DNA of 64,000 nucleotides from Gemmatimonadota bacterium. Lineage in GTDB: Bacteria; Gemmatimonadota; Gemmatimonadetes; Gemmatimonadales; Gemmatimonadaceae. This document shows positions 1 through 64,000 of this stretch, piece after piece. Each line of letters begins with the position of its first letter. Positions within the stretch are counted from its first letter, which is position 1. Location of the stretch: contig JACQES010000074.1 of assembly GCA_016200495.1 (NCBI GenBank), forward strand, positions 177-64,176. Reading direction: 5' to 3'. A program made the position numbers and the translations under genes. The notes below the pieces were generated by a model. That model saw only the letters and a program-made list of their open reading frames with translations, was not told the origin of the DNA and made no database searches.

Positions 1-219
1 CACGTCGGCGCGCGCCTGGCGCACGTCGAGCGCGGCGACGCGGAGTCCGGGGTTGGAATCGAGGGCCACGCGCTCGACGTCGGCGAGCGTGTGGCGCTCG
101 AGCGTGTCGCGCACGGGCGCGGACGCGAGGAACGACGTGACGGGAGCGCCCGCGCGAAACTGGGCCCGCGCGGTGACGGGGGCGAGGACGAGCAGCAGCG
201 CCAGGCGGCTCAGGCGCAT
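1..219 (-). CDS. Outer-membrane efflux protein (TolC/CzcC family), N-terminal fragment; the gene runs off the window start
   Basis: My own reverse-strand translation from the ATG at 217-219 gives MRLSRLALLLVLAPVTARAQ (signal peptide). It continues ...HTLADVERVALDSNPGLRVAALDVRQARADV, a typical N-terminal repeat start of outer-membrane factors. GC3 is high. The ATG overlaps the upstream stop by 1 nt. It is missing from the ORF track because it is truncated by the window edge. Confidence 0.6.
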   Translation of the reverse strand, partial: MRLSRLALLLVLAPVTARAQFRAGAPVTSFLASAPVRDTLERHTLADVERVALDSNPGLRVAALDVRQARADV

Positions 220-524
220 TACAGGAACTTCTCCCGCCGCAGCACTTCGGCGTCGAGCAGGTAGGCGATCACGGCATGCGGACCGAACAGCTCGCGGTGC
301 ACCGCCTCGAGCGCGTCCTTGGCCTTGCCCTCGGCGGCCACGGCCTCGATCACCACGTTGCCGCGCTCGTGGTCCCCCGCGACGCGGACGCCGTGCGCGC
401 CCGCTCCTCCGGCGTTGAGGACGGTGTAGCCGCGAATGCCGGCCGCGTCGAGGATGCGCACCACCTCGCCCTGCAGGGAGGCGGTGATGACGACGCGCAG
501 CAGCTTGACCTTGTGGAGATGCAT
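219..524 (-). CDS. Small P-II-like (GlnB-fold) protein, of the kind found ahead of efflux operons
   Basis: 101-aa ORF with normal composition (MHLHKVKLLRVVITASLQGEVVRILDAAGIRGYTVLNAGG...). It shows a beta-alpha-beta pattern. Its TAA stop (219-221) overlaps the ATG of the TolC-like gene. Confidence 0.7.
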   Translation of the reverse strand: MHLHKVKLLRVVITASLQGEVVRILDAAGIRGYTVLNAGGAGAHGVRVAGDHERGNVVIEAVAAEGKAKDALEAVHRELFGPHAVIAYLLDAEVLRREKFL

Positions 525-764
525 GGGAGACAGGGGTGGAAAGGCGACGCGAAAGGTGCCGACCCACGCCGAGCGAACGCAGTGCAGGCACGGGTGATTA
601 ACAGAGATTCAGTCTGCCACGCAACGTGAAGATTTTCTTGTCCTCCATCCGCGCGTGCGCGGTCGCCTGACAGCCAGAAACCACCCCGTTCGTGCCTGTC
701 GCCGGTCGTGCCCGGGCGTAACTTCCCCTCCCCATCCCTGACGTTCCCTTCGCTCGACCGGTCG

Positions 765-3251
765 ATGTCCGTGAATCGCCACCTGCGCGCCCTCGCCGGC
801 GCCGCGCTGCTGCTCGGGGCGTGCCGTCCCTCGGGCGGCGCTGACGCCGCGCCCGAGGTGCCCGGCGGCCCGTCGCGCCTGCCCACGGGGCTCACCCTCG
901 ATCCCGCAGGACCGACGACGCCGCTGGGCTCGATGCCGGTGACGCTCCTCAGCGCCCCCGGCGGCGAGCGGTTCGTGGTGGTGCTGAGCGGCTGGCGCGA
1001 GCAGGGATTCGACGTCGTGGAGCGCGCATCGGGCCGCGTGGTGCAGCAGGTACGACAGGCGGCCGCGTTCCAGGGGGCGGCGTTCGCGCCCGATGGGCGC
1101 ACGCTCTACGTGTCGGGCGGCAACCAGGACGTCGTCTATCGCTACGGCTGGGCCAACGGCGCGGCAACGCTGCGCGATTCGCTCGTGTTGGCAAGCAAGC
1201 CCGCCGGGCGCAATGGCACCCGGTACCCCGCCGGGCTCGCGGTGAGCGCCGACGGCACGCAGCTCTACGTGGCCGAGAACCTCGCCGACTCGCTCGCGGT
1301 CATCGACCTCGCGAGTGCGCGCGTGGTGCAGCGCCTGGGCACCGAGCGCTATCCGGTGCAGGTGCTCGTGGGCGCGCAGGGCACCGTGTACGTGAGCGCG
1401 TGGGGCGGCGGCACGGTGTCGGCGTTCCCGCGCGACGGCGACCGCCTGGCGCCGGGGCCGCGCATCGCGGCGGGGCGCCACCCGTCGGCCATGGTGCTCA
1501 ACGCGGCGGGCACGCGGCTCTTCGTCGCGAGCGGGAGCACCGACCGGATCGCCGTGATCGACCCCGGCACGCGCGCCACGATCACGACGCTCTCCGACGC
1601 GCCGCCCTCCGGTCCGTCCGAGGGCAGCACCCCGTCTGGGCTCGCGCTCTCGGACGACGGCACGCGGCTCTTCGTGGCCGAGAGCGACGCGAACGCGGTC
1701 GCGGTGTTCGACCTCTCCGCCGCGACGGCCGGCGCGCCAAAGGGCGCCGCGCGCGACACGCTCGTGGGGCGGATCCCCACGCAGTGGTACCCGACCGCCG
1801 TGGCCGCCATCGGCGACGCGCTCCACGTGGTGAACGGCAAGGGACGCGGCACCGTGCCGAACGTGAAGCTCCCGCGCCTCGACTTCATCGGGAACCGCGA
1901 GGAAGTGGACGGTGGCCACCAGTACACGCTGGGCCAGCTCACCGGGTCGCTCATGACCGTGCCGCTCGCCCGCGCGACGGCGGCCGAGCTTGCGCCGTTC
2001 TCGGCGCGGGTCGTGCGCGCCAACGGGTGGGACACGCCGCGCGAACGCCGCGCCGCCGCCGCGTACCCGCCGATCACGCACGTGATCTACGTGGTGAAGG
2101 AGAACCGCTCGTACGACCAGGTGTTCGCCGACCTGCCGGGCGGCGACGGCGACACGTCGCTGCTCTTCTTCCCGCGCGCACGCGCGCCCAACCAGCACGC
2201 GCTCGCCGAGCGGTTCGGGCTCTACGACCGGTTCTTCGTGAACGCCGAGGTGAGCCCCGACGGGCACAACTGGAGCATGGCCGCGTACGTGGGCGACTAC
2301 CCGGAGCGCACGATCCCGAGCCAGTACTCGCGCCGCGGCCGTCCGTACGACTACGAGGGCTCGAACCGCGAGCGCGCGCTGGCCGACGACGATGACGACG
2401 TCGCGTCGCCGTCCACGGGCTACCTGTGGGACCTCGCGCAGCGCGCGGGGGTGAGCTTCCGCAACTTCGGCGAGTACGCGGTGCCGGCGGGGATGTACGG
2501 CACGGCCAAGGGAGAGGGCTACGTGGGGCTCAAGCGGTTCCTCAAGGCGCACACGAGCCCCAGGTATCCGCCGTACAACACCTCCATCCGCGACCAGGTG
2601 CGCGCCGACATGTGGCTCGAGGAACTCGGCGCGTGGGTCGCCGCGGGCGAGATGCCACGCTTCCAGATCGTGCGCCTGCCCAACGACCACACCACGTACG
2701 CGCGCGCCGGCACGCCGACGCCGTTCGCGCACATGGCCGACAACGACTACGCGCTGGGCCGGATGATCGAGGCGCTCTCGCGCACGAAGTTCTGGGGGTC
2801 GACCGCCGTGTTCGTGCTCGAGGACGACGCGCAGTCGGGCGCCGACCACGTGGACTCGCACCGCTCGATCCTGCAGACGATCTCGCCGTGGGCGAAGGGC
2901 GGCACGTGGCACCGGTTCGCGAACACCACCGACGTGATCGCGACGATCGAGGAGCTGCTCTGGCTCGGGTCGCTCTCGCAGTTCGACCACTTCGGCCGCC
3001 CGCTGCGCGAGATCTGGCGCGACACGCCGGACCTGCGCCCCTACACCGCGCTCGTGCCGATCACGCCGCTCACGGAGCTCAACCCCGTGCAGGGGCCGGG
3101 GGCGCGCGAGAGCCGCGGCTTCGACCTCTCGCGCGAGGATGCGGTGCCGGACGAGGCGGGGCAGCGCGTGCTCTGGCAGATGCTCAAGCCCGGCGTCCCG
3201 TATCCGGGCACGCGGCGGGTGTCCTCGCAGGAGCTGGCGCGCACCCGGTGA
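765..3251 (+). CDS. Exported lipoprotein: YVTN-type beta-propeller fused to a phosphoesterase (phospholipase C / AcpA acid phosphatase family) domain
   Basis: ORF 708..3251. The ATG at 765 gives a signal peptide plus lipobox (ALLLGAC). The N-terminal half has repeated LYV(S/A)..D.(V/I)AVID-like blades. The C-terminal half has ITHVIYVVKENRSYDQVFADL, SPDGHNWSMAAY and GADHVDSHRS motifs of the phosphoesterase family. Confidence 0.88.
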   Translation: MSVNRHLRALAGAALLLGACRPSGGADAAPEVPGGPSRLPTGLTLDPAGPTTPLGSMPVTLLSAPGGERFVVVLSGWREQGFDVVERASGRVVQQVRQAAAFQGAAFAPDGRTLYVSGGNQDVVYRYGWANGAATLRDSLVLASKPAGRNGTRYPAGLAVSADGTQLYVAENLADSLAVIDLASARVVQRLGTERYPVQVLVGAQGTVYVSAWGGGTVSAFPRDGDRLAPGPRIAAGRHPSAMVLNAAGTRLFVASGSTDRIAVIDPGTRATITTLSDAPPSGPSEGSTPSGLALSDDGTRLFVAESDANAVAVFDLSAATAGAPKGAARDTLVGRIPTQWYPTAVAAIGDALHVVNGKGRGTVPNVKLPRLDFIGNREEVDGGHQYTLGQLTGSLMTVPLARATAAELAPFSARVVRANGWDTPRERRAAAAYPPITHVIYVVKENRSYDQVFADLPGGDGDTSLLFFPRARAPNQHALAERFGLYDRFFVNAEVSPDGHNWSMAAYVGDYPERTIPSQYSRRGRPYDYEGSNRERALADDDDDVASPSTGYLWDLAQRAGVSFRNFGEYAVPAGMYGTAKGEGYVGLKRFLKAHTSPRYPPYNTSIRDQVRADMWLEELGAWVAAGEMPRFQIVRLPNDHTTYARAGTPTPFAHMADNDYALGRMIEALSRTKFWGSTAVFVLEDDAQSGADHVDSHRSILQTISPWAKGGTWHRFANTTDVIATIEELLWLGSLSQFDHFGRPLREIWRDTPDLRPYTALVPITPLTELNPVQGPGARESRGFDLSREDAVPDEAGQRVLWQMLKPGVPYPGTRRVSSQELARTR

Positions 3252-4120
3252 GCGTCCGTCGCTGGCTGGTCATCATCCTCTCGTTCGCGTCCATGATCGG
3301 CCTGTCGATCTGGATCGCGCGGGCCGGCATTCCGCCGGACTCGATCAAGGTGCGCGTGCCGTGGTGGGCGCACCTGCTCGCGTTCGGCGCGGTGGTGGGC
3401 GAGGTGGTGACGCGCGCGTACAAGATCGGATGGAGCGCCAACGCGCTCAACATCTCGCTCCCCATCGGCCTCTCGATCCGCACCTGCCTCGGCGGCGACT
3501 TCGGCGCGACGATCTCGCCGTCGCGCTCGGGCGCGGAGCCGGCGCGGTTCCTGATCCTGGCCGAGGGCGGGCTCAAGCCGGCGGACGTGCTGATGGTGCT
3601 CTTCCTCGAGATCTTCCTCGAGACCTGGTCGCTCGCCGTCGTCGCGGTGATCCTCTCCCGCGTGGGGATGATGACGGCCTCGTTCCTCGCGTCGATCGTG
3701 CACGTCGCGTTCCGCCTCACGATCCTCCCGGTGCTCGTGCTCTCGCTCGGCGCCACCCACGCGGAGCTCTCGAAGCTCGTGATGTGGCCGGTGATGCTGC
3801 TCTACGGCGGCCCCGTGGCGCCGCTCCCGGGGGGCGGCGGCGTGGTGGAGCTCGGCTTCAAGAAGGTGTTCGGCGGCACGATCGCCCCCAACATCCTCGG
3901 CGCGTCGCTCGTGTGGTGGCGCTTCTACACGTACTACCTGTACATCCTCCTCGGCGGCGTGGCAGCGGGCGCCACCGTGCTGCGCATGATGCGCCGCCAG
4001 GACGAGCAGAAGCGCACCGGCGTCGTGCATCGTCCCGGCGTGCCGGCCGAGGCGCCGCCGAGCCCGCGCGCGAGCGGCTTCCGCCGGCTCTCGACCGCGA
4101 TCATCAAGCCCAAGTCCTGA
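3248..4120 (+). CDS. UPF0104 / lysylphosphatidylglycerol-synthase-TM-region-like (flippase-like) integral membrane protein
   Basis: This is the 3' part of ORF 2426..4120. The GTG at 3248 overlaps the upstream TGA (GTGA). The protein has multiple hydrophobic helices (VIILSFASMIGLSIWIA..., LVWWRFYTYYLYILLGGVAAG). The 5' part of the track ORF is Arg/Ala junk. Confidence 0.8.
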   Translation: MSVRRWLVIILSFASMIGLSIWIARAGIPPDSIKVRVPWWAHLLAFGAVVGEVVTRAYKIGWSANALNISLPIGLSIRTCLGGDFGATISPSRSGAEPARFLILAEGGLKPADVLMVLFLEIFLETWSLAVVAVILSRVGMMTASFLASIVHVAFRLTILPVLVLSLGATHAELSKLVMWPVMLLYGGPVAPLPGGGGVVELGFKKVFGGTIAPNILGASLVWWRFYTYYLYILLGGVAAGATVLRMMRRQDEQKRTGVVHRPGVPAEAPPSPRASGFRRLSTAIIKPKS

Positions 4121-4129
4121 GGCTCCACG

Positions 4130-4549
4130 ATGCACCGACCGTTCACGCGCGAGTGGGCCGATGCCCTGCGCGACGCCATCAACGCCGACGCCGCGTACGC
4201 GAGCGCGGCCGCCAAGTGGACCTGGCCCGTGGCCCTGGTGCTCGAGGCCAACGAGCCGCTCGGCTATCCCGCGCCCGTGGCGGTGGAGCTCGCGCTCGAA
4301 CGCGGCCGCTGCCATGGCGTGGCGCTGATCGATCCGCCGGCCATCACGGCGCCGTTCACGTTGCGCGCGTCGTACGTGACGTGGAAGAAGGTCGTGACGG
4401 GGTCGCTCGACGCCGTGACCGCGGTGACGATGGGCGAGATCAAGTTCACGGGGGCGCTCACCACGCTCCTGCTGCACGTGAACGCCGCCAAGGCGCTGGT
4501 GGGTGCGGCGCGCCTCGTGCCGACGGCGTTCCCCGACGAGGCCGCGTGA
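4130..4549 (+). CDS. SCP2 (sterol-carrier-protein-2-like) lipid-binding domain protein
   Basis: 139-aa ORF. The sequence ...SYVTWKKVVTGSLDAVTAVTMGEIKFTGALTTLLLHVNAAKAL is the characteristic SCP2 C-terminal pattern. The gene starts 10 nt after the preceding stop. Confidence 0.8.
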   Translation: MHRPFTREWADALRDAINADAAYASAAAKWTWPVALVLEANEPLGYPAPVAVELALERGRCHGVALIDPPAITAPFTLRASYVTWKKVVTGSLDAVTAVTMGEIKFTGALTTLLLHVNAAKALVGAARLVPTAFPDEAA

Positions 4550-4571
4550 GCGCGGCCACCAGGAGCCTGAC

Positions 4572-5981
4572 ATGATCACACTGCGCTTGTTCCGGCCGCA
4601 CGCGCCGTCATCGCCCGTGCATCGGGCGCGACGCGCGCGCGCGATGCGCCGCGCATCCGCGCTCGTGGCGACGACCGTCGCCGCCTGGGGCTCGGCCGCC
4701 GGCGCGCAGGCGGTGACGACGCGCGCCGCCGCGGCAGCGAGCAGCAAGGCGGCGTTCCACGCCGCACGCGTGCTCGATCCCGCCACCGGCACGGTGATGG
4801 CGAACGGCGTGATCCTCGTGGATCACGATACGATCGTGCGCGTCGCGAGCCTGACGGCAGCGGCGGTGCCCAAGGAGTACGGCGCCATGGTGGAGCTGGG
4901 CGACGTGACCGTGCTGCCGGGGCTGATCGACGTGCACACGCACCTCACGTCGTCGCAGGCGTCGTACTACGACGGACTGTTCCGGCGCTCGGTGCTCGAC
5001 GCGGCGGTGCGCGCGCCGGGGAATGCCAAGCGCACGCTCGAAGCCGGGTTCACCACCGTGCGCGACGTCGGGGCGGGCGACTACCTCGACGTGGCGCTCC
5101 GCAACGCGATCAACGCCGGCGACCTGCCGGGTCCGCGCATGTTCGTCGCCACCACCGTGCTCTCGGCCACCGGCGGCCACGGCGACCTGAACGGCTTCTC
5201 GCCGTACCTGCGCATCGAGGGGATGGGCGGCCCGGTGGACGGCATCGAGCCGATCCGGAAGCGCGTACGCACGAACGTGAAGTACGGCGCGGATGTCATC
5301 AAGGTGACGGCCGGCGCGGGCGTGCTCTCCGAGGAAGAGTCGGTGGGTGCGCCGCAGTACACGCAGGCGGAGCTCGACGCGCTGGTGGACGAGGCGCGCA
5401 TGTGGGGGCGCAAGGTGGCCGCGCACGCGCACGGCGGCGAGGCGATCAAGCGCGCGATCCGCGCCGGCGTGGCGAGCGTGGAGCACGCCGGGCTGATCGA
5501 CGACGAGGGGGTCGCGCTCGCGAAGCAGCACGGCACCTACCTCGTGCCCGACGTCTACACCGACGTGTACATCATCGAGCAGGGGCCGGCGATGGGGCTG
5601 CCGGAGAAGATCCTCGACAAGGAACGCCAGCTGCGGAAGAGCCAGGAGCAGAACTGGGGCAAGGCGCGCGCGGCGGGGGTCAAGTTCGCGTTCGGCACCG
5701 ACGCGGGGGTCTATCCGCACGGCGACAACGCGAAGCAGTTCCGCTACCTGGTCGAAGTCGGCTTCCCGCCGCTCATGACCATCCAGATGGCGACCGTGAA
5801 CGCGGCCGACCTGCTCGGCAACGCGAAGGTCGGTCGGCTCACGCCGGGCGCGTACGCGGACTTCATCGCGGTGAAGGGCGACCCGGTGGCGGACGTGAAG
5901 ACGCTCGAGGCGCCTCTGGTCGTGGTGAAGGGAGGCGTGATGGTGAAGGGCGCGGCGGGGGACACGAAGCCCAAGCGGTAG
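4572..5981 (+). CDS. Exported metal-dependent amidohydrolase (imidazolonepropionase / Xaa-Pro dipeptidase-like family)
   Basis: ORF 4503..5981. The ATG at 4572 is preceded by AGGAG (4561-4565). An alternative ATG at 4644 sits directly ahead of the signal peptide MRRASALVATTVAAWGSAAGAQA. The HxH motif (GLIDVHTHL) and KVAAHAHG are present. Confidence 0.88.
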   Translation: MITLRLFRPHAPSSPVHRARRARAMRRASALVATTVAAWGSAAGAQAVTTRAAAAASSKAAFHAARVLDPATGTVMANGVILVDHDTIVRVASLTAAAVPKEYGAMVELGDVTVLPGLIDVHTHLTSSQASYYDGLFRRSVLDAAVRAPGNAKRTLEAGFTTVRDVGAGDYLDVALRNAINAGDLPGPRMFVATTVLSATGGHGDLNGFSPYLRIEGMGGPVDGIEPIRKRVRTNVKYGADVIKVTAGAGVLSEEESVGAPQYTQAELDALVDEARMWGRKVAAHAHGGEAIKRAIRAGVASVEHAGLIDDEGVALAKQHGTYLVPDVYTDVYIIEQGPAMGLPEKILDKERQLRKSQEQNWGKARAAGVKFAFGTDAGVYPHGDNAKQFRYLVEVGFPPLMTIQMATVNAADLLGNAKVGRLTPGAYADFIAVKGDPVADVKTLEAPLVVVKGGVMVKGAAGDTKPKR

Positions 5982-6092
5982 CGGGTGGATTCAGCGGAAG
6001 AGCGCGCGCCGGACGAGGGCGCCCCGGTGGCAAACATTCGGCGCCGAACCAATCAGTACAACTGAGTCAAGCTGTTATCTGACAATGCTTTG

Positions 6093-6135
6093 GGCGTGAC
6101 GTGCGTGGGCCGATGATGGCCCTGTGCGTCACGCC
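6093..6135 (+). promoter_or_regulatory. Two-tier GC-rich hairpin in the leader of the seven-gene operon
   Basis: GGCGTGACG (6093-6101) pairs with CGTCACGCC (6127-6135). Inner GGGCC (6107-6111) pairs with GGCCC (6118-6122), with loop GATGAT. It lies about 110 nt after the amidohydrolase stop and about 70 nt before the GTG at 6208. There is no T-tract. Confidence 0.4.
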
Positions 6136-6137
6136 TA

Positions 6138-6149
6138 CGTCATCTGACG
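6138..6149. promoter_or_regulatory. Inverted repeat CGTCA-TC-TGACG (possible operator)
   Basis: Read directly from the sequence. The same TGACG/CGTCA half-sites also form the outer arms of the adjacent hairpin, giving four half-sites within about 55 bp. Confidence 0.3.
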
Positions 6150-6207
6150 GATAGGACCGCCCTCGGCGGAATGGCACCATGCACGCGACCCCTCACCGGA
6201 GTTGCCC

Positions 6208-7551
6208 GTGCTGCTGCCCCGCCATCGTGCGCTCGACCACCTGCAGTCGCTGTTGCGGGGAGGCGCCCCCGGCCTCCTCGGAGACCGGCTGGAGCCGCGA
6301 CATGACGGCACCGTGCGGCGCATCCCCACCGACCGTGATGCGGTGGACGCGCGCTGGAGCGCGATCGCGCCCGACGGCGCGCCCGACCGCGCGCTGCTCG
6401 ACGAGCGTGCGCGCGCCCTCGCCCCGGCCTTCGCGCGCAACATCGAGAACTACGTCGGCGCGCTCACCGTGCCGGTGGGCGTGGCGGGCCCCGTGCGCGT
6501 CAACGGGTCGCACGCCGCCGGCGACTACGTGGTGCCGCTCGCCACCACCGAGGCCGCGCTCGTCGCGAGCATCAACCGCGGCGCGTCGGTGATCACGGCG
6601 TCGGGCGGGTGCGCGGCGGTGACGACCAACGAACTCGTCTCCCGCGCCCCCGGCTTCGCCTTCGCCACGCTGCGCGATGCGGGCGCCTTCGTGCTCTGGG
6701 TGCTCGACGCGATCCCGCACCTGCGGCACGTGACGGAGTCGACGACGCGCCATGGCCGCCTGGCCGACGTGCGCGTGAGCCTCGAGGGCAACCACGTCTA
6801 CCTCGTGTTCGACTTCCACACCGGCGACGCGAGCGGCCAGAACATGGTCACGATCGCGACGCAGGCGATCTGCGCGTACATCGCCGACGCGAGCCCGGTG
6901 CCGCCGCTGTACGGCTTCCTCGAGGCCAACCACTCGGGCGACAAGAAGGCGAGCGCGCAGAGCTTCACGAGCGGGCGCGGGCGCAGCGTGACGGCCGAGG
7001 TGCACGTGCCGCGCGCGCTCGTGCTGGAACGGCTCCACACGACGCCGGAGATGCTCGCGCGCTACTTCACGATCTCGGCCATCGGTGGCGTGCTGAGCGG
7101 CACGATCGGCGTGCAGGGCCACTACGCGAACGCCCTCGCGGCGCTCTACCTCGCGACGGGCCAGGACGTGGCGTGCGTCGCGGAGTCGGCCGTGGGGGTG
7201 ACGCGGCTCGAGGCGACCGCCGACGGGCTCTACGCGGCGGTGACGCTGCCCAACCTGCTCGTGGGCACGGTGGGCGGCGGCACCGGGCTGCCCGCGCAGC
7301 GCGCCTGCCTCGCGACGATGGGGCTCGCCGGCGAGGGCCACGCGAGCGCGCTGGCGGAGGTGTGCGCCGCGGTGGCGCTCGCGGGCGAACTCTCGATCAC
7401 CGCGGCGCTCTGCGCTGGCGAGTTCGCCACCGCGCATGCGCGCTTCGCGCGCGGGACCCCGGCCGCCGTGCCGACGGCGCCGGTCGTGTTCGCCGGAGCG
7501 GCGCCGTCAGACCCGGTCGCGCTCGCCGAAGCGGAGGCTTCGCATGCGTAG
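6208..7551 (+). CDS. HMG-CoA reductase family protein (class I-like catalytic domain)
   Basis: ORF 6202..7551. GGAG at 6198-6201 favours the GTG at 6208 over the TTG at 6202. Family motifs present: ENYVGALTVPVGVAGPVRVNG, PLATTEAALVASINRG, GDASGQNMVT, SGDKKAS, GTVGGGTGL, and a C-terminal His (EFATAHARF). Confidence 0.9.
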   Translation: MLLPRHRALDHLQSLLRGGAPGLLGDRLEPRHDGTVRRIPTDRDAVDARWSAIAPDGAPDRALLDERARALAPAFARNIENYVGALTVPVGVAGPVRVNGSHAAGDYVVPLATTEAALVASINRGASVITASGGCAAVTTNELVSRAPGFAFATLRDAGAFVLWVLDAIPHLRHVTESTTRHGRLADVRVSLEGNHVYLVFDFHTGDASGQNMVTIATQAICAYIADASPVPPLYGFLEANHSGDKKASAQSFTSGRGRSVTAEVHVPRALVLERLHTTPEMLARYFTISAIGGVLSGTIGVQGHYANALAALYLATGQDVACVAESAVGVTRLEATADGLYAAVTLPNLLVGTVGGGTGLPAQRACLATMGLAGEGHASALAEVCAAVALAGELSITAALCAGEFATAHARFARGTPAAVPTAPVVFAGAAPSDPVALAEAEASHA

Positions 7552-8644
7552 CGACCTCGCGGAACGCCCCGCCTTCCAGTCGGTGCTGCGCTACGCGCAG
7601 TGCTGGGAGGACGCCGACGTGCTGCTCGCCGCGCTCGACATCCAGCCCGGCGATCGCTGCCTCTCGATCGCGAGCGCGGGCGACAACACGCTGTCCATGC
7701 TCGCGTGCCGTCCGGGCAAGGTGATCGCGATCGACCTGAACCCGGTGCAGCTCGCCGCGCTCGAGCTGCGCGTGGCCGCGTACCGCGCGCTCACGCACGC
7801 CGAGCTGCTCGAGCTCGTCGGGTCGCGTCCGAGCGACCGGCGCCGCGCCCTCTACGCGCGCTGCCGCCCGCAGCTCTCCGCCGGCGCGCGCGACTGGTGG
7901 GACGCGCGCCCCGCGCTGGTGCAGCACGGCATCGGCGGCGCCGGCCGGTTCGAGCGCTACCTCGCCCTCTTCCGCCGCTACGCGCTGCCGCTCGTGCACC
8001 GCCGCCGCACGGTGGCCGCGCTGCTCGAGCCGCGCCCGCGCGCCGCGCGCCGCCGGTTCTACGATGACCACTGGGACACGCTCGCCTGGCGCCTCCTCTT
8101 CCGCGCCTTCTTCAGCGAGCCGGTGCTCGGCCGCCTGGGCCGCGATCCGCGCCTCTTCGCCTTCGCGCACGACTCCGTGGCCGAGCACCTGCTCGCGCGC
8201 GCGGAGCATGCGCTGGCCGAGCTCGACCCGTCGGAGAACCCGTACATCGCGTGGATCCTCACGGGGGCGCATGGCGCGACGCTGCCGCACGCGCTGCGCC
8301 CCGAGCACTTCGACGTCATCCGCGCGCACCTCGACCGGCTCGAGTGGCGGTGCGAACCGCTGGAAGCGCTCGACGCCGCCGACCTGGGCGGCCCGCTCGA
8401 CCGCGCCAACCTGAGCGACGTGCTCGAGTACGTCTCGCCCGAGGTCGCGCGCGCGCTCGTCGAGCGGCTCGCCGCGCTGTCGCGCCCGGGCGCCCGGCTC
8501 GCCTACTGGAACATGATCGTGCCGCGGCGCGGCGCCGACCTGGCGCCGAGCGCGGTGCGCACCGTGCCCGGGTGCGGCGCGCGCCTCGCGCGCGACGACA
8601 AGGCCTTCTTCTATCGCGACTTCATCGTCGAGGAGGTCCGGTGA
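7544..8644 (+). CDS. BtaA-like protein (DUF3419; S-adenosylmethionine:diacylglycerol 3-amino-3-carboxypropyl transferase family)
   Basis: This is the 3' part of ORF 7436..8644. The ATG at 7544 follows GGAGG (7533-7537) and overlaps the upstream TAG by 8 nt. The hallmark YAQCWEDADVL motif and IASAGDNTLS are present. Confidence 0.85.
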   Translation: MRSDLAERPAFQSVLRYAQCWEDADVLLAALDIQPGDRCLSIASAGDNTLSMLACRPGKVIAIDLNPVQLAALELRVAAYRALTHAELLELVGSRPSDRRRALYARCRPQLSAGARDWWDARPALVQHGIGGAGRFERYLALFRRYALPLVHRRRTVAALLEPRPRAARRRFYDDHWDTLAWRLLFRAFFSEPVLGRLGRDPRLFAFAHDSVAEHLLARAEHALAELDPSENPYIAWILTGAHGATLPHALRPEHFDVIRAHLDRLEWRCEPLEALDAADLGGPLDRANLSDVLEYVSPEVARALVERLAALSRPGARLAYWNMIVPRRGADLAPSAVRTVPGCGARLARDDKAFFYRDFIVEEVR

Positions 8645-9426
8645 CGCCCGCGATCGCGGGGATGCGCGTGGCGCTCGAGGCGGCCGCGCTGCTCGGCATG
8701 CTGGGCGTGCTGGCCGTCGCGCGCCGGCTCGGGCTGGGCGCGGAGTGGTCGCGCAAGCTCGCGCACGTCGGGCTCGGCGGCGCCGCGCTCGCGTGGCCGC
8801 TGCTGTTCGACGCGGCGTGGCCGGCGGCGGTGGTCGCGGCGCTCACGGTGATCGTGCTCGTCGCGCTGCGCGTGGTGCCGATGGCCGCACGCGCGGCCGG
8901 TGGCGCGGTGTGCGGCGTGTCGCGCCGCACCACGGGGGATCTCTGGTTTCCCGTCGCGGCGGCGAGCCTGTTCGCGCTCACGGGCGGCCATGCGCTCACG
9001 TACGCGGTGCCGGTGGCCACGCTGGCACTGGCCGATGCGGCGGCGGCGCTCGTCGGGCGCCGGTGGGGACGGCACCGGTTCCACGTGGGCGCGGCGCGCA
9101 AGAGCGTCGAGGGCTCGCTCGCCTTCGCGGGGGTCGCGTTCGTGATCGCGCTCGGGGGGCTGTCGCTCGCCCCCGACGGCGCGCTGGGGGTCTCGCGCGA
9201 CGCGACGCTCGCGCTCGGCGCGGCGCTCGCCTACGCCGCGGCCACCACGGTCGCTGAGGCGGTGTCCACGCACGGCCTCGACAACGTCACGGTGCCGTTC
9301 GCCGGCGCGACCGCGATGACGCTGCTGGTGGCGGACCCCGCCGCGGCGACGGTGCTGCTGTCGGCGAGTGCGGCGGCGGTGGCCGCGCTGGCCATCACGC
9401 CGCGCACGGAGGCGCGCGCCCGATGA
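8641..9426 (+). CDS. CTP-dependent prenol kinase / cytidylyltransferase family membrane protein (phytol kinase, dolichol kinase, CdsA superfamily)
   Basis: This is the 3' part of ORF 8251..9426. The GTG at 8641 overlaps the upstream TGA (GTGA). The protein is polytopic and hydrophobic. The motif GRRWGRHRF..ARKSVEGSLAFAG is typical of this superfamily. Confidence 0.8.
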   Translation: MTPAIAGMRVALEAAALLGMLGVLAVARRLGLGAEWSRKLAHVGLGGAALAWPLLFDAAWPAAVVAALTVIVLVALRVVPMAARAAGGAVCGVSRRTTGDLWFPVAAASLFALTGGHALTYAVPVATLALADAAAALVGRRWGRHRFHVGAARKSVEGSLAFAGVAFVIALGGLSLAPDGALGVSRDATLALGAALAYAAATTVAEAVSTHGLDNVTVPFAGATAMTLLVADPAAATVLLSASAAAVAALAITPRTEARAR

Positions 9427-10853
9427 ACTGCGCCGATCGCCTCCTCGCGCCCGTGGCGGACACGCCGACCCGCCTGGCGCTCTGGACGCCGCGCGACGGC
9501 GTCGTGACGTACGCCGAGTTCGCGCGACTGGCCGCCCAGGCGCAGGCGGTCGCGCGCGACGAGCGGTGGCGGCCGGCGGCGCCGGTGCTGCTGCTCGCGC
9601 AGCCGGACGCCGCGGTGCTCGCCACGGTGGTGGGACTGATGGGCCTCGGCATTCCCGTGCTCTTCGTCGAGCCGTGGCTCCCGCTGGCCGAGATCGCGCA
9701 CGTGCTGCGCCTGGCGCCCCCTCAGGGGTTCATCGCGGGGCGGCTCGGACAGCTGTGGGGGCTGCGCATGCGCGCGGTGCGCGCGATTCCCTCGTGGGTG
9801 CCGCTCGCGCGCGTGGCGCGCCGCCCCGCGCCCTCGCCGCTCGTGATGGACGACCTGGCGGGCGAGCACGTGGCCACGATCGCGTTCTCGTCCGGCACGA
9901 CGGGCCGCCCGAAGGGGCTCGTGCGCACGCACGCGCACATGCGGGCGCTGCACGACGCGCTGGGCGGCACGCCAGATCGCCTGGTCGCGGCGGGGCCCGA
10001 CCTCGCGATCTTCCCCAACTTCGCCCTGCTGCACATCGGCAGCGGTCGTGGTGCGCTGCTCGTGCCGCCGGAGCGTCGCGCGCGCACGCTGCGCCAGGTG
10101 GCGGCGCTGCCGCGCGCACTCAGGCCGACCTCGTGCACGTGCGGGCCGGCCGTGCTCGCGGCCCTCACCGCGCAGGCCGCCGACGGCGCATTCGCGACGC
10201 TGCGTGCCCTGCACGTGGGCGGCGCCTCGACCGACTGCCTCACGTTCGAGCGCGCCTTCGCGCGCTGGCCCGACGCGCACGTGACGCACCTCTACGGCGG
10301 CAGCGAGGTCGAACCCGCCGCGCTCGCCGACGCGCGCGAGGCGGTGCGCCTGAGCCGAGCGCGCGGCTACATCCAGACGCTCGCGCTGGGCGCCCCGCAC
10401 GAAGCGCTCCGCACGCGCCTCTCCGACGATGGATTGTGGGTGAGCGGCCCGACGGTGGCGCCGGCCGGCATCGGCGAGGCGGCGGAGCTCGCGCGCACGC
10501 TCACGACTGACGCCGAGGGTCGCACCTGGCGCTGCACCGGCGACCGGATCGCGGCCGACGCGGACGGCTGGTGGTTCGCGGGGCGCGCGTCGCAGCCGGC
10601 CGACGAGTTCGCGCTCGAGCAACGGATCTACGCGGCGCTCGGTACGACGGCCTGCTTCGTCGCGCGCGACGCGCGCGGGCGGCTCGGCCTGTACGGCGAG
10701 GGCATCATTCGGGCGGTCCGGCTCGAGGGCGACGACTTCGCACGGGCGTTTCCCGAGGTGGACGTGGTCCGCGACGTGCGCATCGCGCGCGACCGGCGGC
10801 ATGGCGCGCGCATCGACCGGTCGCGGTCGCTCGCGCTGGCGGAGGCGGCATGA
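9423..10853 (+). CDS. Adenylate-forming enzyme (AMP-dependent synthetase/ligase, ANL superfamily)
   Basis: 476-aa ORF. The ATG overlaps the upstream stop (ATGA). The core motif IAFSSGTTGRPKGLVRTH is present, as are YGGSEVE and a C-terminal GDR...DGWWFAGR pattern. Confidence 0.88.
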   Translation: MNCADRLLAPVADTPTRLALWTPRDGVVTYAEFARLAAQAQAVARDERWRPAAPVLLLAQPDAAVLATVVGLMGLGIPVLFVEPWLPLAEIAHVLRLAPPQGFIAGRLGQLWGLRMRAVRAIPSWVPLARVARRPAPSPLVMDDLAGEHVATIAFSSGTTGRPKGLVRTHAHMRALHDALGGTPDRLVAAGPDLAIFPNFALLHIGSGRGALLVPPERRARTLRQVAALPRALRPTSCTCGPAVLAALTAQAADGAFATLRALHVGGASTDCLTFERAFARWPDAHVTHLYGGSEVEPAALADAREAVRLSRARGYIQTLALGAPHEALRTRLSDDGLWVSGPTVAPAGIGEAAELARTLTTDAEGRTWRCTGDRIAADADGWWFAGRASQPADEFALEQRIYAALGTTACFVARDARGRLGLYGEGIIRAVRLEGDDFARAFPEVDVVRDVRIARDRRHGARIDRSRSLALAEAA

Positions 10854-11887
10854 GCGCGCCGCGGGTGATGCGCGTCGAGACGGACGCGTGGCGGGGAGCG
10901 GACGCCCGACGCGGTGCCGCCGCGCGCGACGTGGCCGCCGCCCGGCCGTCCGGCGCGTCGCCGTGGCGCACCTTCCTGCGCGAGCGCGCGCCGCTGCCGC
11001 TGATGCTCGCGCTTGGCGCGGGACAGGCGCTCTCGTCGTGGGCGCTGTCGCGCGGGCCCGTGCGCGTGGCGCCGCTCATTGTCGGCACGCTCGGCATCGC
11101 CGGCCTGCTCGTCCTGCTGCGCCTCATGGACGAGGTGAAGGACGTGGCCAAGGATCGCGTCGCGCACCCGGAGCGTCCGCTGCCGCGCGGGCTGGTGCGC
11201 GAGTCGATCGTGCGCGCGGTGATCGGCCGGGCGTGGTGGATGGCGTGCGCGGTTTCGCTGGTGGCGTTGGCGGGGCCGATGGTGCGTGCCGTGCTGGGCG
11301 CCACGGATTCGAACGTCAGTCCGGTCGCGGCCATCCTGTCCGCCCTGCGCGCGACGCCCGCCGCAGTGGCCGCCCTCGCCGCCCTCGCGTGGGCGTGGCT
11401 CATGTACCGCGAGTTCGGTGCGCCGCGGTGGCTGGCGCGCAGCGCGTTCGCGTACGGCATGGTGCACCAGCTGGTGCTCGTGCCGATGTACGCCTTCACC
11501 CTGCTTGCGTGGACGCCGGACGCGGCCGCGCTCGCGCGCGGTGCGTGGTGGACGGCCGGCGGACTCGGCGCCGGCTTCGCGTTCGAGATCGCGCGCAAGC
11601 TCGATCCGGGGGCGCTCCCGGTGCTCGGCACGTACCTCGTGCGGCATGGTCGCGTTCCGACCTTCGCGGCGCTCGGCGTGGTGCTCGTGCTGGTCGTGAC
11701 GACCGCGAGCGGCGCCGGCATCGCGCCGTTCGTGTGGCCCGTCAGCGCGCTTGCCACGCTCGCGCTCATCATCACGCTCGTCCGTCCCGCCGCGCACGCG
11801 CACCTCGCGCGTGCCGCGGGCGCCCTCGTGGTCACTCAACTGCTCGCGCCGCTCCTCGCGCGGGCGTGGGAGGTGCTGGTCGCATGA
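10850..11887 (+). CDS. UbiA-superfamily prenyl/alkyl transferase-like membrane protein
   Basis: This is the 3' part of ORF 10571..11887. The ATG at 10850 overlaps the upstream TGA (ATGA). The first Asp-rich motif LMDEVKDVAKDRVAHPERPLPRG is present. The protein has about 8 hydrophobic helices. The second Asp-rich motif is degenerate (FEIARKLD). Confidence 0.78.
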   Translation: MSAPRVMRVETDAWRGADARRGAAARDVAAARPSGASPWRTFLRERAPLPLMLALGAGQALSSWALSRGPVRVAPLIVGTLGIAGLLVLLRLMDEVKDVAKDRVAHPERPLPRGLVRESIVRAVIGRAWWMACAVSLVALAGPMVRAVLGATDSNVSPVAAILSALRATPAAVAALAALAWAWLMYREFGAPRWLARSAFAYGMVHQLVLVPMYAFTLLAWTPDAAALARGAWWTAGGLGAGFAFEIARKLDPGALPVLGTYLVRHGRVPTFAALGVVLVLVVTTASGAGIAPFVWPVSALATLALIITLVRPAAHAHLARAAGALVVTQLLAPLLARAWEVLVA

Positions 11888-14643
11888 CGACGTTCATTCC
11901 CGAAGCCGAACCGGCGGTGCTCGACGTGCGCGCCGGCGCCGAGCAGGACCGTCGCCGTACCGCCCTCGACGCCGAATGCGGCGGCAAGGCGGCCAACCTC
12001 GCGCGCCTCGATGCGCTTGGCATGGCCGTGCCGCCCTGGTTCTGCGTGGCCGCCACGCACTTCGACCAGGTGCGCAACGCGCTCGGGCTCGAGGCGCTCG
12101 CACGGCGCGGGGCGTCGGATGCGGCCGTCGAGGCCGACGTGCGCGAGCGCTTGAGGGCCGCGTGTTTCCCGGATTCGCTGCGTGCGGAGATCGCGGAGCA
12201 GCTTCGGCAGCTCGGCCTCGCCGATGCGCTCGTCGCCGTCCGGTCGAGTGGCCTCGAGGAAGACGGCGCCACGCATTCGTTCGCCGGACAGTTCGAGAGC
12301 GTGCTGGGGGTGCGTGGCGTGGACGCCGTGTGCGAGGCCGTGACGCGATGCTGGGCGTCCGCGTACGGCGCGCGCCATCGCGCCTACCGCCGGCACGCGG
12401 GGCTCGAGGGCGCCGCGCCGCGCATGGCGGTGGTCATCCAGCAGCTCGTGGCGGCCGACTGCGCCGGCGTCGCGTTCTCGCGCAATCCGCTCGCGCCGCT
12501 TGACGTCGCGCACGCGATCGTCGAGAGCGTGTGGGGGCTGGGTGAGGGGCTGGTGAGCGGCGCGGTGGACGCCGACCGCTTCGTCGTGCATCGCACGAGC
12601 TACGAGGTGCAGCGCACGGTCGCCGACAAGGCCTCGGCGTTCGTGACCGCGCCGGATGGCGGCGCTCGCGCGGTGCCGCTCGACCTCGCGCGCCTCGAGC
12701 GCGCGTCGCTCACCGACGCGCAGGCGCGGTCCGTCGCCGCGCTCGCGCTCCGGCTCGAGCACGCTTTCGGCGCGCCGCAGGACTGCGAGTGGGCCTTTGC
12801 CGACGGGCGCCTCTGGCTCCTGCAGGCGCGGCCCATCACGGCCCTGCCGCCGGCCGCGCTGTTCGACCCCGCCATCGGCGGCGCGATGCCCGTCATCTGG
12901 GACAACGCCAACATCATCGAGAGCTACGCCGGCGTCACGACGCCGCTCACCTTCAGCCACGTGAGCCGCTGCTACCGCGCGGTGTACGTGCAGTTCTGCC
13001 GCGTGATGGGAGTGAGCGAGGCGGTCATCGCCGCCAACGAGCCGATGTTCCGCAACATGCTCGGCCTCGTGCGCGGGCGCGTGTACTACAACCTCGTCAA
13101 CTGGTACCGCCTGCTCGCGCTGCTCCCGGGAGTCGCCCATAGCCGCGGCTTCATGGAAACGATGATGGGGGTGCGGCAGGGCCTCACCGCCGAGCTCGCG
13201 CGCCTGTTCGACGACGCGCTCGCCGCCCCGCCGCTGCCGTGGTGGCGGCGCGCGACGGTCGCGGTGGTCACCGCGTGGCGCGTGCTGCGCGCCCGCGCGC
13301 TCAACCGCGCCTTCCTCGCGCGCATGGCGCACGTCGTGCGCCCGCTGCAGGACGCCGACCTGGCGTCGCGTCCGCTGTCCGACCTGCTCGCCCTCTACGA
13401 CCGCCTCGACCGCGAGATCCTGCAGCGCTGGCAGGCGCCGATCGTCACCGATTTCCGCTGCCTGCTCGCCTTCGGGCTGCTCAAGTCGCTCACGGTGCGC
13501 TGGCTCGACGCGGCCGATGCCCCGTCGCTGCAGAACGACCTCCTTTGCGGCGACGGCTCGCTCTTGAGCGTCGAGCCGACGCGTCGCCTGCTCGCCATCG
13601 CCCACGGCATCGAGCGCGGCGACGCCGGCTTCCGGCAGCGCGTCCTCGCCGCCACCCCGGCGCAGTTCCAGCGGATGCTCAAGCGCCGGGAGGCGCCCGC
13701 CACGAGTGACGCGTTCGCGCGCTTCATCGCCGACTTCGGCTTCCGCTGTGCCGACGAGCTCAAGCTCGAGTCGCCCGACCTGCACGACGACCCGACCTTC
13801 GCGCTCGCCACGATCCAGCAGTATGTGCGCGACGGCGCGCCCGCGCGCACCGGCGACGGCGCCGCCGAGGCCCGGATCCGCGCCGCGGCCGAGTCGCGCG
13901 TGCGCGCCACGCTGCGCGGTCCCCGCCGGTGGGTCTATCGCGCCGTGCTCGCGTGGGCGCGCCGGGCCGTGCGCGACCGCGAGCAGCTGCGCTTCGAGCG
14001 CACGCGCGTCTTCGGCGTCTCGCGGCGCATCTTCCGCGCGATCGGGCTCCGGCTGTCGCAGCTGGGCGCCATCGCGCAGCCCGACGACGTCTTCTACCTC
14101 GGCATCGAGGAGCTCTTCGCCTGGCACGAGGGGCGCGCGCTCACGGCCGACCTGCGCCCGACGATCGCCGCGCGTCGCGCCGAGTTCGAGGGCTATCGCC
14201 GCACCGCCGCACCGCCCGATCGCCTCCTCACGCGCGGGCCCGCGAGCGGCATGATGGCGCATCCCGCCGTGCTCGCCGCCGGCGACTTGCTCGTGCGCGA
14301 GGCGGCTGCAGCAAGCGCGGACGCCTCGCGCCTCACCGGCACGCCGTGCTCGCCCGGCGTCGTCGAGGGGGTCGTGCGCGTCGCGCGCACGATCGCCGAG
14401 GCGCAGGGGATCGCCGGCGAGATCCTCGTCACCGAGCGCACCGACCCGGGCTGGGTGCCGCTCTTCCCGAGCTGCGCGGGCCTCGTCGTCGAGCGCGGCA
14501 GCCTGCTGTCGCACTCGGCCGTCGTCGCCCGCGAACTCGGCCTGCCCACCATCGTCGGCGTGACCGGCCGGCCACTCGAGCGGCTACGCACCGGTCAGCG
14601 CATCCGCATGGACGCCACGCGCGGGGAGATCACCATCCTATGA
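11884..14643 (+). CDS. PEP-utilising phosphotransferase with rifampicin-phosphotransferase-like architecture (PPDK_N ATP-grasp, about 450-aa helical middle domain, swivel phospho-His domain)
   Basis: This is the 3' part of ORF 10801..14643. The ATG at 11884 overlaps the upstream TGA (ATGA). N-terminal motifs: GGKAANLARL, VAVRSSGLEEDG..SFAGQFES, MAVVIQQLV, DCEWAF.DGRLWLLQARPIT. C-terminal motif: ILVTERTDPGWVPLFPSCAGLVVERGSLLSHSAVVARELGLPTIVG, which contains the catalytic His. No PEP-binding TIM-barrel domain is present. Confidence 0.88.
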   Translation: MTTFIPEAEPAVLDVRAGAEQDRRRTALDAECGGKAANLARLDALGMAVPPWFCVAATHFDQVRNALGLEALARRGASDAAVEADVRERLRAACFPDSLRAEIAEQLRQLGLADALVAVRSSGLEEDGATHSFAGQFESVLGVRGVDAVCEAVTRCWASAYGARHRAYRRHAGLEGAAPRMAVVIQQLVAADCAGVAFSRNPLAPLDVAHAIVESVWGLGEGLVSGAVDADRFVVHRTSYEVQRTVADKASAFVTAPDGGARAVPLDLARLERASLTDAQARSVAALALRLEHAFGAPQDCEWAFADGRLWLLQARPITALPPAALFDPAIGGAMPVIWDNANIIESYAGVTTPLTFSHVSRCYRAVYVQFCRVMGVSEAVIAANEPMFRNMLGLVRGRVYYNLVNWYRLLALLPGVAHSRGFMETMMGVRQGLTAELARLFDDALAAPPLPWWRRATVAVVTAWRVLRARALNRAFLARMAHVVRPLQDADLASRPLSDLLALYDRLDREILQRWQAPIVTDFRCLLAFGLLKSLTVRWLDAADAPSLQNDLLCGDGSLLSVEPTRRLLAIAHGIERGDAGFRQRVLAATPAQFQRMLKRREAPATSDAFARFIADFGFRCADELKLESPDLHDDPTFALATIQQYVRDGAPARTGDGAAEARIRAAAESRVRATLRGPRRWVYRAVLAWARRAVRDREQLRFERTRVFGVSRRIFRAIGLRLSQLGAIAQPDDVFYLGIEELFAWHEGRALTADLRPTIAARRAEFEGYRRTAAPPDRLLTRGPASGMMAHPAVLAAGDLLVREAAAASADASRLTGTPCSPGVVEGVVRVARTIAEAQGIAGEILVTERTDPGWVPLFPSCAGLVVERGSLLSHSAVVARELGLPTIVGVTGRPLERLRTGQRIRMDATRGEITIL

Positions 14644-15743
14644 CGCTCACCAACACCTTCACGGTCGTCGGCGCCAGCACCCTCGATCCCTACGCGCGTG
14701 CGGCGTTCACGCAGCGCCTCGTGGCCCTGGGGGGCGTGCTCCGGCGCAGCGCGACGGCGGCCTTCGCCCCGTCGCCCGAGTACGCGCAGCGCGTCGTCGC
14801 CCTCGCCGGGCGCCGGCAGGCGGAGCTGCTCGGTGTGCTCGACGGCGAGAGCGTCATCGCGCGCGGGCTCGTGGCCGTTTCGACGAGCGATCCCTCGACC
14901 GCCACGCTTGGCCTCTACGAAGTGGTCGCGGGCGAGCGCGCCCCGTTGGCCGCGCAACTGCTCGCGGAGGCGGCGCGCGCGTGGGCCGCGCAGCGCGGCT
15001 GCACGCGCCTCGTGGCGCCCGTGGACCTCAACAGCTGGTTCCAGTACCGCACGCTCACGCCGCCCACCGGCGCCGCGGCAGCCGACGGGCCGTTCTTCTG
15101 GGAGCCGGTCACGCCACCCGCGCACACGGCGCTGCTCGAGGCCACCGGCTTCGCCGTCACCGAGCGCTACCACAGCCTCGTGACCGCGTACGATCCGCGC
15201 GCGCTGGCGCACGGACTCGTGATGCACGCGGACGCGACCGAACGCGTGCGCGCCGCGCGCGTGACGCTGTCCGCGGTCGGAAGCGCGCCGAGCGACGCGC
15301 TCCTGGACGAGATCGGCCGCCTGTCGAACATCGCGTTCGCGCAGAACCCGCTGTTCGAACCGCTCCCGCTCGATCTCTTCCGCGCGCAGTACCGCCAGAT
15401 GGCCGCGCGTGTCGACCACGGGCCGTCGCAGCTCGCGCGCGATGCGCACGGGCACCTGGTCGGCTTCCTCTTCGCATTCGTGGATGGCCCGACCGCCTGC
15501 ATCAAGACTGCGGCCGTCGCCGCCGACGTGCGAAACGCCGGCCTCATGTCGGCCATGCACCATCGCGCGATCACCAACCTCATCGGCCGGCCGCTTACCA
15601 CCGTGGCGTGGGCGCCGTTCCTCGAGGGCAACTGGACCGGCCGCCTCGCGCGCGACTACGTGCGCGGCCCCGAGGTCCTGCGCCAGCGCGACTACGCGCT
15701 CTGGTCGAGCCCATGCGACGCGCAGGCGCTGGCCGGATGGTGA
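14640..15743 (+). CDS. GNAT-like acyltransferase-fold protein (tentative); last gene of the operon
   Basis: This is the 3' part of ORF 13929..15743. The ATG at 14640 overlaps the upstream TGA (ATGA). Composition is normal. HLVGFLFAFVDG...AAVAADVRNAGLMSAMHHRAI resembles the GNAT acyl-CoA-binding core. The functional call needs a profile search. Confidence 0.7.
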   Translation: MTLTNTFTVVGASTLDPYARAAFTQRLVALGGVLRRSATAAFAPSPEYAQRVVALAGRRQAELLGVLDGESVIARGLVAVSTSDPSTATLGLYEVVAGERAPLAAQLLAEAARAWAAQRGCTRLVAPVDLNSWFQYRTLTPPTGAAAADGPFFWEPVTPPAHTALLEATGFAVTERYHSLVTAYDPRALAHGLVMHADATERVRAARVTLSAVGSAPSDALLDEIGRLSNIAFAQNPLFEPLPLDLFRAQYRQMAARVDHGPSQLARDAHGHLVGFLFAFVDGPTACIKTAAVAADVRNAGLMSAMHHRAITNLIGRPLTTVAWAPFLEGNWTGRLARDYVRGPEVLRQRDYALWSSPCDAQALAGW

Positions 15744-15879
15744 GTCGCCACGCACCGCCACCCTGACTGGGCGCCTTTTGGCGCCACTGCCGAGCGATCC
15801 GGGCTGATGCGCGCTGCCCGGTCGCGCGGTCCCCACCCCCATGACCCGCCGCGGCGGGTCCGCGCAGAAGGAGCAGACC

Positions 15880-17163
15880 ATGACACCCCACATCACCCGC
15901 GCCCTGCTGTCGTCCCTCATCGTGCTCGCGGCCTGCGCCGACCGGGACGTCGCGAGTCCCGTGAGCCCGGCGCCGGGCACCACCATGTCGGAGTCCGAGG
16001 GGCGCGGCGCGTTCCAGCGCTACGTCGCCATCGGCACCAGCGTCTCCGAGGGCTGGGCCAGCGACGGCCTCACCGGCGCGTCGCAGCGCGACTCGTGGCC
16101 GCGCCAGCTCGCGCGCCTCGCGCATCGCGACATCACGCAGCCGTACGTGCAGGATCCCGGTTGCCGTCCGCCCCTCCTCGCGCCGCTCGCCGCCGGCGCG
16201 CGACTCGGCGGGTACCCCGCGGCGCCGACCCCCTTCTTCTGTGCGCCGCTCGAGGCCGACGTCTCGCTGCCGACGCAGAACCTCGCGATCGTCTCGTCCA
16301 CCACGCTCGAGGCGCTCACCACGACGCCCGAGGGGATGACCGATCCCGAGCGCACAGGCATCTTCGCGCGCACGCTGCCCCCGGGCATGACGCAGGTGAG
16401 CGCGATGATGGCGCAGAACCCCAAGTTCGTGTCGGTGGAGTTCGGCGCGAACGAGATCCTCGCCGTGCACTTCGGCTTCTACGCGCCCGGGGTGAACGTC
16501 TTCCCGGTCGCCGCGTGGAAGCCCCTCTACCGGCAGTTGATCGACTCCGTGGCCAAGGCCACGCGGCAGGGCGTCGTCGTCGGGCTGATTGACGACATGC
16601 GCAACTTCCCGGCCTTCCGGAGCGGTCCGGAACTCTGGGCCGAGCGCGCGACGTTCGCGTCGTTCAACGTCGTGCTCTCGCCCGACTGCGCCACCACCAC
16701 CAACTGGTTCTTCGTCCCGTCGGTGGTCCCGATCGCCATCGGCACGGGCGCGTACTATGCGTCGCACGGGTTCGGCCCGTACACCTACACCTGCGCCGAC
16801 CAGGGCGGCCTGGTCGAGGACGGCGTGCTGTCGGCGGCCGACGTCGCCGCCACCAACGCGCAGTTGGCCGAGATGAACACGGAAATCGAGGCGCAGGCGC
16901 GCCGCATCGGCTTCGCGTACTTCAAGCTGTCCGCGCTCTACGAGCGCCCGGACGTGCGTGTCGATTTCTCGGTGGGCCGCCAGCTCACGACCAGCGAGCC
17001 ATACGGGCCGTACTTCAGCCTCGACGGTCTGCACCCGAGCGCGCTGGGCCACGCCGTGCTCGCCGCGGCCGCCGCCCGGGCGATCAACCGGCGGTACGAC
17101 TTCGACATCCCCGTGCCCGCCGACAGCTGGCACGGCGTCGTGGCCGCGCGGCACGACCGCTGA
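15880..17163 (+). CDS. Exported SGNH/GDSL-family hydrolase lipoprotein
   Basis: ORF 15841..17163. The ATG at 15880 follows GAAGGAG (15867-15873). A lipobox is present (LIVLAAC). VAIGTSVSEGW is a GDS-like block, and a C-terminal DGLHPS is present. Confidence 0.82.
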   Translation: MTPHITRALLSSLIVLAACADRDVASPVSPAPGTTMSESEGRGAFQRYVAIGTSVSEGWASDGLTGASQRDSWPRQLARLAHRDITQPYVQDPGCRPPLLAPLAAGARLGGYPAAPTPFFCAPLEADVSLPTQNLAIVSSTTLEALTTTPEGMTDPERTGIFARTLPPGMTQVSAMMAQNPKFVSVEFGANEILAVHFGFYAPGVNVFPVAAWKPLYRQLIDSVAKATRQGVVVGLIDDMRNFPAFRSGPELWAERATFASFNVVLSPDCATTTNWFFVPSVVPIAIGTGAYYASHGFGPYTYTCADQGGLVEDGVLSAADVAATNAQLAEMNTEIEAQARRIGFAYFKLSALYERPDVRVDFSVGRQLTTSEPYGPYFSLDGLHPSALGHAVLAAAAARAINRRYDFDIPVPADSWHGVVAARHDR

Positions 17164-17290
17164 GCCGGTGCCTCCGGCGTGCCACGCTGTCCGGTGGCAC
17201 GCCGGATGGCCGATGTCCGCTGTTCCACTCTCGCCCTCGGCGCGCACCCGTCGCAACTTGAAGCATCCCGCCCGCCGAGGACGTGCGTCC

Positions 17291-18175
17291 ATGCCGCTCA
17301 GCAGCACGCAGGCCCAGTCGAAGTACTTCCAGCTCTACGCCAACTCCAAGCGGCTCGCCTGGGATCCGGCCACGGTGGACCTGCGTGCCGACGTGGCGCA
17401 GTGGCAGCGGATCAAGGCCGACCACGCCGACATCGACGCCGCCACGCAGATCCTCCAGCTCGTCGCGCTCTTCCACGCCGGCGAGGAGTCGGTCACGACC
17501 ACGCTCGCCCCGTACCTCGGCGCCGCCGCGCGCCTCGGACTCGGGCTCGACGTCGAGATGTTCCTCACGTCGCAGGTGTACGAGGAGGCCAAGCACTTCG
17601 AGTTCTTCGCGCGCTACGTGCGCGAGGTGCTCGGACCGGATGCGGACGCGCTCGACCGCTTCCTTCCCGGGCCACCGCAGCAGGTGCTCATCGACGACCT
17701 GGCCGACGTCGCCGACCGGCTGCGCCGGGAGAACGATCCCGTCGCGCTCCGGACCACCTTCGTGGAGGCCGTGACGCACTACATGGGAATCGTCGAGGCG
17801 ATGCTGGCGCGCACCGGCTACCGCGGCGTGCACGACGCGCTCACGGCGCGCGGCTGGCTGCCGGGGCTGCAGGAGGGGTTCCGCCTGATCCGCCGCGACG
17901 AGGGCCGCCACGTCGCGTTCGGCATCCACTGCATCGCCGACGCGTGCGCCGCCGACGTCGCCATGCGCGAGGTCGTGCAGGCGACGTTCGAGCGCCACCT
18001 CCCCAACGTCCTCGGCACCGTCGCGAGCTTCCAGTACCCGCACCCGCTCGTGGACGTGGCGCTGCTGCAGTCGTATGCGCTCGGCGCCTACCAGCAGTTC
18101 ATGGCGGCGGCGGGGCTCAACGACGACGCCGACGCGGCGCGCGCGCTGGCGACGGAACTCGCGGACGCGAGCTGA
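17291..18175 (+). CDS. Ferritin-like diiron protein of the ribonucleotide reductase R2 / R2-like ligand-binding oxidase family
   Basis: This is the 3' part of ORF 16958..18175, with the ATG at 17291. Two ExxH metal motifs are present (VYEEAKHFEFF and IRRDEGRHVAFG), plus upstream acidic ligands (HAGEES). Confidence 0.82.
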   Translation: MPLSSTQAQSKYFQLYANSKRLAWDPATVDLRADVAQWQRIKADHADIDAATQILQLVALFHAGEESVTTTLAPYLGAAARLGLGLDVEMFLTSQVYEEAKHFEFFARYVREVLGPDADALDRFLPGPPQQVLIDDLADVADRLRRENDPVALRTTFVEAVTHYMGIVEAMLARTGYRGVHDALTARGWLPGLQEGFRLIRRDEGRHVAFGIHCIADACAADVAMREVVQATFERHLPNVLGTVASFQYPHPLVDVALLQSYALGAYQQFMAAAGLNDDADAARALATELADAS

Positions 18176-18178
18176 GCG

Positions 18179-18670
18179 CTACTCGAGCGGCAGCAACGCG
18201 TCGGGCGGCACGTCGTAGATCGTGACCGCGAACGCGTGGCCCGCGCCGGAGAAGCACACGTCGCGCACGATGGTGGCGTCGGGAATGCGGATCACGCCGG
18301 CGGCGACGATCGGGAGCGAGAGCCGGCAGGTGGACCCGGCCAGCGCCGAGTAGAGCGCCTTGATGTTGCCGCCCACCATGTTCACGACCTCGGCCAGCGC
18401 CTCGCGCGCCGCCTCTTCCTCGGTGTCCTCGATCGGCACCTGGAACATGTGGCTCGCCGCGCCCCGCGCGAAGTCCACCGTGCAGGTGAGCACCACCGAG
18501 CCGTGCCACGCGCCCGAGATGGACACGCACCCGGCCCACACGCCGGGACCATTGCGCCACGCGCATGCGACGTCCTGCTCCACCGTCGCGCCCAGCGCGA
18601 GGTCGCCCACCGACGTGACGACGCCGTGGATCTCCTCGATGGACGGGTGGGTCTCGAGCGTCGTGCCCAT
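18179..18670 (-). CDS. cheX: CheX-type chemotaxis phosphatase
   Basis: 163-aa ORF. ...EALAEVVNMVGGNIKAL... is the typical CheX/CheC core motif. The gene lies 20 nt downstream of the CheY-like gene. Confidence 0.8.
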   Translation of the reverse strand: MGTTLETHPSIEEIHGVVTSVGDLALGATVEQDVACAWRNGPGVWAGCVSISGAWHGSVVLTCTVDFARGAASHMFQVPIEDTEEEAAREALAEVVNMVGGNIKALYSALAGSTCRLSLPIVAAGVIRIPDATIVRDVCFSGAGHAFAVTIYDVPPDALLPLE

Positions 18671-18690
18671 GGGTGCGCGCTCCGGTGCGC

Positions 18691-19062
18691 CTAGGCGGCG
18701 TGGAGGCCGAGGATGTCGAGCTTCTCGGTCAGCAGTTCGTTGGTGAACGGCTTGGTGAGGTACTCGTTGGCGCCGGCTTCCTTCGCCTTCTCGACCTGCG
18801 AGACTTCCGTCTCGGTCGTCAGCATCAGGATCGGCATGCCGCCCAGCTCCGGCCGTTTCCGCACGGCGCAGATCAGCTCGTAGCCGTTCATGACGGGCAT
18901 GTTCCAGTCGACGACCGCGAGGTCGAAGCCGCCCGCCTTCTCCATCTCGTCGAGCGCGGCCTTGCCGTCGCCGGCCTCCACGACCTCGAAACCATGCGCG
19001 GTGAGGGCACGCTTCACGATGGCGCGCGTCGCGCGCGAGTCGTCCACGATGATCGCCTTCAT
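18691..19062 (-). CDS. Single-domain CheY-like response regulator
   Basis: 123-aa ORF: MKAIIVDDS..., phospho-acceptor context DLAVVDWNMPVMNG, conserved T (MLTTE) and K (YLTKPF). Confidence 0.92.
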   Translation of the reverse strand: MKAIIVDDSRATRAIVKRALTAHGFEVVEAGDGKAALDEMEKAGGFDLAVVDWNMPVMNGYELICAVRKRPELGGMPILMLTTETEVSQVEKAKEAGANEYLTKPFTNELLTEKLDILGLHAA

Positions 19063-19235
19063 GGGACTGGTCCGGTGGTGGGAAGCCGCCCGTGGGAGGC
19101 GGCCGATGGCGCCCGGGGCTCGCGCCTCGGACGGGTCGTGTTGTGGATATCGGCGCTGCCGATCAGGAAGTTGAGCCAGCCGTTTCGGTCAGTGGCCGCC
19201 GCGCCGGGGCGCTCCCGCCCGCGCGCCCCATTCCC

Positions 19236-20513
19236 CTACGGCGCCCCGCAGCGCGAGGGGAGGAGCGACGCCGCAGCCTGCGTACGCGTCGGCACGGACG
19301 CGTCGCCCAGCACGGCCGTGCCGGTGCGCGTGGTGAGCGAGACGCGCACCGTCAGCGCATAGCCCAGCACCGTCCGCTCGATCACCGCGATCGCCGAGTC
19401 GCCGCGCAGCTGCCAGCGGCCGGCCGGCGGCGCGGGCAGGTTGGACCCGACAAGCGCCCGCGCCACCTGCGCGCTGTCGAGCAGCGCGCCCACGGGCACG
19501 CCGAAGCTCGGTTCGGGCGACCAGCCGCTCAACCGCACCGTCCAGCATGCCAGCGACACCGCGCTCAGCGCCGCCGCCGCGGGCCGGTCGAGGTCGCGCG
19601 CCCCCGCGCGCCGCGCCACGTCGCCGCGCGTGTCGAGCGACGCGCCCATCGCGCCGCTCGCCGCACCGCCCGACGCGGTCACCGACTTCTCCGCGAGCGC
19701 GGCAGCCGGCGCCGCGTTCCGCGTCACGAGCGCTTCACTCGGGCGCGCCTTCGCCTCCGGGGCCGCTGGCGCGGGCTGCGGCGCCTCGCTCGCGAGCTGA
19801 CGGGCCTCGTTGCGCGCCTCCTTCTTCGCGAGCGCGTCCTGCGTCGCGGCTGCGGGCGCGGCAGCGGGCGCGTTGATTGTCGGCGCGCGCACGTCGCGCG
19901 CATCGCGCGGACGCGGCTGGTCACCGACAACCGGCTCGCGTGGCGTGGCCGGCGTCATGCCACCGGCATTCGGCGTGACCGCGCTTCCCGCGCCGCTGCG
20001 TTGCGGCCCGGCTGCCGCGGTGGGCATGGCGCTTCCCGCGGGCGAGGCCGCGCCACCACCACTCGCCGAGATGGCCGGCGCCGCCGCCGCCGCCACATCC
20101 TTCGCGTTCACGCCACCGCCCTCGTTCACCAGCGGTGTGCGTCCCGCCGAGGTGCGCACCTCGCCCGGCGTCGCGAAGTAGATCCCGCCCGCCCCCACGG
20201 CGATCGCGATCATCGCCGCAGCGGCCCACCGCTGCGGGCGCCAGGCGCGCGGGCGCGGCGCTTCCGTCGGCGCGCGGCGCAACTGCTCGCGCGCCGCGCT
20301 CGAAGTCGGGATCGCGGCGGGCGCCACATGCGCCGGCACCGCGTCGAGCGACGACAGGATCCGCGAGCTCGCGGCGATCAACCCGCGCGCCTCCGCCGCG
20401 GCCGCGCCCCACGCGGGGTCGGTCGCCACCAGCTGCGCGATCCGCTCGGCCTCCGACGCGTCGAGCGCGCCGTCGAGCCAGGCATGGATCATCCCTTCAT
20501 CAACTGGCGGCAT
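19236..20513 (-). CDS. Anti-sigma factor, single-pass membrane protein with an Ala/Pro-rich extracytoplasmic region
   Basis: ORF 19236..20552. The ATG at 20513 (MPPVDEGMIHAWLDGALDASEAERI...) overlaps the sigma gene by 14 nt, and an alternative ATG lies at 20492. A TM helix is present (WAAAAMIAIAVGAGGIYFA). Confidence 0.75.
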   Translation of the reverse strand: MPPVDEGMIHAWLDGALDASEAERIAQLVATDPAWGAAAAEARGLIAASSRILSSLDAVPAHVAPAAIPTSSAAREQLRRAPTEAPRPRAWRPQRWAAAAMIAIAVGAGGIYFATPGEVRTSAGRTPLVNEGGGVNAKDVAAAAAPAISASGGGAASPAGSAMPTAAAGPQRSGAGSAVTPNAGGMTPATPREPVVGDQPRPRDARDVRAPTINAPAAAPAAATQDALAKKEARNEARQLASEAPQPAPAAPEAKARPSEALVTRNAAPAAALAEKSVTASGGAASGAMGASLDTRGDVARRAGARDLDRPAAAALSAVSLACWTVRLSGWSPEPSFGVPVGALLDSAQVARALVGSNLPAPPAGRWQLRGDSAIAVIERTVLGYALTVRVSLTTRTGTAVLGDASVPTRTQAAASLLPSRCGAP

Positions 20514-21024
20514 GGCCGCGTCCCCCCTCGCGCTCGCGCTGGAGCGCCTCATAGGCCTCGGCCAACCGCTTCCGCGCCCGGGCCAGCGTGGTGCCCACGC
20601 TGCCGAACGAGAGGTCGAGTGCCGCGGCGATCTCGTGATAGTCCAGGCCTTCTTCCTTCATCAGCAGCGCGTTCCGGTCGCGCTCGGCCAGCGCCTCGAG
20701 GGCCTGCCGCGCCATCGCGGCCTGCGCCGCGCGTTCGGCGCTCGCGCCCTCGGGTTCCGGCTCTGCCGCTTCTTCCGCTTCCGCGCGCAGCAGCTCGAGG
20801 TGCCGCCGCCTGCGCGCGTCCTTCCGGGCCTCGTCGCGCACCAGGTTGGTGGCGACGGCGAAGATCCAGGCGCGTTCATTCATGATCGCGTCCTGTCGCA
20901 GCGCCCGGACGAAGGTCTCCTGGGCCACTTCCTCGGCCCAGTCACGATCGCCCAGGCGCCGCGTCAGGTACCGCACGAGCGTCGCGTGATACGTCCGGAA
21001 GAGACGCTCGACGTCGGCGCTCAC
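20500..21024 (-). CDS. ECF-type RNA polymerase sigma-70 factor
   Basis: This is the last 174 codons of track ORF 20500..23334. The GTG at 21024 overlaps the upstream TGA (GTGA). Region 2 is FRTYHATLVRYLTRRLGDRDWAEEVAQETFVRAL. Region 4 is LLMKEEGLDYHEIAAALDLSFGSVGTTLARARKRL. Confidence 0.9.
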   Translation of the reverse strand: MSADVERLFRTYHATLVRYLTRRLGDRDWAEEVAQETFVRALRQDAIMNERAWIFAVATNLVRDEARKDARRRRHLELLRAEAEEAAEPEPEGASAERAAQAAMARQALEALAERDRNALLMKEEGLDYHEIAAALDLSFGSVGTTLARARKRLAEAYEALQREREGGRGHAAS

Positions 21025-23276
21025 TCGACGGCCTTCCTCACGCGCTCGAGCTCCGCATCCTTGAGCGTGTCCACGCCGTCCGGCGCGACCTGGAGCACGA
21101 GCCCCTTGCCCACGATGGTCACGCGGTCGCCGAGTGCGAACGCGTCCTTGAGCTGCGGCAGCGCCCGCACGAGGGCGAAGTACGCGGCCGAGTAGCTCTT
21201 GACCTTGACCACCGGCAGCGACTGGTCCTTGGCCCGCGAATCGGTCCACGTGTCGCCGACGAGCACGAAGCTGCGACCCGCGGTGGCGCGCATCTTCTTC
21301 TCGTTGGCGCCGCGCGCGTCGTTGGCCGCGTCGAGCACCGCGAGGCTCTTGGCCGCGCGCTGGGCCGACGCTTCCTTGGCGAGCTCGAACCGTGCCTCGG
21401 CCGGCGCGGCCGCGGGCGACGCCAGGCCCATCGCGTTCCCGCCGGACCCGGCCTGGCGGCTCAGGCGATCCACGTCCCGACGAAGCCCGAGCGGCACCGG
21501 CTGGTTGCTCGCGACCGTCATGCCGGGCTCGAGCACGAGGTAGCTCGTGAACTCGGTGGGGATGCCGAACTTCTCGCCCAGCGTGCGGATCTCGCCGTCG
21601 AGCTCGCTCGTGCCGGTGCGCCGCTTCTCCGCGGCCAGCCAGCCGATGCGCTGCGTCGCCCACAGGCGCGGCACGAACCCGTTGGCCGTCTCGCGATCGG
21701 GGAAGCTCACGTTCTGCGTCCAGCGCACGGGGCCGTTGGTGGTGCGCCCCTCGAAGACGAGCGTGCCTCGGCCGGTTCCCTCGTACTGCGTGAGCACGAC
21801 CAAGTCCTGCCCCGCGAACAGGTCCTGCGCGTCCTGCGGCATGGTGCGCACGAGCCGCACCCCCTCCGCGTGCATGCGGAGGTCGGTGACGACGGGCGCC
21901 ACCAGGCGGCTCGCGGTGATCCCGACCATGCGCTCCACGTCCTCCTCCGGGCGTGCGAACTGGGCCGTGCCCCGCCCCGACAGGGCGAGCTGCTCGAGCA
22001 GCGACACGTTGACGTCGCTCCCCAACCCGAAGGTGAACACGCGGCGCCCGCCGCGCCATGCCCGCGCCGAGTCGGCGATGACGTCGGCCCGCTGTTCGCC
22101 CACGGAGGGCGCGCCGTCGGTCAGGAAGAGGACGATCGGCAGCCGCCCCTCGCCTGAGCCCACGCGCGTCGCCTCGCGGAGCGCCCCCATGATGTTGGTG
22201 CCGCCGGCGACCTCGAGGCCGTCGATATAGTTGCGGGCTGCACCCAATTCCTCGCGCGTCGCCTCGCTCCACCCGTCGCGGAACGACCGAACGTCCGACG
22301 CGAACGGGATGATCCGGAACCGGTCCCCCTCGCCCAGCGTCGCGAGCAGCTGCCGGCCGGCCGCCTTCGCCTGCTCGAGCTTGCGCCCGCTCATCGAGCC
22401 CGAGATGTCGATCACGAAGGTCACGTCGCGCGGCGTGCGGCGGGCGTTCACCACGGGCGGCGTGAGGGTCACGAGCGCGTAGCGCGCGTCGCTCCCGTCG
22501 GCCTGCGGCAGCATGCTGATCGCGGCCTCGCGCCCCTGGCGCACCGGCAGCAACACCGTGAGTTCGCGCGCGCCCCCCTCGATCTCGACCACCTGCCTGT
22601 CGCCGTCGCGGCGCGCCTGCACGTCGTGCGTGGGCGAGTAGGGGCGGCCGTAGGGCGCGTCGGCCGAGTACGAGAGGACGAAGCGCATGCGGCCGGTGGG
22701 CGCCATGTTCGGGCGTTCGCGCGGCCCGGTGGTCGTCGGCCCGCGGAAGTAGTCGAGCCTGAGCGCATCGCCCTCGCGCTCGGCCACCTGCGAGAAGCGC
22801 ACCACGACCTTCTTCTCCTCGCCCGGCGCGATCGGGAAGATGCGTGTGCGGAGGAGGCCGTAGCCCATCCACTCGACGAGCGCGGGGTCGCGCTGCTTGG
22901 CGACGATCTGCTCGTACACCTGCCGCGCCTGCTGCGCGTTCATGGTCTCGCCGCTCACCAGCTCGCCGTTGATCGAGAGCTTGAGGTCGGTGAAGGCGGC
23001 GCCCTTGGGCAGCGGGTAGAGGTAGTCGGCCTCGCCCAGCCGCGCGCCCCGGTTCACGAAGGTCTCGGTGACCTCGTAGCGCGCGACGCCGTTGACGAGG
23101 TCGATGCGCACCACGCTCGCGGTGCGCTCCACCTGTGGCTGCATCGGCGCGCGCACCATGCAGTCCTGCGTGGGGCCGCAGCGCGGCTGCGGATCGATCA
23201 GGATCCCCTGCGCGGTAGCGCCACGGGCGACGATCGTCGCGGCGGCGAGCGCGAGGGTGAGTGAGGTCGGACGCAT
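21021..23276 (-). CDS. Exported VIT-domain plus von Willebrand factor A (VWA) domain protein
   Basis: ORF 21021..23360. The ATG at 23276 follows GGGAG and gives the signal peptide MRPTSLTLALAAATIVARGATAQG. VIT-like N-terminus: YEVTETFVNRG..EADYLYPLPKGAAFTDLKLSINGE. VWA MIDAS motif: VTFVIDISGSMSG. Confidence 0.88.
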   Translation of the reverse strand: MRPTSLTLALAAATIVARGATAQGILIDPQPRCGPTQDCMVRAPMQPQVERTASVVRIDLVNGVARYEVTETFVNRGARLGEADYLYPLPKGAAFTDLKLSINGELVSGETMNAQQARQVYEQIVAKQRDPALVEWMGYGLLRTRIFPIAPGEEKKVVVRFSQVAEREGDALRLDYFRGPTTTGPRERPNMAPTGRMRFVLSYSADAPYGRPYSPTHDVQARRDGDRQVVEIEGGARELTVLLPVRQGREAAISMLPQADGSDARYALVTLTPPVVNARRTPRDVTFVIDISGSMSGRKLEQAKAAGRQLLATLGEGDRFRIIPFASDVRSFRDGWSEATREELGAARNYIDGLEVAGGTNIMGALREATRVGSGEGRLPIVLFLTDGAPSVGEQRADVIADSARAWRGGRRVFTFGLGSDVNVSLLEQLALSGRGTAQFARPEEDVERMVGITASRLVAPVVTDLRMHAEGVRLVRTMPQDAQDLFAGQDLVVLTQYEGTGRGTLVFEGRTTNGPVRWTQNVSFPDRETANGFVPRLWATQRIGWLAAEKRRTGTSELDGEIRTLGEKFGIPTEFTSYLVLEPGMTVASNQPVPLGLRRDVDRLSRQAGSGGNAMGLASPAAAPAEARFELAKEASAQRAAKSLAVLDAANDARGANEKKMRATAGRSFVLVGDTWTDSRAKDQSLPVVKVKSYSAAYFALVRALPQLKDAFALGDRVTIVGKGLVLQVAPDGVDTLKDAELERVRKAVE

Positions 23277-23457
23277 GACGGAACTCCCTGGTTGTGGGTC
23301 GCCAAGGAGACGTCGGCGGGGCGCGAACTTGCACACCGGGCCCTCAACTGTTTGCGCCACAGGGAGTTGGCAGGGCGCCGTGTCGTTGTCACACCGATGG
23401 CGGGGTGCACGCGTCAGGCGTATGATGACTCGCCTTCAGCCCCGGGGAGTCGCCGAG

Positions 23458-24609
23458 ATGAGTGCACCAGCCGCCACTGCGGGTGTGGGACGCCTCCGAT
23501 CGCTCGACGTCGTGCGCGGCCTCGCCTGCGTTCTCATGGCCATCGACCACGTGCGCGTGTACGCGGGGGTCCCCGCCGGCGGGCCCGATCCCGGCGTCTT
23601 CTTCACGCGCTGGGTCACGCACTTCGTCGCGCCGGCGTTCTGCTTCTTCGCGGGGACGGGCGCGTTCTTCATGGGTCGCAAGCTGGGCGACATGCCCGCG
23701 CTCGCGCGCTTCCTCATCGGGCGCGGCCTGCTGCTCGTGCTGCTCGAGCTCACCGTCATCCGCTTCACCTGGACCTTCAACTTCGACTACGCGCACTACG
23801 TGCTCGCCGGCGTGATCTGGATGCTCGGCTGGTGCATGGTGCTGCTCGGGCTGATGGTGCGGCTCGCTCCACGGACGGTGGGCCTCGTGGGGCTCGCGAT
23901 CGTCGCGTTCCAGCAGCTGTTCAGCCTGCCGCCGCAGTGGGTGCCGGCGATCGCGCCGTACTGGGCGTTCCTGTATCCGGCCGACGGGAACCCCGCCTTC
24001 GGCATCGCGGTGCTCTACGTGCTCGTGCCGTGGATCGGCGTGATGGCGACAGGCTACGGCTTCGGGTTGGTGATGGAACGGAAGCCGGAGGAGTGGCAGC
24101 GGTGGTGCATGCGCGTGGGGCTCTCGGCCACGGCGCTGTTCGTCGTGGTCGCGTGCATCGTGGCCGCGGTCGGCCCCGTGAAGGAGAACGCGCCGCCCTT
24201 CCTCTTCCGCGTGCTCAACCAGCAGAAGTACCCGGCGTCGCAGCTCTTCCTGCTCATGACGCTGGGCCCTGCGATCGCGATCCTGCCATGGGCCGATCGC
24301 GCGCGCAACTGGTTCACCGACCTGTGCCACCTGTTCGGGCGCGTGCCGATGTTCTACTACCTGGTGCACATCCCGGCCATCCACCTCGCCGCCATGGTGG
24401 TCTCGGTCGTGCGCGCGGGCTCGGTGATCCCGCAGCTCGTCGGCAACTTCCCGCTCATGCCGCCGCGCATGCCCGACGACTATCAGTGGAGCCTGGGCCT
24501 GCTCTACCTCGTGTGGGCCGTCGTGGTGGTCGGGGTGCTCTGGCCGGCCTGCCGGTGGTACGCGGGCTACAAGGCGCGCCATCCGGGCGGGTGGGTGCGC
24601 TACATATAG
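23458..24609 (+). CDS. Polytopic membrane protein of the DUF1624 / heparan-alpha-glucosaminide N-acetyltransferase-like family (family name from memory)
   Basis: This is the 3' part of ORF 23092..24609. The ATG at 23458 follows GGGGAG. RLRSLDVVRGLACVLMAIDHVRVY is the typical N-terminal motif. Many hydrophobic helices are present. Confidence 0.82.
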   Translation: MSAPAATAGVGRLRSLDVVRGLACVLMAIDHVRVYAGVPAGGPDPGVFFTRWVTHFVAPAFCFFAGTGAFFMGRKLGDMPALARFLIGRGLLLVLLELTVIRFTWTFNFDYAHYVLAGVIWMLGWCMVLLGLMVRLAPRTVGLVGLAIVAFQQLFSLPPQWVPAIAPYWAFLYPADGNPAFGIAVLYVLVPWIGVMATGYGFGLVMERKPEEWQRWCMRVGLSATALFVVVACIVAAVGPVKENAPPFLFRVLNQQKYPASQLFLLMTLGPAIAILPWADRARNWFTDLCHLFGRVPMFYYLVHIPAIHLAAMVVSVVRAGSVIPQLVGNFPLMPPRMPDDYQWSLGLLYLVWAVVVVGVLWPACRWYAGYKARHPGGWVRYI

Positions 24610-24686
24610 AAGGGCGGATGACGCGGTAGACTTGGGGGTTCGCGCGCCGCCGCGCCCACCCCCTCCCGCACGTCACCCCGCCCCGC

Positions 24687-26453
24687 ATGCTCGCACTCAC
24701 TCGACTCGTCGCCGGCGCCGCGCTGCTTGCCGGTGCCGCGACCGCCGTCCCGATCCGGCCACTTGCTGATCGCGACGGCACCTCGCCGGTCCCCACGCGG
24801 CCGATGGCCAGCCGCGTCGCGCATGCATCGACCCGCCGCGACACGTATCCGCGCCAGTCGGTGGATGTCGAGCACTACCGGTTCGCCATCACGCTGAGCG
24901 ATACCACCGATCGCATCGTGGCCGAGGCCACCGTGCGCATGCGGCTGCTTACTGCGGGCCTCACGCGCGTGGAACTCGACCTGATCGAGGCGACGCCGGC
25001 GCGACAGGGGCGGGGGATGCGCGTCAGCGGCGTCGTGCTCGCCACCCCGCCGCGCGGCGGTCGCGCGGTCGCGGAACCGCCGCCCGCCACGCCGCTCGCG
25101 TTCACGCACGCGAACGACCGGCTCGCCATCACGCTGCCGGCCCCGTCCACGTCCGGGCAGGTGGTGGAGGTCACCGTGCGCTACGCCGGCATCCCCGCCG
25201 ACGGCCTCCTCATCACGGCCAACCAGCACGGCGACCGCACCTTCTTCTCCGACGACTGGCCCGACAAGGCGCGGAACTGGCTGCCCCTCATCGACCACGT
25301 GGCCGACAAGGCGACGATGGAGATGGATGTCGTGGCGCCCGCGCGCTATCAGGTGATCTCGAACGGCCGTCGCATGGAGCAGACGGATCTCCTCGACGGC
25401 ACGCGCCGCACCGTGTGGCGCGAGTCGGTGCCGATCTCCCCCTGGCTCTACGCCTTGGGCGTCGCGCGGTTCGCCACGCAGCACGTGGATGACTACCACG
25501 GCGTCCCCATCGAGACCTGGGTCTTCGCGCAGGACCGCGAGGCCGGCTTCCACGACTTCGCGATCCCCTCCCGCGACGCGCTCGCCTTCTACAGCGAGCG
25601 CATCGGCCCGTACCAGTACGAAAAGCTCGCCAACGTCCAGTCCAACTCCGTGGCCGGCGGCATGGAGGCCGCCTCCGCCATCTTCTATTCGGCCGGCTCC
25701 GTCTCCGGCACGCGTCCCGTGCGCTGGCGCAACGTCGTCATCCACGAGATCGCGCACCAGTGGTTCGGCAACGCCGTCACCGAGGCGGACTGGAACGACG
25801 TCTGGTTGAGCGAGGGGTTCGCGACCTACTTCACGCTCCTCTTCATCGAGCACGCCTACGGCCGCGACGCTTTCGCCGACGGGCTCCGGGCCTCGCGCGC
25901 CGCGATCCTCGACTTGGACGCCAAGTCGCTCCCCAACTACCGCGTCGTCCACGAGAACCTGGCCGACATGGCCAAGGTCACCACGCGCCTCACCTACGAG
26001 AAGGGGGCGTGGACGCTCCACATGCTGCGCCAGCGCCTGGGCGACGACGCCTTCTGGCGCGGCATCCGCGACTACTACGCGCGCCACGTCAACGCGACCG
26101 CCACCACCGCCGACTTCCGCCTCGCGATGGAGCGCGCGTCCGGGCAGGACCTCAAGCCGTTCTTCGACCAGTGGCTCCACCGGGGCGGCGTGCCGCGCCT
26201 GGAGGGCACCTGGCAGTACGACGCGAAGGCGAAGCAGGTGGTGCTCGAGCTCAGGCAAGTGCAGGCCACCGAGCCGTTCACGATTCCCATCGACGTGCAG
26301 GTCATCATGCCGGCCACGCGCGTGGCGCCCACGCGCATCGAACTCACCGGACGCTCGCAGCGCTTCACGATTCCGGCGCTCGAGGGGCCGATGAGCGTCG
26401 ACCTGGATCCCGAGCTGCGCGTCCTGATGGACGCGAAGCTCACCCGGCGGTAG
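24687..26453 (+). CDS. Exported M1-family zinc aminopeptidase (aminopeptidase N-like)
   Basis: 588-aa ORF with a signal peptide. The gluzincin signature is present: VVIHEIAHQWFGNAVT...WLSEGFATYF. GAMEN-like GGMEAAS is also present. Confidence 0.92.
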   Translation: MLALTRLVAGAALLAGAATAVPIRPLADRDGTSPVPTRPMASRVAHASTRRDTYPRQSVDVEHYRFAITLSDTTDRIVAEATVRMRLLTAGLTRVELDLIEATPARQGRGMRVSGVVLATPPRGGRAVAEPPPATPLAFTHANDRLAITLPAPSTSGQVVEVTVRYAGIPADGLLITANQHGDRTFFSDDWPDKARNWLPLIDHVADKATMEMDVVAPARYQVISNGRRMEQTDLLDGTRRTVWRESVPISPWLYALGVARFATQHVDDYHGVPIETWVFAQDREAGFHDFAIPSRDALAFYSERIGPYQYEKLANVQSNSVAGGMEAASAIFYSAGSVSGTRPVRWRNVVIHEIAHQWFGNAVTEADWNDVWLSEGFATYFTLLFIEHAYGRDAFADGLRASRAAILDLDAKSLPNYRVVHENLADMAKVTTRLTYEKGAWTLHMLRQRLGDDAFWRGIRDYYARHVNATATTADFRLAMERASGQDLKPFFDQWLHRGGVPRLEGTWQYDAKAKQVVLELRQVQATEPFTIPIDVQVIMPATRVAPTRIELTGRSQRFTIPALEGPMSVDLDPELRVLMDAKLTRR

Positions 26454-26475
26454 CGCCGCGCGTCACGCGCGGCGC
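26453..26475. terminator. Perfect 10-bp GC hairpin between convergent genes (possible bidirectional terminator)
   Basis: GCGCCGCGCG (26453-26462), loop TCA, CGCGCGGCGC (26466-26475). It lies between the aminopeptidase stop (26453) and the serine-hydrolase stop (26493). There is no U-tract. Confidence 0.4.
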
Positions 26476-26492
26476 CACCGCCCGGCGCGCAC

Positions 26493-27602
26493 TCACGGCG
26501 TCCGGACCTTGGGCGTCGGCCCGCCGGTGATCACCGCATTCACCTGCGCGATCACGTTGGTCGCTTCGGGCGCGTCGAGGTTCGTCAGCACCACCACGTC
26601 CACGTCGTGCTCCGGGAACGACATGTACTCGGCCGCAACGCCGGGCGCGCCCCCGTTGTGCCCCACCGACCGCCATCCGTTGATCGTGAGGTCGCCGAAG
26701 CCATACGCGTACTTCACGCCGGGTACCATGTCCACCTTGCCCGCGGTGAACTCGGCCAGCGTCGCCGCACCCACGAGCTTTCCGCCCCACAAGGCGCGAG
26801 CGAATGCCACGAGGCTCGCCGCGTCGGAGTAGGCGCCACCGGCGGGACTCGACGAGGCCTCGATGAACCCCGAGTTGTCCTGCGCCTCGCGCGCGCCCGG
26901 CGGCGTCGCGTACCCGATCGCGTAGCCGCGCTCCGGCAAGGGTAGCGTGACGAACGTCGCCCCCGACATGTTCGCCTTCTCGAGCACGTGCGTGCGCACG
27001 TAGTCGAAGTAGTTCATCCCCGACACCCGCTCGACGATCATCCCGAGCGTCGCGAACCCGGCGTTGCTGTACTGGAACTTGGCCCCGGGCCGGAAGTCGA
27101 GCGGATCCTCGGCATAGAACCGCGCCAGGTCCGCGGCGCGCGTGATCTTCACGCGGTCGCGCAGGTACCAGCGCTTGAAGTACATGTTGAGCCCCGACGT
27201 GTGCGTGAGGAGGTGCCGCACGAGGACGTTCTCGCGGACGTCCGCATTCGGGAAGTCCGGCAGGTAGCGCCCCACGGGGGCGTTCACGTCCACCTTCCCT
27301 TGCTCAACAAGTTGGGCGATCGCCACCGCCGTCCACATCTTGTTCATGGAGCCCAGGTTGAAGCGCGTCTCGAGCGTGTTCGGCACGTGCTTGACGCGAT
27401 CGGCCTCGCCGTACGCGGCCGAATAGACGGGACGTCCCTTGCAGGCGACGAGCACGACGCCGGAGAACGTCTTCGCGGCCGCATGCTCGGCGAGCAGCGG
27501 GGTGATCTTCTGCTCGAGGCGATCGTGGAGCGCGGGATCGCAGTCGGGCGCCGGCGTGCGCGCGAGGACGGCCAGGGCGAGCGCGAGCGTGATGGGCAAC
27601 AT
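26493..27602 (-). CDS. Exported serine hydrolase (beta-lactamase class C / penicillin-binding-protein-like family)
   Basis: ORF 26493..27662. The ATG at 27602 gives the signal peptide MLPITLALALAVLA. The SxxK motif is present (LGSMNKMW). Confidence 0.88.
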   Translation of the reverse strand: MLPITLALALAVLARTPAPDCDPALHDRLEQKITPLLAEHAAAKTFSGVVLVACKGRPVYSAAYGEADRVKHVPNTLETRFNLGSMNKMWTAVAIAQLVEQGKVDVNAPVGRYLPDFPNADVRENVLVRHLLTHTSGLNMYFKRWYLRDRVKITRAADLARFYAEDPLDFRPGAKFQYSNAGFATLGMIVERVSGMNYFDYVRTHVLEKANMSGATFVTLPLPERGYAIGYATPPGAREAQDNSGFIEASSSPAGGAYSDAASLVAFARALWGGKLVGAATLAEFTAGKVDMVPGVKYAYGFGDLTINGWRSVGHNGGAPGVAAEYMSFPEHDVDVVVLTNLDAPEATNVIAQVNAVITGGPTPKVRTP

Positions 27603-27866
27603 GGGTCCGTGGGGTGATGGCGGGAATCGCTGGAGAATCGTTGTGCGTATGACACGGAGCACGCGCGAAGGGTGCCCGATCTCTCTCTGCGCAGGATCGT
27701 TCTAGCGATGCTCGTGATCGGCCGCGCTCGACGGTGCGGTCGCCGTGCGCACGCACCCCCCGTTGGCCGCGGCAGAGCCGGTGGCAGCGCTTGCGTCCTG
27801 ATTGGCGAATCGGCGTACCGCGGCGTAGCATCTCGGGGCACCGCGACCCCCACTCGGGCCTGACGC

Positions 27867-29696
27867 ATGCCGCTCTCGTCCCTCCGCTTCCCCTCGCTCC
27901 TCGCCGTCGCGCTGCTTGTCGTGACCGGCGCCCCTCGCGCCGCGGCACAACCCGCGGACGGCCGCCCCTACCCGCGCGTGCCCGGCCGGTTCACGGTCAC
28001 GATCGAGCGCGACGTCATGGTCCCGATGCGCGACGGAACGAAGCTGGCCACCGACATCTACCGGCCGACCGGGCTCTCCGAAGCACGACCGACGATCCTG
28101 ATCCGCACGCCGTACAACAAGGGCGCCAACCCGAACGGCGACAACGGCGCGCGCTTCTTCGCGTCGCACGGCTACACCGTCGCCGTGCAGGACGTGCGCG
28201 GCAAGTTCGCCTCCGAGGGCTCATTCCGTGTGTACGAGGGCGACATGACCGACTGGTCGGACATGTTCGACTGGATCGGCAAGCAGCCGTGGTCGTCGGG
28301 CAACATCGGCACGTACGGCTGCTCCTACCTCGGCGAGGGACAGATCATCGCCGCGCAGCAGCGGCATCCGCGCCACGTCGCCGCGATTGCGCAGGCCGCG
28401 GGCGGCAACCTGGGCCGCGCCGGCCGCCGCCGGCAGTTCTGGGGATCGGTCGAGGGCGGCGCCTTCTCGATCTCGATCAACTTCGGCTGGATGCCCGTGT
28501 ATGCGTCGCTCGACAAGGGCGCGCGCCCCATGCCCAAGGTCGACCTCGCGACCTGGTTCAAGACGCTCCCCGTCATCGACATGACCGACCGCGCCGGCTC
28601 GCCGTCGTGGGACTGGCGCAATTTCCTCGAGCGCTCGCCCGACGATCCGTGGTGGGACGCGAAGGGCTACCTCACCGACACCGACAGCGTCGGCATCGCC
28701 GCGCTCCACGTGTCGTCGTGGTTCGACATGGCCGAGGAGGCGCTCGAGGAGGCGCGCATCTTCCGCGTCAACGGGACCACGGACCGTGCGCGCAGCGGGC
28801 AGTACGCCATCATCTCGCCGTCCACGCATTGCGCGTCGGAAGCCTATGGCGCCAACGCGACGTCGGGCGAACTCGCCGTCGGCGACGCCCGCCTCCGCTA
28901 CTGGGACACCTACCTCGCCTGGTTCGACCGCTGGCTCAACGGCAACGTGCACGCGCTCGACTCGCTGCCGCGCTTCCAGTACTACACGATCGGCCGCAAC
29001 GCCTGGCAGTCGTCCGACCGTTGGCCCGTGGCCGGCATGAAGGAGACCGCGTTCTACCTCACGAGCGACGGCGGCGCCAACACCGCGTCGGGCAACGGGC
29101 GCCTCATGCTGGCCAAGCCGGCGCGCGCGGCCGTCGACACCTTCACCTACGATCCCGAGAATCCGGTTCCGTCGCGCGGCGGCTCCATCTGCTGCACCGG
29201 CAACCCCAAGGACCAGCCCGGCTCGTACAACCAGGCCGACATCGAGCAGCGGCCCGACGTGCTCGTGTACACGGGCGAGGTGCTCAAGGAAGGCCTGGAG
29301 CTGACCGGTGCGATGCGGGCCGTCATCAGCATCAGCTCCGACGCCCCGGATACCGACCTCACCGTCAAGCTCATTGACGTGTTCCCCGACGGGCGCGCCA
29401 TGAACATCGAGGAGGGGATCACGCGCGTGCGCTACCGCGATTCGTTCGCGAAGCCCACGATGCTCACGCCGGGCAAGGTGGTCGAGGTGCCCGTGCACCT
29501 GCACGCCACTTCGTGGTTCCTCGCGCCGGGGCACCGGCTGCGCGTGGAAGTCTCGAGCTCCAACTTCCCGCGCTTCGACCGGAACCTGAACACGGGCGGG
29601 CACAACTACGACGAGACCACGTTCCGCGTCGCGCACACCAAGGTGCACACGGGGCCGGTCACGGCGTCGCGGCTCATTCTCCCGGTGGTCAAGTAG
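27867..29696 (+). CDS. Exported CocE/NonD-family hydrolase (S15 X-Pro dipeptidyl-peptidase-like)
   Basis: 609-aa ORF with a signal peptide. Motifs: MRDGTKLATDIYRP, GYTVAVQDVRGKFASEG, nucleophile elbow GCSYLG. Confidence 0.9.
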   Translation: MPLSSLRFPSLLAVALLVVTGAPRAAAQPADGRPYPRVPGRFTVTIERDVMVPMRDGTKLATDIYRPTGLSEARPTILIRTPYNKGANPNGDNGARFFASHGYTVAVQDVRGKFASEGSFRVYEGDMTDWSDMFDWIGKQPWSSGNIGTYGCSYLGEGQIIAAQQRHPRHVAAIAQAAGGNLGRAGRRRQFWGSVEGGAFSISINFGWMPVYASLDKGARPMPKVDLATWFKTLPVIDMTDRAGSPSWDWRNFLERSPDDPWWDAKGYLTDTDSVGIAALHVSSWFDMAEEALEEARIFRVNGTTDRARSGQYAIISPSTHCASEAYGANATSGELAVGDARLRYWDTYLAWFDRWLNGNVHALDSLPRFQYYTIGRNAWQSSDRWPVAGMKETAFYLTSDGGANTASGNGRLMLAKPARAAVDTFTYDPENPVPSRGGSICCTGNPKDQPGSYNQADIEQRPDVLVYTGEVLKEGLELTGAMRAVISISSDAPDTDLTVKLIDVFPDGRAMNIEEGITRVRYRDSFAKPTMLTPGKVVEVPVHLHATSWFLAPGHRLRVEVSSSNFPRFDRNLNTGGHNYDETTFRVAHTKVHTGPVTASRLILPVVK

Positions 29697-29780
29697 CGGC
29701 CGCGTCGTCTTGCGAGGGCTCCGCCGACCGGTATCATCCCCGGGCAGGGTTCGCACACCACACCGGGCGGAGCTGAGTGC

Positions 29781-31781
29781 ATGATGCGTCGTGTCGTCAT
29801 CTGGTCGGCTGCGCTGTGGGGCGCCTCGCTCGGCGCCCAGTCTCCCGCCTTCACGCGCGCGCAAGCCGACCAGGGCGCCGCCGTCTACGCCAGGAGCTGC
29901 GCCTCCTGCCACGGCCAGCGCCTCGACGACGGCCTCGCGCTCCCCCTCGCCGGCCCGCAGTTCCTCGCGCGCTGGACCGGTCCCGCGCGCTCGCTCGGCG
30001 ACCTGCATCGCGTCACGCGCACCACGATGCCCAAGAACGCGGGGCGCTCGCTGCCGGATGCCGACTATGCCGCGGTCGTCGCGTACATGCTCGAGCGCAA
30101 CGGCTACGCGGTGAGCGCCGCCCCGCTTGTCGCCAGCGCGGCGATCGACTCGCTGCATCTCGCGCCACCCACCGGCCTCGCGGCGCAGCCGCGCCGCCTC
30201 CCCGCTCCGGAGTTCGTGCGCGGCCCCAACGGCTTGGCTCCCACCGGCACGGGTCCCGACCAGAAGCAGCTCATCGCACCCGCCGCCGGCGACTGGCTCA
30301 CCCACACGCGCGACTTCGCCGGCACGCGCTACTCGCCGCTCACGCAGATCACCGCCGCCAACGCGCCCCAGCTTCGCCCCGCGTGCGTCTACCAGGTCGG
30401 CGAGAACGTGAATTTCCAGAGCGGCCCCGTCGTGTACGAGGGGGTGCTGTACCTGACCGCCGGCAACGTCACCATCGCGCTCGACGCCGCCACCTGCCGC
30501 GAGAAGTGGCGGCACACCTGGACGCAGGTCGCCGCCGCGATTCCCGTCAACAACCGCGGCGTGGCCATCAAGGATGGGCGCGTCTTCCGCGGCACGATGG
30601 ACGGCTACCTGCTCGCGCTCGATCGCGCGACCGGTACCCTGCTCTGGGCACGCCACGTGGGCGATGCCGCGAAGGGCGAGACCTTCCCCATGCCACCGCT
30701 CGCGGCCGATTCCCTCGTCTTCCTCGGTCCGGCCGTGGGCGAACTCGCCATCCGCGGCTGGATGGCCGCCTTCCGCGCCGACAATGGCGCTCCTGTCTGG
30801 CGCTTCAACATCGTCCCCGCACCCGGCGAGCCCGGCTCCGAAACCTGGCAGATGAAGGGCAACCTCCCCGTGGGCGGCGGCGCCGTGTGGACGCCGCTCT
30901 CGTTCGACGCCGACAAGGGGCTCCTCTTCGTCGCCGCCGCGAACCCCGCGCCCGACCTGCCGGAGAAGCTGCGCGGCGGCATCAACCTCTACACCAACTC
31001 GATCATCGCGCTCGACGCGCGCACCGGCAAGCTCGCCTGGTATGACCAGATGGTGCCCAACGACGACCACGACTGGGACATCACGCAGGTGAGCCCGCTC
31101 TATCGCGCCACCGTCAACGGCGCGCCACGCAACCTGGTCGCCACCGCGGGCAAGGACGGCATGCTGCGCGTCGTGGATCGTGACTCGCACAAGCGCGTGT
31201 TCGAAGTGCCCGTCACCACGCGCGTGAACGCCGACGCCGACGTCACCAACAAGGGGACGCACGCCTGCCCCGGCGTCTTCGGTGGCGTCCAGTGGAACGG
31301 GCCCGCCTTCCACCCGGGCACCAACACGCTCGTCACCCCCGCCGTGGATTGGTGCGCGACCTTCACGCTCGACGACACGGTCAAGTTCGTGCCGGGCCAG
31401 ATGTACATGGGAGGCCAGGTGTCCATCGACTCGGCATGGGGCGGCTGGATCACCGCGGTCGACGCGAGCACCGGCACCGTGCGGTGGAAGCACAAGTCCG
31501 ACGCCCCCGTCATCGGCGCCGTCACCTCCACCGCGGGCAGTCTCATCTTCGCCGGCGAGCTGAACGGCGACTTCCTCGCGATAGACGCGCGCACCGGGGC
31601 CGTGCGCTACCGCTTCAACACCGGCGGCGCGATCGGCGGCGGCATCGTCACGTATGCGGTGAACGGTGCGCAGTACGTGGCCGTCGCCTCCGGCCGTCCC
31701 TCCGCCTTCTGGGCCAAGGCACACCCCGGCGCGCCCACCATCGTCATCTTCTCCCTTCCCACGACAGGACGCACGCCGTGA
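29781..31781 (+). CDS. Exported PQQ-dependent dehydrogenase (beta-propeller) with an N-terminal mono-haem cytochrome c domain
   Basis: 666-aa ORF with a signal peptide. Haem motif CASCH is about 40 residues in. The PQQ-dehydrogenase entry motif is WLTHTRDFAGTRYSPLTQIT..N. Repeated W-docking blades are present. Confidence 0.88.
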   Translation: MMRRVVIWSAALWGASLGAQSPAFTRAQADQGAAVYARSCASCHGQRLDDGLALPLAGPQFLARWTGPARSLGDLHRVTRTTMPKNAGRSLPDADYAAVVAYMLERNGYAVSAAPLVASAAIDSLHLAPPTGLAAQPRRLPAPEFVRGPNGLAPTGTGPDQKQLIAPAAGDWLTHTRDFAGTRYSPLTQITAANAPQLRPACVYQVGENVNFQSGPVVYEGVLYLTAGNVTIALDAATCREKWRHTWTQVAAAIPVNNRGVAIKDGRVFRGTMDGYLLALDRATGTLLWARHVGDAAKGETFPMPPLAADSLVFLGPAVGELAIRGWMAAFRADNGAPVWRFNIVPAPGEPGSETWQMKGNLPVGGGAVWTPLSFDADKGLLFVAAANPAPDLPEKLRGGINLYTNSIIALDARTGKLAWYDQMVPNDDHDWDITQVSPLYRATVNGAPRNLVATAGKDGMLRVVDRDSHKRVFEVPVTTRVNADADVTNKGTHACPGVFGGVQWNGPAFHPGTNTLVTPAVDWCATFTLDDTVKFVPGQMYMGGQVSIDSAWGGWITAVDASTGTVRWKHKSDAPVIGAVTSTAGSLIFAGELNGDFLAIDARTGAVRYRFNTGGAIGGGIVTYAVNGAQYVAVASGRPSAFWAKAHPGAPTIVIFSLPTTGRTP

Positions 31782-32320
31782 TGATCGTTCGCTTCGCCAT
31801 CGTCGCGGTGCTCCTCGGCACCATTGCCTGCGAGAAGCCCGCCCCCGCGCCGCCTCCCTTCCAGCCCGGCGCCACCGTCAAGCAGGTGATGGCCGAGGTC
31901 CTCGAGCCAGCCGCCGACACGTACTGGGACGCCGTCGGTTCCGTGTCCGACAAGGACGGCACGCACGAGCACGCGCCGAGCACGGACGAGGAGTGGGCGG
32001 CGATTCGCCGCGCCGGCACCGTCATCATGGAGAGCGGCAACCTCCTCATGATGCCCGGCCGGGCCCGCGACAACGACAAGTGGATGGCGCTCGCCAAGGA
32101 CTTGGTCGCCACCGGCCGCAAGGCGCGCGAGGCCGCCGAGGCCAGGGACAAGCAGAAGGTTTTCGACGCGGGCGCCGAGGTCTACCAGTCGTGCACCAAC
32201 TGCCATGCGGTCTATCCCGTGACGGTGCCCGCCGAAGCGGCCGCCGCGAGCCCCGCGGCGAGCCCCGCAGTGAGCTCGCCCGCGCCGGCGCCCGTGCGCG
32301 CAAGCAAGCCCGCGCCCTGA
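31781..32320 (+). CDS. Lipoprotein cytochrome c with a C-terminal CxxCH (class II / cytochrome c'-like layout)
   Basis: This is the 3' part of ORF 31292..32320. The ATG at 31781 overlaps the upstream TGA by 1 nt. A lipobox is present (LLGTIAC). The only haem motif, CTNCH, lies near the C-terminus and is followed by an Ala/Pro/Ser tail. Confidence 0.78.
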   Translation: MIVRFAIVAVLLGTIACEKPAPAPPPFQPGATVKQVMAEVLEPAADTYWDAVGSVSDKDGTHEHAPSTDEEWAAIRRAGTVIMESGNLLMMPGRARDNDKWMALAKDLVATGRKAREAAEARDKQKVFDAGAEVYQSCTNCHAVYPVTVPAEAAAASPAASPAVSSPAPAPVRASKPAP

Positions 32321-32324
32321 GCGC

Positions 32325-32915
32325 GTGTCCCTCGAGGCCTTCTTCACCTGGATGGGCGACACGCCGTGGAGCATCGCGCTCCACGAATCGCAGTACGTGT
32401 GGCCGTTCACCGAGTCCGTGCACGTGCTCACGCTCGCGCTCTTCGCGGGCTCGGCCATGCTGCTCGACCTGCGGCTGCTGGGCGTCGGCTTCACGCAGTT
32501 TCCCATCACCTTCTTCACGGGCCGCCTGCTCCCGTGGACGCGTAGCGCCTTCGCGGTGATGGTGACGACGGGGCTCGCGCTCTTCTACGCGCAGCCGCTC
32601 ACCTACTACCACTCCGTCTTCTTCCGCCTCAAGGTCATCCTGCTCGTGGTGGCCGGCGTCAACGTGCTCGTGTTTCACACGCGCACGCAGCGCACCATCG
32701 CCGCGTGGGACACGGTCACGCCGCCGCCGCGCGCGGCGCGCATCGCGGCCATCGTCTCGCTCGCCGCATGGGCGGGCGTGATCGTCAGCGGGCGGCTCGT
32801 CGCCTACAACTGGTTCGACTGCACCCTCCACGCGCAGCCCGCGTGGGTCAACTTGGCCGCGGACTGTCCGGCGCCCGGCGCGTCGAGCCCAACGGGCACA
32901 GCGGGCGCCCCATGA
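32325..32915 (+). CDS. Integral membrane protein, DUF6644-like (family name from memory)
   Basis: 196-aa ORF with a GTG start at 32325. Motif ...ESVHVLTLALFAGSAMLLDLRLLG... About 4 TM helices. Confidence 0.78.
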   Translation: MSLEAFFTWMGDTPWSIALHESQYVWPFTESVHVLTLALFAGSAMLLDLRLLGVGFTQFPITFFTGRLLPWTRSAFAVMVTTGLALFYAQPLTYYHSVFFRLKVILLVVAGVNVLVFHTRTQRTIAAWDTVTPPPRAARIAAIVSLAAWAGVIVSGRLVAYNWFDCTLHAQPAWVNLAADCPAPGASSPTGTAGAP

Positions 32916-33394
32916 GTCCCGACTGGCTCCCCTTCTTCGAGTGGTGCGAGGCGTCGTGGCTCGGCCAGTTCGTGCGCACCTCGATCTGGCTCTTTCCCGT
33001 GATCGAGGCCATCCACCTGCTCGCGCTCTCGTCGCTCGGCGGCGCCGTCCTGCTCGTGGACCTGCGCGCGCTGGGCCTCGCCCTCACCGACCAGCCCATC
33101 GGCGCCCTCGCGCGCGCCGCCAGCCGGTGGCTCTGGTGGAGCACCGCCGTCATGCTCGTCACCGGCGTCCTCCTCTTCATGTCCGAGGCGGTCAAGTGCT
33201 TCCACAATCCCGCCTTTGCGGTGAAGATCGCCGCGCTCCCGTTCGCGCTCGGCTACACCGCGTTCATCCGCGCGCGTGTGCTGCGCGATGATGCGCTTGT
33301 CACGGGCACGAAGAGCCGGCTCGTCGCGCTCGGCTCCATCGCGCTCTGGTTCACCGTGGCGGCGGCGGGGCGGTGGATCGGGTTTTCGTCCTGA
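32912..33394 (+). CDS. Integral membrane protein, paralogue of the preceding gene
   Basis: This is the 3' part of ORF 32705..33394. The ATG at 32912 overlaps the upstream TGA (ATGA). IEAIHLLALSSLGGAVLLVDLRALG aligns with the motif of the upstream protein. Confidence 0.78.
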   Translation: MSPDWLPFFEWCEASWLGQFVRTSIWLFPVIEAIHLLALSSLGGAVLLVDLRALGLALTDQPIGALARAASRWLWWSTAVMLVTGVLLFMSEAVKCFHNPAFAVKIAALPFALGYTAFIRARVLRDDALVTGTKSRLVALGSIALWFTVAAAGRWIGFSS

Positions 33395-33471
33395 ACGAGC
33401 GTTCGCACGCCGCGTCGAGCCGAACCACCCGTCCGCTCGCCCGGGCCCGGTGCCGCGCCACCGGGCGAGCC

Positions 33472-34146
33472 TCAGGGAGTGCGCGACGCGCTCCGCGCGG
33501 AGACGTGGCGCGCGGCGAGTGCCAAGGCGGCGCACGCTGGCGTCACGAGGGCGTCGTCCGCTCGCAACAGCCACAGCGTGATGCCGTCGTACGCCGTCCA
33601 GACGACGGGGAGCAGCCAGAGCCACCAGGGGCTGCGCCGCACCAGCAGTACGCCGAACGTCGCCGTCACCGTCGGGTCTGGCGCGCTACCGAACCACTCG
33701 GCTTGCCACCACGGGCGCCCCAGGACCGGACCGAGGAGCGGCAGGCCCAGCATCCCGAAGGCGATCAACCACGGGCCCACGCTGGGAGCGATGGAACCGG
33801 CGCGCCAGCCACGAGCCGGATGGCGAGCGGCGACGCCCGCGAGCAGCGCGCCCTCGAGCGCGAATGCCGCCGCGAACCAGTACCCGAAGGTGTGAATCGT
33901 GCGGTAGTCGCGCACGAAGTAGCTCCACGCCACGAGGCCCCACGCCACGGCCAGGAAGCCGGTCGCGAACCGGGCCACGCGCGCGCCGGTTCGGGCGAGT
34001 GGCGCGAGAGCCGCGAGACCGACCGCGTGCGTGAGGAGCGGAAGCGGCCAGAGCGCCTGGTTGTGCAGCGCGAAGAGTCGGTGGTAGGTGCGCGCCGAGA
34101 ACATCAGGAAGTCCCGGGGGGCGTACGTCCACCAGCCGCCGGTCAT
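33472..34146 (-). CDS. Integral membrane protein of unknown function
   Basis: This is the last 224 codons of ORF 33472..34863. The ATG at 34146 overlaps the upstream TGA (ATGA). It is Trp-rich and hydrophobic (MTGGWWTYAPRDFLMFSARTYHRLF..., SPWWLWLLPVVWTAY). Confidence 0.75.
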   Translation of the reverse strand: MTGGWWTYAPRDFLMFSARTYHRLFALHNQALWPLPLLTHAVGLAALAPLARTGARVARFATGFLAVAWGLVAWSYFVRDYRTIHTFGYWFAAAFALEGALLAGVAARHPARGWRAGSIAPSVGPWLIAFGMLGLPLLGPVLGRPWWQAEWFGSAPDPTVTATFGVLLVRRSPWWLWLLPVVWTAYDGITLWLLRADDALVTPACAALALAARHVSARSASRTP

Positions 34147-35090
34147 GACGACTCGATCCAGGCGACCATGCGACGGCGCTGTGTCGCGTCGGGCAAGGGG
34201 CCGTACGCGGCGTCCATGTTCTCGATGACGTGGGCGGGCTGGCTCGTGGCCGGAATCGCGCACGTCACCGCCGCGTGCGACACGACGAACTTGAGCAGGA
34301 ACTGCGGCCAGCTGGCGGCGCCGAACTCTCGTGCCCACGCGGGAAGCGGGCGCCGCGCGAAACGCGCCAGGAGCGCCCCCTCCTGGAATGGCCGGTTCAC
34401 GATGACCGCGATGCCGCGATCGCGCGCGAGGGGCAGGAGCCGGGCGTCGAGTTCGCGATCCACGATGTTGTAGGTGACCTGCACGAAATCCAGCGGCTGG
34501 GTGCGCACGAGGCGCTCCGTCTCGCTCGTCCGTCGCCCGTGCGACGTCGTGACGCCCACGTAGCGGATGGCGCCGGCGGCCTTCATCTCGAAGAGGCGCG
34601 GCAGGTGCGCCTCCCAGGCCTCGAGGTTGTGCACCTGCAGCAGGTCGAGTCGAGTCACGCCCCAACGCCGTCGCGTCTCCTCGGCCTGCGTCGGACCTTC
34701 GCTCGGGGAGGAACTCCAGATCTTGTCGGCGGCGAACACGCCCCGGGGTGAGCCGAGCGCGCGGAGTGCCGCGCCGATCACCTCCTGGGAGCTCCCGTAC
34801 ATCGGTGACGAGTCGATGAGACGTCCGCCCCTCGCGAAGAAGTGCCGGATGACCTCCGTGCACGCGAGACGCGCCTCGACATCCCGCCCGACATTGAACG
34901 TGATCCAGCTGCCGAGGCCGATGATGGGCAGTCGCTCCCCGCTCGAGGGAATGGGGCGGGTATGCACGTCCGGGGGTCCCTGCGTGCCGGCCATGCGCGC
35001 GGCCAGCAGCGAGGAGATCGCGCCGGCAGTGAGGGCCTGCAGCGCCGTCCGACGACCGGGAGATGCCGGGTCACGTGCGGGAGGCATCAC
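34143..35090 (-). CDS. Aldo/keto reductase with a Tat-like signal peptide
   Basis: 315-aa ORF. The N-terminus has GRRTALQALTAGAISSLLA. AKR motifs are present: LGSW..., IDSSPMYGSSQEVIG, and VTYNIVDRE. Confidence 0.88.
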   Translation of the reverse strand: MMPPARDPASPGRRTALQALTAGAISSLLAARMAGTQGPPDVHTRPIPSSGERLPIIGLGSWITFNVGRDVEARLACTEVIRHFFARGGRLIDSSPMYGSSQEVIGAALRALGSPRGVFAADKIWSSSPSEGPTQAEETRRRWGVTRLDLLQVHNLEAWEAHLPRLFEMKAAGAIRYVGVTTSHGRRTSETERLVRTQPLDFVQVTYNIVDRELDARLLPLARDRGIAVIVNRPFQEGALLARFARRPLPAWAREFGAASWPQFLLKFVVSHAAVTCAIPATSQPAHVIENMDAAYGPLPDATQRRRMVAWIESS

Positions 35091-35100
35091 GACGTCCGGG

Positions 35101-36276
35101 TCAGGGTCCGGGCCGCAGGCGCACGATCATGCCGTCGTCCAAGGACGGGTGCGTCCGCTCGATTCCGAGGTAAAGGAAGCCGTCCGGCCCCTGCTGCACC
35201 ACCCGGACGCGCCATCGCTGCTCCAGCAGCATGCGCTCCTCGCGCGGCGGTGCGCCCGGGGTGATGATCAGGCGGGCGAGGTAGCGCGGCGTCATGGCCC
35301 CCATGAAGAGGTTGCCCCGCCACGCCGGGAAGGCGGCACCCGTGTAGAACGCCAATCCGCTCAGCGCGGCGGAGGACGCGTAGTGGTGGATGGGCGGTTC
35401 CATGCCGGGAGCCTCCGTGCGCCCGTCGCCCACGAATCCCCCGCTGTATTCGCGACCGAAGGTGACCTCGGGCCAACCGTAGTTCGCACCGCGACGGATC
35501 ACGTTCACCTCGTCGCCACCCAACGGGCCGTGTTCACTCTCCCACAGGTCGCCCGTCGTCGGGTGAAACGCGAGGCCGTGCGGGTTCCGATGCCCCAGGC
35601 TCCAGATCTCCGGTCGGGCCCCGGCGCGGCCCACGAACGGGTTGTCGCGCGGCACGCGTCCGTCATCGAACAACCGGACGATCTTGCCGTGGTCCGTCCA
35701 GAGCTCCTGCGCCAGATCCTGCATGTGCCGCTCGCCGAGTCCGATGAACAGGTAGCCGTCGCGAAGCGCGAGGCGCGCGCCGAAATGGAAGTCGGTCGCG
35801 ACCGCAGGATACGCCGCGAACAGGCGCTGCCGGTCCACCAGCCGGCTGCCGCGCACCTGCGCCCGCTCCACCACGGTCGTCTTTCCGCTGTCCGTGCGCT
35901 CGGCGAATGCGTAGAACACCCATCCATTCCGTGCGTAGTCGGGGTGGACCACGACGTCGAGCATGCCCGCGTCGATCGAGTCGTACACGGCGGGCCCGCC
36001 CTCGAGCGCCGTGACGCGGCCGGATCGCAGGTCCAGCAGTGCGAGCCGGCCGGTGGGCCGGTCGCTGAGCAGTGCGCGTCCGTCCGGGAGAAAGGCGAGA
36101 CCGAAGGGAACGCGAAGGCCGGTGGCGGCGACCTCGGCCACGTATGGACCCGTGAGACCGTCGTAGGTCCAGCGCTGGCCGATCGTGTCGGGCCGGGGTG
36201 ATTGGGCGCTCGTGCGCTTCGGTTGAAGCAGGAACAGGGGAAGGAGCGCCATCGCCATCGCGGTACGCCCGTGCAT
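35101..36276 (-). CDS. Exported PQQ-dependent soluble sugar dehydrogenase (YliI / sorbosone dehydrogenase family)
   Basis: ORF 35101..36306. The ATG at 36276 gives a signal peptide. Motifs: GLAFLPDGRALL, DAGMLDVVVHPDY, HFGARLAL, EIWSLGHRNPHGLAFHP, ESEHGP.GGDEVN.I..G.NYGWP. Confidence 0.88.
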   Translation of the reverse strand: MHGRTAMAMALLPLFLLQPKRTSAQSPRPDTIGQRWTYDGLTGPYVAEVAATGLRVPFGLAFLPDGRALLSDRPTGRLALLDLRSGRVTALEGGPAVYDSIDAGMLDVVVHPDYARNGWVFYAFAERTDSGKTTVVERAQVRGSRLVDRQRLFAAYPAVATDFHFGARLALRDGYLFIGLGERHMQDLAQELWTDHGKIVRLFDDGRVPRDNPFVGRAGARPEIWSLGHRNPHGLAFHPTTGDLWESEHGPLGGDEVNVIRRGANYGWPEVTFGREYSGGFVGDGRTEAPGMEPPIHHYASSAALSGLAFYTGAAFPAWRGNLFMGAMTPRYLARLIITPGAPPREERMLLEQRWRVRVVQQGPDGFLYLGIERTHPSLDDGMIVRLRPGP

Positions 36277-36419
36277 GCGGTCCTCGCCGTTGGGTTGGGG
36301 GCGCACGCAGGGTGCGATGGCCGGCGCCGATGCGGCAACACCGGTGCGACGAGGCAGGCGATTTGTGCGACGAACGGGGCCGTTTGCGACGGCGGCGACG
36401 AGGCGCCTATACTCCGGGC

Positions 36420-37409
36420 GTGTCGTCCCCTCCGCCGCCCACCACCGCGCGATGGCGTGATCCCCGCGCCGCGGGACCAGCCGGACTCCTCGACCCGGCG
36501 TTCTTGCGCTTGCAGTGCGCGTTCTGGCCGCTCTACGGCGCCAGCCTCATGCTCCCATGGCTGGGCCGGTACACGATCGCGTCGATGGTACCCAACAAGA
36601 TCGTGATCGCAGCCACCGGTGCGCTCGCCGCCGCGGGCATCCGGCAGGTACTGCTGCGTACCTGGGATGCCGACCGCACGCCGTGGCGGCACCTGCTGAT
36701 CGCCTTGGTGGCCTCGGCCGTGCTGGGCCTCGCATGGGACCTCGTGCTCTCGACGGTGCTTGGGCACCGCATCGCGCTCGACCTGGGGCCCTGGGGGGCG
36801 CTGCGTGCTGGCGTTCCGCGATTGACGGGCGCCTTCTATCACGCATCGATCCTGGCGATCTGGAGCCTCAGCTACCTCGCCATGTGGCGTGAACCGGGCG
36901 GCGCACCGGAACCCGAAGCGGTCGCCGACATGACGCAGCGCCCGGATGAGCACGCGCATGCAAGCGGCGGCGTGGCCGAGGTCGCCGCACCCACGCGGCT
37001 CGTGCTCCGGGACGGTCGCCGCGTGGTCATGCTCGGGCTGGACGAAATTGACTGGGTGGAGGCCGAGGGCGACTACGTGCGCGTCCACGCCGGATCGAGG
37101 AGGCTTCTGTTGCGCGCCACGCTGGCCGGCACGGCATCCACGCTACCGGCACACCGTTACGTCCGCATTCATCGTTCTACCATCGTGCGCGTCGCCCTCG
37201 TTCGGGAGTTGGTGCCACGACCCAACCGCGAATACGACGTGGTGCTGCGGGGCGGCGTGCGGCTTCGCGCCAGCCGCCGGTACGCGGAGCAGCTCTGCCT
37301 CGCGCTCGGCGTGGGTGCGGGATGCGCACCGCAGGTGAGCACGGACGTGGAACGCACGGGTCCGGAGGTGAGCGGCTCCGGAGCGGCCGTGCCTGACAGC
37401 GGGTCCTGA
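36420..37409 (+). CDS. Membrane-anchored LytTR-domain transcriptional regulator
   Basis: This is the 3' part of ORF 36198..37409. No in-frame ATG lies near the first TM helix. The GTG at 36420 is my best guess for the start, so the start is uncertain. About 4 TM helices are followed by a LytTR domain (IDWVEAEGDYVRVHAG...YVRIHRSTIVRV). Confidence 0.65.
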   Translation: MSSPPPPTTARWRDPRAAGPAGLLDPAFLRLQCAFWPLYGASLMLPWLGRYTIASMVPNKIVIAATGALAAAGIRQVLLRTWDADRTPWRHLLIALVASAVLGLAWDLVLSTVLGHRIALDLGPWGALRAGVPRLTGAFYHASILAIWSLSYLAMWREPGGAPEPEAVADMTQRPDEHAHASGGVAEVAAPTRLVLRDGRRVVMLGLDEIDWVEAEGDYVRVHAGSRRLLLRATLAGTASTLPAHRYVRIHRSTIVRVALVRELVPRPNREYDVVLRGGVRLRASRRYAEQLCLALGVGAGCAPQVSTDVERTGPEVSGSGAAVPDSGS

Positions 37410-37765
37410 ACGCCGAGACGAGCTGGCCGGCTCACGCCTCGCCCCGTCGCCGTGTCGCGGGGTGGTGACGGCGAAGCAGCGACGCGGATGCGGTTCGCGC
37501 ATCGCCCGCCCGCAGGTCCCCGCACCTCGCCGACGCACGGCGCCGGGGCAACCGAGGGTGCGACACCCGTGACCAACCGCACGCCGGGATTCACGCACGC
37601 CTCCTCGGGGGAGTCGCCCGACAGCCGCGGCACGACCCGGGCGGATATCGTGTCGTGAGGCCTTGACCCGGCGAAGGGCGCGGTCGTGCGCTCGCGCCAG
37701 GTGACCGAACGACGGTGGGAACGCGGAGTGCCGTGCGCGTTCGTCGATTGCCGTGGGAGATGCTC

Positions 37766-39184
37766 ATGCGGACGGGATGGCTCGCCTTCCTCTTGCTGGT
37801 CGACGTGACGCGCGCGGCCGCGCAGACGGTTGCGCCCGAATCGTTCACCGTCCGGCACATGGCGCTCGACGTGGCTGTCGACTTCCCGGCCGAGCACGTC
37901 GGCGGCGCGGTGACGTACACGCTCGCGAACTGGACGCGCGCGCCGGCCCGCACGGTGAGCTTCCTCGTCAACCGCCTGATGGAGGCGTCGTCGGTGGAGG
38001 ACGCCAACGGCGCGGCGCTCACCTTTCGCCAGGCCGTCGTGCGCTTTCACGACGATCCCATGCGGCAAGTCAACCAGGTGCGCGTGACGCTGCGGCACGC
38101 GGTGCCTCCAGGAGGCGAGGTGACCGTGCGCATCGCCTACGGAGGGAACCTCGTCGGCTACACCGAGATCGGCTGGCTCTACGTGCGCGACCGCGTGGAC
38201 ACCGCCTTCACGATCCTGCGCGAGGATGCGCTCGCCTTTCCGGTCGTGGATGGCCTCTCGGAGGCGGCCAACCGGCGGCGACCACGCACCGACTTCACCT
38301 ACGACGCGACGGTGCGCGTGCCGAGGCGGTTCCTCGTCGCCGCGGGAGGCGCCGCGAGCCGCGCGTCGCACGCCGACGGCACCGTGAGCTGGCGCTATCG
38401 CTCGGCTGGCGCGAGCCCCTTCCTCAACCTGGCCATCGCCCCGTTCGATACCCTCGTCGAGTCCGGCGTGCGCCTGTTCTCGTTCCCCGCCGACAGCGCC
38501 GGCGCGCGCCGGACGATGGCCAGCGCGCAGGCGGCGCTTCGCACGCTGACCCGCTGGTTCGGTCCGCTGCACGTCGCCCCGGAGGTGACCATCACCGAGA
38601 TCCCCGATGGATGGGGGTCGCAGGCCAGCCTCGTCGGCGGCATCATCCAGTCGGCCGCCGTCTTCCACGATGCGACGCAGGTCGGGGAGCTCTATCACGA
38701 GCTCACGCATCTCTGGAACGCGCGTGACACCGACCAGCCGTCGCCCCGCTGGAACGAAGGGCTCGCGTCGTTCCTGCAGGGGCTCTTGCGGGAGCGCCTC
38801 GACGGCTGGGCCGGACGCCCGGAGGCCGAAGCGCGTCGCATCGCGCAGCTGCGGGAACGCGCCGCCGGGGACTCGCTGTTGCGACGCGTGCCCTTCGTGG
38901 CGTACGGGGCGCGCGGCATCACCGACAACGCCTATCGCGTTGGCGCGCTCCTCTTCGCGACGCTCCACGCGCTGGTCGGCGATGCGCAGTTCCAGGCGAT
39001 CGTCGGTGGCTACTATCAGGCCCACCCGCGCGGTGGCAGCACGGCCGACTTCATCGCGTTCGCGACGCGCGCTTCCACGCGCGACCTGACTGCCTTCTTC
39101 GACGACTGGATGCGCACCACGCGCTGGGTCGCGCACCTCGAGCGCGCGACCACCGTCGAGGACCTCGCGGCCCACTACCGCTGA
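37766..39184 (+). CDS. Exported M1-like gluzincin peptidase
   Basis: ORF 37715..39184. The ATG at 37766 lies 6 nt after GGGAG (37755-37759), and an alternative ATG is at 37760. A signal peptide is present. Zinc motif LYHELTHLW plus downstream NEGLASF. Confidence 0.82.
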   Translation: MRTGWLAFLLLVDVTRAAAQTVAPESFTVRHMALDVAVDFPAEHVGGAVTYTLANWTRAPARTVSFLVNRLMEASSVEDANGAALTFRQAVVRFHDDPMRQVNQVRVTLRHAVPPGGEVTVRIAYGGNLVGYTEIGWLYVRDRVDTAFTILREDALAFPVVDGLSEAANRRRPRTDFTYDATVRVPRRFLVAAGGAASRASHADGTVSWRYRSAGASPFLNLAIAPFDTLVESGVRLFSFPADSAGARRTMASAQAALRTLTRWFGPLHVAPEVTITEIPDGWGSQASLVGGIIQSAAVFHDATQVGELYHELTHLWNARDTDQPSPRWNEGLASFLQGLLRERLDGWAGRPEAEARRIAQLRERAAGDSLLRRVPFVAYGARGITDNAYRVGALLFATLHALVGDAQFQAIVGGYYQAHPRGGSTADFIAFATRASTRDLTAFFDDWMRTTRWVAHLERATTVEDLAAHYR

Positions 39185-39195
39185 TCGCCTGCGCG

Positions 39196-39222
39196 GCCTC
39201 CGGCGCGCGCGGTGCCGGAGGC
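39196..39222. terminator. 9-bp GC hairpin between convergent genes
   Basis: GCCTCCGGC (39196-39204) pairs with GCCGGAGGC (39214-39222), with a 9-nt loop. It lies between the stops at 39184 (+) and 39237 (-). Confidence 0.35.
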
Positions 39223-39236
39223 GACCAGCGCCCCTG

Positions 39237-39710
39237 CTATCGCTGCGCCGGCGGCTTCGCGCCCGGCGGCGCCGCCCCACCCTCCGTCGGATCACGCCCA
39301 TCCTTGGGCGCCCCCGTCCCCGACGATCCCATGAAGATCTTCTTGCCGTCGGCGAACGTCACGTCGCGCCCGTTGGCGCGCTTGAGCGAGTGGTCCTTGG
39401 TCTGGTAGCCGTCCACGATGATCTCGGTGCCGTACTTGAGGCTCTCGCGCGTGAGCCCGCGGCGGAGCAGCACGTTGGGCGTGCCCCCCTCCACCATCCA
39501 CACCTCGGTCCCGCCCTCCTTCTTCGCCACTTCCATGTGGATCCACGAGTGCGGATTCACCCACTCGAGCTTCACCACCTTCCCCTTCAGCTTGATCGGC
39601 GCGTTCGGGTCGAACTCGGCACCGAACGCGTGGTGCGCGTCGGCCGGCGTCGGGAATGCCAGCACGGCGCCGAACGCGGCCGCGGAGGCGATCAGGAAGG
39701 AACGTCGCAT
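39237..39710 (-). CDS. Exported DUF6152-like protein (family name from memory)
   Basis: 157-aa ORF. A signal peptide is followed by HHAFGAEFDPNAPIKLKGKVVKLEWVNPHSWIHMEV... The gene starts 15 nt after the upstream stop. Confidence 0.82.
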   Translation of the reverse strand: MRRSFLIASAAAFGAVLAFPTPADAHHAFGAEFDPNAPIKLKGKVVKLEWVNPHSWIHMEVAKKEGGTEVWMVEGGTPNVLLRRGLTRESLKYGTEIIVDGYQTKDHSLKRANGRDVTFADGKKIFMGSSGTGAPKDGRDPTEGGAAPPGAKPPAQR

Positions 39711-39725
39711 CGGGAACTCCGGGAA

Positions 39726-40781
39726 TCAGGGCTTGGGCTTCTGTGCGGCTTCGCGCTCCATCGACCGCGCGCCGCTCAACACGTTCGCGAGGGCGTAGTT
39801 CCCCTCGTGACAGGCATACTCGTAGATCAGGTCGTCCATCTTGTTGAACGGCAGCTCGCCGCTCCACGGGCTCGCCCACGTCGCCGCGTCCTTCACCGTG
39901 AACCGGTAGAGGATCTTGTACTGCCCCGTGCGGTGGAACTTCTCCGTGATCACCAGGCTGTCGGTCGCGAGCGTGCGCGGCCACTGGCGCGGCGGGAGGT
40001 TGGTTGTCGTCACCACCAGCGTGTCGCCCTCCCAGTGTCCCACCGACTCGCCCATCCACGGACGCATGGTCGCCGGCAGCGAGTGCGGCACGTTCATGCG
40101 GATGATGCGCGTGTCGTGCACCATCTCCGTCATGATCAGCACCACGTCCTTCCGCTGCACGATCGTGTAGTTGTTGTTGTAGAACCCGTTCGGCAGCATC
40201 GGCGGCCCCGCGTTGGAACCGAACGACATGATGCACCGCTCCGCGAGCGGCCGGTTCTCGGGGTTGTCGTACTCGCCCCACTGCCGGAGCGTCTTCGCGC
40301 GCTCGAGCATCCGCGCGCGCGCCGCCGGGATGAGCGGCGCCACCTTCCCCTCGGGCGGGTCCACGATGATCGAGCTCCGCACCTCGCCGTTCACCGTGGC
40401 GAAATGATCGCCCGCGTCGATGTAGAAGAGGTTGTAGCCGCCCACCATGCCCGCGGCGCCCGTGGAGCCGTCGCCCCCCTTGGGCGGCGCGGGACGGTCG
40501 GGGTCCGACGCGCGCGCGCCGCGCTCGAGCGAATCGCTGCGCACCTTCTCGAGCGCCGCCACCTGCGCGGGGCTGAGCGCGCGCGGCTGGCCGTTCGGCC
40601 GCTCGAGGGGCGTCATGGTCGCGTTGCTCCAGTTGCCCTGGAGGTCGGGATGGCCGTCCGGCGTGCGCGGCAGCACCCACCTGGCCGGTGCCTTCTGCGC
40701 GCCCAGCGCCGGCGCCAGCAGCAGGAGCGCCAGCAGGACGCGCACGCTACGGCTTGATCGGGTTCTTGCGCAGGTGCCCAT
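39726..40781 (-). CDS. Exported protein of unknown function (paralogue A)
   Basis: 351-aa ORF with a signal peptide. Motifs GHPDLQGNWSN, WMGESVGHWEGDTLVVTTTN and ITEKFHR... are shared with the upstream gene. The ATG at 40781 overlaps the upstream gene by 35 nt, and an alternative GTG lies at 40745. Confidence 0.82.
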   Translation of the reverse strand: MGTCARTRSSRSVRVLLALLLLAPALGAQKAPARWVLPRTPDGHPDLQGNWSNATMTPLERPNGQPRALSPAQVAALEKVRSDSLERGARASDPDRPAPPKGGDGSTGAAGMVGGYNLFYIDAGDHFATVNGEVRSSIIVDPPEGKVAPLIPAARARMLERAKTLRQWGEYDNPENRPLAERCIMSFGSNAGPPMLPNGFYNNNYTIVQRKDVVLIMTEMVHDTRIIRMNVPHSLPATMRPWMGESVGHWEGDTLVVTTTNLPPRQWPRTLATDSLVITEKFHRTGQYKILYRFTVKDAATWASPWSGELPFNKMDDLIYEYACHEGNYALANVLSGARSMEREAAQKPKP

Positions 40782-41619
40782 ACATCAATTCCTCCACGAA
40801 CTCCACGCACTTGAACTGCCCGAGTCGCGCGTCCGGCTCCACGTGCCGGTACAGCGTGACGCGCACCGACCACGGCTTCGTGAACGTCGCCGGGTCTTCC
40901 ATCGTCGCCTCATACGCGATGTGGTCGGCATCGGTGAGCACCCACTTCTCCGTCACCACCAGGTTTTCCGTGTGGTGGTTCCCCGCCCGGTCGAACCAGG
41001 TGCGGTCGTTGAAGCCGTTCACCTTCACCACCAACGTGTCGCCCTTCCACGTCCCGACCGACTGCCCCATCCACCCGTCCGTCTGCGGCGGGCCCGGATC
41101 CTTGTAGTACACCTGCCGCACCGCCCCCGCGTACTCGTAGGCGATGAAGAACTGGCTCTCGCTCTGCACCACCTGGAACGCATACGGCATGTACGTCGCG
41201 CGCGGCACGCCCGGCAGGTAGCAGCGGATTTCCGGATCGCGCTCCAGCCACTTCGCGCGGTTCTCGTCGCGCTTGGCCAGCGCCTCGGCCGTGTACGGAA
41301 TCGTCCCGCCCACCACGATGCCCGTCCCCGCCGGCACCGACCCCACCGCGCCCATCGCGAGCACTTCCTTCGCGGGCACCGGCACCACCGGGCCCTCGCG
41401 CATCGCGAGCGCGGGACGCGCATCGTGCGGCTCGATGTCCCAGTGCGCGGTCGTCATCGCCTGCCAGATGCCGCTCAGGTCGGGCTTGCCGCTCGCGAGG
41501 CGGGGGATCGGGGGGCGCGCGGGCGCGCTCGCCGCGCGCTGTGCCGCCAATGGCGTCACCACGAGCGCCGATGCCACGAGGCACGACGACAACCGCACCA
41601 TCACGCGACGCATCGTCAT
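40747..41619 (-). CDS. Exported protein of unknown function (paralogue B)
   Basis: This is the last 290 codons of ORF 40747..42168. The ATG at 41619 overlaps the PP2C stop (ATGA). A signal peptide is present. Motifs: GKPDLSGIWQA, WMGQSVGTWKGDTLVVKVNG, VTEKWVL. Confidence 0.82.
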   Translation of the reverse strand: MTMRRVMVRLSSCLVASALVVTPLAAQRAASAPARPPIPRLASGKPDLSGIWQAMTTAHWDIEPHDARPALAMREGPVVPVPAKEVLAMGAVGSVPAGTGIVVGGTIPYTAEALAKRDENRAKWLERDPEIRCYLPGVPRATYMPYAFQVVQSESQFFIAYEYAGAVRQVYYKDPGPPQTDGWMGQSVGTWKGDTLVVKVNGFNDRTWFDRAGNHHTENLVVTEKWVLTDADHIAYEATMEDPATFTKPWSVRVTLYRHVEPDARLGQFKCVEFVEELMYGHLRKNPIKP

Positions 41620-42446
41620 CCCGTCATCCTCGCCACGATCACCGTGACGTTGTCGCTGCCGCCGCCATCCAGCGCCTCCTGCACCAGCGTCTTCGCCATC
41701 ATCTCCGCCGTCCACGGCTTCCCCAGCACCTCGGCGATCCGCGTGTCGTTCACGTGCTTCGTCAGCCCGTCGGAGCACATCAGCAGCACGTCGCCCGCCG
41801 CGAAGTCCACCAGCCCCACGCTCGGCATCATGTCCTGCCCGCCGAGCGCGCTGTAGAGCGTCTGCGAGAGGCTCGAGCGCGCGGCCTGCTCCTCCGTCAT
41901 CGCCCCCGCGTCCACCATCGCCTCGCCCATCGTCTGGTCGCGCGTGAGCGGGCGCAGCCACCCGTTGTGCAGGTACATCGCGCGGCTGTCGCCCACGTGC
42001 ACCACGTACGCGCGCGGCCAGATGAGCGTCACCATCGTCAGCGTCGTCGCCGGCGGGCGGCTCTGGCGCCCGTTCGCCTCGCGCACCTGCTGGTGCGCCT
42101 CGTGCACCCCGGCCTCGAGCTTCTCGAGGAACTCGTGCTCCGCCTCGACGTCGAGGTTGTTGAAGCACGACATCGTCGTGTTGAGGTAGGCCACGAGCGA
42201 CGTCACCGCCGTGCGGCTCGCCACGTCGCCCCCCGCCTGCCCGCCCACGCCGTCGGCCACGGCGAACAGCTGCGCCTCCGCGCTCTTCGCCTGGTCGAAC
42301 ACCGTCGTGTCGTCCAGGTTCGATTGCCGGAGCGCGATCTCCTTGCGCAGCGTCGCGATCACGAAGTGGTCCTCGTTCCGCGTCCGCTTCCGCCCCACGT
42401 CCGAGAGGCCGAAGACGTCCACGCCGCCCGCGAAGATCGCGCTCAT
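41616..42446 (-). CDS. PP2C-family Ser/Thr protein phosphatase
   Basis: This is the 3' part of ORF 41616..42584. The ATG at 42446 overlaps the GTPase stop (ATGA). Motifs: SDVGRKRTRNEDHF, FAVADGVGG, LLMCSDGL, GGSDNVTVIV. Confidence 0.9.
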   Translation of the reverse strand: MSAIFAGGVDVFGLSDVGRKRTRNEDHFVIATLRKEIALRQSNLDDTTVFDQAKSAEAQLFAVADGVGGQAGGDVASRTAVTSLVAYLNTTMSCFNNLDVEAEHEFLEKLEAGVHEAHQQVREANGRQSRPPATTLTMVTLIWPRAYVVHVGDSRAMYLHNGWLRPLTRDQTMGEAMVDAGAMTEEQAARSSLSQTLYSALGGQDMMPSVGLVDFAAGDVLLMCSDGLTKHVNDTRIAEVLGKPWTAEMMAKTLVQEALDGGGSDNVTVIVARMTG

Positions 42447-42949
42447 GCCCCCGCCTTGGGCGCCACCAGCCAGGTCGCCAGCTGCAGGAACATCGCCTCG
42501 ACCCCCTCGCCCGTCTTCGCGCTCGTGCGGAACAGCCCGCCGCGCTTCACCAGCGCCTGGTAATCCTCCACCGAGAGCGCCCACTGGTCCGTCAGGTCGA
42601 TCTTGTTGAGCGCCGTCACGCTCGGCACCGCCCCCGCCGCGGCCGTCGCCACGCGCAGCAGGTCGTCGAGCTGCACCACCGTGTCACGGCGCGTGCCGTC
42701 GCCCACGTAGATGATCCCGTGCGCCCCCTTGAGGTACGACGCCCCGATGTCCTCGCTCGAGTCGCGCCCCGCGAGGTCCCACAGCACGAGCGTCACGTCG
42801 GTCCCCGCCACGTTCACCACCTTGCGGTCGATCTTCACGCCGACGGTGCTGTGGTACTTGTCGGTGAACTTGGTGTGCACGAACTGCTGCACGAGGCTCG
42901 TCTTGCCGGTCCCGAACACCCCGACCATGCACACCTTCTTCTGGATCAT
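42443..42949 (-). CDS. Small Ras/Rab-like GTPase
   Basis: 168-aa ORF. G1 is GVFGTGKTS, the switch I Thr is in YHSTVGV, G3 is WDLAGRD, G4 is NKID, and G5 is TSAKTG. The ATG overlaps the upstream stop (ATGA). Confidence 0.9.
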   Translation of the reverse strand: MIQKKVCMVGVFGTGKTSLVQQFVHTKFTDKYHSTVGVKIDRKVVNVAGTDVTLVLWDLAGRDSSEDIGASYLKGAHGIIYVGDGTRRDTVVQLDDLLRVATAAAGAVPSVTALNKIDLTDQWALSVEDYQALVKRGGLFRTSAKTGEGVEAMFLQLATWLVAPKAGA

Positions 42950-44703
42950 CGCGGCCGGGCTCCGGGTGTGGCGTCGATCGACAGGCGGATGCCAAACGAT
43001 ACGCTCCGGTTGATGCGCGCGCGAGCAGTCGAGTCGCTCTCGCTGAGCGGCTCGCGCGTCCCCACGCCGCGGGTCGTGAGCACCGGCGCCGCGCCGCCCC
43101 CGCGCAGCGCCCCCTCGAGCGCGCGCCGCACCCGCTCGGCCCGCTCGCGGCTCAGGGACTGGTTCGTGGAGTCGGTGCCCGTGGCGTCGGTCCGTCCCGT
43201 CAACGTCAACCCGACCGTCACCCCGTCATCGGCCAGCCCCGCCGCGATCGCGCGCGCATGGCGCGCCGCCGTGCGCACCGCCGCCGCCGCGGCATCATCC
43301 AGCGCCGCGCTCCCCGGCGCGAACAGCACCTGCCCCGCCACCAGCGAATCCCCCGCGCGCACCAGCGCGGCCGGGAGCACCGGCGTCGCCTCGCGCAGGT
43401 CCACCCCCGCCACGCCGGCGGGCCAGCCCGTGCGGCGCGCCACGCGCGCGAGCCACGGCGCATCCGCGGGCCCGCGCACCATCAGCGTCTCGCCGCGCAG
43501 CACTAATGCCGGCTTTCCCACGCTCGTGGGCCCGAGCACCCGCGCGGCGCGCGCCACCACCAGCGACGGCGTGAGCGACACGTAGGGCTCCCACTGCTGC
43601 GTCACGCGCGCCGGCTCCACGCCGGCCGCCCGGAGCACCGTGGCGGGGGTGGCACCGCTCGGGTCGCTCAGCCCCCGCACCTCGTGCGTCCGCCACCCGC
43701 GCGACGCCTCCACCACCACGATCCCCGGCGTCGCGCGCAGCGCCCGCACCGCACGGTTGAACTCGAGCACGCTCCAGGTCCACCACGCCGCGATCACCAG
43801 CGCCACGAGGCCCAGCCCCACGACCCATGGCGTCCAGTTCACCTTGGCGCCCACCGGCTGGTCGGTGTCGAGCACCGTCACGAGGCAGTCCTCGAGCAGC
43901 GGCTGCGCCGCCTCGAACGGCGTCGTGTCCCCCTCGAACTCGGCCAGCGCGCTCGGGAACTGCCCGTGCACCCCCTCGATCGTCTCCTGCAGCCGGCGCA
44001 GGTAGCTCTCCGGCGCCTGGCCGCGCACCACCGCGGCGAGCAGCGCCTTGGGCCCCTGCTCCACCATCACCGTGAGTTCGCCCACGCTGAAGGTGCGGAG
44101 CCCGCCCACCTCCTTCTCGGCCGAGAACGAGTCGCCCACGAAGTCGCGGATCGCGGTGAGCATCCCGCTCACGAGGTCGGCGTCGGGCACCGCGAGGTTG
44201 GGCGGGTGCGCCTGCGCGAGCAGCAGCCCCGTCTCGCGATGCACCAGGAAGACCTGCTCGACGCGGTACACGAGCGCGTGCTTGATCACCACCGCCGCGT
44301 ACGGCACCCCCGTGCGCCAGCTCTCGAACCGCCACGAGAGGCCGCGCGCCGAGAACGAGTGCTGCATCGCGCGGTTGATCGAGCCCACGAGCTCGGCCAT
44401 CGTCTCCGCGATCGCCTTCCGGATCGCCGGCCCCAGCACGGGGAAGATGGCGTCGGCGAACTCCCCCGGCTTCCGCCGCACCGACTCGCTGATCGCCCCC
44501 TCGACCGTGGGGGCGAGCGCGCGCGCCAGCTGCCGGTCCTGCGCCGCGCGCAGCACGATCGCCTCGGGCAACCGCGCCGCGAGCCGCTCCGCGCTCAGGC
44601 GGTTGTCCTCGACCTTCGCCTCCAGCTGGTCGAGCCGCGCTCGCTCCTCGCCGACGAGGATGCGCCGGAGTTTCGCGAGGTCCGGCGCGGACGTCTCGTC
44701 CAC
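42946..44703 (-). CDS. Single-pass membrane protein: cytoplasmic coiled-coil plus roadblock/longin-like region, TM helix, periplasmic OmpA/MotB-like peptidoglycan-binding domain
   Basis: 585-aa ORF with a GTG start at 44703. TM helix: WTPWVVGLGLVALVIAAWWTW. The C-terminus has VLFAPGSAALDD...LTLTGRTDATGTDSTNQSLSRERAERVRRAL, the OmpA_C signature. The roadblock-like call for VEQVFLVHRETGLLLAQA...LVSGMLTAIRDFV...ELTVMVEQGPKALLAAVVRG is inference. Confidence 0.85.
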   Translation of the reverse strand: MDETSAPDLAKLRRILVGEERARLDQLEAKVEDNRLSAERLAARLPEAIVLRAAQDRQLARALAPTVEGAISESVRRKPGEFADAIFPVLGPAIRKAIAETMAELVGSINRAMQHSFSARGLSWRFESWRTGVPYAAVVIKHALVYRVEQVFLVHRETGLLLAQAHPPNLAVPDADLVSGMLTAIRDFVGDSFSAEKEVGGLRTFSVGELTVMVEQGPKALLAAVVRGQAPESYLRRLQETIEGVHGQFPSALAEFEGDTTPFEAAQPLLEDCLVTVLDTDQPVGAKVNWTPWVVGLGLVALVIAAWWTWSVLEFNRAVRALRATPGIVVVEASRGWRTHEVRGLSDPSGATPATVLRAAGVEPARVTQQWEPYVSLTPSLVVARAARVLGPTSVGKPALVLRGETLMVRGPADAPWLARVARRTGWPAGVAGVDLREATPVLPAALVRAGDSLVAGQVLFAPGSAALDDAAAAAVRTAARHARAIAAGLADDGVTVGLTLTGRTDATGTDSTNQSLSRERAERVRRALEGALRGGGAAPVLTTRGVGTREPLSESDSTARARINRSVSFGIRLSIDATPGARPR

Positions 44704-44706
44704 GCG

Positions 44707-45276
44707 CTATCCCTTCTTCCCGTTGGCGTTCGGATCCGCCGCGATCTGCGCCGCCATCGCCCCGAGCATCGAGGCCAAGGCCTGCCGGTCCGTCTTGGCG
44801 TGGCTCAGGTCGGCGTGCGACTTGGCCAGCTCGGCCGAGAGCTTCTCGTGCACCCGGTTGAGCTCGTTGGCCGCCGCCTTCGCGTGCGCGATCAGCTGGT
44901 CGCGCAGCTCCGCGTCCGAGAGCGACGTCGCCTGCTCCAGCGACACGTGCCGCTTCTCCGCCTGCTTGAACGCGTCCTTCACCTCCGCCGCGAGCTCGCG
45001 CAGCGCCTGCACGCGCGCGTCGTTCTCGCTCGCCACGCGCTCGTGCAGCGCCTGCGTCTCCTTCTTGGCGAACTGGTCGAGTTCGGCCGCGCGCTTGAGG
45101 AAGTCCGCCCGCAGCGACTCGACCTCCGCCTGGAACCGCTCCTCGATGTTGCGCAGCCGCGTCTCGACGGTGCGCATCTGCCCGCCGAAGAGGATGTCCC
45201 GCACGGCATCCAGCGATTCCGGCGTCTGCTCGGCGCCCGCCTGGGCGCCCTTCTTGTCCGTCGCGTTCGGGCTCAT
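44707..45276 (-). CDS. Coiled-coil protein of unknown function
   Basis: 189-aa ORF that is charged and heptad-like throughout (RLRNIEERFQAEVESLRADFLKRAAELDQFAKKE...). It has good GC3. Its stop lies 3 nt before the next start. Confidence 0.8.
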   Translation of the reverse strand: MSPNATDKKGAQAGAEQTPESLDAVRDILFGGQMRTVETRLRNIEERFQAEVESLRADFLKRAAELDQFAKKETQALHERVASENDARVQALRELAAEVKDAFKQAEKRHVSLEQATSLSDAELRDQLIAHAKAAANELNRVHEKLSAELAKSHADLSHAKTDRQALASMLGAMAAQIAADPNANGKKG

Positions 45277-45306
45277 GAATCACTCATCGTCAGAAGAACC
45301 AGCTGG

Positions 45307-45400
45307 CATCCACATCGCTCATCCACATCCGTCATCGCTGCACGAGGCCATGTCCCAAACCTCGCAAGCGCCCATCACCCCAACCCATCAACACCCATCA
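45307..45400. repeat. Short direct-repeat motifs in a 245-bp intergenic gap
   Basis: CATCCACATC occurs at 45307-45316 and 45320-45329. CCCATCA occurs at 45371-45377, 45384-45390 and 45394-45400. On the coding (minus) strand these read GATGTGGATG x2 and TGATGGG x3. Confidence 0.5.
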
Positions 45401-45449
45401 CCCGCATCGCACGCCGCGCTTCTCGCCGTCCTCCGTGCCCCCGTGCCTC

Positions 45450-45470
45450 TGTGGTGATTCCGCCACCACA
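45450..45470 (-). terminator. 7-bp hairpin about 50 nt downstream of the HD-GYP gene stop
   Basis: TGTGGTG (45450-45456) pairs with CACCACA (45464-45470), with a 7-nt loop. There is no U-tract, so the terminator role is uncertain. Confidence 0.25.
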
Positions 45471-45520
45471 TGCACGCCCTCGGTGTGCCCGGTGTGCTCG
45501 GTGGTGCAAGCTTTCTCGAA

Positions 45521-46762
45521 TCAACTCGCGGGCGGCGCCACCGGCGCCTCCCCCACCGGCTTCCGATCCTCGTGCGGATCCGGCGCCGGCGCCTTCACCT
45601 GCATGCTCTCGTCCACCACCGCCACGCGCTTCTCCCACGTGTTGATCATCCCCGTGAACGCCTTCACCACGTCGGGATCGAAGTCGTGCCCGATCCCCTT
45701 CTGGATGTGCCCCACCACCCGCTCCGCCTCCCACGCCTCGCGGTACGGCCGGTTGGTGCGCAGCGCGTCGTACACGTCGCACACGTGCACGATCTTGCTC
45801 GCCTGGTGGCAGTCGCGCCGGAACCGCATGCTCGGGTACCCGCCGCCGTTGAGCATGATGTGGTGCTCGTAGGCCACGATCGCCGCGACGTCGAGCTGCC
45901 GGTCGCTCTCCACGATGATCTTGGCCCCGTCCACCGGGTGGCGCCGCATCACCGCGAACTCCGCGTCGCTCAGCTTCCCGGGCTTGTTCAGGATCTCCTT
46001 CGGGATCCGCACCTTGCCCAGGTCGTGCAGCAGCCCCGCCACCCCGAACGACCGCACGTCCTTGGGGCCCATCCCCATGAACTCGGCCAGCGCCATCGCC
46101 AGCACGCTCACGTTGAGCGAGTGCGTCGTGGTGTACTCGTCGAACTCGCGCAGCTGCAGCAGCGGGATCACGATCTGGTTGTCGCCGTGCATCGCCATCG
46201 AGAGCGAGCGCACCACCGTCTCCGCCTCCATGAGCGGCAGCTCGCCCCGCGTCATCACTTCCTCGTGCATCCAGCGGATCGTCTCCGCTTCCTCGCCCAG
46301 GGTGTACGCGATCGTCGCCGTCGGCAGCATCTGCGACTCCGGCTTGAGCGTCCCCTGCTCGCCCCGCACCCCGATCGCGCCGAACTTGATGCTCGTCCGC
46401 CGCTCCGTGCGCACCCCCGACGTGTCGATCGCCTGCATCGTGAGCCGCGCCAGCACTTCGCTCAGGAACACCTCGAAGTCCTCGCGGCTCACGTCCGCGT
46501 CGAACTCGAGCCGCTGGATCCCCGCGTTGGCGAGCCGCGTCCCCCAGTCCCAGTCCGACAGCTCGCGGATCGACACGTTCCCGTACACCACCTCGGTGCC
46601 CAGGAACGAGAAGAGCGGTCGCGGGTCCTTGGCCTGCAGGTCGCGGAGCCGCGCGTACGCCTTGTCCGTCGAGCGCTCGCGCGCCGGGTGCCCGTCGCGA
46701 TAGAGCACCATCGTCGACAGCGCCTGCGCGAAGTTCGTGAGGAAGAGGGCGGCCGGGGTCAT
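45521..46762 (-). CDS. HD-GYP domain protein (predicted cyclic-di-GMP phosphodiesterase) with an N-terminal sensor-like domain
   Basis: 413-aa ORF. Motifs: HSLNVSVLAMALA, GLLHDLGK, HHIMLNGGGYP. The ATG overlaps the upstream stop (ATGA). Confidence 0.92.
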   Translation of the reverse strand: MTPAALFLTNFAQALSTMVLYRDGHPARERSTDKAYARLRDLQAKDPRPLFSFLGTEVVYGNVSIRELSDWDWGTRLANAGIQRLEFDADVSREDFEVFLSEVLARLTMQAIDTSGVRTERRTSIKFGAIGVRGEQGTLKPESQMLPTATIAYTLGEEAETIRWMHEEVMTRGELPLMEAETVVRSLSMAMHGDNQIVIPLLQLREFDEYTTTHSLNVSVLAMALAEFMGMGPKDVRSFGVAGLLHDLGKVRIPKEILNKPGKLSDAEFAVMRRHPVDGAKIIVESDRQLDVAAIVAYEHHIMLNGGGYPSMRFRRDCHQASKIVHVCDVYDALRTNRPYREAWEAERVVGHIQKGIGHDFDPDVVKAFTGMINTWEKRVAVVDESMQVKAPAPDPHEDRKPVGEAPVAPPAS

Positions 46763-48849
46763 GTGGGGTCGGGAATGGCCCGCATCGCCACCGAGGCGCG
46801 TCGCGTCACGGCCGTGCGGACCTCATCATCGCGCGACTTGGCCGCGAGCGCCAGCACGTCCTGCGCCTCCGGCTTGTCGGCGAAGTGCTGCGCCAGCGCC
46901 TCGATCGACGCCAGCATGATCGGCGTCGTGTCCGCCAGCTTCTTGCCGAACAGCCCCTTCTTCCCCTCCACCTTGGCCAGCAGCCACGGCAGCAGCGTCG
47001 GGCTCCGCGTCGCCCCGGCCACCTTCACCGCGAGCGGCTTGAGCGCCTCGGGCATCGAGCCGTCGTCCACGCGCTCCAGCAGCAGCCGCACCGCGTCCGG
47101 CGGGCAGCCGCGCGCCGCCGCGCCCAGCGCGTTCGACACGTTGCGGTCGTCGCCGTCCATCAGCCCGATCTTGATCCCCTCGTCGCGCAGCAGCTGGTCC
47201 TTGAACATCATCCGCTGCGCCTCGCGCCGGACCGTCGCGTCGGGGTGCCGCGCGTAGTCGAGCGGCGTGAACCCGTCGGGCCACGCCGGCAGCCGCGAGA
47301 TCGCCACGAGCAGCAGCCGCTGCGTCGCCCACCGCGCCAGCGGCAGCCGCGCGAAGATCGTCGGCGCCGCCTCCATCCCGATGCTCGCGATCAGGTCCAC
47401 GAGCGCGCCGGCCTTGCGATCGTCCGCGATCTCGAGCGTGTCGAGCAGCGGCTCCACCGCCGCGTGCTTGAGCCGGTTGACCACGCGCTCCAGCAGCGGC
47501 AGGTCGAACGTGTCCGCCACCAGCAGCGCGTGCAGCCGCTCGGGCGTCGCGATGTACTCGAGCATCGCCTCGCGCGCGTAGCTCTCCGCCGCCTGGTCGG
47601 CCAGGTCGAACACCACCCCCAGTTCCCCGTTGTCGGTGAGCCCGTCCACGGCGCGCCACACCGCGTCGCCCGCGCTCTGCACCTCGAGCGCCATCGCCAC
47701 CATGCGCCGCGGCTCCGCCGGGTACCGGTCCACGCCGCTGAACAGCGGCGACGCCTTCGCCATCCCCTCGAGCGCCACCCGGTACGCGTCCGGGTTCGGG
47801 TCGTCGAGCGACCACTCGCCGATCAGCCGCTGCACGTGCTCGCGCAGCGCCTCGTCCATCTGCGGCCGCACCGGCTCCTGCCCCATCTCCGCGTGCGCCG
47901 CGAACTTGGTCAGGAGCCGCATCATCGAGTGCGAGATCGTCTGCTTCGACGTGTCCGCCGCCGCCTGCACGATGTCCACCACCGCGTCCACCGACATCCC
48001 CGCCGACGCGTTCAGCACGAACTTGTTCCGCTGCATCGTGTCGCCCGACATGTCCATCAGCCGCTCGAGCGTCGCCGGGTTGAGCGACGCCACCAGCCGC
48101 GAGATCCGCTTCTGCAGCGCGGCCGCCTCCTTCCCCTGCTTCGTCTTGAGCTCCTCGGCGATCTGCAGCAGGTAGCCCACCACCACCTGGTCGTACGCCA
48201 CGTCCTTGCCGTGGTCGTCGATCGCCTGCGCCACCACCACCGGGTCCGTGCTCGGCAGCTCCTCGTCGTTCGCGGACTCCTTCGCCAGCGCCGCGCGCGC
48301 GAGCCCGATCCAGAGCGCCGCCGACCGCGCCCCGCCCGCGCTCCGCCCGTCCATGTCGTCGTCGTCGTCCCCGTCGTCGTCGAGCAGCTCCAGCTGCTCG
48401 AACGTCAGGGGAAAGAGCCGCGCGTGCGCCCACTGCTGCAGCACCTCCGGGTCGCCCAGCCCGAGCGGCAGCTCCATGCGCGAGGCGTCCACCGCCACCG
48501 TCGCCAGGAAGTCGGCCAGCTCGTCGTTGGTGATCCCGGCCGAGAAGCGCACCGCCCCCAGCTGGTGCCGGTGCAGCCGCTGGGCGAGTTCCCGCAGCAG
48601 CGGGTGGTTCGGGTCGGTCGCCACCCCCTCGATGATCAGCTGCCGTCGCGCCACGCCGATCGAGAGCGTCGCGCGCTCGTCCTTGAGCAGCGCCCCCATG
48701 CGCGACAGGAGCCCCCGGACCGCCTGCGAGAGCAGGGGGTGCCCCTCCGGGTAGATCGCGTTCTTGTGCAACGCGATCGAGAATTCGATCAGGAAGTCGG
48801 CCAGCTCGCGCGAGAGCGCGGTGCTTTCGCCGGCGCCGGGGGTGCTCAT
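46759..48849 (-). CDS. Large all-helical (HEAT/ARM-like?) protein; its N-terminal domain is homologous to that of the downstream HD-GYP protein
   Basis: ORF 46759..48975, with the ATG at 48849 ([40 protein letters not shown]...). Composition is normal and helix-rich across about 696 aa. An acidic run [14 protein letters not shown] is present. Confidence 0.82.
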
Positions 48850-49115
48850 CCGCTGCGGAGGGGGGACCGGGGAGGGGGCTTCGCCAATATCACCCCCACC
48901 ACGAGGGGCGGAAAGAGCCCGCCACAGAGGGAAATCGGGGCGCCGCGCGGACCCCGCGCAGTGCCCGCAGCGCACGTGCGGTCATTTCGTCCGTGACCGT
49001 CGCGGGTTGCGCGCCAATCGGGTAGCTTTCGCGCGCTTGCGAAGCCGCCCGGCCGTGGCCGTGGCGTGCGCCGCGCTCGAGCCACCGCCCGTCCTCCACC
49101 GCCTCGGAGTCCCGC

Positions 49116-49283
49116 ATGAGCACGCCCGATACCGACAAGAAGATCGCGAACCTCCAGCGCGCGATGTACTACCTCATCTGGAAGCGCACCGGCTTCGGCG
49201 AGCACTGCCTCCACTGCGGTCACGCCTACCCCGGCCACGAGAAGAACTGCAAGGCCGCCGAGGTCGAAGCGCTGATTCGCTAG
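49116..49283 (+). CDS. Small 55-aa Cys/His-containing protein (below the ORF-track length cutoff)
   Basis: My own translation: [55 protein letters not shown]. 50 of 54 codons end in G/C. GGAG lies at 49106-49109, 6 nt before the ATG. The gene ends 47 nt upstream of tkt. Confidence 0.6.
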
Positions 49284-49330
49284 CGCTCGACACCTTCTCC
49301 ACACAACCGAACCAAGGGGCGGGCTCCGCC

Positions 49331-51343
49331 ATGGCCACCCAGACCACGCTCGACCTGCTCTGCATCAACACCATCCGCACCCTCGCGATGGATGCGGTGC
49401 AGCAGGCGGAGTCCGGCCATCCCGGTACGCCCATGGCGCTCGCGCCCCTGGGCTACCGGCTCTACACGCGGCACCTCCGCCACGACCCGGCGGACCCGCA
49501 CTGGCCCGACCGCGACCGGTTCGTCCTCTCGGCGGGCCACGCGAGCATGCTCCAGTACGCCCTGCTCCACCTCACGGGCTACGGCGTCTCGCTCGACGAC
49601 CTCAAGGCGTTCCGCCAGTGGGGCTCGCTCACCCCGGGCCACCCTGAGGTGCACCACACCCCCGGCGTCGAGACCACCACCGGCCCCCTCGGCCAGGGGC
49701 TCGCCACCGCCGTCGGCATGGCCATGGCCGAGGCGCAGCTGGGCGCGACGTTCAATCGCGACGGCCACGCGATTCTCCGTCACTGGACGTACGTCATCGC
49801 CGGCGACGGCGACCTGATGGAAGGGGTCTCGCACGAGGCCGCGTCGTTCGCCGGCCACTTCGGGCTCGGCCGCCTCATCGTCTTCTTCGACGACAACCGC
49901 ATCACCATCGACGGCAGCGTCGACCTCACCTGCTCCGATGACCAGGGCGCGCGCTTCGCCGCCCTCGGCTGGCAGGTGCTCCGCCTCGACGACGTCAACG
50001 ACCTCGCCGCCATCGATCGCGTCATCGCCGAGGCCAAGGCCGACGAGTCGCGCCCCACGCTCGTCGTCACGCGCACGCACATCGGCTACGGCTCCCCCAA
50101 CAAGCAGGACACCGCCAAGGCCCACGGCGAGCCGCTCGGCAAGGACGAGATCGTGCTCACCAAGCAGGCCTATGGCTGGCCGTCCACCGAGCCGTTCTTC
50201 GTGCCGGCCGAGGCGCTCGCGCACATGCGCGAGGCCCGCGCCCGCGGCACGGCGCTCCACGACCAGTGGTCGGCGGCGTTCGGCGCGTACAAGGCCGCGT
50301 TTCCCGCCGAGGCGGCGGAGCTCGAGCGGCGCTGGGCGGGCACCCTCCCCGCCGGATGGGAAGCGAAGCTTCCGAGCTTCACCCCCGAGACGGGCGCCAT
50401 CGCCAGCCGCAACGCGTCGGGCATCGTGGTGAATGCCGTGGCGGGCGTGCTCCCCGAGCTCTTCGGCGGCTCCGCCGACCTCGCGGGGTCGAACCTCACC
50501 ATGCTCAAGGACGTCCCCAAGTTCTCGCTCATGAACCCCGCCGGACGCAACCTGCACTACGGCATCCGCGAGTTCGGCATGGGCGCGATCATGAACGGCG
50601 TCGCGCTCCACGGGGGGTACATCCCCTACGGCGGCACCTTCCTCGTGTTCGCCGACTACATGCGTCCCGCCATCCGCCTCGCGGCGCTGATGGGGACGCA
50701 CGTCATCTACGTCTTCACGCACGACTCGATCGGCCTCGGCGAGGACGGCCCCACGCACCAGCCCGTGGAACACCTCGCGTCACTGCGCGTGATCCCCAAC
50801 CTGCTCGTGCTCCGCCCCGCCGACGCCAACGAGGTCAGCGAGGCGTGGCGCACGGCCATCACGCACACGTCTGGTCCCGTCGCGCTCGTCCTCACGCGAC
50901 AGAAGCTCCCCTGCTTCGATCGCGCGGCCGGCTTCGCCCCCGTGACCGGGGCGCGGCGCGGCGCGTACGTGCTCAAGGAGGCCCAAGGCGGCGCGGCGCA
51001 GGTCGTGCTCATGGCCACCGGCTCCGAGGTGTCGCTCGCCGTCGAGGCGCAGGCGCTCCTCGCCAGGGACGGGATTCGCGCGCGCGTCGTGAGCGCGCCG
51101 TCGCTCGAGCTCTTCGCCGCCGAGGACGCGGGCTACCGCGCCACGGTGCTCCCGGCCGGCGTGCCGCGCGTGGCGATCGAGGCCGCGCACCCCGCCAGCT
51201 GGCATCGCTGGGTGGGTGACCACGGCACCATCATCGGCCTCGACCGCTTCGGCGCGAGCGCGCCGTACCAGGTGCTCTACAAGGAGTTCGGGATCACGGC
51301 TTCCGCGGCGGCCGCGGCGGCGGCAGCGCTGGTGGCACGGTAA
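49331..51343 (+). CDS. tkt: Transketolase
   Basis: This is the 3' part of ORF 48764..51343, with the ATG at 49331. Motifs: [84 protein letters not shown]. Confidence 0.96.
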
Positions 51344-53132
51344 GGAACGCCTCCGCCAGCGCGGTGGCCGTCGCGGTCACCGCCACCGGCGTCCCCTTCT
51401 GCTCCTTGAACTCCGCGTGCACGGTGAGCGGCACGCCGAGCGGAAGCGCGCACACCACGTAGCGCCCGCCCTCGAGGCTCCTGGTGAGCCGGCGCGCCAT
51501 CGTGGCCGTCGGCGTCGCGGACGGCTTCCCCTGGTTGTCGATGTACCAGTTGGCCGTGACCAGCGCGCCCTCGATCCCGTCGGCCGACGTCGTCACCTTG
51601 CCCACCACCGTCCCGTCGGGAATCGCGACCCCCTTGGTCGTGGAGGCGATCGAGTCCACCACCCCGCCGCACAGCGCCTCGCGCATCCGCTGCGCGCTCG
51701 GGATCCCGATGTTGACCTCGATCGTGTCCCCCGGCTGGAACTTGACCGGGCGCGGCGGCACCAGCACGCCGAGCACCGCCACGCGCTCGGAGCGCATCGT
51801 GAGCTTGGTGGGCTGCGGCACCATGAGCGGGTTGTAGATCCGGAAGGTGAAGTGCCCCGTCGAGTCGGTGAGCTCGGTCCCGACGTCGTCGAGCGTGAGC
51901 GCCGCGTCGGTGAGCGGGCGCCCCGTCGTGCCGTCGAGCACCTGGCCGCGCACCACCGCTCCCGGCGCGATGCTCGACGCTTCCTTGAGCGGCAGGACCC
52001 GCGCCGTCCCCTCGCGCTCCGACCAGCCGCCCACCTTGGTCTCGAACCCGTTGTCCATCGAGTTGCGCTGGCTCCGCTCGATCGGCATCCGCAGCGCCCA
52101 GTGCCCCACGATCCAGCGTCCCGTGGGCAGCTGGAGGAAGTCGAGGATCGCACGCGCGTTGGGGAGCGCGCGATCGCGGTTCGGGATCAGGAACTCCACC
52201 TCGAGTTGCCGCAGCTCGGCCGACACCGGGTCGATCCAGAGCGTCCCCTGCACCTCGGTCACCAGGCGCGTCTTGGTCGGCGTGAACGCGATGCCCACGG
52301 CGCGCGGCGCGGCTGCGGTCGCCGCGCGCTCCACCGCGCGGAAGCAGTGGTCGTGCAGGAACGACGGGGACATGAGCACGTCGGCATCGGGCAGGTAGTA
52401 CTCGCGTTCCTCGAGCTCGCGCTCGGTCATGAGCATGTTGCCGAGGCCCCCCGCGCTCTGCGCCGCCACGCGCTCGCGCGACACGCCCAGCTCGGCGCTG
52501 ACCGCCGCGAGCGAATCGCGGAACACGCGCGCATACCCGATCTCCGACAGCATCGCGGGCGGATAGGCGCGGAATCCGACCCCCGACCAGGCGCGCGCCG
52601 TCTTGAAGGGGGTCGTCTTCTGCCGGGCGAAGGCCGCGTCGAGGACGTTGTCCACCACCGTGATCTCGAGCGGCGTCTGCCGCTCGCGCTCGGTGGCCAT
52701 GTTGGCCTCGAGCGTCGAGTGCACGGCCGACCAGAGCACCCCCACGCGAGCGTCGCTGGCGGGGTCGCTGGTGCACTTGGCCGAGGGCTCGATGCGCACC
52801 GCCGCGAGCTGCTGGGCGAACGGCGTGAGCCGCACGCTCACGTCGATCGAGTCGCGGGGCCCGAGGCGGAACGCCTCGGAGTAGCTCATGCCGTAGCCCG
52901 CGGCGTCGGCACGCACGATCCAGTTGCCGGTTGGCGCGTTGTGGTAGGTGAAGCGGCCGTCGGCGTCGGACAGGATCGGCCGGATGCGCTCGTTGTCGTG
53001 CACGAGCGTGATCACGGCGCCGGCGATCGGCGTCCGGTCGGAGTCCCGGATCACGCGGCCCGAGACGACCTGGGCGTGCGCGGGCAGGGCTACGAGCGCG
53101 AGGACGAGCAGCGTGCCGGAAGTGCGCGACAT
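51294..53132 (-). CDS. Exported carboxypeptidase-regulatory-like domain protein (tandem paralogue 1)
   Basis: ORF 51294..53300. The ATG at 53132 gives the signal peptide [44 protein letters not shown]...DADGRFTY is a CarboxypepD_reg-type beta-sandwich. The 3' end overlaps tkt by 50 nt (convergent). Confidence 0.82.
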
Positions 53133-53214
53133 GGGCGGGGGGATAGGCGACGGATGAAGATGGAGCGGCGCGCGCGCATGCGGAAATCCGCGCGTGCCGG
53201 GCGCCCGACGCGGC

Positions 53215-54981
53215 TCAGCGTGGCGGCGCCGGACCTGGAGCGGGATCGAGTCGGAGTTCGCCGATGGTACCCGGCTGGATCGTGATTGCCCCACGAACAC
53301 CGCGGGGGTGGTCGGCGCTGGCCGGCCACGCGACCGTCAGCTTGATGCCCACCGGAACACCGCAGGCAACAAAGCGCCCGTCGGGACCGACACGCGCAGA
53401 CACGAACTTGGCCCCGTCGCCAATCCGTGCGCCTACAACCACTGCCGATCGTAACGATTCTTTCACGCCACTATCGAGGTACCATGACACCATTATTGAG
53501 TCACTTACGCCTGAAGTGCCTCCATCTCCCCTCGGTACACTTCCGACCAGTGCCGAGGCACCCGCTCCCGTATCGGCGAGCGTCGGGCACAGGATGCTCC
53601 GCACGGCTCGAGCGTTCGGGATCGCCATCTCGACCCGTGTCGTGTCCCCCGGGATGACCGGAACCTCACGCGTCGGCGAGTCGATCCCGAGCCGCGCCAG
53701 CATCGGCGCCTCGACGGTCAACGTCGCCGGGGACGGGACACTGAGCGGGTCGTTCACCGTCATCGTGAAGGCGCCCGCCGAGTCGGTCGTCGCCTCGCCG
53801 GCACCCGCCAGGCGGACGCGCGTCGCCACCAGCGGGCGCATCGCGAGGCTGTCGTACGCCCGCCCCGCGATCACGGCACTCGGCGCCAGCCGCGCCGCAT
53901 CGCGCAGGCTGATCGCGCGCGCGACCCCCTCGCGCGAGCGCCACCCGGAGAACGCCACGCTCGAGACTCCGCCCACGGCGGGCCCCACCTCGCGCACCAC
54001 CGGCATGTTGAGCAGCCACCGCGACACGAACCACCGGCCGTTGGGCAGTCGCGCATAGTCGATCGTGGCGTCGGCATTGGGCAGCGACGACGTGCGTCCG
54101 GGCACCACGTACTCGAGCTCGAGGCGCTTGAGCGCCGCGCTCCGCGGGTCGAGCCAGAGCGTGCCGCGCACGTCGCCCACCGTGCGCGAGGGCAGCGGCT
54201 GGAACGCGAGGCCCAGTTCGCGCGCCCCGAACAGCGCGCGCCGCTCGTCCACCCGGAAGCAGTGCGTGGCCAGGAACGACGGCGACGTGATCACCGCCGC
54301 GTCGGGGGCGAAGTATGCCACCGAGTCACCCACCTGGCGCACGTAGCCGCGCGTCACCAGCTCGTCGGGCGCGGTCGAGAGGAAGCCCGCCCCGCTCCAG
54401 CTCCGCAGCGTGAGCTTCATGGCCGACGTGCGCTGCTTGAGCACGTCGAGCCGGTAGTCGGTGACCTCGAGTTCCAGCGGTGTGCGACGCTCGCGCTCCG
54501 TGGCCGCGCTCGCCTCGAACGCCGTGCGAATCGCGTCCCACACCTCGCGCGCGCGGTCATCGTCGTCGGGCCGGTCGCGGCACGTGCCCGGCGCCGCCGC
54601 GCGCACCGCCTCGAGCGTCGGCACGAAGGGCGGGAACCGGAGCTCCACGCGCGCCGTGTCCTGCGCGCCGAGCACCAGCAGGCGCGAGAGCTGGGGCGCG
54701 CGTCCCACCGCCTGCGCCTTCACGCGCCACGTGCCGGCCCCGCTCGCGCGCAGCAGGAACCGCCCGTCGGGCGCGCTCAGCACCGCCGGCGTCGCCGTCG
54801 AGTCCTGCACCAGCGTGAGCAGCACGCCAGTGATCCCCGTGCGCCCGTCGGCCTCGGTCACGCGGCCGAACACGCGCTGGGCGTACGCGATGTGCGCGGG
54901 CGCCAGCCCAGGCGCGAGCAGGAGGGCGCACGCGAGGCGTCGCACTCCGCGAGCCGGGCGGTCGCCAGATGCGACGGGCAT
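53215..54981 (-). CDS. Exported carboxypeptidase-regulatory-like domain protein (tandem paralogue 2)
   Basis: ORF 53215..55284. The ATG at 54981 lies ahead of a signal-like LACALLLAPGLAPAHIAYA. RVFGRVTEADGRTGITGVLLTLV is present. It aligns along its whole length with 51294..53132. Confidence 0.8.
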   Translation of the reverse strand: MPVASGDRPARGVRRLACALLLAPGLAPAHIAYAQRVFGRVTEADGRTGITGVLLTLVQDSTATPAVLSAPDGRFLLRASGAGTWRVKAQAVGRAPQLSRLLVLGAQDTARVELRFPPFVPTLEAVRAAAPGTCRDRPDDDDRAREVWDAIRTAFEASAATERERRTPLELEVTDYRLDVLKQRTSAMKLTLRSWSGAGFLSTAPDELVTRGYVRQVGDSVAYFAPDAAVITSPSFLATHCFRVDERRALFGARELGLAFQPLPSRTVGDVRGTLWLDPRSAALKRLELEYVVPGRTSSLPNADATIDYARLPNGRWFVSRWLLNMPVVREVGPAVGGVSSVAFSGWRSREGVARAISLRDAARLAPSAVIAGRAYDSLAMRPLVATRVRLAGAGEATTDSAGAFTMTVNDPLSVPSPATLTVEAPMLARLGIDSPTREVPVIPGDTTRVEMAIPNARAVRSILCPTLADTGAGASALVGSVPRGDGGTSGVSDSIMVSWYLDSGVKESLRSAVVVGARIGDGAKFVSARVGPDGRFVACGVPVGIKLTVAWPASADHPRGVRGAITIQPGTIGELRLDPAPGPAPPR

Positions 54982-55096
54982 CACGCGAGCCGAGCGGTCG
55001 CCGAATCCGACGTGCGTCACGCGCGCCAGGCCGTCGCCGCTGCGCCCCATCCGCCCCCCGTGGGAACCATTCGTCGCATCGCCGTCATGATACGCC

Positions 55097-56848
55097 GTGC
55101 GCGACGCCGTGGCACCTCCGCGAGGGCCGACCCTCACCTTCATCGCCCCGTGGGAGCTCTCCCGCGCGGTGGCGCGCATTCCGCGCGCGCCGCGCCCCGA
55201 CGTCGTGGTGCTGCTGGTGGAATCGGTGTCCAAGGGCGCCGCGCTCCCTTGGCACCGGCAGAAGCTCGTGCTGATCCTCAGCACGCTCCGCCACTTCGCA
55301 CGGGAGCTCCGCGACGCGGGCTACGTGATGGACCATCGCGTGGCGCACTCGTACGAGGAGGCGATCGTGGCCGCGGCGCGCGAGCACGGCGCGCGCCGCG
55401 TGGTCGCCTCGCAGGCGCGCGAGTGGCAGATGCACGAGGAGCTCGAAGGCGCGCGCACGCGCCTGGCCGCGCACCGCGTGCCGCTCGAGCTGCGCGAGGA
55501 CCCGGGCTTCATCAGCACGCGCGCCGACTTCACCACGTGGGCCGCGGGGCGCAAGGAACTCCGCATGGAGTGGTTCTACCGCCAGTTGCGCCGCGCGCAC
55601 GGCGTGCTCATGGAGCCCGACGGCCAGCCCACGGGCGGCACCTGGAACTTCGACGCCGAGAACCGGAAGCCGTGGCCGAAGGGGCGCGCGGCGCCGCCGC
55701 GCATGCGCATCGAGCCCGACGCCCTCACGCGCGAGGTGATGGCGCAGGTGGCGGCGTGGCGCGGCCGCTGGGGCTCGGTGGACGCGTTCGCCCTTCCCGT
55801 CACGCGCCCCGATGCGCTGGCGCTGCTCGAGCGGTTCGTGACCGAACGGCTTCCCGAGTTCGGCCCCTACGAGGACGCCATGCTCGCCGGCGAGCCGGAC
55901 CTGCTGCACTCGTGCCTCTCGTCGGTGATCAACGTCGGCCTGCTGCACCCGATGGAGGCGGTGCGGCGCGCCGAGCGCGCGTACCGCGAGGGCCGCGTGC
56001 CGCTCCCGAGCGCCGAGGGGTTCATCCGGCAGGTGCTCGGCTGGCGCGAGTACGTGCGCGGCATCTACTGGCACCTGATGCCGGGGCTGCGCACCGCGAA
56101 TGCGCTGGGGGCCGATCGCACGCTGCCGCTCTGGTTCTGGGCGCCCGACGGGGAGCCAGGCTACGGTGAGTCGGTCGGTGAGGCGAACAGCGGGAAGACT
56201 GCGCCCGTTGCGCCCGCCGCACGCGCCGCACCCGGTACACCCGCTACACCCGCTACACCCGCTACACCCGCCGCACCCGCCGCACCCGCCTCGCCCGCCG
56301 CGCCCGCCGCGTGCCGCATGGCCTGCCTCGCCGACAGCGTGCGGTCGGTGCGCGACCACGGCCGCGTGCACCACATCGCGCGGCTCATGGTGCAGGGCAA
56401 CATCGCCACGCTCCTCGGCGTCACCCCCGCGGCGCTCTCGCGCTGGTTCTGGGCGGCGTTCACCGACGCGTACGAGTGGGTGGAACTGCCCAACGTCGCG
56501 GGGATGGCCACGTGGGGCGACGGTGGCGTGATGGCGTCCAAGCCGTACGTGGCGAGCGGCGCGTACATCCATCGCATGAGCAACTATTGTTCTAGTTGTT
56601 CGTACGACGTCTCGCGCCGTTCGGGGGACGGGGCATGCCCGGTGACCGTCCTCTACTGGGACTTCCTCGCGCGGCACCGCGACCGGTTCGCCACGCACCC
56701 GCGCATGGCGATGATGATCCGCAACCTGGACCGGATCCCCGGCGACGAACTGGTGCAGCTGCGCCGCGCGGCCGACGCGTTCCGGGCCGAGGTCCCGTGG
56801 GAGGCCCCCGGCCCGTTCTTCGGCGAGGTGCCGCGGCGGGCTACTTGA
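55097..56848 (+). CDS. Cryptochrome/photolyase-family protein of the Fe-S bacterial type (FeS-BCP; PhrB/CryB-like (6-4) photolyase class)
   Basis: 583-aa ORF. Motifs: HRQKLVLILSTLRHFARELRDAGY, GGTWNFDAENR, EGFIRQVLGWREY. The four-Cys pattern is CRMAC..., then YCSSCSY, then 12 residues, then ACP, matching the C...CxxC-x12-C cluster ligands of this class. Confidence 0.88.
   Translation: MRDAVAPPRGPTLTFIAPWELSRAVARIPRAPRPDVVVLLVESVSKGAALPWHRQKLVLILSTLRHFARELRDAGYVMDHRVAHSYEEAIVAAAREHGARRVVASQAREWQMHEELEGARTRLAAHRVPLELREDPGFISTRADFTTWAAGRKELRMEWFYRQLRRAHGVLMEPDGQPTGGTWNFDAENRKPWPKGRAAPPRMRIEPDALTREVMAQVAAWRGRWGSVDAFALPVTRPDALALLERFVTERLPEFGPYEDAMLAGEPDLLHSCLSSVINVGLLHPMEAVRRAERAYREGRVPLPSAEGFIRQVLGWREYVRGIYWHLMPGLRTANALGADRTLPLWFWAPDGEPGYGESVGEANSGKTAPVAPAARAAPGTPATPATPATPAAPAAPASPAAPAACRMACLADSVRSVRDHGRVHHIARLMVQGNIATLLGVTPAALSRWFWAAFTDAYEWVELPNVAGMATWGDGGVMASKPYVASGAYIHRMSNYCSSCSYDVSRRSGDGACPVTVLYWDFLARHRDRFATHPRMAMMIRNLDRIPGDELVQLRRAADAFRAEVPWEAPGPFFGEVPRRAT
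56234..56305 (+). repeat. Tandem 9-bp (three-codon) repeat inside the photolyase-family gene
   Basis: ggtacaccc / gctacaccc x3 / gccgcaccc x2 / gcctcgccc / gccgcgccc, read directly from the sequence. It encodes GTPATPATPATPAAPAAPASPAAP. Confidence 0.85.
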
Positions 56849-57257
56849 TCCGCTTGCCGGTGAGCGCGCCGCCGGCGCCGCCCAGCTCCCACGTGCCGGT
56901 GAACGCGGCGCCGGTGAACGTCATGTTGATCGTCGCGGCGCCGTTCGGCGTGTCGAGCACGAGCTTCATCGTCTGCCCGTCCACCACCACGCTCGTGAGC
57001 GGGAGTTCGGGGGTGATGTCCGACGTCATCTTGCCGGTCCAGGCGCCGGGCGCGCCCGTGATCATCACCTGCCCCTTCATCGGGCTGCCGTTGATCTCGG
57101 TGTTGAACTCGTACGACCCGACCGGATTCATGGCGGTCTTCGCGGGCGCGGGCGCGCTCGCGACGGGAGCCGGCGCCGGCGCGGCCGACGACAGGGCGCT
57201 CCCCGACGAGCAGGCGCCGAGGGCAAGGACGGAGGCAAGCAGGAGCAGGCGCGACAT
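56841..57257 (-). CDS. Small lipoprotein of unknown function
   Basis: ORF 56841..57356. The ATG at 57257 gives MSRLLLLASVLALGAC (lipobox), followed by an Ala/Pro linker and a beta-rich domain. The stop overlaps the convergent photolyase gene by 8 nt. Confidence 0.75.
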   Translation of the reverse strand: MSRLLLLASVLALGACSSGSALSSAAPAPAPVASAPAPAKTAMNPVGSYEFNTEINGSPMKGQVMITGAPGAWTGKMTSDITPELPLTSVVVDGQTMKLVLDTPNGAATINMTFTGAAFTGTWELGGAGGALTGKRIK

Positions 57258-57439
57258 GGGCGAACGACCTCGAGGCGAAGTGGACAACGCAGCGTGACCG
57301 GGGGTGGGCGTACCAACGGACGTTAAGCCGTGACGACAGTGCGGGAAAGTCCGCACCTGACACCATCCGGCCCGGTCGGTAACTTCAACGGTTCATCGCG
57401 ACGCTCGTGGCGCCGGGAGTCTTGGCGACGAGGGCGTCC

Positions 57440-59598
<2,159 letters not shown>

Positions 59599-59602
<4 letters not shown>

Positions 59603-61146
59603 GCGCGCGCAAGAAGGCACCGGCGCGCGCCAAGGCGGCGCCGCGTGCCGCGGCCGCCCGCGCCAAGGCGGCCGTCGTCCCCACCGCGAGCCCGCTCAAG
59701 GTGGGCGATCGCGGCGTGACCATCGTGCACGTGAGTGCCGAGGTCGCGCCCTGGTCGCGCGTGGGTGAACTGGGCGACGCCGTGGCGGGACTCGCGCACG
59801 CGCAGGCCCTCGCGGGACGCGCGGTGATGGTGATCGCGCCGGCCACGCGCCGCGTGCTCGCCACGCACCCGGGACTCGTGCCGGTCGGCGAGCCGTTCGA
59901 CGTCACCGTCGGCGAGCGCACCGAGGTCGTCGCCCTCCTCGGCGAGGCCGACCCGGCGGCGGACGCGCCGTGGCTCCTCTTCGTGGACCATCGCGCGTCG
60001 TTCGACCGCGACGGCCTCTATGGCGACGAGCACGCGCCGTACGCCGACAACCCCGAGCGGTTCGCGCTCCTCGCGCACGCGGCCTCGATCGCCGTGCGGC
60101 GCCTCGTGAGCGGCCCGGCGGTGCTGCACGCGCACGACTGGCACGCGGCGCTCGTGCCGGTGGTGGAGCACCTGCGCGGCGAGGGCGACCGGCTCCCGTC
60201 GGTGCTCACCGTGCACGACGCGTCGTTCCAGGGCCACGTGCGGCCCGACCGGATGGCCGCCCTCGGCCTGCCCGGCGCGCTCTTCCGTCCCGACGCGCTC
60301 GAGTGGTACGGGCACGTGAACCTGCTCAAGGGGGGCGCGACCTTCGCGGCCCAGGTGGTGGCGACGAGCCCCGCGCATGCGGCGGAACTCTGCTCGCAGC
60401 AGGGCGGCTTCGGGCTCGACGGCGTGTTCCGCCACCGCGGCGAGGCATTCAGCGGCATCGCCGACGGCCTCGACGCCACAAGCTGGAATCCGGCCACCGA
60501 TGCGGCGATCACCACGCGCTTCGGTCCGGGCACCATCGCCGATCGCGCCAAGAACAAGGCCGCGCTCCAGCGCGCGGCCAGGCTCCCGGTGCGCGCGCGC
60601 ACGCCGCTCGTCGTCGTGCCGGTGCCGCTCACGCGGCGGAGCGGCGCGACCATCGCCATCGGCAGCACCGTGCTCCGCACGGGCGGCGCGCAGGTGGTCT
60701 TCGGCGGCGCGGGCGACCGCGACCTGCTCGCCGCCGCGCGCGTCATGGCCGAGGCGCAGCCCGGGCGCATGGCGGTCATTCCCGATCCCGACGAACGCGT
60801 GGAGCGGCGCCTCCTCGCGGGCGCCGACATCGTGCTGCTCCCGTCGCTCCACGAGCCGAGCGGGATGCTGGCGAGCCGGGCGCTGCGCTACGGCGCGGTG
60901 ATCGTGGTGCGCAACACCGGCGCGCACCACGACCTGCCCGACATGGACGCGGTCGTCCGCTTCCAGCCGTTCGACGCCGCGGCGCTCGACCGGGCACTCG
61001 ACGCCGCCCTCGCGGCGTTCGAGGAAAAGGGGGCGTGGACGGCGCGCGTGAAGGGCGCGCTCACCCTGCCCGCCGGCTGGGACGACGCCGTCGCCGCCTA
61101 CGACGCCCGTTACCTCGCCGCCCTCGCCTCCGGAGCCGCCGCATGA
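59599..61146 (+). CDS. glgA: Glycogen/starch synthase-like glycosyltransferase (GT5), divergent
   Basis: This is the 3' part of ORF 59461..61146. The ATG at 59599 overlaps the upstream TGA (ATGA). Motifs: VHVSAEVAPWSRVGELGDAV, HAHDWHAAL, PSLHEPSGMLASRALRYG. It has a basic Ala/Lys/Arg N-terminal tail. Confidence 0.85.
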
Positions 61147-62855
61147 CGCCCGTCATGGACTTCGTGCTCGTGCTGCACAGCCACCTGCCCTACGTGCTCA
61201 ACCACGGGCGGTGGCCCCACGGCTCCGACTGGCTCTGCGAGGCCGCGCTCGACACCTATTTGCCGCTGGTGCACGCGCTCGACGCGCTCGAGAAGGACGG
61301 CGTGCACGCGCCGATCACGCTCGGCATCACGCCGATCCTCGCGTCGCAGCTCGCCAACCCGGTGTTCAACGCCGAGCTCGAGCTGTTCCTCGCGCAGCGC
61401 CTCGATGCGTGCATCGAGTGCGAGGGCGCGCTCCCCAACACGGCCGACGAGCGGCTGATCGAGATCACGCGCTGGTGGTACGACCGCTACACCTGGCTGC
61501 GCGACATCTGGGAATCCATCAACGGCGACCTCGTGGGCACCTTCGCGCGCCACGCGCGCGCCGGACGCCTCGAGATCACGACGTCGGCCGCGACGCACGG
61601 CTTCCTGCCGCTCCTCGGCCGCGACGAGAGCATCCGCTTCCAGCTGGCCGCCGGCGCCAACGAGCACGAGCGCTTGTTCGGCTCGCGCGCCGCGGGACTC
61701 TGGATGCCCGAGTGCGCCTACCGCCCGCGCGGCGTGTGGAACCCCGACCCGCAGGCGCCGCGCGCCGGCGTGAACCGCGCCGGCATCGAGACCTTCCTCG
61801 AGGAGTACAACGTCCGCTTCGTCACCGTGGACGCGCACCTCGCGCGCGCCGGGCAGTCGCTCGGCCTCTACGGCGAGGTGGCGATGACCACCGGCGAGCT
61901 GCTCAAGCAGGGGGTCATCGTCGACAGCGGACGGCGGCGGCACTCGCCGTACCGCGCCTACCGGATCGGCCGGCGGCGCGACGCGCGCGCGCCGCGCGCG
62001 CTCGTGCGCGACCCGCGCACCTCGTTCAAGGTGTGGAGCCGCCACGACGGCTATCCCGGCGACGGCGCGTACCTCGAGTTCCACAAGATCCGCTACCCCG
62101 GCGGGCTCAAGCTCTGGCGCGTCACCAACTCGCACGCCGAGCTCGGGCAGAAGCGCCCGTACCGCCCCGACGCGGCGCAGGCGACGGTCAAGCGCCACGC
62201 GAAGGACTTCGCCGCCACCCTCGCCGGCATCGCGCGGAACGGCGACGATCCGCTGCGCGACGTCGTGGTCGCGCCGTTCGACACGGAGCTCTTCGGCCAC
62301 TGGTGGGCCGAGGGGGTGGACTTCATCGAGGGGCTCTACCGCGCCCTCCCGGCGCATGGCGAGATCCGCGCGACCACCGCGTCGCAGCACATCGCGCGCG
62401 CGCGCCACGAGGGGGCAGTGCAGCTCGCGGCAGGCTCGTGGGGCGCCAACGGCGACTTCTCGATGTGGTACGGCCCTGAGACGGCGTGGACCTGGCACCG
62501 GCTGTGGCCGATCGAGGAGCGGTTCTGGGCCGTCGCGCCGCGCGCCATCGGCGACGCCGACCGGCAGGAGCTGCTCGCGCAAGCCGCGCGATCGATGCTC
62601 CTGCTCATGTCGTCCGACTGGCAGTTCATCATCTCCACCGGCGAGGTGGCCGACTACGCGGAGCGGCGCTTCATCGGGCACGCCGAGGACTGCGCGCGGC
62701 TGCTCGATGCGCTTGAAGCGCCGGCGGGCACTGACCTGACCGGAGCGCGCGAGCTGGCGGCCGAGCTGCGCGCGCGCGACGACGTCTTCCCCACCGTGCT
62801 CGACGCCGTGCGCGACGCGCTCGCGCGCTCGGCGCCGCTGGAAGCCGCGGGATGA
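61143..62855 (+). CDS. GH57-family 1,4-alpha-glucan branching enzyme-like protein
   Basis: This is the 3' part of ORF 59970..62855. The ATG at 61143 overlaps the upstream TGA (ATGA). Motifs: FVLVLHSHLPYV, ATHGFLPLL, LWMPECAY (nucleophile Glu), FDTELFGHWW (acid/base Asp). Confidence 0.88.
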   Translation: MTPVMDFVLVLHSHLPYVLNHGRWPHGSDWLCEAALDTYLPLVHALDALEKDGVHAPITLGITPILASQLANPVFNAELELFLAQRLDACIECEGALPNTADERLIEITRWWYDRYTWLRDIWESINGDLVGTFARHARAGRLEITTSAATHGFLPLLGRDESIRFQLAAGANEHERLFGSRAAGLWMPECAYRPRGVWNPDPQAPRAGVNRAGIETFLEEYNVRFVTVDAHLARAGQSLGLYGEVAMTTGELLKQGVIVDSGRRRHSPYRAYRIGRRRDARAPRALVRDPRTSFKVWSRHDGYPGDGAYLEFHKIRYPGGLKLWRVTNSHAELGQKRPYRPDAAQATVKRHAKDFAATLAGIARNGDDPLRDVVVAPFDTELFGHWWAEGVDFIEGLYRALPAHGEIRATTASQHIARARHEGAVQLAAGSWGANGDFSMWYGPETAWTWHRLWPIEERFWAVAPRAIGDADRQELLAQAARSMLLLMSSDWQFIISTGEVADYAERRFIGHAEDCARLLDALEAPAGTDLTGARELAAELRARDDVFPTVLDAVRDALARSAPLEAAG

Positions 62856-64000
62856 CGGCGAAGCGCGCCGTCGTCCTGCACGGCCACTTCTACCAGCCGC
62901 CGCGCGAGGATCCCTGGCTCGAGGTGGTCGAGCGCGAGGCGAACGCCGCCCCCGCGCACGACTGGAACGTGCGGATCACCAACGAGTGCTACGTGCCGAT
63001 GGCGGCCGCGCGGCTGCTCGACGGCGACGGCCACATCGCCCGGATGGTGAACTGCTACGAGGCGATGTCGTTCGACGTCGGCGCGACGCTGGCCGAGTGG
63101 CTCGAGCGCGCGTCGCCGGCCACGTGGCGCGCGATCGTGGCGGCCGACCGGCAGTCGGTGGCGCGGCTCGGACACGGCAACGCGATCGCGGCGCCCTACC
63201 ATCACGTGATCCTCCCGCTCGCGAGCCCGCGCGAGCGGCGCACCGAGATCCGCTGGGGCGTGGCCGACTTCCGGCGCCGCTTCGGCCGCGAGCCCGAGGG
63301 GTTCTGGTGCCCCGAGACCGCGGTGGATGACGACACGCTGGTGGCGCTGGCGGAGCACGGGCTCCGCTTCACGATCGTGGCGCCGCACCAGGTGCTCAAC
63401 CCGCCCGCCGACGGCCTGCCGCTCGTGTTCGACGCGGGACGCGGGCGCTCGATCGCGCTCTGCGTGTACGACGGCGCGCTGTCGCGCGACATCGCGTTCG
63501 GGCCGCTGCTCCGGAGCGGTGACGCGCTCACGGCGCGGCTGCTGGACGACGCGCCGTATCCCGGCGGCACCGCGCCGCCGGCGCTGCGCTCGATGGCCAC
63601 CGATGGCGAGACGTTCGGGCATCACCATGCGTTCGGTGAGATGGCGCTGGCCGCGGCGATCGACCGGATCGCGCGCAGCGAGACGGCGGAGCTCACCAAC
63701 TTCGCGGCCGTGGTGGCGTCGATGGCAACGGCACGTGACGCCGCGCCACGCGCCACTCGCCGGTCGGGCGAGAGCGCGCGTTCCGGCGGGGCGATCGGCG
63801 CGCGCCCCGCGGCCGAGCTCGTTTCGCCGTCGGCGTGGAGCTGCGTGCACGGCGTGGAGCGGTGGCGCAGCGACTGCGGCTGCAAGGTCGCGCCCGAACG
63901 GAACTGGTCGCAGGCGTGGCGCGCGCCGCTCCGTGAATCGCTCGCCTGGCTCGCGGGCGAGCTGCGCGCGCGCTGGGCCGCCGAGGCGCCGGCCCTCTTC
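62852..64000 (+). CDS. Second GH57-family glycoside hydrolase (N-terminal part; the gene continues beyond the window end)
   Basis: My own translation from the ATG at 62852 (ATGA overlap): MTAKRAVVLHGHFYQPPREDPW..., FWCPETAV, ATDGETFGHHH. The frame stays open to position 64000. It is not in the ORF track because no stop lies within the window. Confidence 0.85.
   Translation, partial: MTAKRAVVLHGHFYQPPREDPWLEVVEREANAAPAHDWNVRITNECYVPMAAARLLDGDGHIARMVNCYEAMSFDVGATLAEWLERASPATWRAIVAADRQSVARLGHGNAIAAPYHHVILPLASPRERRTEIRWGVADFRRRFGREPEGFWCPETAVDDDTLVALAEHGLRFTIVAPHQVLNPPADGLPLVFDAGRGRSIALCVYDGALSRDIAFGPLLRSGDALTARLLDDAPYPGGTAPPALRSMATDGETFGHHHAFGEMALAAAIDRIARSETAELTNFAAVVASMATARDAAPRATRRSGESARSGGAIGARPAAELVSPSAWSCVHGVERWRSDCGCKVAPERNWSQAWRAPLRESLAWLAGELRARWAAEAPALF

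Follow-up and report, generated by a model that had tools for sequence, protein, structure and literature searches.

A conserved seven-gene cluster in a Gemmatimonadaceae genome, proposed to make a lipid derived from a fatty alcohol

Introduction

What might be made by seven overlapping genes that place a relative of HMG-CoA reductase next to a BtaA-like transferase, and do these genes belong together? The question arises at positions 6208-15743 of the window, by which we mean the whole stretch of 64,000 nucleotides analysed here (positions 177-64,176 of contig JACQES010000074.1, GCA_016200495.1, Gemmatimonadaceae). A first-pass annotation of the same DNA had proposed a single unit for an undescribed lipid or a prenylated amino-metabolite. 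We find that the cluster is real and uncharacterised, and that its product is very probably a so far undescribed membrane or envelope lipid made from fatty acids.

Results

Gene layout and flanking elements

The seven genes lie on one strand and all seven reading frames are open. The features of the region are:

5982..6207, strand not assigned, upstream intergenic gap of 226 nt with lower GC
6208..7551, + strand, g1, FcrA-type fatty acyl-CoA reductase of class-I HMGR fold, predicted from Pfam and signature residues
7544..8644, + strand, g2, DUF3419 (BtaA-superfamily) protein, putative SAM-dependent transferase (Pfam DUF3419 2e-67)
8641..9426, + strand, g3, polytopic membrane protein, short form, putative kinase from its motifs
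9423..10853, + strand, g4, ANL adenylating enzyme, acyl-CoA ligase-like (Pfam AMP-binding 1e-24)
10850..11887, + strand, g5, UbiA-superfamily intramembrane transferase of a divergent type A subfamily, assigned from homologues, profile and motifs
11884..14643, + strand, g6, RPH/PigC-type ATP-dependent phosphotransferase (Pfam PPDK_N 5.9e-71, PEP-utilizers 1.8e-20)
14640..15743, + strand, g7, tandem-GNAT protein, putative acyltransferase (Pfam, AlphaFold2, Foldseek)
15770..15785, + strand, hairpin GGCGCC-TTTT-GGCGCC, 27 nt past the g7 stop

All six junctions are coding overlaps, exactly as the first-pass annotation had read them: g1 and g2 share ATGCGTAG (7544-7551), g2 and g3 share GTGA (8641-8644), and the others are ATGA (9423-9426, 10850-10853, 11884-11887 and 14640-14643). 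The start codons are supported by Shine-Dalgarno-like GGAG or GGAGG sites 5-12 nt 5′ of six of the seven starts (g4 is the exception), by homologue alignments which open at residues 1-3 of g2 and g3, and by the NCBI gene calls, which match g6 (919 aa) and g7 (367 aa) in length and sequence. Elsewhere in the window there are two further 4-nt overlaps. Among the relatives, all eight junctions from g1 to the MMPL gene overlap by 4-8 nt in locus L084, and L088 has overlaps of 4-32 nt at six of its seven junctions and a gap at g3/g4. We infer that the seven genes are co-transcribed and translationally coupled. An open reading frame artefact of high GC content was rejected, since the same seven frames are clear in a Brevibacillus locus of 41% GC.

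The upstream gap contains a perfect 9-nt inverted repeat, GGCGTGACG (6093-6101) and CGTCACGCC (6127-6135), and gave no match to Rfam or to the sigma-70 consensus. It is a candidate promoter/operator region with a presumed regulatory role. The downstream hairpin has no T-tail and is not called by the terminator scan; the transcription unit may end here.

Conservation of the gene set

Through the homologues of g2 we collected 80 loci or genomes, which span at least a dozen phyla. Around these homologues the same seven families as in the window are conserved, and in the 80 loci no eighth family is. All seven families are found in 25 of the 37 well-flanked loci (at least 6 kb on each side of the g2 homologue), and 33 carry at least five. 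The gene-neighbourhood search advised by the first-pass annotation shows that HMGR-like and DUF3419 genes co-occur, and its claim of a single unit is borne out by synteny across phyla in two gene orders. This synteny is stronger evidence than the overlaps, because coding overlaps alone are frequent in compact operons and genomes. The window has the rarer order, type A, g1-g2-g3-g4-g5-g6-g7; the pairs g2-g3 and g5-g6 adjoin in both architectures. Two cultured bacteria, Brevibacillus laterosporus B9 (41% GC, clean reading frames) and Roseinatronobacter sp. S2, also have complete sets, the latter on a plasmid. Across at least a dozen phyla g1 and g2 remain 50-65% identical. Within phyla the occurrence is patchy, and in Brevibacillus the GC content of the cluster is slightly above that of its flanks.

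Of the well-flanked loci, 28 have both g1 and g3, 4 neither, 4 g3 only and 1 g1 only; the Chloroflexota loci lack g1. The two genes are an accessory pair which would supply the alcohol, and the core consists of g2, g4, g5, g6 and g7. In Verrucomicrobial loci g1 and g3 give way to a PigE/TamH-like fusion of acyl-thioester reductase and aminotransferase, which would yield an amine in place of the alcohol, together with a second g6 paralogue.

Transport genes recur in the relatives. MMPL genes adjoin or sit inside the cluster (L006, L014, L056, L081, L084, L085/86, L088), L090 has a MacB-type ABC exporter accompanied by a LolA-like protein, and L083 encodes an ABC exporter and an SRPBCC (Polyketide_cyc2) protein. 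P450 genes, variably present, adjoin the cluster or are fused to g7. The nearest relatives of the window copy carry P450 and MMPL genes which it lacks itself. Scaffold genes, such as those for NRPS or PKS, are not found in the cluster.

Assignment of the seven proteins

All seven family assignments of the first-pass annotation were right at the superfamily level, and several could be refined. The HMGR-like g1 is strongly matched by Pfam HMG-CoA_red (1.6e-104), its closest PDB entry is the archaeal HMGR 6HR7 (5.6e-82), and the catalytic residues E559/K691/D767/H866 are kept. It scores 314 bits against TIGR00533, under the cutoff of 441.8. In the window Ser684 is replaced by Glu, Lys735 by Ile and Leu862 by Phe, and in 47 of 47 family members position 684 is Glu (once Asp), 735 is not Lys (Met, Val, Ile and others) and 862 is Phe. 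These three positions distinguish HMGR from FcrA, an HMGR-derived enzyme characterised in 2025 which reduces fatty acyl-CoA and not HMG-CoA (PMC11948995). As g1 has all three signature substitutions of FcrA, its sequence identifies it as a predicted fatty acyl-CoA reductase of this type; the superfamily reading stands and the HMG-CoA-type activity does not. It follows that the product should be derived from fatty acids and not be the prenylated amino-metabolite once envisaged.

The BtaA-like reading of g2 holds for the DUF3419 superfamily and fails for BtaA orthology. The SAM motif LSIASAGDN is kept in 79 of 81 homologues, and 503 relatives are found in GTDB species genomes with 53-65% identity across phyla. 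Rhizobial DUF3419/BtaA-type genes, in contrast, share 30-40% identity with g2 and align over residues ~1-146 only (N-terminal ~37%), and BtaB is not present with g2. Thus g2 belongs to a distinct DUF3419 subfamily. It presumably moves the 3-amino-3-carboxypropyl group of SAM; it could instead be a methyltransferase.

In the window g3 is the N-terminal half alone of a protein of about 450 aa seen in most relatives; L020, L025, L072 and L089 likewise have a short form. The window protein has no Pfam or NCBIfam match. Its conserved motifs (SRK..H, D..AA..G, K(S/T).EGS and G.DN) resemble phytol/dolichol kinases and CdsA, with hhalign aligning the CdsA signature segment alone at a probability of 2.5%. 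Precomputed matches of homologues to CTP_transf_1 are faint and those to DUF92 weak, and in 11 of 37 homologues a weak DUF92 match lies in the extra C-terminal domain. The earlier prenol-kinase-like label is therefore kept for the superfamily, and from its motifs g3 is presumed to be a CTP-dependent lipid-alcohol kinase, here in half-length form.

For g4, the ANL family is confirmed by Pfam AMP-binding and by the motifs SSGTTGRPK, YGGSE and TGD. The NCBIfam models PRK09274 (2.7e-27; named 'fatty acid CoA ligase family') and TIGR01733 (7e-22) are matched below their cutoffs, as is Pfam AMP-binding; PDB matches are weak and are to stand-alone adenylation enzymes. The A10 lysine is kept in type B (RHNAKIDY), but the type A members, that of the window included, have Arg at this position (RHGARIDR). 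The window g5 has no Pfam match and a weak NCBIfam match (PRK13592). Its UbiA assignment is upheld by homologues above the Pfam UbiA threshold (L040 39.9 bits, L035 54.4, L092 56.8) and by a family profile which weakly matches chlorophyll synthase 9SAU (5e-4) and DGGGP synthase 6M31. Conservation holds for DEVKDVAKD, the first Asp-rich motif, and for RPLPRG. The second Asp-rich motif is RKLDPGALPVLGTY, compared with RKIR.P.DEE.GV.TY in type B; a single Asp remains in it (RKLDP) throughout type A, the window included.

The RPH-type g6 can be specified as an RPH/PigC-type His-swivel phosphotransferase, built from three domains: PPDK_N of ATP-grasp type, a central domain of Rph type and a swivelling phospho-His domain whose motif GSLLSHSAV is kept in 55 of 57 homologues. 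A precomputed domain match is to PF27448 (Rph_4th), and the Pfam scan detected no PEP/pyruvate-binding TIM-barrel domain. It reaches 864.5 bits against NF004881 (cutoff 883) and 339 bits against the Rph equivalog (cutoff 999), and also matches RedH and PigC models. The closest PDB entry is the Listeria rifampin phosphotransferase 5FBS (2.9e-64). JGI labels some g6 homologues rifampin phosphotransferase. Because g6 also adjoins g5 in loci that have neither g1 nor g3, it probably acts on something other than their product.

The GNAT-like g7 proves to be a tandem GNAT. Its Pfam matches (Acetyltransf_1, Acetyltransf_6) are weak, and its family comprises 1008 clusters (50% identity) at E<=1e-3. The AlphaFold2 model from a 110-sequence alignment (pLDDT 94.6, pTM 0.91) retrieves tandem-GNAT proteins in Foldseek: 2WPW (5e-14), then MshD, Eis, 9EMP (His N-acyltransferase) and Sbb17 (aa-tRNA-dependent), with TM about 0.4-0.55. 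We presume g7 to be an acyl-CoA-dependent N-acyltransferase; aminoacyl-tRNA-dependent transferases also have its fold.

Discussion

We suggest the following route. A carboxylic acid would be adenylated by g4 and converted to the CoA thioester, which g1 would reduce to the fatty alcohol in a four-electron reduction with 2 NADPH. This predicted activation and reduction is well supported, and the characterised precedent FcrA backs the corresponding half of the route in the first-pass annotation. The later steps and their order are read more tentatively from the protein families. The alcohol might be phosphorylated by g3 in the membrane, as by phytol/dolichol kinases, and a second time either by g6 or, where g3 is long, by its DUF92-like C-terminal domain. 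Then g5 could join the lipid (di)phosphate to an O-nucleophile, g2 could place the 3-amino-3-carboxypropyl (homoserine) group of SAM onto a hydroxyl, and g7 could N-acylate the homoserine amine, with g4 providing the acyl-CoA. In relatives a P450 would oxidise the product and MMPL-type RND or ABC transporters would export it. The two polytopic membrane enzymes, the MMPL/ABC exporters, the LolA-like and SRPBCC proteins and the P450 genes argue for a lipid. That all seven genes form one operon for a fatty-alcohol-derived amphiphile, wired in just this way, has in our judgement an even chance. Searches of the openly accessible full-text literature gave no description of the cluster and no characterised pathway with this gene set, in line with the first-pass annotation, which knew of none.

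Against the suggested route stand the single Asp in the second g5 motif, the Arg at the A10 position of g4, the absence from the window of the g3 C-terminal domain and of the P450 and MMPL genes, the assignment of g3 as a kinase from motifs, the g5-g6 adjacency in loci without g1 and g3, and the alternatives of methyl transfer by g2 and aminoacyl-tRNA-dependent transfer by g7. Moreover, UbiA enzymes use a diphosphate-activated donor, usually an allylic prenyl diphosphate or PRPP, and, as far as we know, saturated alkyl diphosphates have not been established in this role. This problem is sidestepped if g3 makes an alkyl phosphate which serves g5 as acceptor, while g6 activates a polar head-group precursor and g2 and g7/g4 decorate it to an alkyl-phospho-X lipid. 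The operon and product class would be the same. Here g5 is likened to decaprenyl-phosphate phosphoribosyltransferase, a UbiA-family enzyme that accepts a lipid phosphate, and the universal g5-g6 adjacency, even without g1 and g3, fits g6 as supplier of the polar donor. However, the nearest, weak profile matches of g5 are to chlorophyll and DGGGP synthases and not to the phosphoribosyltransferase branch, we know of no PPDK-like enzyme that makes a diphosphate donor, and the sequences do not choose between donor and acceptor roles; we regard this wiring as unlikely. Similarly doubtful is that g2 takes the fatty alcohol directly to form an O-alkyl-homoserine ether, N-acylated by g7/g4. The product would be a two-tailed, phosphorus-free aminolipid to which g5 adds a prenyl group, and g6 would be a PigC/TamQ-like ATP-dependent condensing enzyme which leaves no phosphate on it. 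BtaA chemistry targets a primary lipid hydroxyl, g1 and g2 adjoin in type A, g6 matches the PigC and RedH models and the Verrucomicrobial variant has a tambjamine-like trio, yet a wide distance separates g2 from the BtaA-type genes of rhizobia, and no role is left for g3.

A specialised secondary metabolite (a signal, surfactant or antibiotic-like lipopeptidoid) instead of a structural membrane lipid would agree with the patchy distribution, the plasmid location in Roseinatronobacter, the variable P450 tailoring gene, the natural-product enzymes PigC and RedH among the g6 relatives and the slightly raised GC in Brevibacillus. We think it rather improbable in view of the identity of g1 and g2 across phyla, the recurring MMPL, LolA-like and MacB-type envelope lipid-transport genes and the lack of scaffold genes. 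That g1 is a true HMG-CoA reductase, its mevalonate being activated by g4 and moved by g7 as in the fungal SidI/SidF anhydromevalonyl route, or feeding isoprenoids to g5, is very improbable. The strong Pfam match, the intact catalytic tetrad and the loss of g1 in Chloroflexota, which have their own mevalonate pathway, would fit. The signature residues largely refute it: neither of the two residues that bind the distal carboxylate of HMG is kept in any of the 47 family members, and Leu862 is Phe, the FcrA pattern. Moreover, g1 stays under the NCBIfam equivalog cutoff and the cluster lacks HMG-CoA synthase, mevalonate kinase and decarboxylase. Finally, the genes might lie side by side without being related, as would be the case for a rifamycin-resistance phosphotransferase beside lipid genes, with incidental overlaps. 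The closest solved relative of g6, some JGI names and the commonness of 4-nt overlaps in compact genomes speak for it, but it is refuted by the conservation of the seven-family set across phyla in two gene orders, and g6 is far below the Rph cutoff. We give it next to no weight.

Returning to the proposed route, two known systems offer a comparison. The Verrucomicrobial variant resembles the tambjamine system in its trio of ANL, TamH/PigE-like reductase-aminotransferase and PigC-like enzymes. In the cluster of the window, the steps from g3 to g5 would parallel the plant route of VTE5, VTE6 and then VTE2/ChlG.

Gene structure at the locus

Seven reading frames lie on the plus strand of the window between positions 6208 and 15743, and are referred to here as g1 to g7.

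6208-7551, plus strand: g1, HMG-CoA reductase (HMGR)-like protein
7544-8644, plus strand: g2, DUF3419 protein
8641-9426, plus strand: g3, membrane protein, candidate kinase
9423-10853, plus strand: g4, predicted ANL enzyme
10850-11887, plus strand: g5, UbiA-like protein
11884-14643, plus strand: g6, phosphotransferase of the RPH/PigC type
14640-15743, plus strand: g7, predicted tandem GNAT acyltransferase

The first-pass annotation had read the overlaps between these genes as the sign of one translationally coupled unit. The junction strings that it gave are exact at all six junctions, that is, one 8-nt overlap, one GTGA and four ATGA. A GGAG or GGAGG motif is found 5-12 nt 5′ of the start in six of the seven genes, and for g2 and g3 the homologue alignments begin at residues 1-3. 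The gene calls of g6 and g7 are identical to those of NCBI (locus tags HY275_), where the proteins are named "phosphoenolpyruvate synthase" and "hypothetical protein". Spurious long open reading frames are common in the window because of its GC content of 72-77%. At the Brevibacillus locus, which has 41% GC, the same seven open reading frames stand alone.

Upstream of g1, a gap of 226 nt with lower GC content contains a perfect 9-nt inverted repeat, GGCGTGACG (6093-6101) and CGTCACGCC (6127-6135), a possible operator or RNA hairpin. Scans for promoters, terminators and Rfam families around the operon were uninformative. A GGCGCC-TTTT-GGCGCC hairpin (15770-15785) is located 27 nt past the g7 stop codon; it has no T-tail and was not called by the terminator scan. 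Directly 3′ of g7 and on the same strand follow an open reading frame for a GDSL-like lipase/acylhydrolase (15841-17163) and one for a ferritin-like protein (16958-18175; similar to the ribonucleotide reductase small chain, E = 9e-13). Both sit where the nearest relatives carry P450 and MMPL genes and are not conserved beside the cluster elsewhere. Within the 64-kb window we found no P450 gene, no MMPL gene and no second copies of the cluster genes. Other genes of the window appear unrelated, among them those for a PQQ-dependent dehydrogenase with a cytochrome c domain (29781-31781), a DUF3417/glycogen-phosphorylase-like protein (57407-59602) and a VIT-VWA protein (21021-23360).

Conservation and gene order

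We used g2 peptides to scan the GTDB species, each represented by a single genome, and assigned taxa by the record titles. This yielded 503 relatives of g2, of which the best 80 share 53-65% identity. These 80 come from Gemmatimonadota, Planctomycetota, Cyanobacteria, Chloroflexota, Verrucomicrobiota, Geobacteraceae, Desulfobulbus, Burkholderiales, Gammaproteobacteria, Rhodothermales and other Bacteroidota, Acidobacteriota, Trueperaceae, Nitrospiraceae, Rokubacteria and a Coriobacteriia MAG. The first-pass annotation had proposed a search for co-occurrence in gene neighbourhoods, and all-against-all clustering of the open reading frames of the 80 loci gave exactly seven conserved families, those of the window. 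The remaining open reading frames are shadow or lineage-specific ones. The g2 homologue has 6 kb or more on both sides at 37 loci; all seven families are present in 25 of these and five or more in 33. With the same families conserved together across the 80 loci, the operon inference is sound, and so, at superfamily level, are the seven family calls, which we checked by Pfam, NCBIfam, PDB and structure searches and, for g3, by motifs.

The genes occur in two orders. Dominant is type B, g1-g5-g6-g2-g3-g7-g4 or a cyclic permutation of it. The type A order of the window, g1-g2-g3-g4-g5-g6-g7, is found in several Gemmatimonadota and, when g6 homologues are followed, also on marine, Bacteroidota-like, Oligoflexia and Bdellovibrionaceae contigs. 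The proteins of type A fall into coherent subfamilies; g6 proteins of this type are 50-65% identical to each other and share about 40% identity with those of type B. Complete type B sets are present in two cultured organisms, Roseinatronobacter sp. S2 (plasmid NZ_CP121116.1) and Brevibacillus laterosporus B9; in the latter a P450 gene follows the set. On the circular plasmid record (loci L091/L093) the g1 homologue is missing from the gene table because it spans the record origin, and genes for a WavE-family protein, a GT2 glycosyltransferase and a HAD phosphatase lie just upstream on the same strand.

In agreement with the first reading, which knew of no characterised pathway with this gene set, we found neither such a pathway nor a published description of the seven-gene cluster in the full-text literature outside subscription-only journals.

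g1 resembles fatty acyl-CoA reductases

The g1 protein matches the Pfam family HMG-CoA_red (E = 1.6e-104). Its score of 314 bits with TIGR00533 is under the HMGR equivalog cutoff of 441.8. We aligned 47 sequences of the g1 family with human, Arabidopsis and archaeal HMGR and use the human residue numbering. The catalytic residues Glu559, Lys691, Asp767 and His866 are invariant in all 47 members, including the window protein. Position 684, a serine in HMGR, is Glu in 46 members (the window protein among them) and Asp in one. Position 735, a lysine in HMGR, is Met in 37, Val in seven and Ile, Ala or Thr in three members, never Lys; the window protein has Ile. Position 862, a leucine in HMGR, is Phe throughout.

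For the comparison with FcrA we take the residue printed as "Lys795" in the FcrA report to be Lys735 of human HMGR. According to this report, FcrA is a fatty acyl-CoA reductase derived from class-I HMGR that does not reduce HMG-CoA, described from Natronomonas pharaonis and Ca. Promineifilum breve, where it operates in a FadD-FcrA-WS/DGAT wax ester route (Grossi et al. 2025, PMC11948995). FcrA differs from HMGR by the exchange of Ser684 for Glu, of the lysine forming the salt bridge to HMG for small residues and of Leu862 for a bulky residue. The authors further report that class-I "HMGR" genes of bacteria without a mevalonate pathway make fatty alcohols and that many of them have no link to wax-ester synthesis; the g1-g7 neighbourhood is not mentioned in their paper.

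Judged from these residues, g1 is predicted to be an FcrA-type fatty acyl-CoA reductase and not an HMG-CoA reductase. Of the designation "HMGR-like" the fold and the catalytic residues stand, whereas the three FcrA substitutions speak against an HMG-CoA-type substrate. A true HMGR with a mevalonate-derived product is rejected on the substrate pocket, as Ser684 and Lys735, which bind the HMG carboxylate, are both changed. With g1 being of the FcrA type, the product would be a lipid derived from a fatty alcohol rather than the prenylated amino-metabolite considered in the first-pass annotation.

The DUF3419 protein, the candidate kinase and the ligase

g2 matches the Pfam family DUF3419 (E = 2e-67) over profile positions 5-331 of 385, and its SAM-binding motif is kept in 79 of 81 homologues. 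Matches to DUF3419/BtaA-type proteins of Rhizobium, Sinorhizobium and Shinella cover only the N-terminal third (30-40% of g2) at 30-40% identity. No methyltransferase family, including the BtaB-type N-methyltransferases, is conserved across the 80 loci. The DUF3419 subfamily of g2 also occurs alone, since at three cyanobacterial loci (L024, L027, L037) with g2 homologues of about 55% identity the other cluster genes are missing within 10 kb.

g3 is equivalent to roughly the first 255 residues of a membrane protein of about 450 amino acids that is present in most relatives. It carries the motifs SRK..H, D..AA..G and K(S/T).EGS, which we take to be those of dolichol/phytol kinases and CdsA. None of the profile searches was significant. 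Neither g3 nor 37 members of its family match Pfam or NCBIfam, and a search of the PDB gave nothing useful. With hhalign only the signature segment D..A..G...G......K..EG aligns to E. coli CdsA (probability 2.5%), and one homologue has a precomputed "faint" match to CTP_transf_1. The extra C-terminal domain of the long forms matches weakly to DUF92, the VTE6 family, in 11 of 37 members. On its motifs, g3 is presumed to be a member of the kinase family.

g4 matches the AMP-binding family (Pfam, E = 1e-24), and the nearest NCBIfam model is PRK09274, "fatty acid CoA ligase family". The core motifs A3, A5 and A7 are present. The A10 lysine is conserved in type B and is an arginine in the window and other type A members.

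The transferase, the phosphotransferase and the acyltransferase

The window g5 protein has no Pfam match to UbiA (PF01040); homologues in the same alignment pass the gathering score with 39.9-56.8 bits, and the family profile weakly matches chlorophyll synthase (9SAU) and DGGGP synthase (6M31). The first Asp-rich motif DEVKDVAKD is kept in all 54 family members and RPLPRG in 53. At the second Asp-rich motif the types differ. The sequence RKLD(P/A)xA(H/L)P, with a single Asp, is found in the window and in each of the seven type A members that were compared; the type A form RKLDPxAHPxLxTY stands against RKIRxPxDEExGVxTY in type B, where DEExG is found in 36 of 54. The first motif, RPLPRG and the profile matches argue that g5 is a divergent UbiA protein.

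g6 matches PPDK_N and PEP-utilizers in Pfam and consists of an ATP-grasp PPDK_N domain, a central Rph-type domain and a swivelling His domain, without the PEP/pyruvate TIM barrel. With NF004881 it falls just short of the cutoff. NCBIfam models for RedH, PigC and Rph are matched as well (for rifamycin phosphotransferase, NF041857 with 338.8 bits against a cutoff of 999 and NF000283 with 238 against 1700). The best solved relative is the rifampin phosphotransferase of Listeria, and the swivel-His motif is kept in 55 of 57 homologues.

g7 has weak Pfam matches to GNAT, and a profile search against the PDB gave nothing useful. An AlphaFold model from an alignment of 110 sequences (pLDDT 94.6, pTM 0.91), which supersedes a poor one from four sequences (pLDDT 59.7), contains two GNAT folds in one chain. 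The top Foldseek neighbours are tandem GNATs with E-values down to 5e-14. Among the neighbours are 2WPW, MshD, Eis, a histidine N-acyltransferase and the aminoacyl-tRNA-dependent Sbb17; they include acyl-CoA-dependent as well as aminoacyl-tRNA-dependent enzymes. The family consensus has an R-G-x-G-L-S loop, for which a loose pattern matches 33 of 54 members. By its modelled fold, g7 is assigned as a tandem GNAT. A word-indexed search returned only 2-4 matches, the prefilter being probably saturated by Ala/Arg-rich words of high-GC proteins, and an exhaustive phmmer search gave 1008 cluster representatives. Two proteins, P0036 (826 aa) and P0038 (921 aa), are natural fusions of a g7 tandem GNAT with a cytochrome P450, matching the adjacency of g7 and P450 genes in L006, L014, L069 and L084.

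Accessory genes and cluster variants

In the nearest type A relatives (L006, L014, L084) P450 and MMPL transporter genes continue the cluster. An MMPL gene is also found after the cluster (L088), after g3 (L085/86), before g2 (L081) or inside a type B cluster (L056). L083 carries an SRPBCC protein and an ABC exporter, and L090 a MacB-type ABC exporter and a LolA-like protein. The 64 kb of the window contain none of these accessory genes. In a Geobacteraceae MAG (L040) the cluster is flanked (3484-4971 and 15206-16357) by a PLD-like gene of the cardiolipin/PS-synthase type and an MGDG-synthase-like glycosyltransferase gene; neither of these lipid-related genes is conserved from locus to locus.

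g1 and g3 are accessory genes that vary together. Among the 37 well-flanked loci 28 have both, four have neither, four have only g3 and one only g1. g1 is absent from the Chloroflexota loci and from L081, L082, L083, L089 and L090. In four Verrucomicrobial loci (L035, 856-13651; L073, L054, L041) three genes replace g1 and g3. They code for an 840-aa protein in which a class-III aminotransferase is fused to a domain with homology to long-chain acyl-ACP reductase and PigE (PigE/TamH-like), for a second, PPDK-like g6 paralogue and for a SnoaL-like membrane protein. Going by its domains, the fusion would produce a fatty amine in place of the fatty alcohol made by FcrA. This replacement supports the view of the g1 alcohol as an intermediate on which g3 acts.

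Proposed pathway and alternatives

The system is a probable lipid biosynthetic operon which combines known enzyme families in a new way and is uncharacterised, widespread and experimentally tractable. Very probably it is one conserved operon for an undescribed amphiphile derived from a fatty alcohol. We suggest that the synthesis proceeds in the following steps. Based on family signatures and biochemical precedent, g4 would convert a fatty acid into the acyl-CoA, which g1 would reduce to the fatty alcohol. The FcrA precedent supports this reductive first half, from the acid via the activated thioester to the alcohol, which had already been proposed from the sequence. Family chemistry and neighbourhood suggest the further steps. 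g3, with the DUF92-like domain and/or g6, could phosphorylate the alcohol, and g5 could couple a diphosphate-activated partner to an oxygen nucleophile. g2 might then transfer the aminocarboxypropyl group of SAM or, alternatively, a methyl group, and g7 might N-acylate the product with acyl-CoA from g4 or with an aminoacyl-tRNA as donor. In relatives, oxidation by the P450 and export by MMPL or ABC transporters may be added.

One weak point of this wiring is the substrate of g6, since g6 keeps its place beside g5 also at loci lacking g1 and g3. Another is the kinase role assigned to g3. We also know of no precedent for saturated alkyl diphosphates as donors of UbiA enzymes. The alkyl phosphate might instead be the acceptor of g5, or the product might be built on an O-alkyl-homoserine core; we regard both wirings as improbable. 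The specific order of steps that we suggest is itself rather unlikely to hold in full, and the overall explanation has in our view an even chance. The lipocone paper (PMC12419801), found for UbiA, HMGR and GNAT, describes other neighbourhoods. The gene set does not match the known content of the ebo operon, of the archaeal-type ether lipid genes or of the tocopherol genes.

It is conceivable, albeit somewhat doubtful, that the cluster makes a new class of bacterial lipids with an ether- or phosphate-linked alkyl chain from a fatty alcohol and an N-acylated aminocarboxypropyl head group from SAM, exported to the envelope by MMPL or ABC transporters in a dozen or more phyla, abundant lineages of soil and water among them. 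If true, the cluster would reveal the chief physiological role of bacterial FcrA, wax-ester synthesis aside, and would include a UbiA-family enzyme which handles a non-isoprenoid alkyl substrate. Class-I "HMGR" genes in bacterial genomes without a mevalonate pathway had long been a puzzle. The operon provides a concrete conserved genetic context for FcrA enzymes without a wax-ester link and predicts a lipid that known pathways do not explain. The set is present in Gemmatimonadota, Planctomycetota, Verrucomicrobiota, Acidobacteriota, Chloroflexota, Cyanobacteria and others; some of the unidentified lipids reported from these groups could thus be explained by its product, which might also be an environmental biomarker. 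The pathway would also add to the known chemistry of the UbiA, DUF3419 and RPH-type families. With two cultured carriers, the question is directly testable.

Comparison with known systems

With the FcrA system g1 shares the fold, the catalytic tetrad, the three discriminating substitutions and the pairing with a predicted acyl-activating ANL enzyme. However, g1 has no Lad or ACP extension, and the conserved set contains no WS/DGAT, AGPS or PlsC-like gene, which excludes the FcrA-linked wax ester and the AGPS or PlsC ether-lipid routes. g2 is in the same Pfam family as BtaA and has a SAM-binding motif. DGTS synthesis by BtaA/BtaB is nevertheless ruled out, as BtaB is absent from the conserved set and g2 is not a BtaA orthologue.

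In phytol salvage, the phytol kinase VTE5 and the phytyl-phosphate kinase VTE6 (DUF92) act before the UbiA-type enzymes VTE2/ChlG, leading to tocopherol and chlorophyll. This plant and cyanobacterial pathway is the closest analogy for the part from g3 to g5, which would follow the same logic from lipid alcohol via monophosphate and diphosphate to transfer by a UbiA-family enzyme. g3 has dolichol/phytol-kinase-like motifs, a DUF92-like domain is added in most homologues, and chlorophyll synthase and DGGGP synthase are the closest matches of the g5 profile. In contrast to phytol salvage, the alcohol would be an FcrA fatty alcohol and not an isoprenoid, the cluster has no pathway for an aromatic or tetrapyrrole acceptor, and the likeness of g3 is under the family thresholds.

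g6 has the domain architecture and the conserved catalytic His of the RPH and PigC/RedH/TamQ enzymes. It scores far under the Rph, PigC and RedH equivalog cutoffs, so that it is not taken as a rifamycin-resistance determinant, and the cluster contains no pyrrole genes. The gene set does not match a prodiginine or tambjamine cluster. The Verrucomicrobial variant shares a PigE/TamH-like reductase-aminotransferase with the PigC/TamQ systems. As in the synthesis of ornithine lipids (OlsB/OlsA) and of further N-acyl amino-acid lipids, the predicted reaction is the N-acylation of an amino-acid-like head group by an acyltransferase of the GNAT fold. Unlike OlsB, g7 is a predicted tandem GNAT; our searches detected no sequence relation between the two, and a dedicated ANL enzyme probably provides the acyl donor of g7. 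Finally, the MMPL genes beside or inside the cluster in several relatives recall the MmpL/HpnN-type RND lipid exporters, whereas near the operon of the window there is no MMPL gene.

Follow-up and report, generated by a model that had tools for sequence, protein, structure and literature searches.

The locus described here is a Group 1 Rup (Rup1) cassette, in which the genes for DUFY, DUFX:OmpA and the small GTPase Rup follow one another in this order, extended in this Gemmatimonadota lineage by a gene for a PP2C phosphatase. We favor, with a probability of roughly 55%, the reading that the cassette contains a wall-anchored roadblock platform that regulates Rup, with PP2C as the output. The window, by which we mean the whole stretch of DNA analyzed, is 64 kb long.

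The 'Group 1 Rup' GTPases, which have no Gln in G3, were defined computationally by Wuichet and Søgaard-Andersen (2014; PMC4316618). In that study the neighborhood is DUFY > DUFX:OmpA > Rup, where DUFY is a coiled-coil protein and DUFX:OmpA has a DUF-TM-OmpA arrangement, and the fourth gene encodes a GGDEF/EAL protein or a histidine kinase with an invariant Gln in its N-terminal region, this Gln being the proposed GAP candidate. DUFX was left as a domain of unknown function, no Rup was counted as coupled to an MglB homologue, and the actinobacterial conservon was proposed as an analogy for the Rup system (PMC4316618). In phylogenetic trees the Rup1 GTPases cluster with the eukaryotic Rab, Ras, Rho and Ran proteins (PMC4316618; bioRxiv 10.1101/2024.02.28.582541). 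We found no experimental study of a Group 1 Rup cassette in the searchable literature. An earlier note on this DNA had not recognized the arrangement, which is fair in so far as it is neither the MglA/MglB module nor experimentally characterized, but the core arrangement was published in 2014. What is new here is the assignment of a roadblock fold, the PP2C variant, the covariation of Arg/Lys with it and the wider distribution.

Results

Locus and Gene Order

All four genes lie on the minus strand (Table 1). The end of the DUFY gene and the GTG start of the DUFX:OmpA gene are 3 nt apart, and the following genes are joined by 4-nt overlaps, both of which recur in two further loci with independent gene calls (L081 and L082). 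The overlap of the GTPase ATG with the stop codon of the 585-aa protein was seen already in the earlier note; the Rup/PP2C overlap and the upstream coiled-coil gene are both absent from it. In the Gemmatimonadota-type cassette PP2C is translationally coupled to Rup.

Table 1. Positions of the cassette genes, their overlaps and the segments of DUFX:OmpA in the window.
Feature	Position	Strand	Description
DUFY	44707..45276	-	ORF; 189-aa cytoplasmic coiled-coil protein
DUFX:OmpA	42946..44703	-	ORF; 585-aa bitopic inner-membrane protein; start GTG, preceded by GAAGGG
DUFX residues 1-134	44302..44703	-	Long cytoplasmic helices in the AF2 model (H6-33, H38-77, H79-115, H119-131)
DUFX residues 135-250	43954..44301	-	Roadblock/longin-like alpha-beta-beta-alpha-beta-beta-beta-alpha domain; AF2 and Foldseek
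DUFX residues 292-314	43762..43830	-	Single TM helix; hydropathy scan; AF2 helix 291-324
DUFX residues 325-456	43336..43731	-	Two periplasmic alpha/beta modules; AF2 pLDDT >90
DUFX residues 457-575	42979..43335	-	OmpA-like peptidoglycan-binding domain; Pfam, NCBIfam and Foldseek
ATGA start/stop overlap, DUFX/Rup	42946..42949	-	GTPase ATG (42949-42947) over TGA stop of the 585-aa ORF
Group 1 Rup small GTPase	42443..42949	-	ORF; 168 aa; R62 at the Ras-Gln61 position
ATGA start/stop overlap, Rup/PP2C	42443..42446	-	GTPase stop over PP2C start
Stand-alone PP2C-type Ser/Thr phosphatase	41616..42446	-	276 aa; Pfam PP2C_2 E 6e-16

The assignment to Group 1 Rup follows from both the GTPase and its neighbors. 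Like the published members, which are single-domain Ras-like GTPases of ~160–180 aa, the protein encoded here is a single-domain member of the Ras superfamily below 240 aa, which keeps the Asp in DxxG and has no Gln after this G3 motif. It is adjoined by a DUFY gene and by a DUFX-TM-OmpA gene in the identical order, and Mesorhizobium, a genus in which we find the same cassette, is named in the 2014 paper (PMC4316618). Unlike the published Group 1 cassettes, the one in the window has no fourth gene with a Gln-bearing N-terminal region, and PP2C occupies that slot.

The 189-aa ORF is the counterpart of 'DUFY' as listed in Table S2 of PMC4316618. In Pfam it gives weak coiled-coil-type matches only, and it carries two conserved motifs, RD[IL]LFGxQM near the N-terminus and KTDRxxLA near the C-terminus, the Gln of the former being conserved from Gemmatimonadota to Mesorhizobium.

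The Rup GTPase

Rup matches Pfam Ras with an E-value of 2.9e-26, with Roc, Arf and TIGR00231 (small_GTP) also matched, and Rabs come out as its best relatives of solved structure. All of the five G motifs said to be complete in the earlier note could be located, namely G1 GVFGTGKT (10–17), G2 with Thr35 in YHSTVGV, G3 DLAG (58–61), G4 NKID (115–118) and G5 SAK (143–145). The residue following G3 is R62, and in a HMMER alignment WDLAGRD lies opposite WDTAGQE of Rab4A, which puts R62 at the position of the catalytic Gln and confirms the earlier observation that Arg replaces it in DLAGRD. Among 71 cassette GTPases the position equivalent to Gln61 is occupied by R, K, E, A, D, T or S and never by Q. 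In the Gemmatimonadota-type subgroup it is always Arg or Lys, which co-varies with PP2C as the fourth gene.

The GTPase is 48% identical to a 'Rab family GTPase' whose gene belongs to a Mesorhizobium copy of the cassette, located on a plasmid, and its identity to the counterparts in acidobacterial, verrucomicrobial, deltaproteobacterial and cyanobacterial loci is 41–58%; the identity falls to only 28% for a locus from an unclassified MAG (L049).

Architecture and Predicted Fold of DUFX:OmpA

DUFX:OmpA is 100% identical to a database entry named 'OmpA family protein [Gemmatimonadetes bacterium]'. A single TM helix followed by a periplasmic OmpA domain had been proposed in the earlier note and is what we find, with Pfam OmpA matching residues 460–565 at 34.6 bits against a cutoff of 27.2 bits (E 2.5e-8), but the cytoplasmic part, put there at ~330 residues, comes to about 290. 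There is no Asp or Glu in the TM segment. The OmpA domain furthermore gives NCBIfam matches of the YiaD, YfiB and Pal type, and the model of the whole protein is matched in Foldseek by Pal, OprF, YfiB and MotB C-terminal domains (E 5.5e-7 and weaker). The motif GRTDxxG...NxxLSxxRA is kept, with D506 and R521 invariant in 48 homologues, and in OmpA-like domains this Asp/Arg pair constitutes the ligand-binding residues. For the two modules between the membrane and the OmpA domain one may speculate about a role in sensing.

At the sequence level, the family of the cytoplasmic domain comprises 4484 clusters (50% identity) at E<=1e-3, with motifs at least 95% conserved. Conservation was scored over 150 representatives clustered at 50% identity. 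The N-terminal helices, which are modeled with low to moderate pLDDT, contain LRxxLxGxE (R13), a near-invariant FPVxGPAIRKAI (87–98) and WR (124–125). In the domain that follows them, E149, H155, D191 and R227-G228 are conserved in at least 95% of the representatives, and no other part of the cassette is as conserved as this roadblock-like domain.

The earlier note had pointed to a segment resembling roadblock/longin modules and suggested that a structure of residues ~130–260 be compared with roadblock folds. The AF2 model of residues 116–288 has a pLDDT of 82 and a roadblock topology, although the order of elements within residues 135–248 is the one given in Table 1 and not the beta-alpha-beta-beta-alpha first described. 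When this model was searched against the PDB with Foldseek, the top 50 matches all belonged to the longin/roadblock superfamily (E 2e-4 to 3e-3). They include AP sigma subunits, MglB, Asgard Roadblock3, MglC and Ego3 as well as Rag C-terminal domains, LAMTOR, Mon1-Ccz1 and Sec22b, and MglB from the MglA-MglB complex (3t12) is among the best. The scores are moderate, with TM values of 0.45–0.69 (up to 0.69 when normalized to the target) and a large rmsd for several matches. Sequence comparison gave no match of this kind: Pfam Robl_LC7 matched only one of 19 members, at E 0.19, which does not amount to membership, it had no match in any protein of the cassette, and a profile search of PDB sequences gave nothing at E<=10. 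The predicted structure thus supports placing DUFX residues ~135–250 in the roadblock/longin superfamily at the level of fold only.

Distribution of the Cassette and the Fourth Gene

The GTPase gene directly follows DUFX, in the same order and on the same strand, in 66/66 related loci with room downstream, and DUFY is found upstream of DUFX in 71 of the 73 with room. These loci span at least five phyla (Gemmatimonadota, Acidobacteriota, Verrucomicrobiota, Proteobacteria and Cyanobacteria), and the cassette is present in at least 572 species-level genomes, with protein clusters numbering in the thousands. Within whole phyla it is widely found, surrounded by housekeeping genes, for example those for transketolase and metabolic enzymes, and the genes that flank it are not conserved, as judged from L081 and L082. 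This answers the question of co-occurrence raised in the earlier note, and since a roadblock fold is predicted and the gene pair is conserved across phyla, we encountered neither of the outcomes that were named there as speaking against its reading, that is, no such fold or an unconserved pair.

The fourth gene divides the loci into two groups. In the Gemmatimonadota-type loci (L001–L048) PP2C follows the GTPase in 38/38 cases with room, as compared to 0/28 in the remaining loci (L049–L080), where the gene after Rup encodes a hybrid histidine kinase, a cyclase or a PAS protein with a common N-terminal domain. An HMM of this N-terminal region, which has conserved QQK/QxAR residues, matches every locus of the second group with room downstream, and it has no match in the 64-kb window or in the first group at E<=1. 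The PP2C of the window scores 172.6 bits with NCBIfam Stp1_PP2C, below the cutoff of 230 bits, and no substrate for it was identified nearby. From its adjacency to Rup we infer that PP2C is the output of the cassette in Gemmatimonadota-type loci.

Discussion

We propose that the OmpA domain would fix DUFX to the peptidoglycan from the periplasmic side, and that on the cytoplasmic side the roadblock/longin-like domain, which probably dimerizes as those of MglB and Ragulator do, would dock the soluble Rup, which appears to have no lipid anchor of its own. As Rup is without the catalytic Gln, it would be expected to hydrolyze GTP slowly alone, and a partner may have to provide catalytic residues or bring them into position; the roadblock-like domain could regulate it as GAP and/or GEF. 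Nucleotide-dependent docking of Rup at the wall-anchored platform would control the output enzyme, which would be the PP2C Ser/Thr phosphatase here and a histidine kinase, nucleotide cyclase or PAS protein in other phyla. If Rup docking controls the output enzyme in this way, the module would be an envelope-linked switch that feeds cytoplasmic signaling, with a logic like that of the conservon or of Ragulator-Rag.

Should the roadblock-like domain of DUFX be the regulator of Rup1, the Rup1 cassette would represent a bacterial pathway from a transmembrane receptor over a small G protein to an effector enzyme, with the receptor bound to peptidoglycan and in direct control of the nucleotide state of a Rab-like switch, and such a pathway would become directly testable in bacteria. 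The wall-binding transmembrane platform would be the missing regulator of Rup1, and the principle of roadblock/longin platforms for small GTPases, of which MglB, Ragulator and longin GEFs are the known examples, would extend to Rup1. MglA and Group 1 Rup, both of them bacterial Ras-superfamily lineages with conserved partners, would then both use roadblock-fold platforms. We point out that the Rup1 cassettes are very common and constitute a large block of uncharacterized bacterial signaling.

The comparison with Ragulator-Rag is an analogy of logic only, namely that membrane-tethered roadblock proteins serve as platform to a small GTPase, which in turn controls a signaling enzyme; unlike DUFX, Ragulator is a eukaryotic complex attached to the membrane by the lipid anchor of LAMTOR1, and the Rags carry roadblock domains of their own. 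The actinobacterial conservon (CvnA-D / Mfp) likewise joins a membrane sensor, a roadblock protein and a small GTPase in a multi-gene cassette. However, its GTPase (CvnD/MfpB) is of the MglA family, its roadblock protein (CvnB/MfpD) is encoded by a separate gene, and it has no OmpA domain; it also has CvnC (DUF742) and the sensor kinase CvnA.

DUFX may be a regulator or an effector of Rup, and it is only tentatively, at well below even odds, that we regard its conserved cytoplasmic domain as a divergent roadblock/longin domain that is itself the Rup1 regulator, as GAP and/or GEF. Roadblock proteins such as Ragulator can serve mainly as scaffolds, and it is conceivable, if rather unlikely, that DUFX is only an anchor or scaffold (or an effector) for Rup, with the GAP/GEF being either DUFY, providing its Gln in trans, or the N-terminal domain of the output protein. 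The position of DUFY is as conserved as that of DUFX, and the Gln in its N-terminal motif, kept from Gemmatimonadota to Mesorhizobium, would suit such a role. The N-terminal domain with QQK/QxAR is present in all loci of the second group with room downstream and holds the GAP candidate of the 2014 paper (PMC4316618), but its absence from the window and all 48 Gemmatimonadota-type loci means that it is not a universal GAP. Against DUFX as a mere anchor stand the conservation of its roadblock-like domain, unequaled in the cassette, and the predicted fold, which is that of MglB. MglB is, to our knowledge, the only characterized bacterial small-GTPase GAP.

In Myxococcus, polarity is controlled by small GTPases with roadblock partners, and the peptidoglycan anchor of OmpA/MotB type behind a single TM helix could, together with weak domain-level matches in PADLOC (ZorB/MotB and the coiled-coil tail of ZorA), be taken to indicate that the cassette is part of an envelope-spanning mechanical or polarity apparatus, which would place a machine at fixed sites of the wall in the manner of MglA-controlled motility complexes or of a peptidoglycan-anchored MotB/TolR-type stator, and not a signaling switch. 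We consider this improbable, as the gene after Rup consistently encodes a signaling enzyme. A stator subunit of the MotB/TolR/ExbD type was rejected on the missing acidic residue in the TM helix and on the lack of any MotA/TolQ/ExbB-type gene in the window or in the L081–L085 neighborhoods. The likeness to the polarity switch of Myxococcus and Thermus lies in a bacterial Ras-superfamily GTPase that adjoins a partner of roadblock fold, predicted in the case of DUFX. MglA-type GTPases have a G3 without the conserved Asp and combine an intrinsic Arg finger with a Gln, and MglB belongs to Pfam Robl_LC7. Rup is in contrast Rab/Ras-like, and the MglA/MglB module was rejected on the presence of D58 in G3, the absence of the Gln and the lack of a Robl_LC7 match in the cassette. 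In addition, MglB is small and soluble, whereas in DUFX the roadblock-like domain is one part of a larger protein with long helices, a TM helix and an OmpA domain.

A role in anti-phage defense, for instance as a sensor of the Zorya kind that is anchored to the wall and works with an NTPase, is highly implausible, and a known system was rejected, as the PADLOC matches are weak and limited to generic domains (ZorB, E 4e-5, OmpA domain only; ZorA, E 2.7e-4, coiled coil only; the PP2C-like model PDC-M21C, E 4e-6), the GTPase has none, the cassette holds no nuclease or other toxic effector, and it is spread through whole phyla beside housekeeping genes.

If DUFX is the regulator of Rup1, the Gemmatimonadota form would lead to Ser/Thr dephosphorylation via PP2C and would make use of the Arg/Lys that stands in place of Gln61 as an intrinsic residue. 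PP2C as fourth gene and Arg/Lys at this position set it apart from the Group 1 Rup systems of the 2014 paper; Gemmatimonadota are not among the 27 Group 1 entries listed there (PMC4316618). A gene for an HD-GYP protein also lies near the cassette; the protein is without the N-terminal domain of the fourth genes, and the gene is adjacent to the cassette only in L001 and L002.

Results

Four closely packed genes fill positions 41616-45276 of the minus strand in the window, whose GC content is high (about 0.70-0.77). They encode, in order of transcription, the coiled-coil protein DUFY, the membrane protein DUFX:OmpA (DUFX), the Ras/Rab-like GTPase Rup and, in the slot of the output gene, a PP2C phosphatase that keeps the usual motifs RxxNED, DGxGG, SDG and DN-T as read from its translation. 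An earlier note had the GTPase ATG overlapping the stop of the 585-aa gene, and the overlap is borne out. DUFX itself is 100% identical to an 'OmpA family protein' from a Gemmatimonadetes MAG. In a consensus scan of 41300-45700, neither strand showed a sigma-70-like promoter, and the coding (minus) strand was free of terminator-like sites; three terminator-like matches were found, all on the plus strand within the coiled-coil gene.

Features of the cassette and of its surroundings
Feature	Window positions	Strand	Remarks
738-aa protein	46759-48975	-	4-nt overlap with HD-GYP gene
HD-GYP-type protein, 413 aa	45521-46762	-	HD_5, E 3e-22; just upstream of cassette
DUFY, 189-aa coiled-coil protein	44707-45276	-	ORF
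DUFY motif, residues 22-35	45180-45220	-	L..[VL]R.[IL]L.G.[EQ]
DUFX, 585-aa membrane protein	42946-44703	-	GTG start 3 nt past DUFY stop; GAAGGG ahead of start
DUFX motif, residues 9-22	44640-44680	-	same motif
DUFX periplasmic modules, residues 325-456	43336-43731	-	pLDDT above 90
Rup GTPase, 168 aa	42443-42949	-	ATG overlaps DUFX TGA as ATGA
PP2C phosphatase, 276 aa	41616-42446	-	ATG overlaps GTPase TGA as ATGA
Probable secreted proteins, 285 and 351 aa	39237-41604	-	downstream of cassette
403-aa ORF	36198-37409	+	C-terminal LytTR DNA-binding domain, E 1.9e-17

Prokaryotic small Ras-superfamily GTPases have been divided into the MglA and Rup families (Wuichet and Søgaard-Andersen, Genome Biol Evol 2014/15, PMC4316618). 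Group 1 Rup GTPases lack the G3 glutamine, are encoded alongside a coiled-coil cytoplasmic protein, and are accompanied by a fourth gene, the product of which is an output module (GGDEF/EAL or histidine kinase) with an invariant Gln in its N-terminal region; the arrangement DUFY>DUFX:OmpA>Rup is listed for cyanobacteria, Nitrospira and alpha-, gamma-, delta- and epsilon-proteobacteria (Table S2, PMC4316618). The gene order in the window is exactly this one, and the GTPase likewise lacks the G3 Gln and likewise has a coiled-coil neighbour, so that the cassette belongs to Group 1 Rup in all but its fourth gene. The earlier note read the GTPase and the membrane protein correctly from the sequence and the cassette is real, but since its core had been predicted computationally and published before (PMC4316618), the novelty which that note implied was overstated. 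Neither Gemmatimonadetes nor Acidobacteria has a Rup entry in the 2014 table, and PP2C goes unmentioned there. According to that paper none of the Rup family had been characterised, and our literature search, which included six locus tags of the 2014 table, found no later experimental work on Rup/Rup1 systems; in later papers 'Rup1' serves solely as a reference clade, grouping with eukaryotic Rab/Ras/Rho/Ran and Asgard RasL. The same cassette on a Mesorhizobium plasmid bears, in gene order, the annotations hypothetical, OmpA family protein, 'Rab family GTPase' and adenylate/guanylate cyclase, and its GTPase is 48% identical to that of the window.

The window GTPase matches Pfam Ras (E 2.9e-26), with Roc, Arf and TIGR00231 matched as well, and among solved structures it is closest to eukaryotic Rabs (Rab4A, E 6.9e-21). 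It carries the motifs GVFGTGKT, T35, DLAG-R62, NKID and SAK, and the alignment of WDLAGRD to WDTAGQE of Rab4A places R62 at the position of the catalytic Gln; the complete G1-G5 set and the Arg at the Ras catalytic position, both noticed at first reading, are thereby upheld.

Relatives were sought by a pattern-plus-tblastn scan with one genome per species, and at least 572 genomes encode a DUFX relative. The best 80 loci come from Gemmatimonadota, several Acidobacteriota classes, Verrucomicrobiales, one deltaproteobacterium and one Phormidiaceae cyanobacterium. Among them a GTPase gene lies 3' of DUFX on the same strand in all 66 loci with downstream room, which answers the earlier proposal to survey co-occurrence of the pair, and a coiled-coil gene precedes DUFX in 71 of the 73 with upstream room. 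Chance adjacency of the cassette genes is excluded. In two further annotated loci (L081 and L082) the 4-nt overlaps recur in independent gene calls, and their comparison revealed no conservation of genes farther out. When the cytoplasmic 290 residues of DUFX were searched against 1.84 billion representatives, 4484 clusters (50% identity) were recovered at E<=1e-3, and 1656 at the stricter E<=1e-30; R13, P88, G91-R95, W124-R125, R130, G132, E149, H155, D191 and R227-G228 are at least 95% conserved in 150 representatives.

The fourth gene divides these loci. A stand-alone PP2C gene follows the GTPase in 38/38 loci with room in the Gemmatimonadota-type group (L001-L048) versus 0/28 in the remaining loci (L049-L080). 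In the latter, the gene after the GTPase opens with a common domain (about 150 residues, conserved QQK/QxAR(D/E)), and the remainder is that of a PAS protein, of a hybrid histidine kinase or of an adenylate/guanylate cyclase, in keeping with the published fourth gene. Searched as an HMM, this N-terminal domain is present in every one of the L049-L080 loci with downstream room, and gives no match at E<=1 in either L001-L048 or the 64-kb window. The Gln61 position divides the loci along the same line: GTPases of the PP2C group have R there in 41 cases and K in 2, those of the other loci have E, A, D, T or S, and Q occurs in neither. The Arg of the window thus goes with the PP2C form as a character of the lineage, and is not a family-wide catalytic substitute.

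Two MAGs labelled Thermoanaerobaculia (Acidobacteriota; L017 and L019) encode a DUFX 50-53% identical to that of the window, which is within the range of the Gemmatimonadota loci; other acidobacterial loci are at about 40%. PP2C follows the GTPase in L017 too, and the L019 contig stops short of that point. This resemblance could reflect mis-binning or horizontal transfer. On the Nostoc flagelliforme plasmid pNFSY07 (L085, 3783-10915) the genes of the cyanobacterial cassette copy read hypothetical, OmpA family, Rab family GTPase, hypothetical and ATP-binding protein. Next to these come genes for an anti-sigma regulatory factor and for a SpoIIE-family PP2C phosphatase, which hints that a link of Rup1 cassettes to PP2C/partner-switching signalling may reach beyond Gemmatimonadota.

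DUFX has a single hydrophobic segment (residues 292-314) and a Pfam OmpA domain above the gathering score (residues 460-565), in agreement with the one TM helix and OmpA-type domain first described; the cytoplasmic part comprises about 290 residues rather than the 330 or so proposed then. By Foldseek the C-terminal part matches the peptidoglycan-binding domains of Pal, OprF, YfiB and MotB, and D506 and R521 (TD...LSxxRA motif) are invariant across 48 homologues. The full-length AF2 model built with 48 homologues (pLDDT 80) starts with three long helices of low confidence and shorter helices at 119-131 and 135-143, followed by strands 144-155 and 161-165, helix 175-193, strands 203-207, 210-216 and 220-228, and helix 232-248. 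The alpha/beta module of the earlier note is thus present, but with more strands than it listed. The TM helix is modelled at 291-324, and between it and the OmpA domain lie two well-predicted periplasmic alpha/beta modules (328-456), which have no family assignment and could be the sensing part of DUFX.

Foldseek with the whole model returned OmpA-domain matches only, and residues 116-288 were therefore modelled separately to expose the cytoplasmic fold (pLDDT 82, pTM 0.74), with a topology identical to that in the full-length model. All top 50 PDB matches of this segment are roadblock or longin domains, 21 of them at E<=1e-3 (probability 1.00; target-normalised TM 0.45-0.69). Among them are AP sigma subunits, Thermus MglB both free and MglA-bound, Asgard Roadblock3, MglC, Ego3, Rag C-terminal domains, LAMTOR, Mon1-Ccz1, VAMP7, Sec22b, Ykt6 and axonemal LC7. 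At the sequence level, a Pfam scan with 19 family members (E<=10) and a profile search against PDB sequences were both negative for roadblock; this lack of a sequence signal accounts for the absence of MglB-coupled Rups from the counts of the 2014 survey. We accept the roadblock-like module suggested at first reading as a predicted fold, roadblock/longin-like, and not as membership of a sequence family.

Discussion

Topology, domain content and conservation are established here, together with the predicted roadblock-like fold. We suggest that DUFX, held in the inner membrane and to peptidoglycan, would offer soluble Rup a platform in its roadblock-like domain. The analogy to MglB would make DUFX a GAP and/or GEF of Rup, and that to Ragulator its membrane anchor. 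As Rup lacks the catalytic Gln, we infer that it depends on partners for hydrolysis, and its effector would be the product of the gene that follows it, here PP2C.

The alternative that DUFX is merely the anchor and DUFY the regulator carries real weight, as the N-terminal motif RD[IL]LFGxQM of DUFY is kept from Gemmatimonadota to Mesorhizobium. The 2014 idea that the N-terminal domain of the output protein supplies the Gln is untenable for this lineage, in which the HMM shows the domain to be missing. A stator (MotB/TolR-like) role for DUFX is rejected, since the TM segment has no acidic residue and there is no MotA-like partner, and a role of the cassette in anti-phage defence is unsupported and likewise rejected.

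The remaining points of interest are the predicted roadblock/longin fold of DUFX, the PP2C-coupled, Arg/Lys-bearing variant of Gemmatimonadota, and the great abundance of a Rab-like switch system known from computation alone.

DUFY and the N-terminus of DUFX carry a similar motif before the first long helix. Homology of the two was rejected, as BLASTP was not significant and the hhalign alignment was confined to a short motif (E 0.007, probability 5%); the resemblance, taken to be one of motif, may be a common binding motif or chance.

The HD-GYP and 738-aa proteins have a similar starting stretch, F..F..AL....Y..GHP, with no significant BLASTP match between them (E 1.7), and the 738-aa protein has no Pfam or NCBIfam match. 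They were rejected as cassette members, as only in L001 and L002, the two closest relatives, do their genes adjoin the cassette, and both proteins lack the fourth-gene N-terminal domain. On the other side, the 285- and 351-aa proteins are probable secreted paralogues with signal-peptide-like starts, common [KH]PDL.G.W motifs and no Pfam match; a DUF6152 protein comes after them, and these genes are not kept beside the cassette in other genomes. The 403-aa LytTR ORF has a hydrophobic-looking N-terminal half, as in a membrane-bound LytTR regulator, and appears to be unrelated to the cassette.
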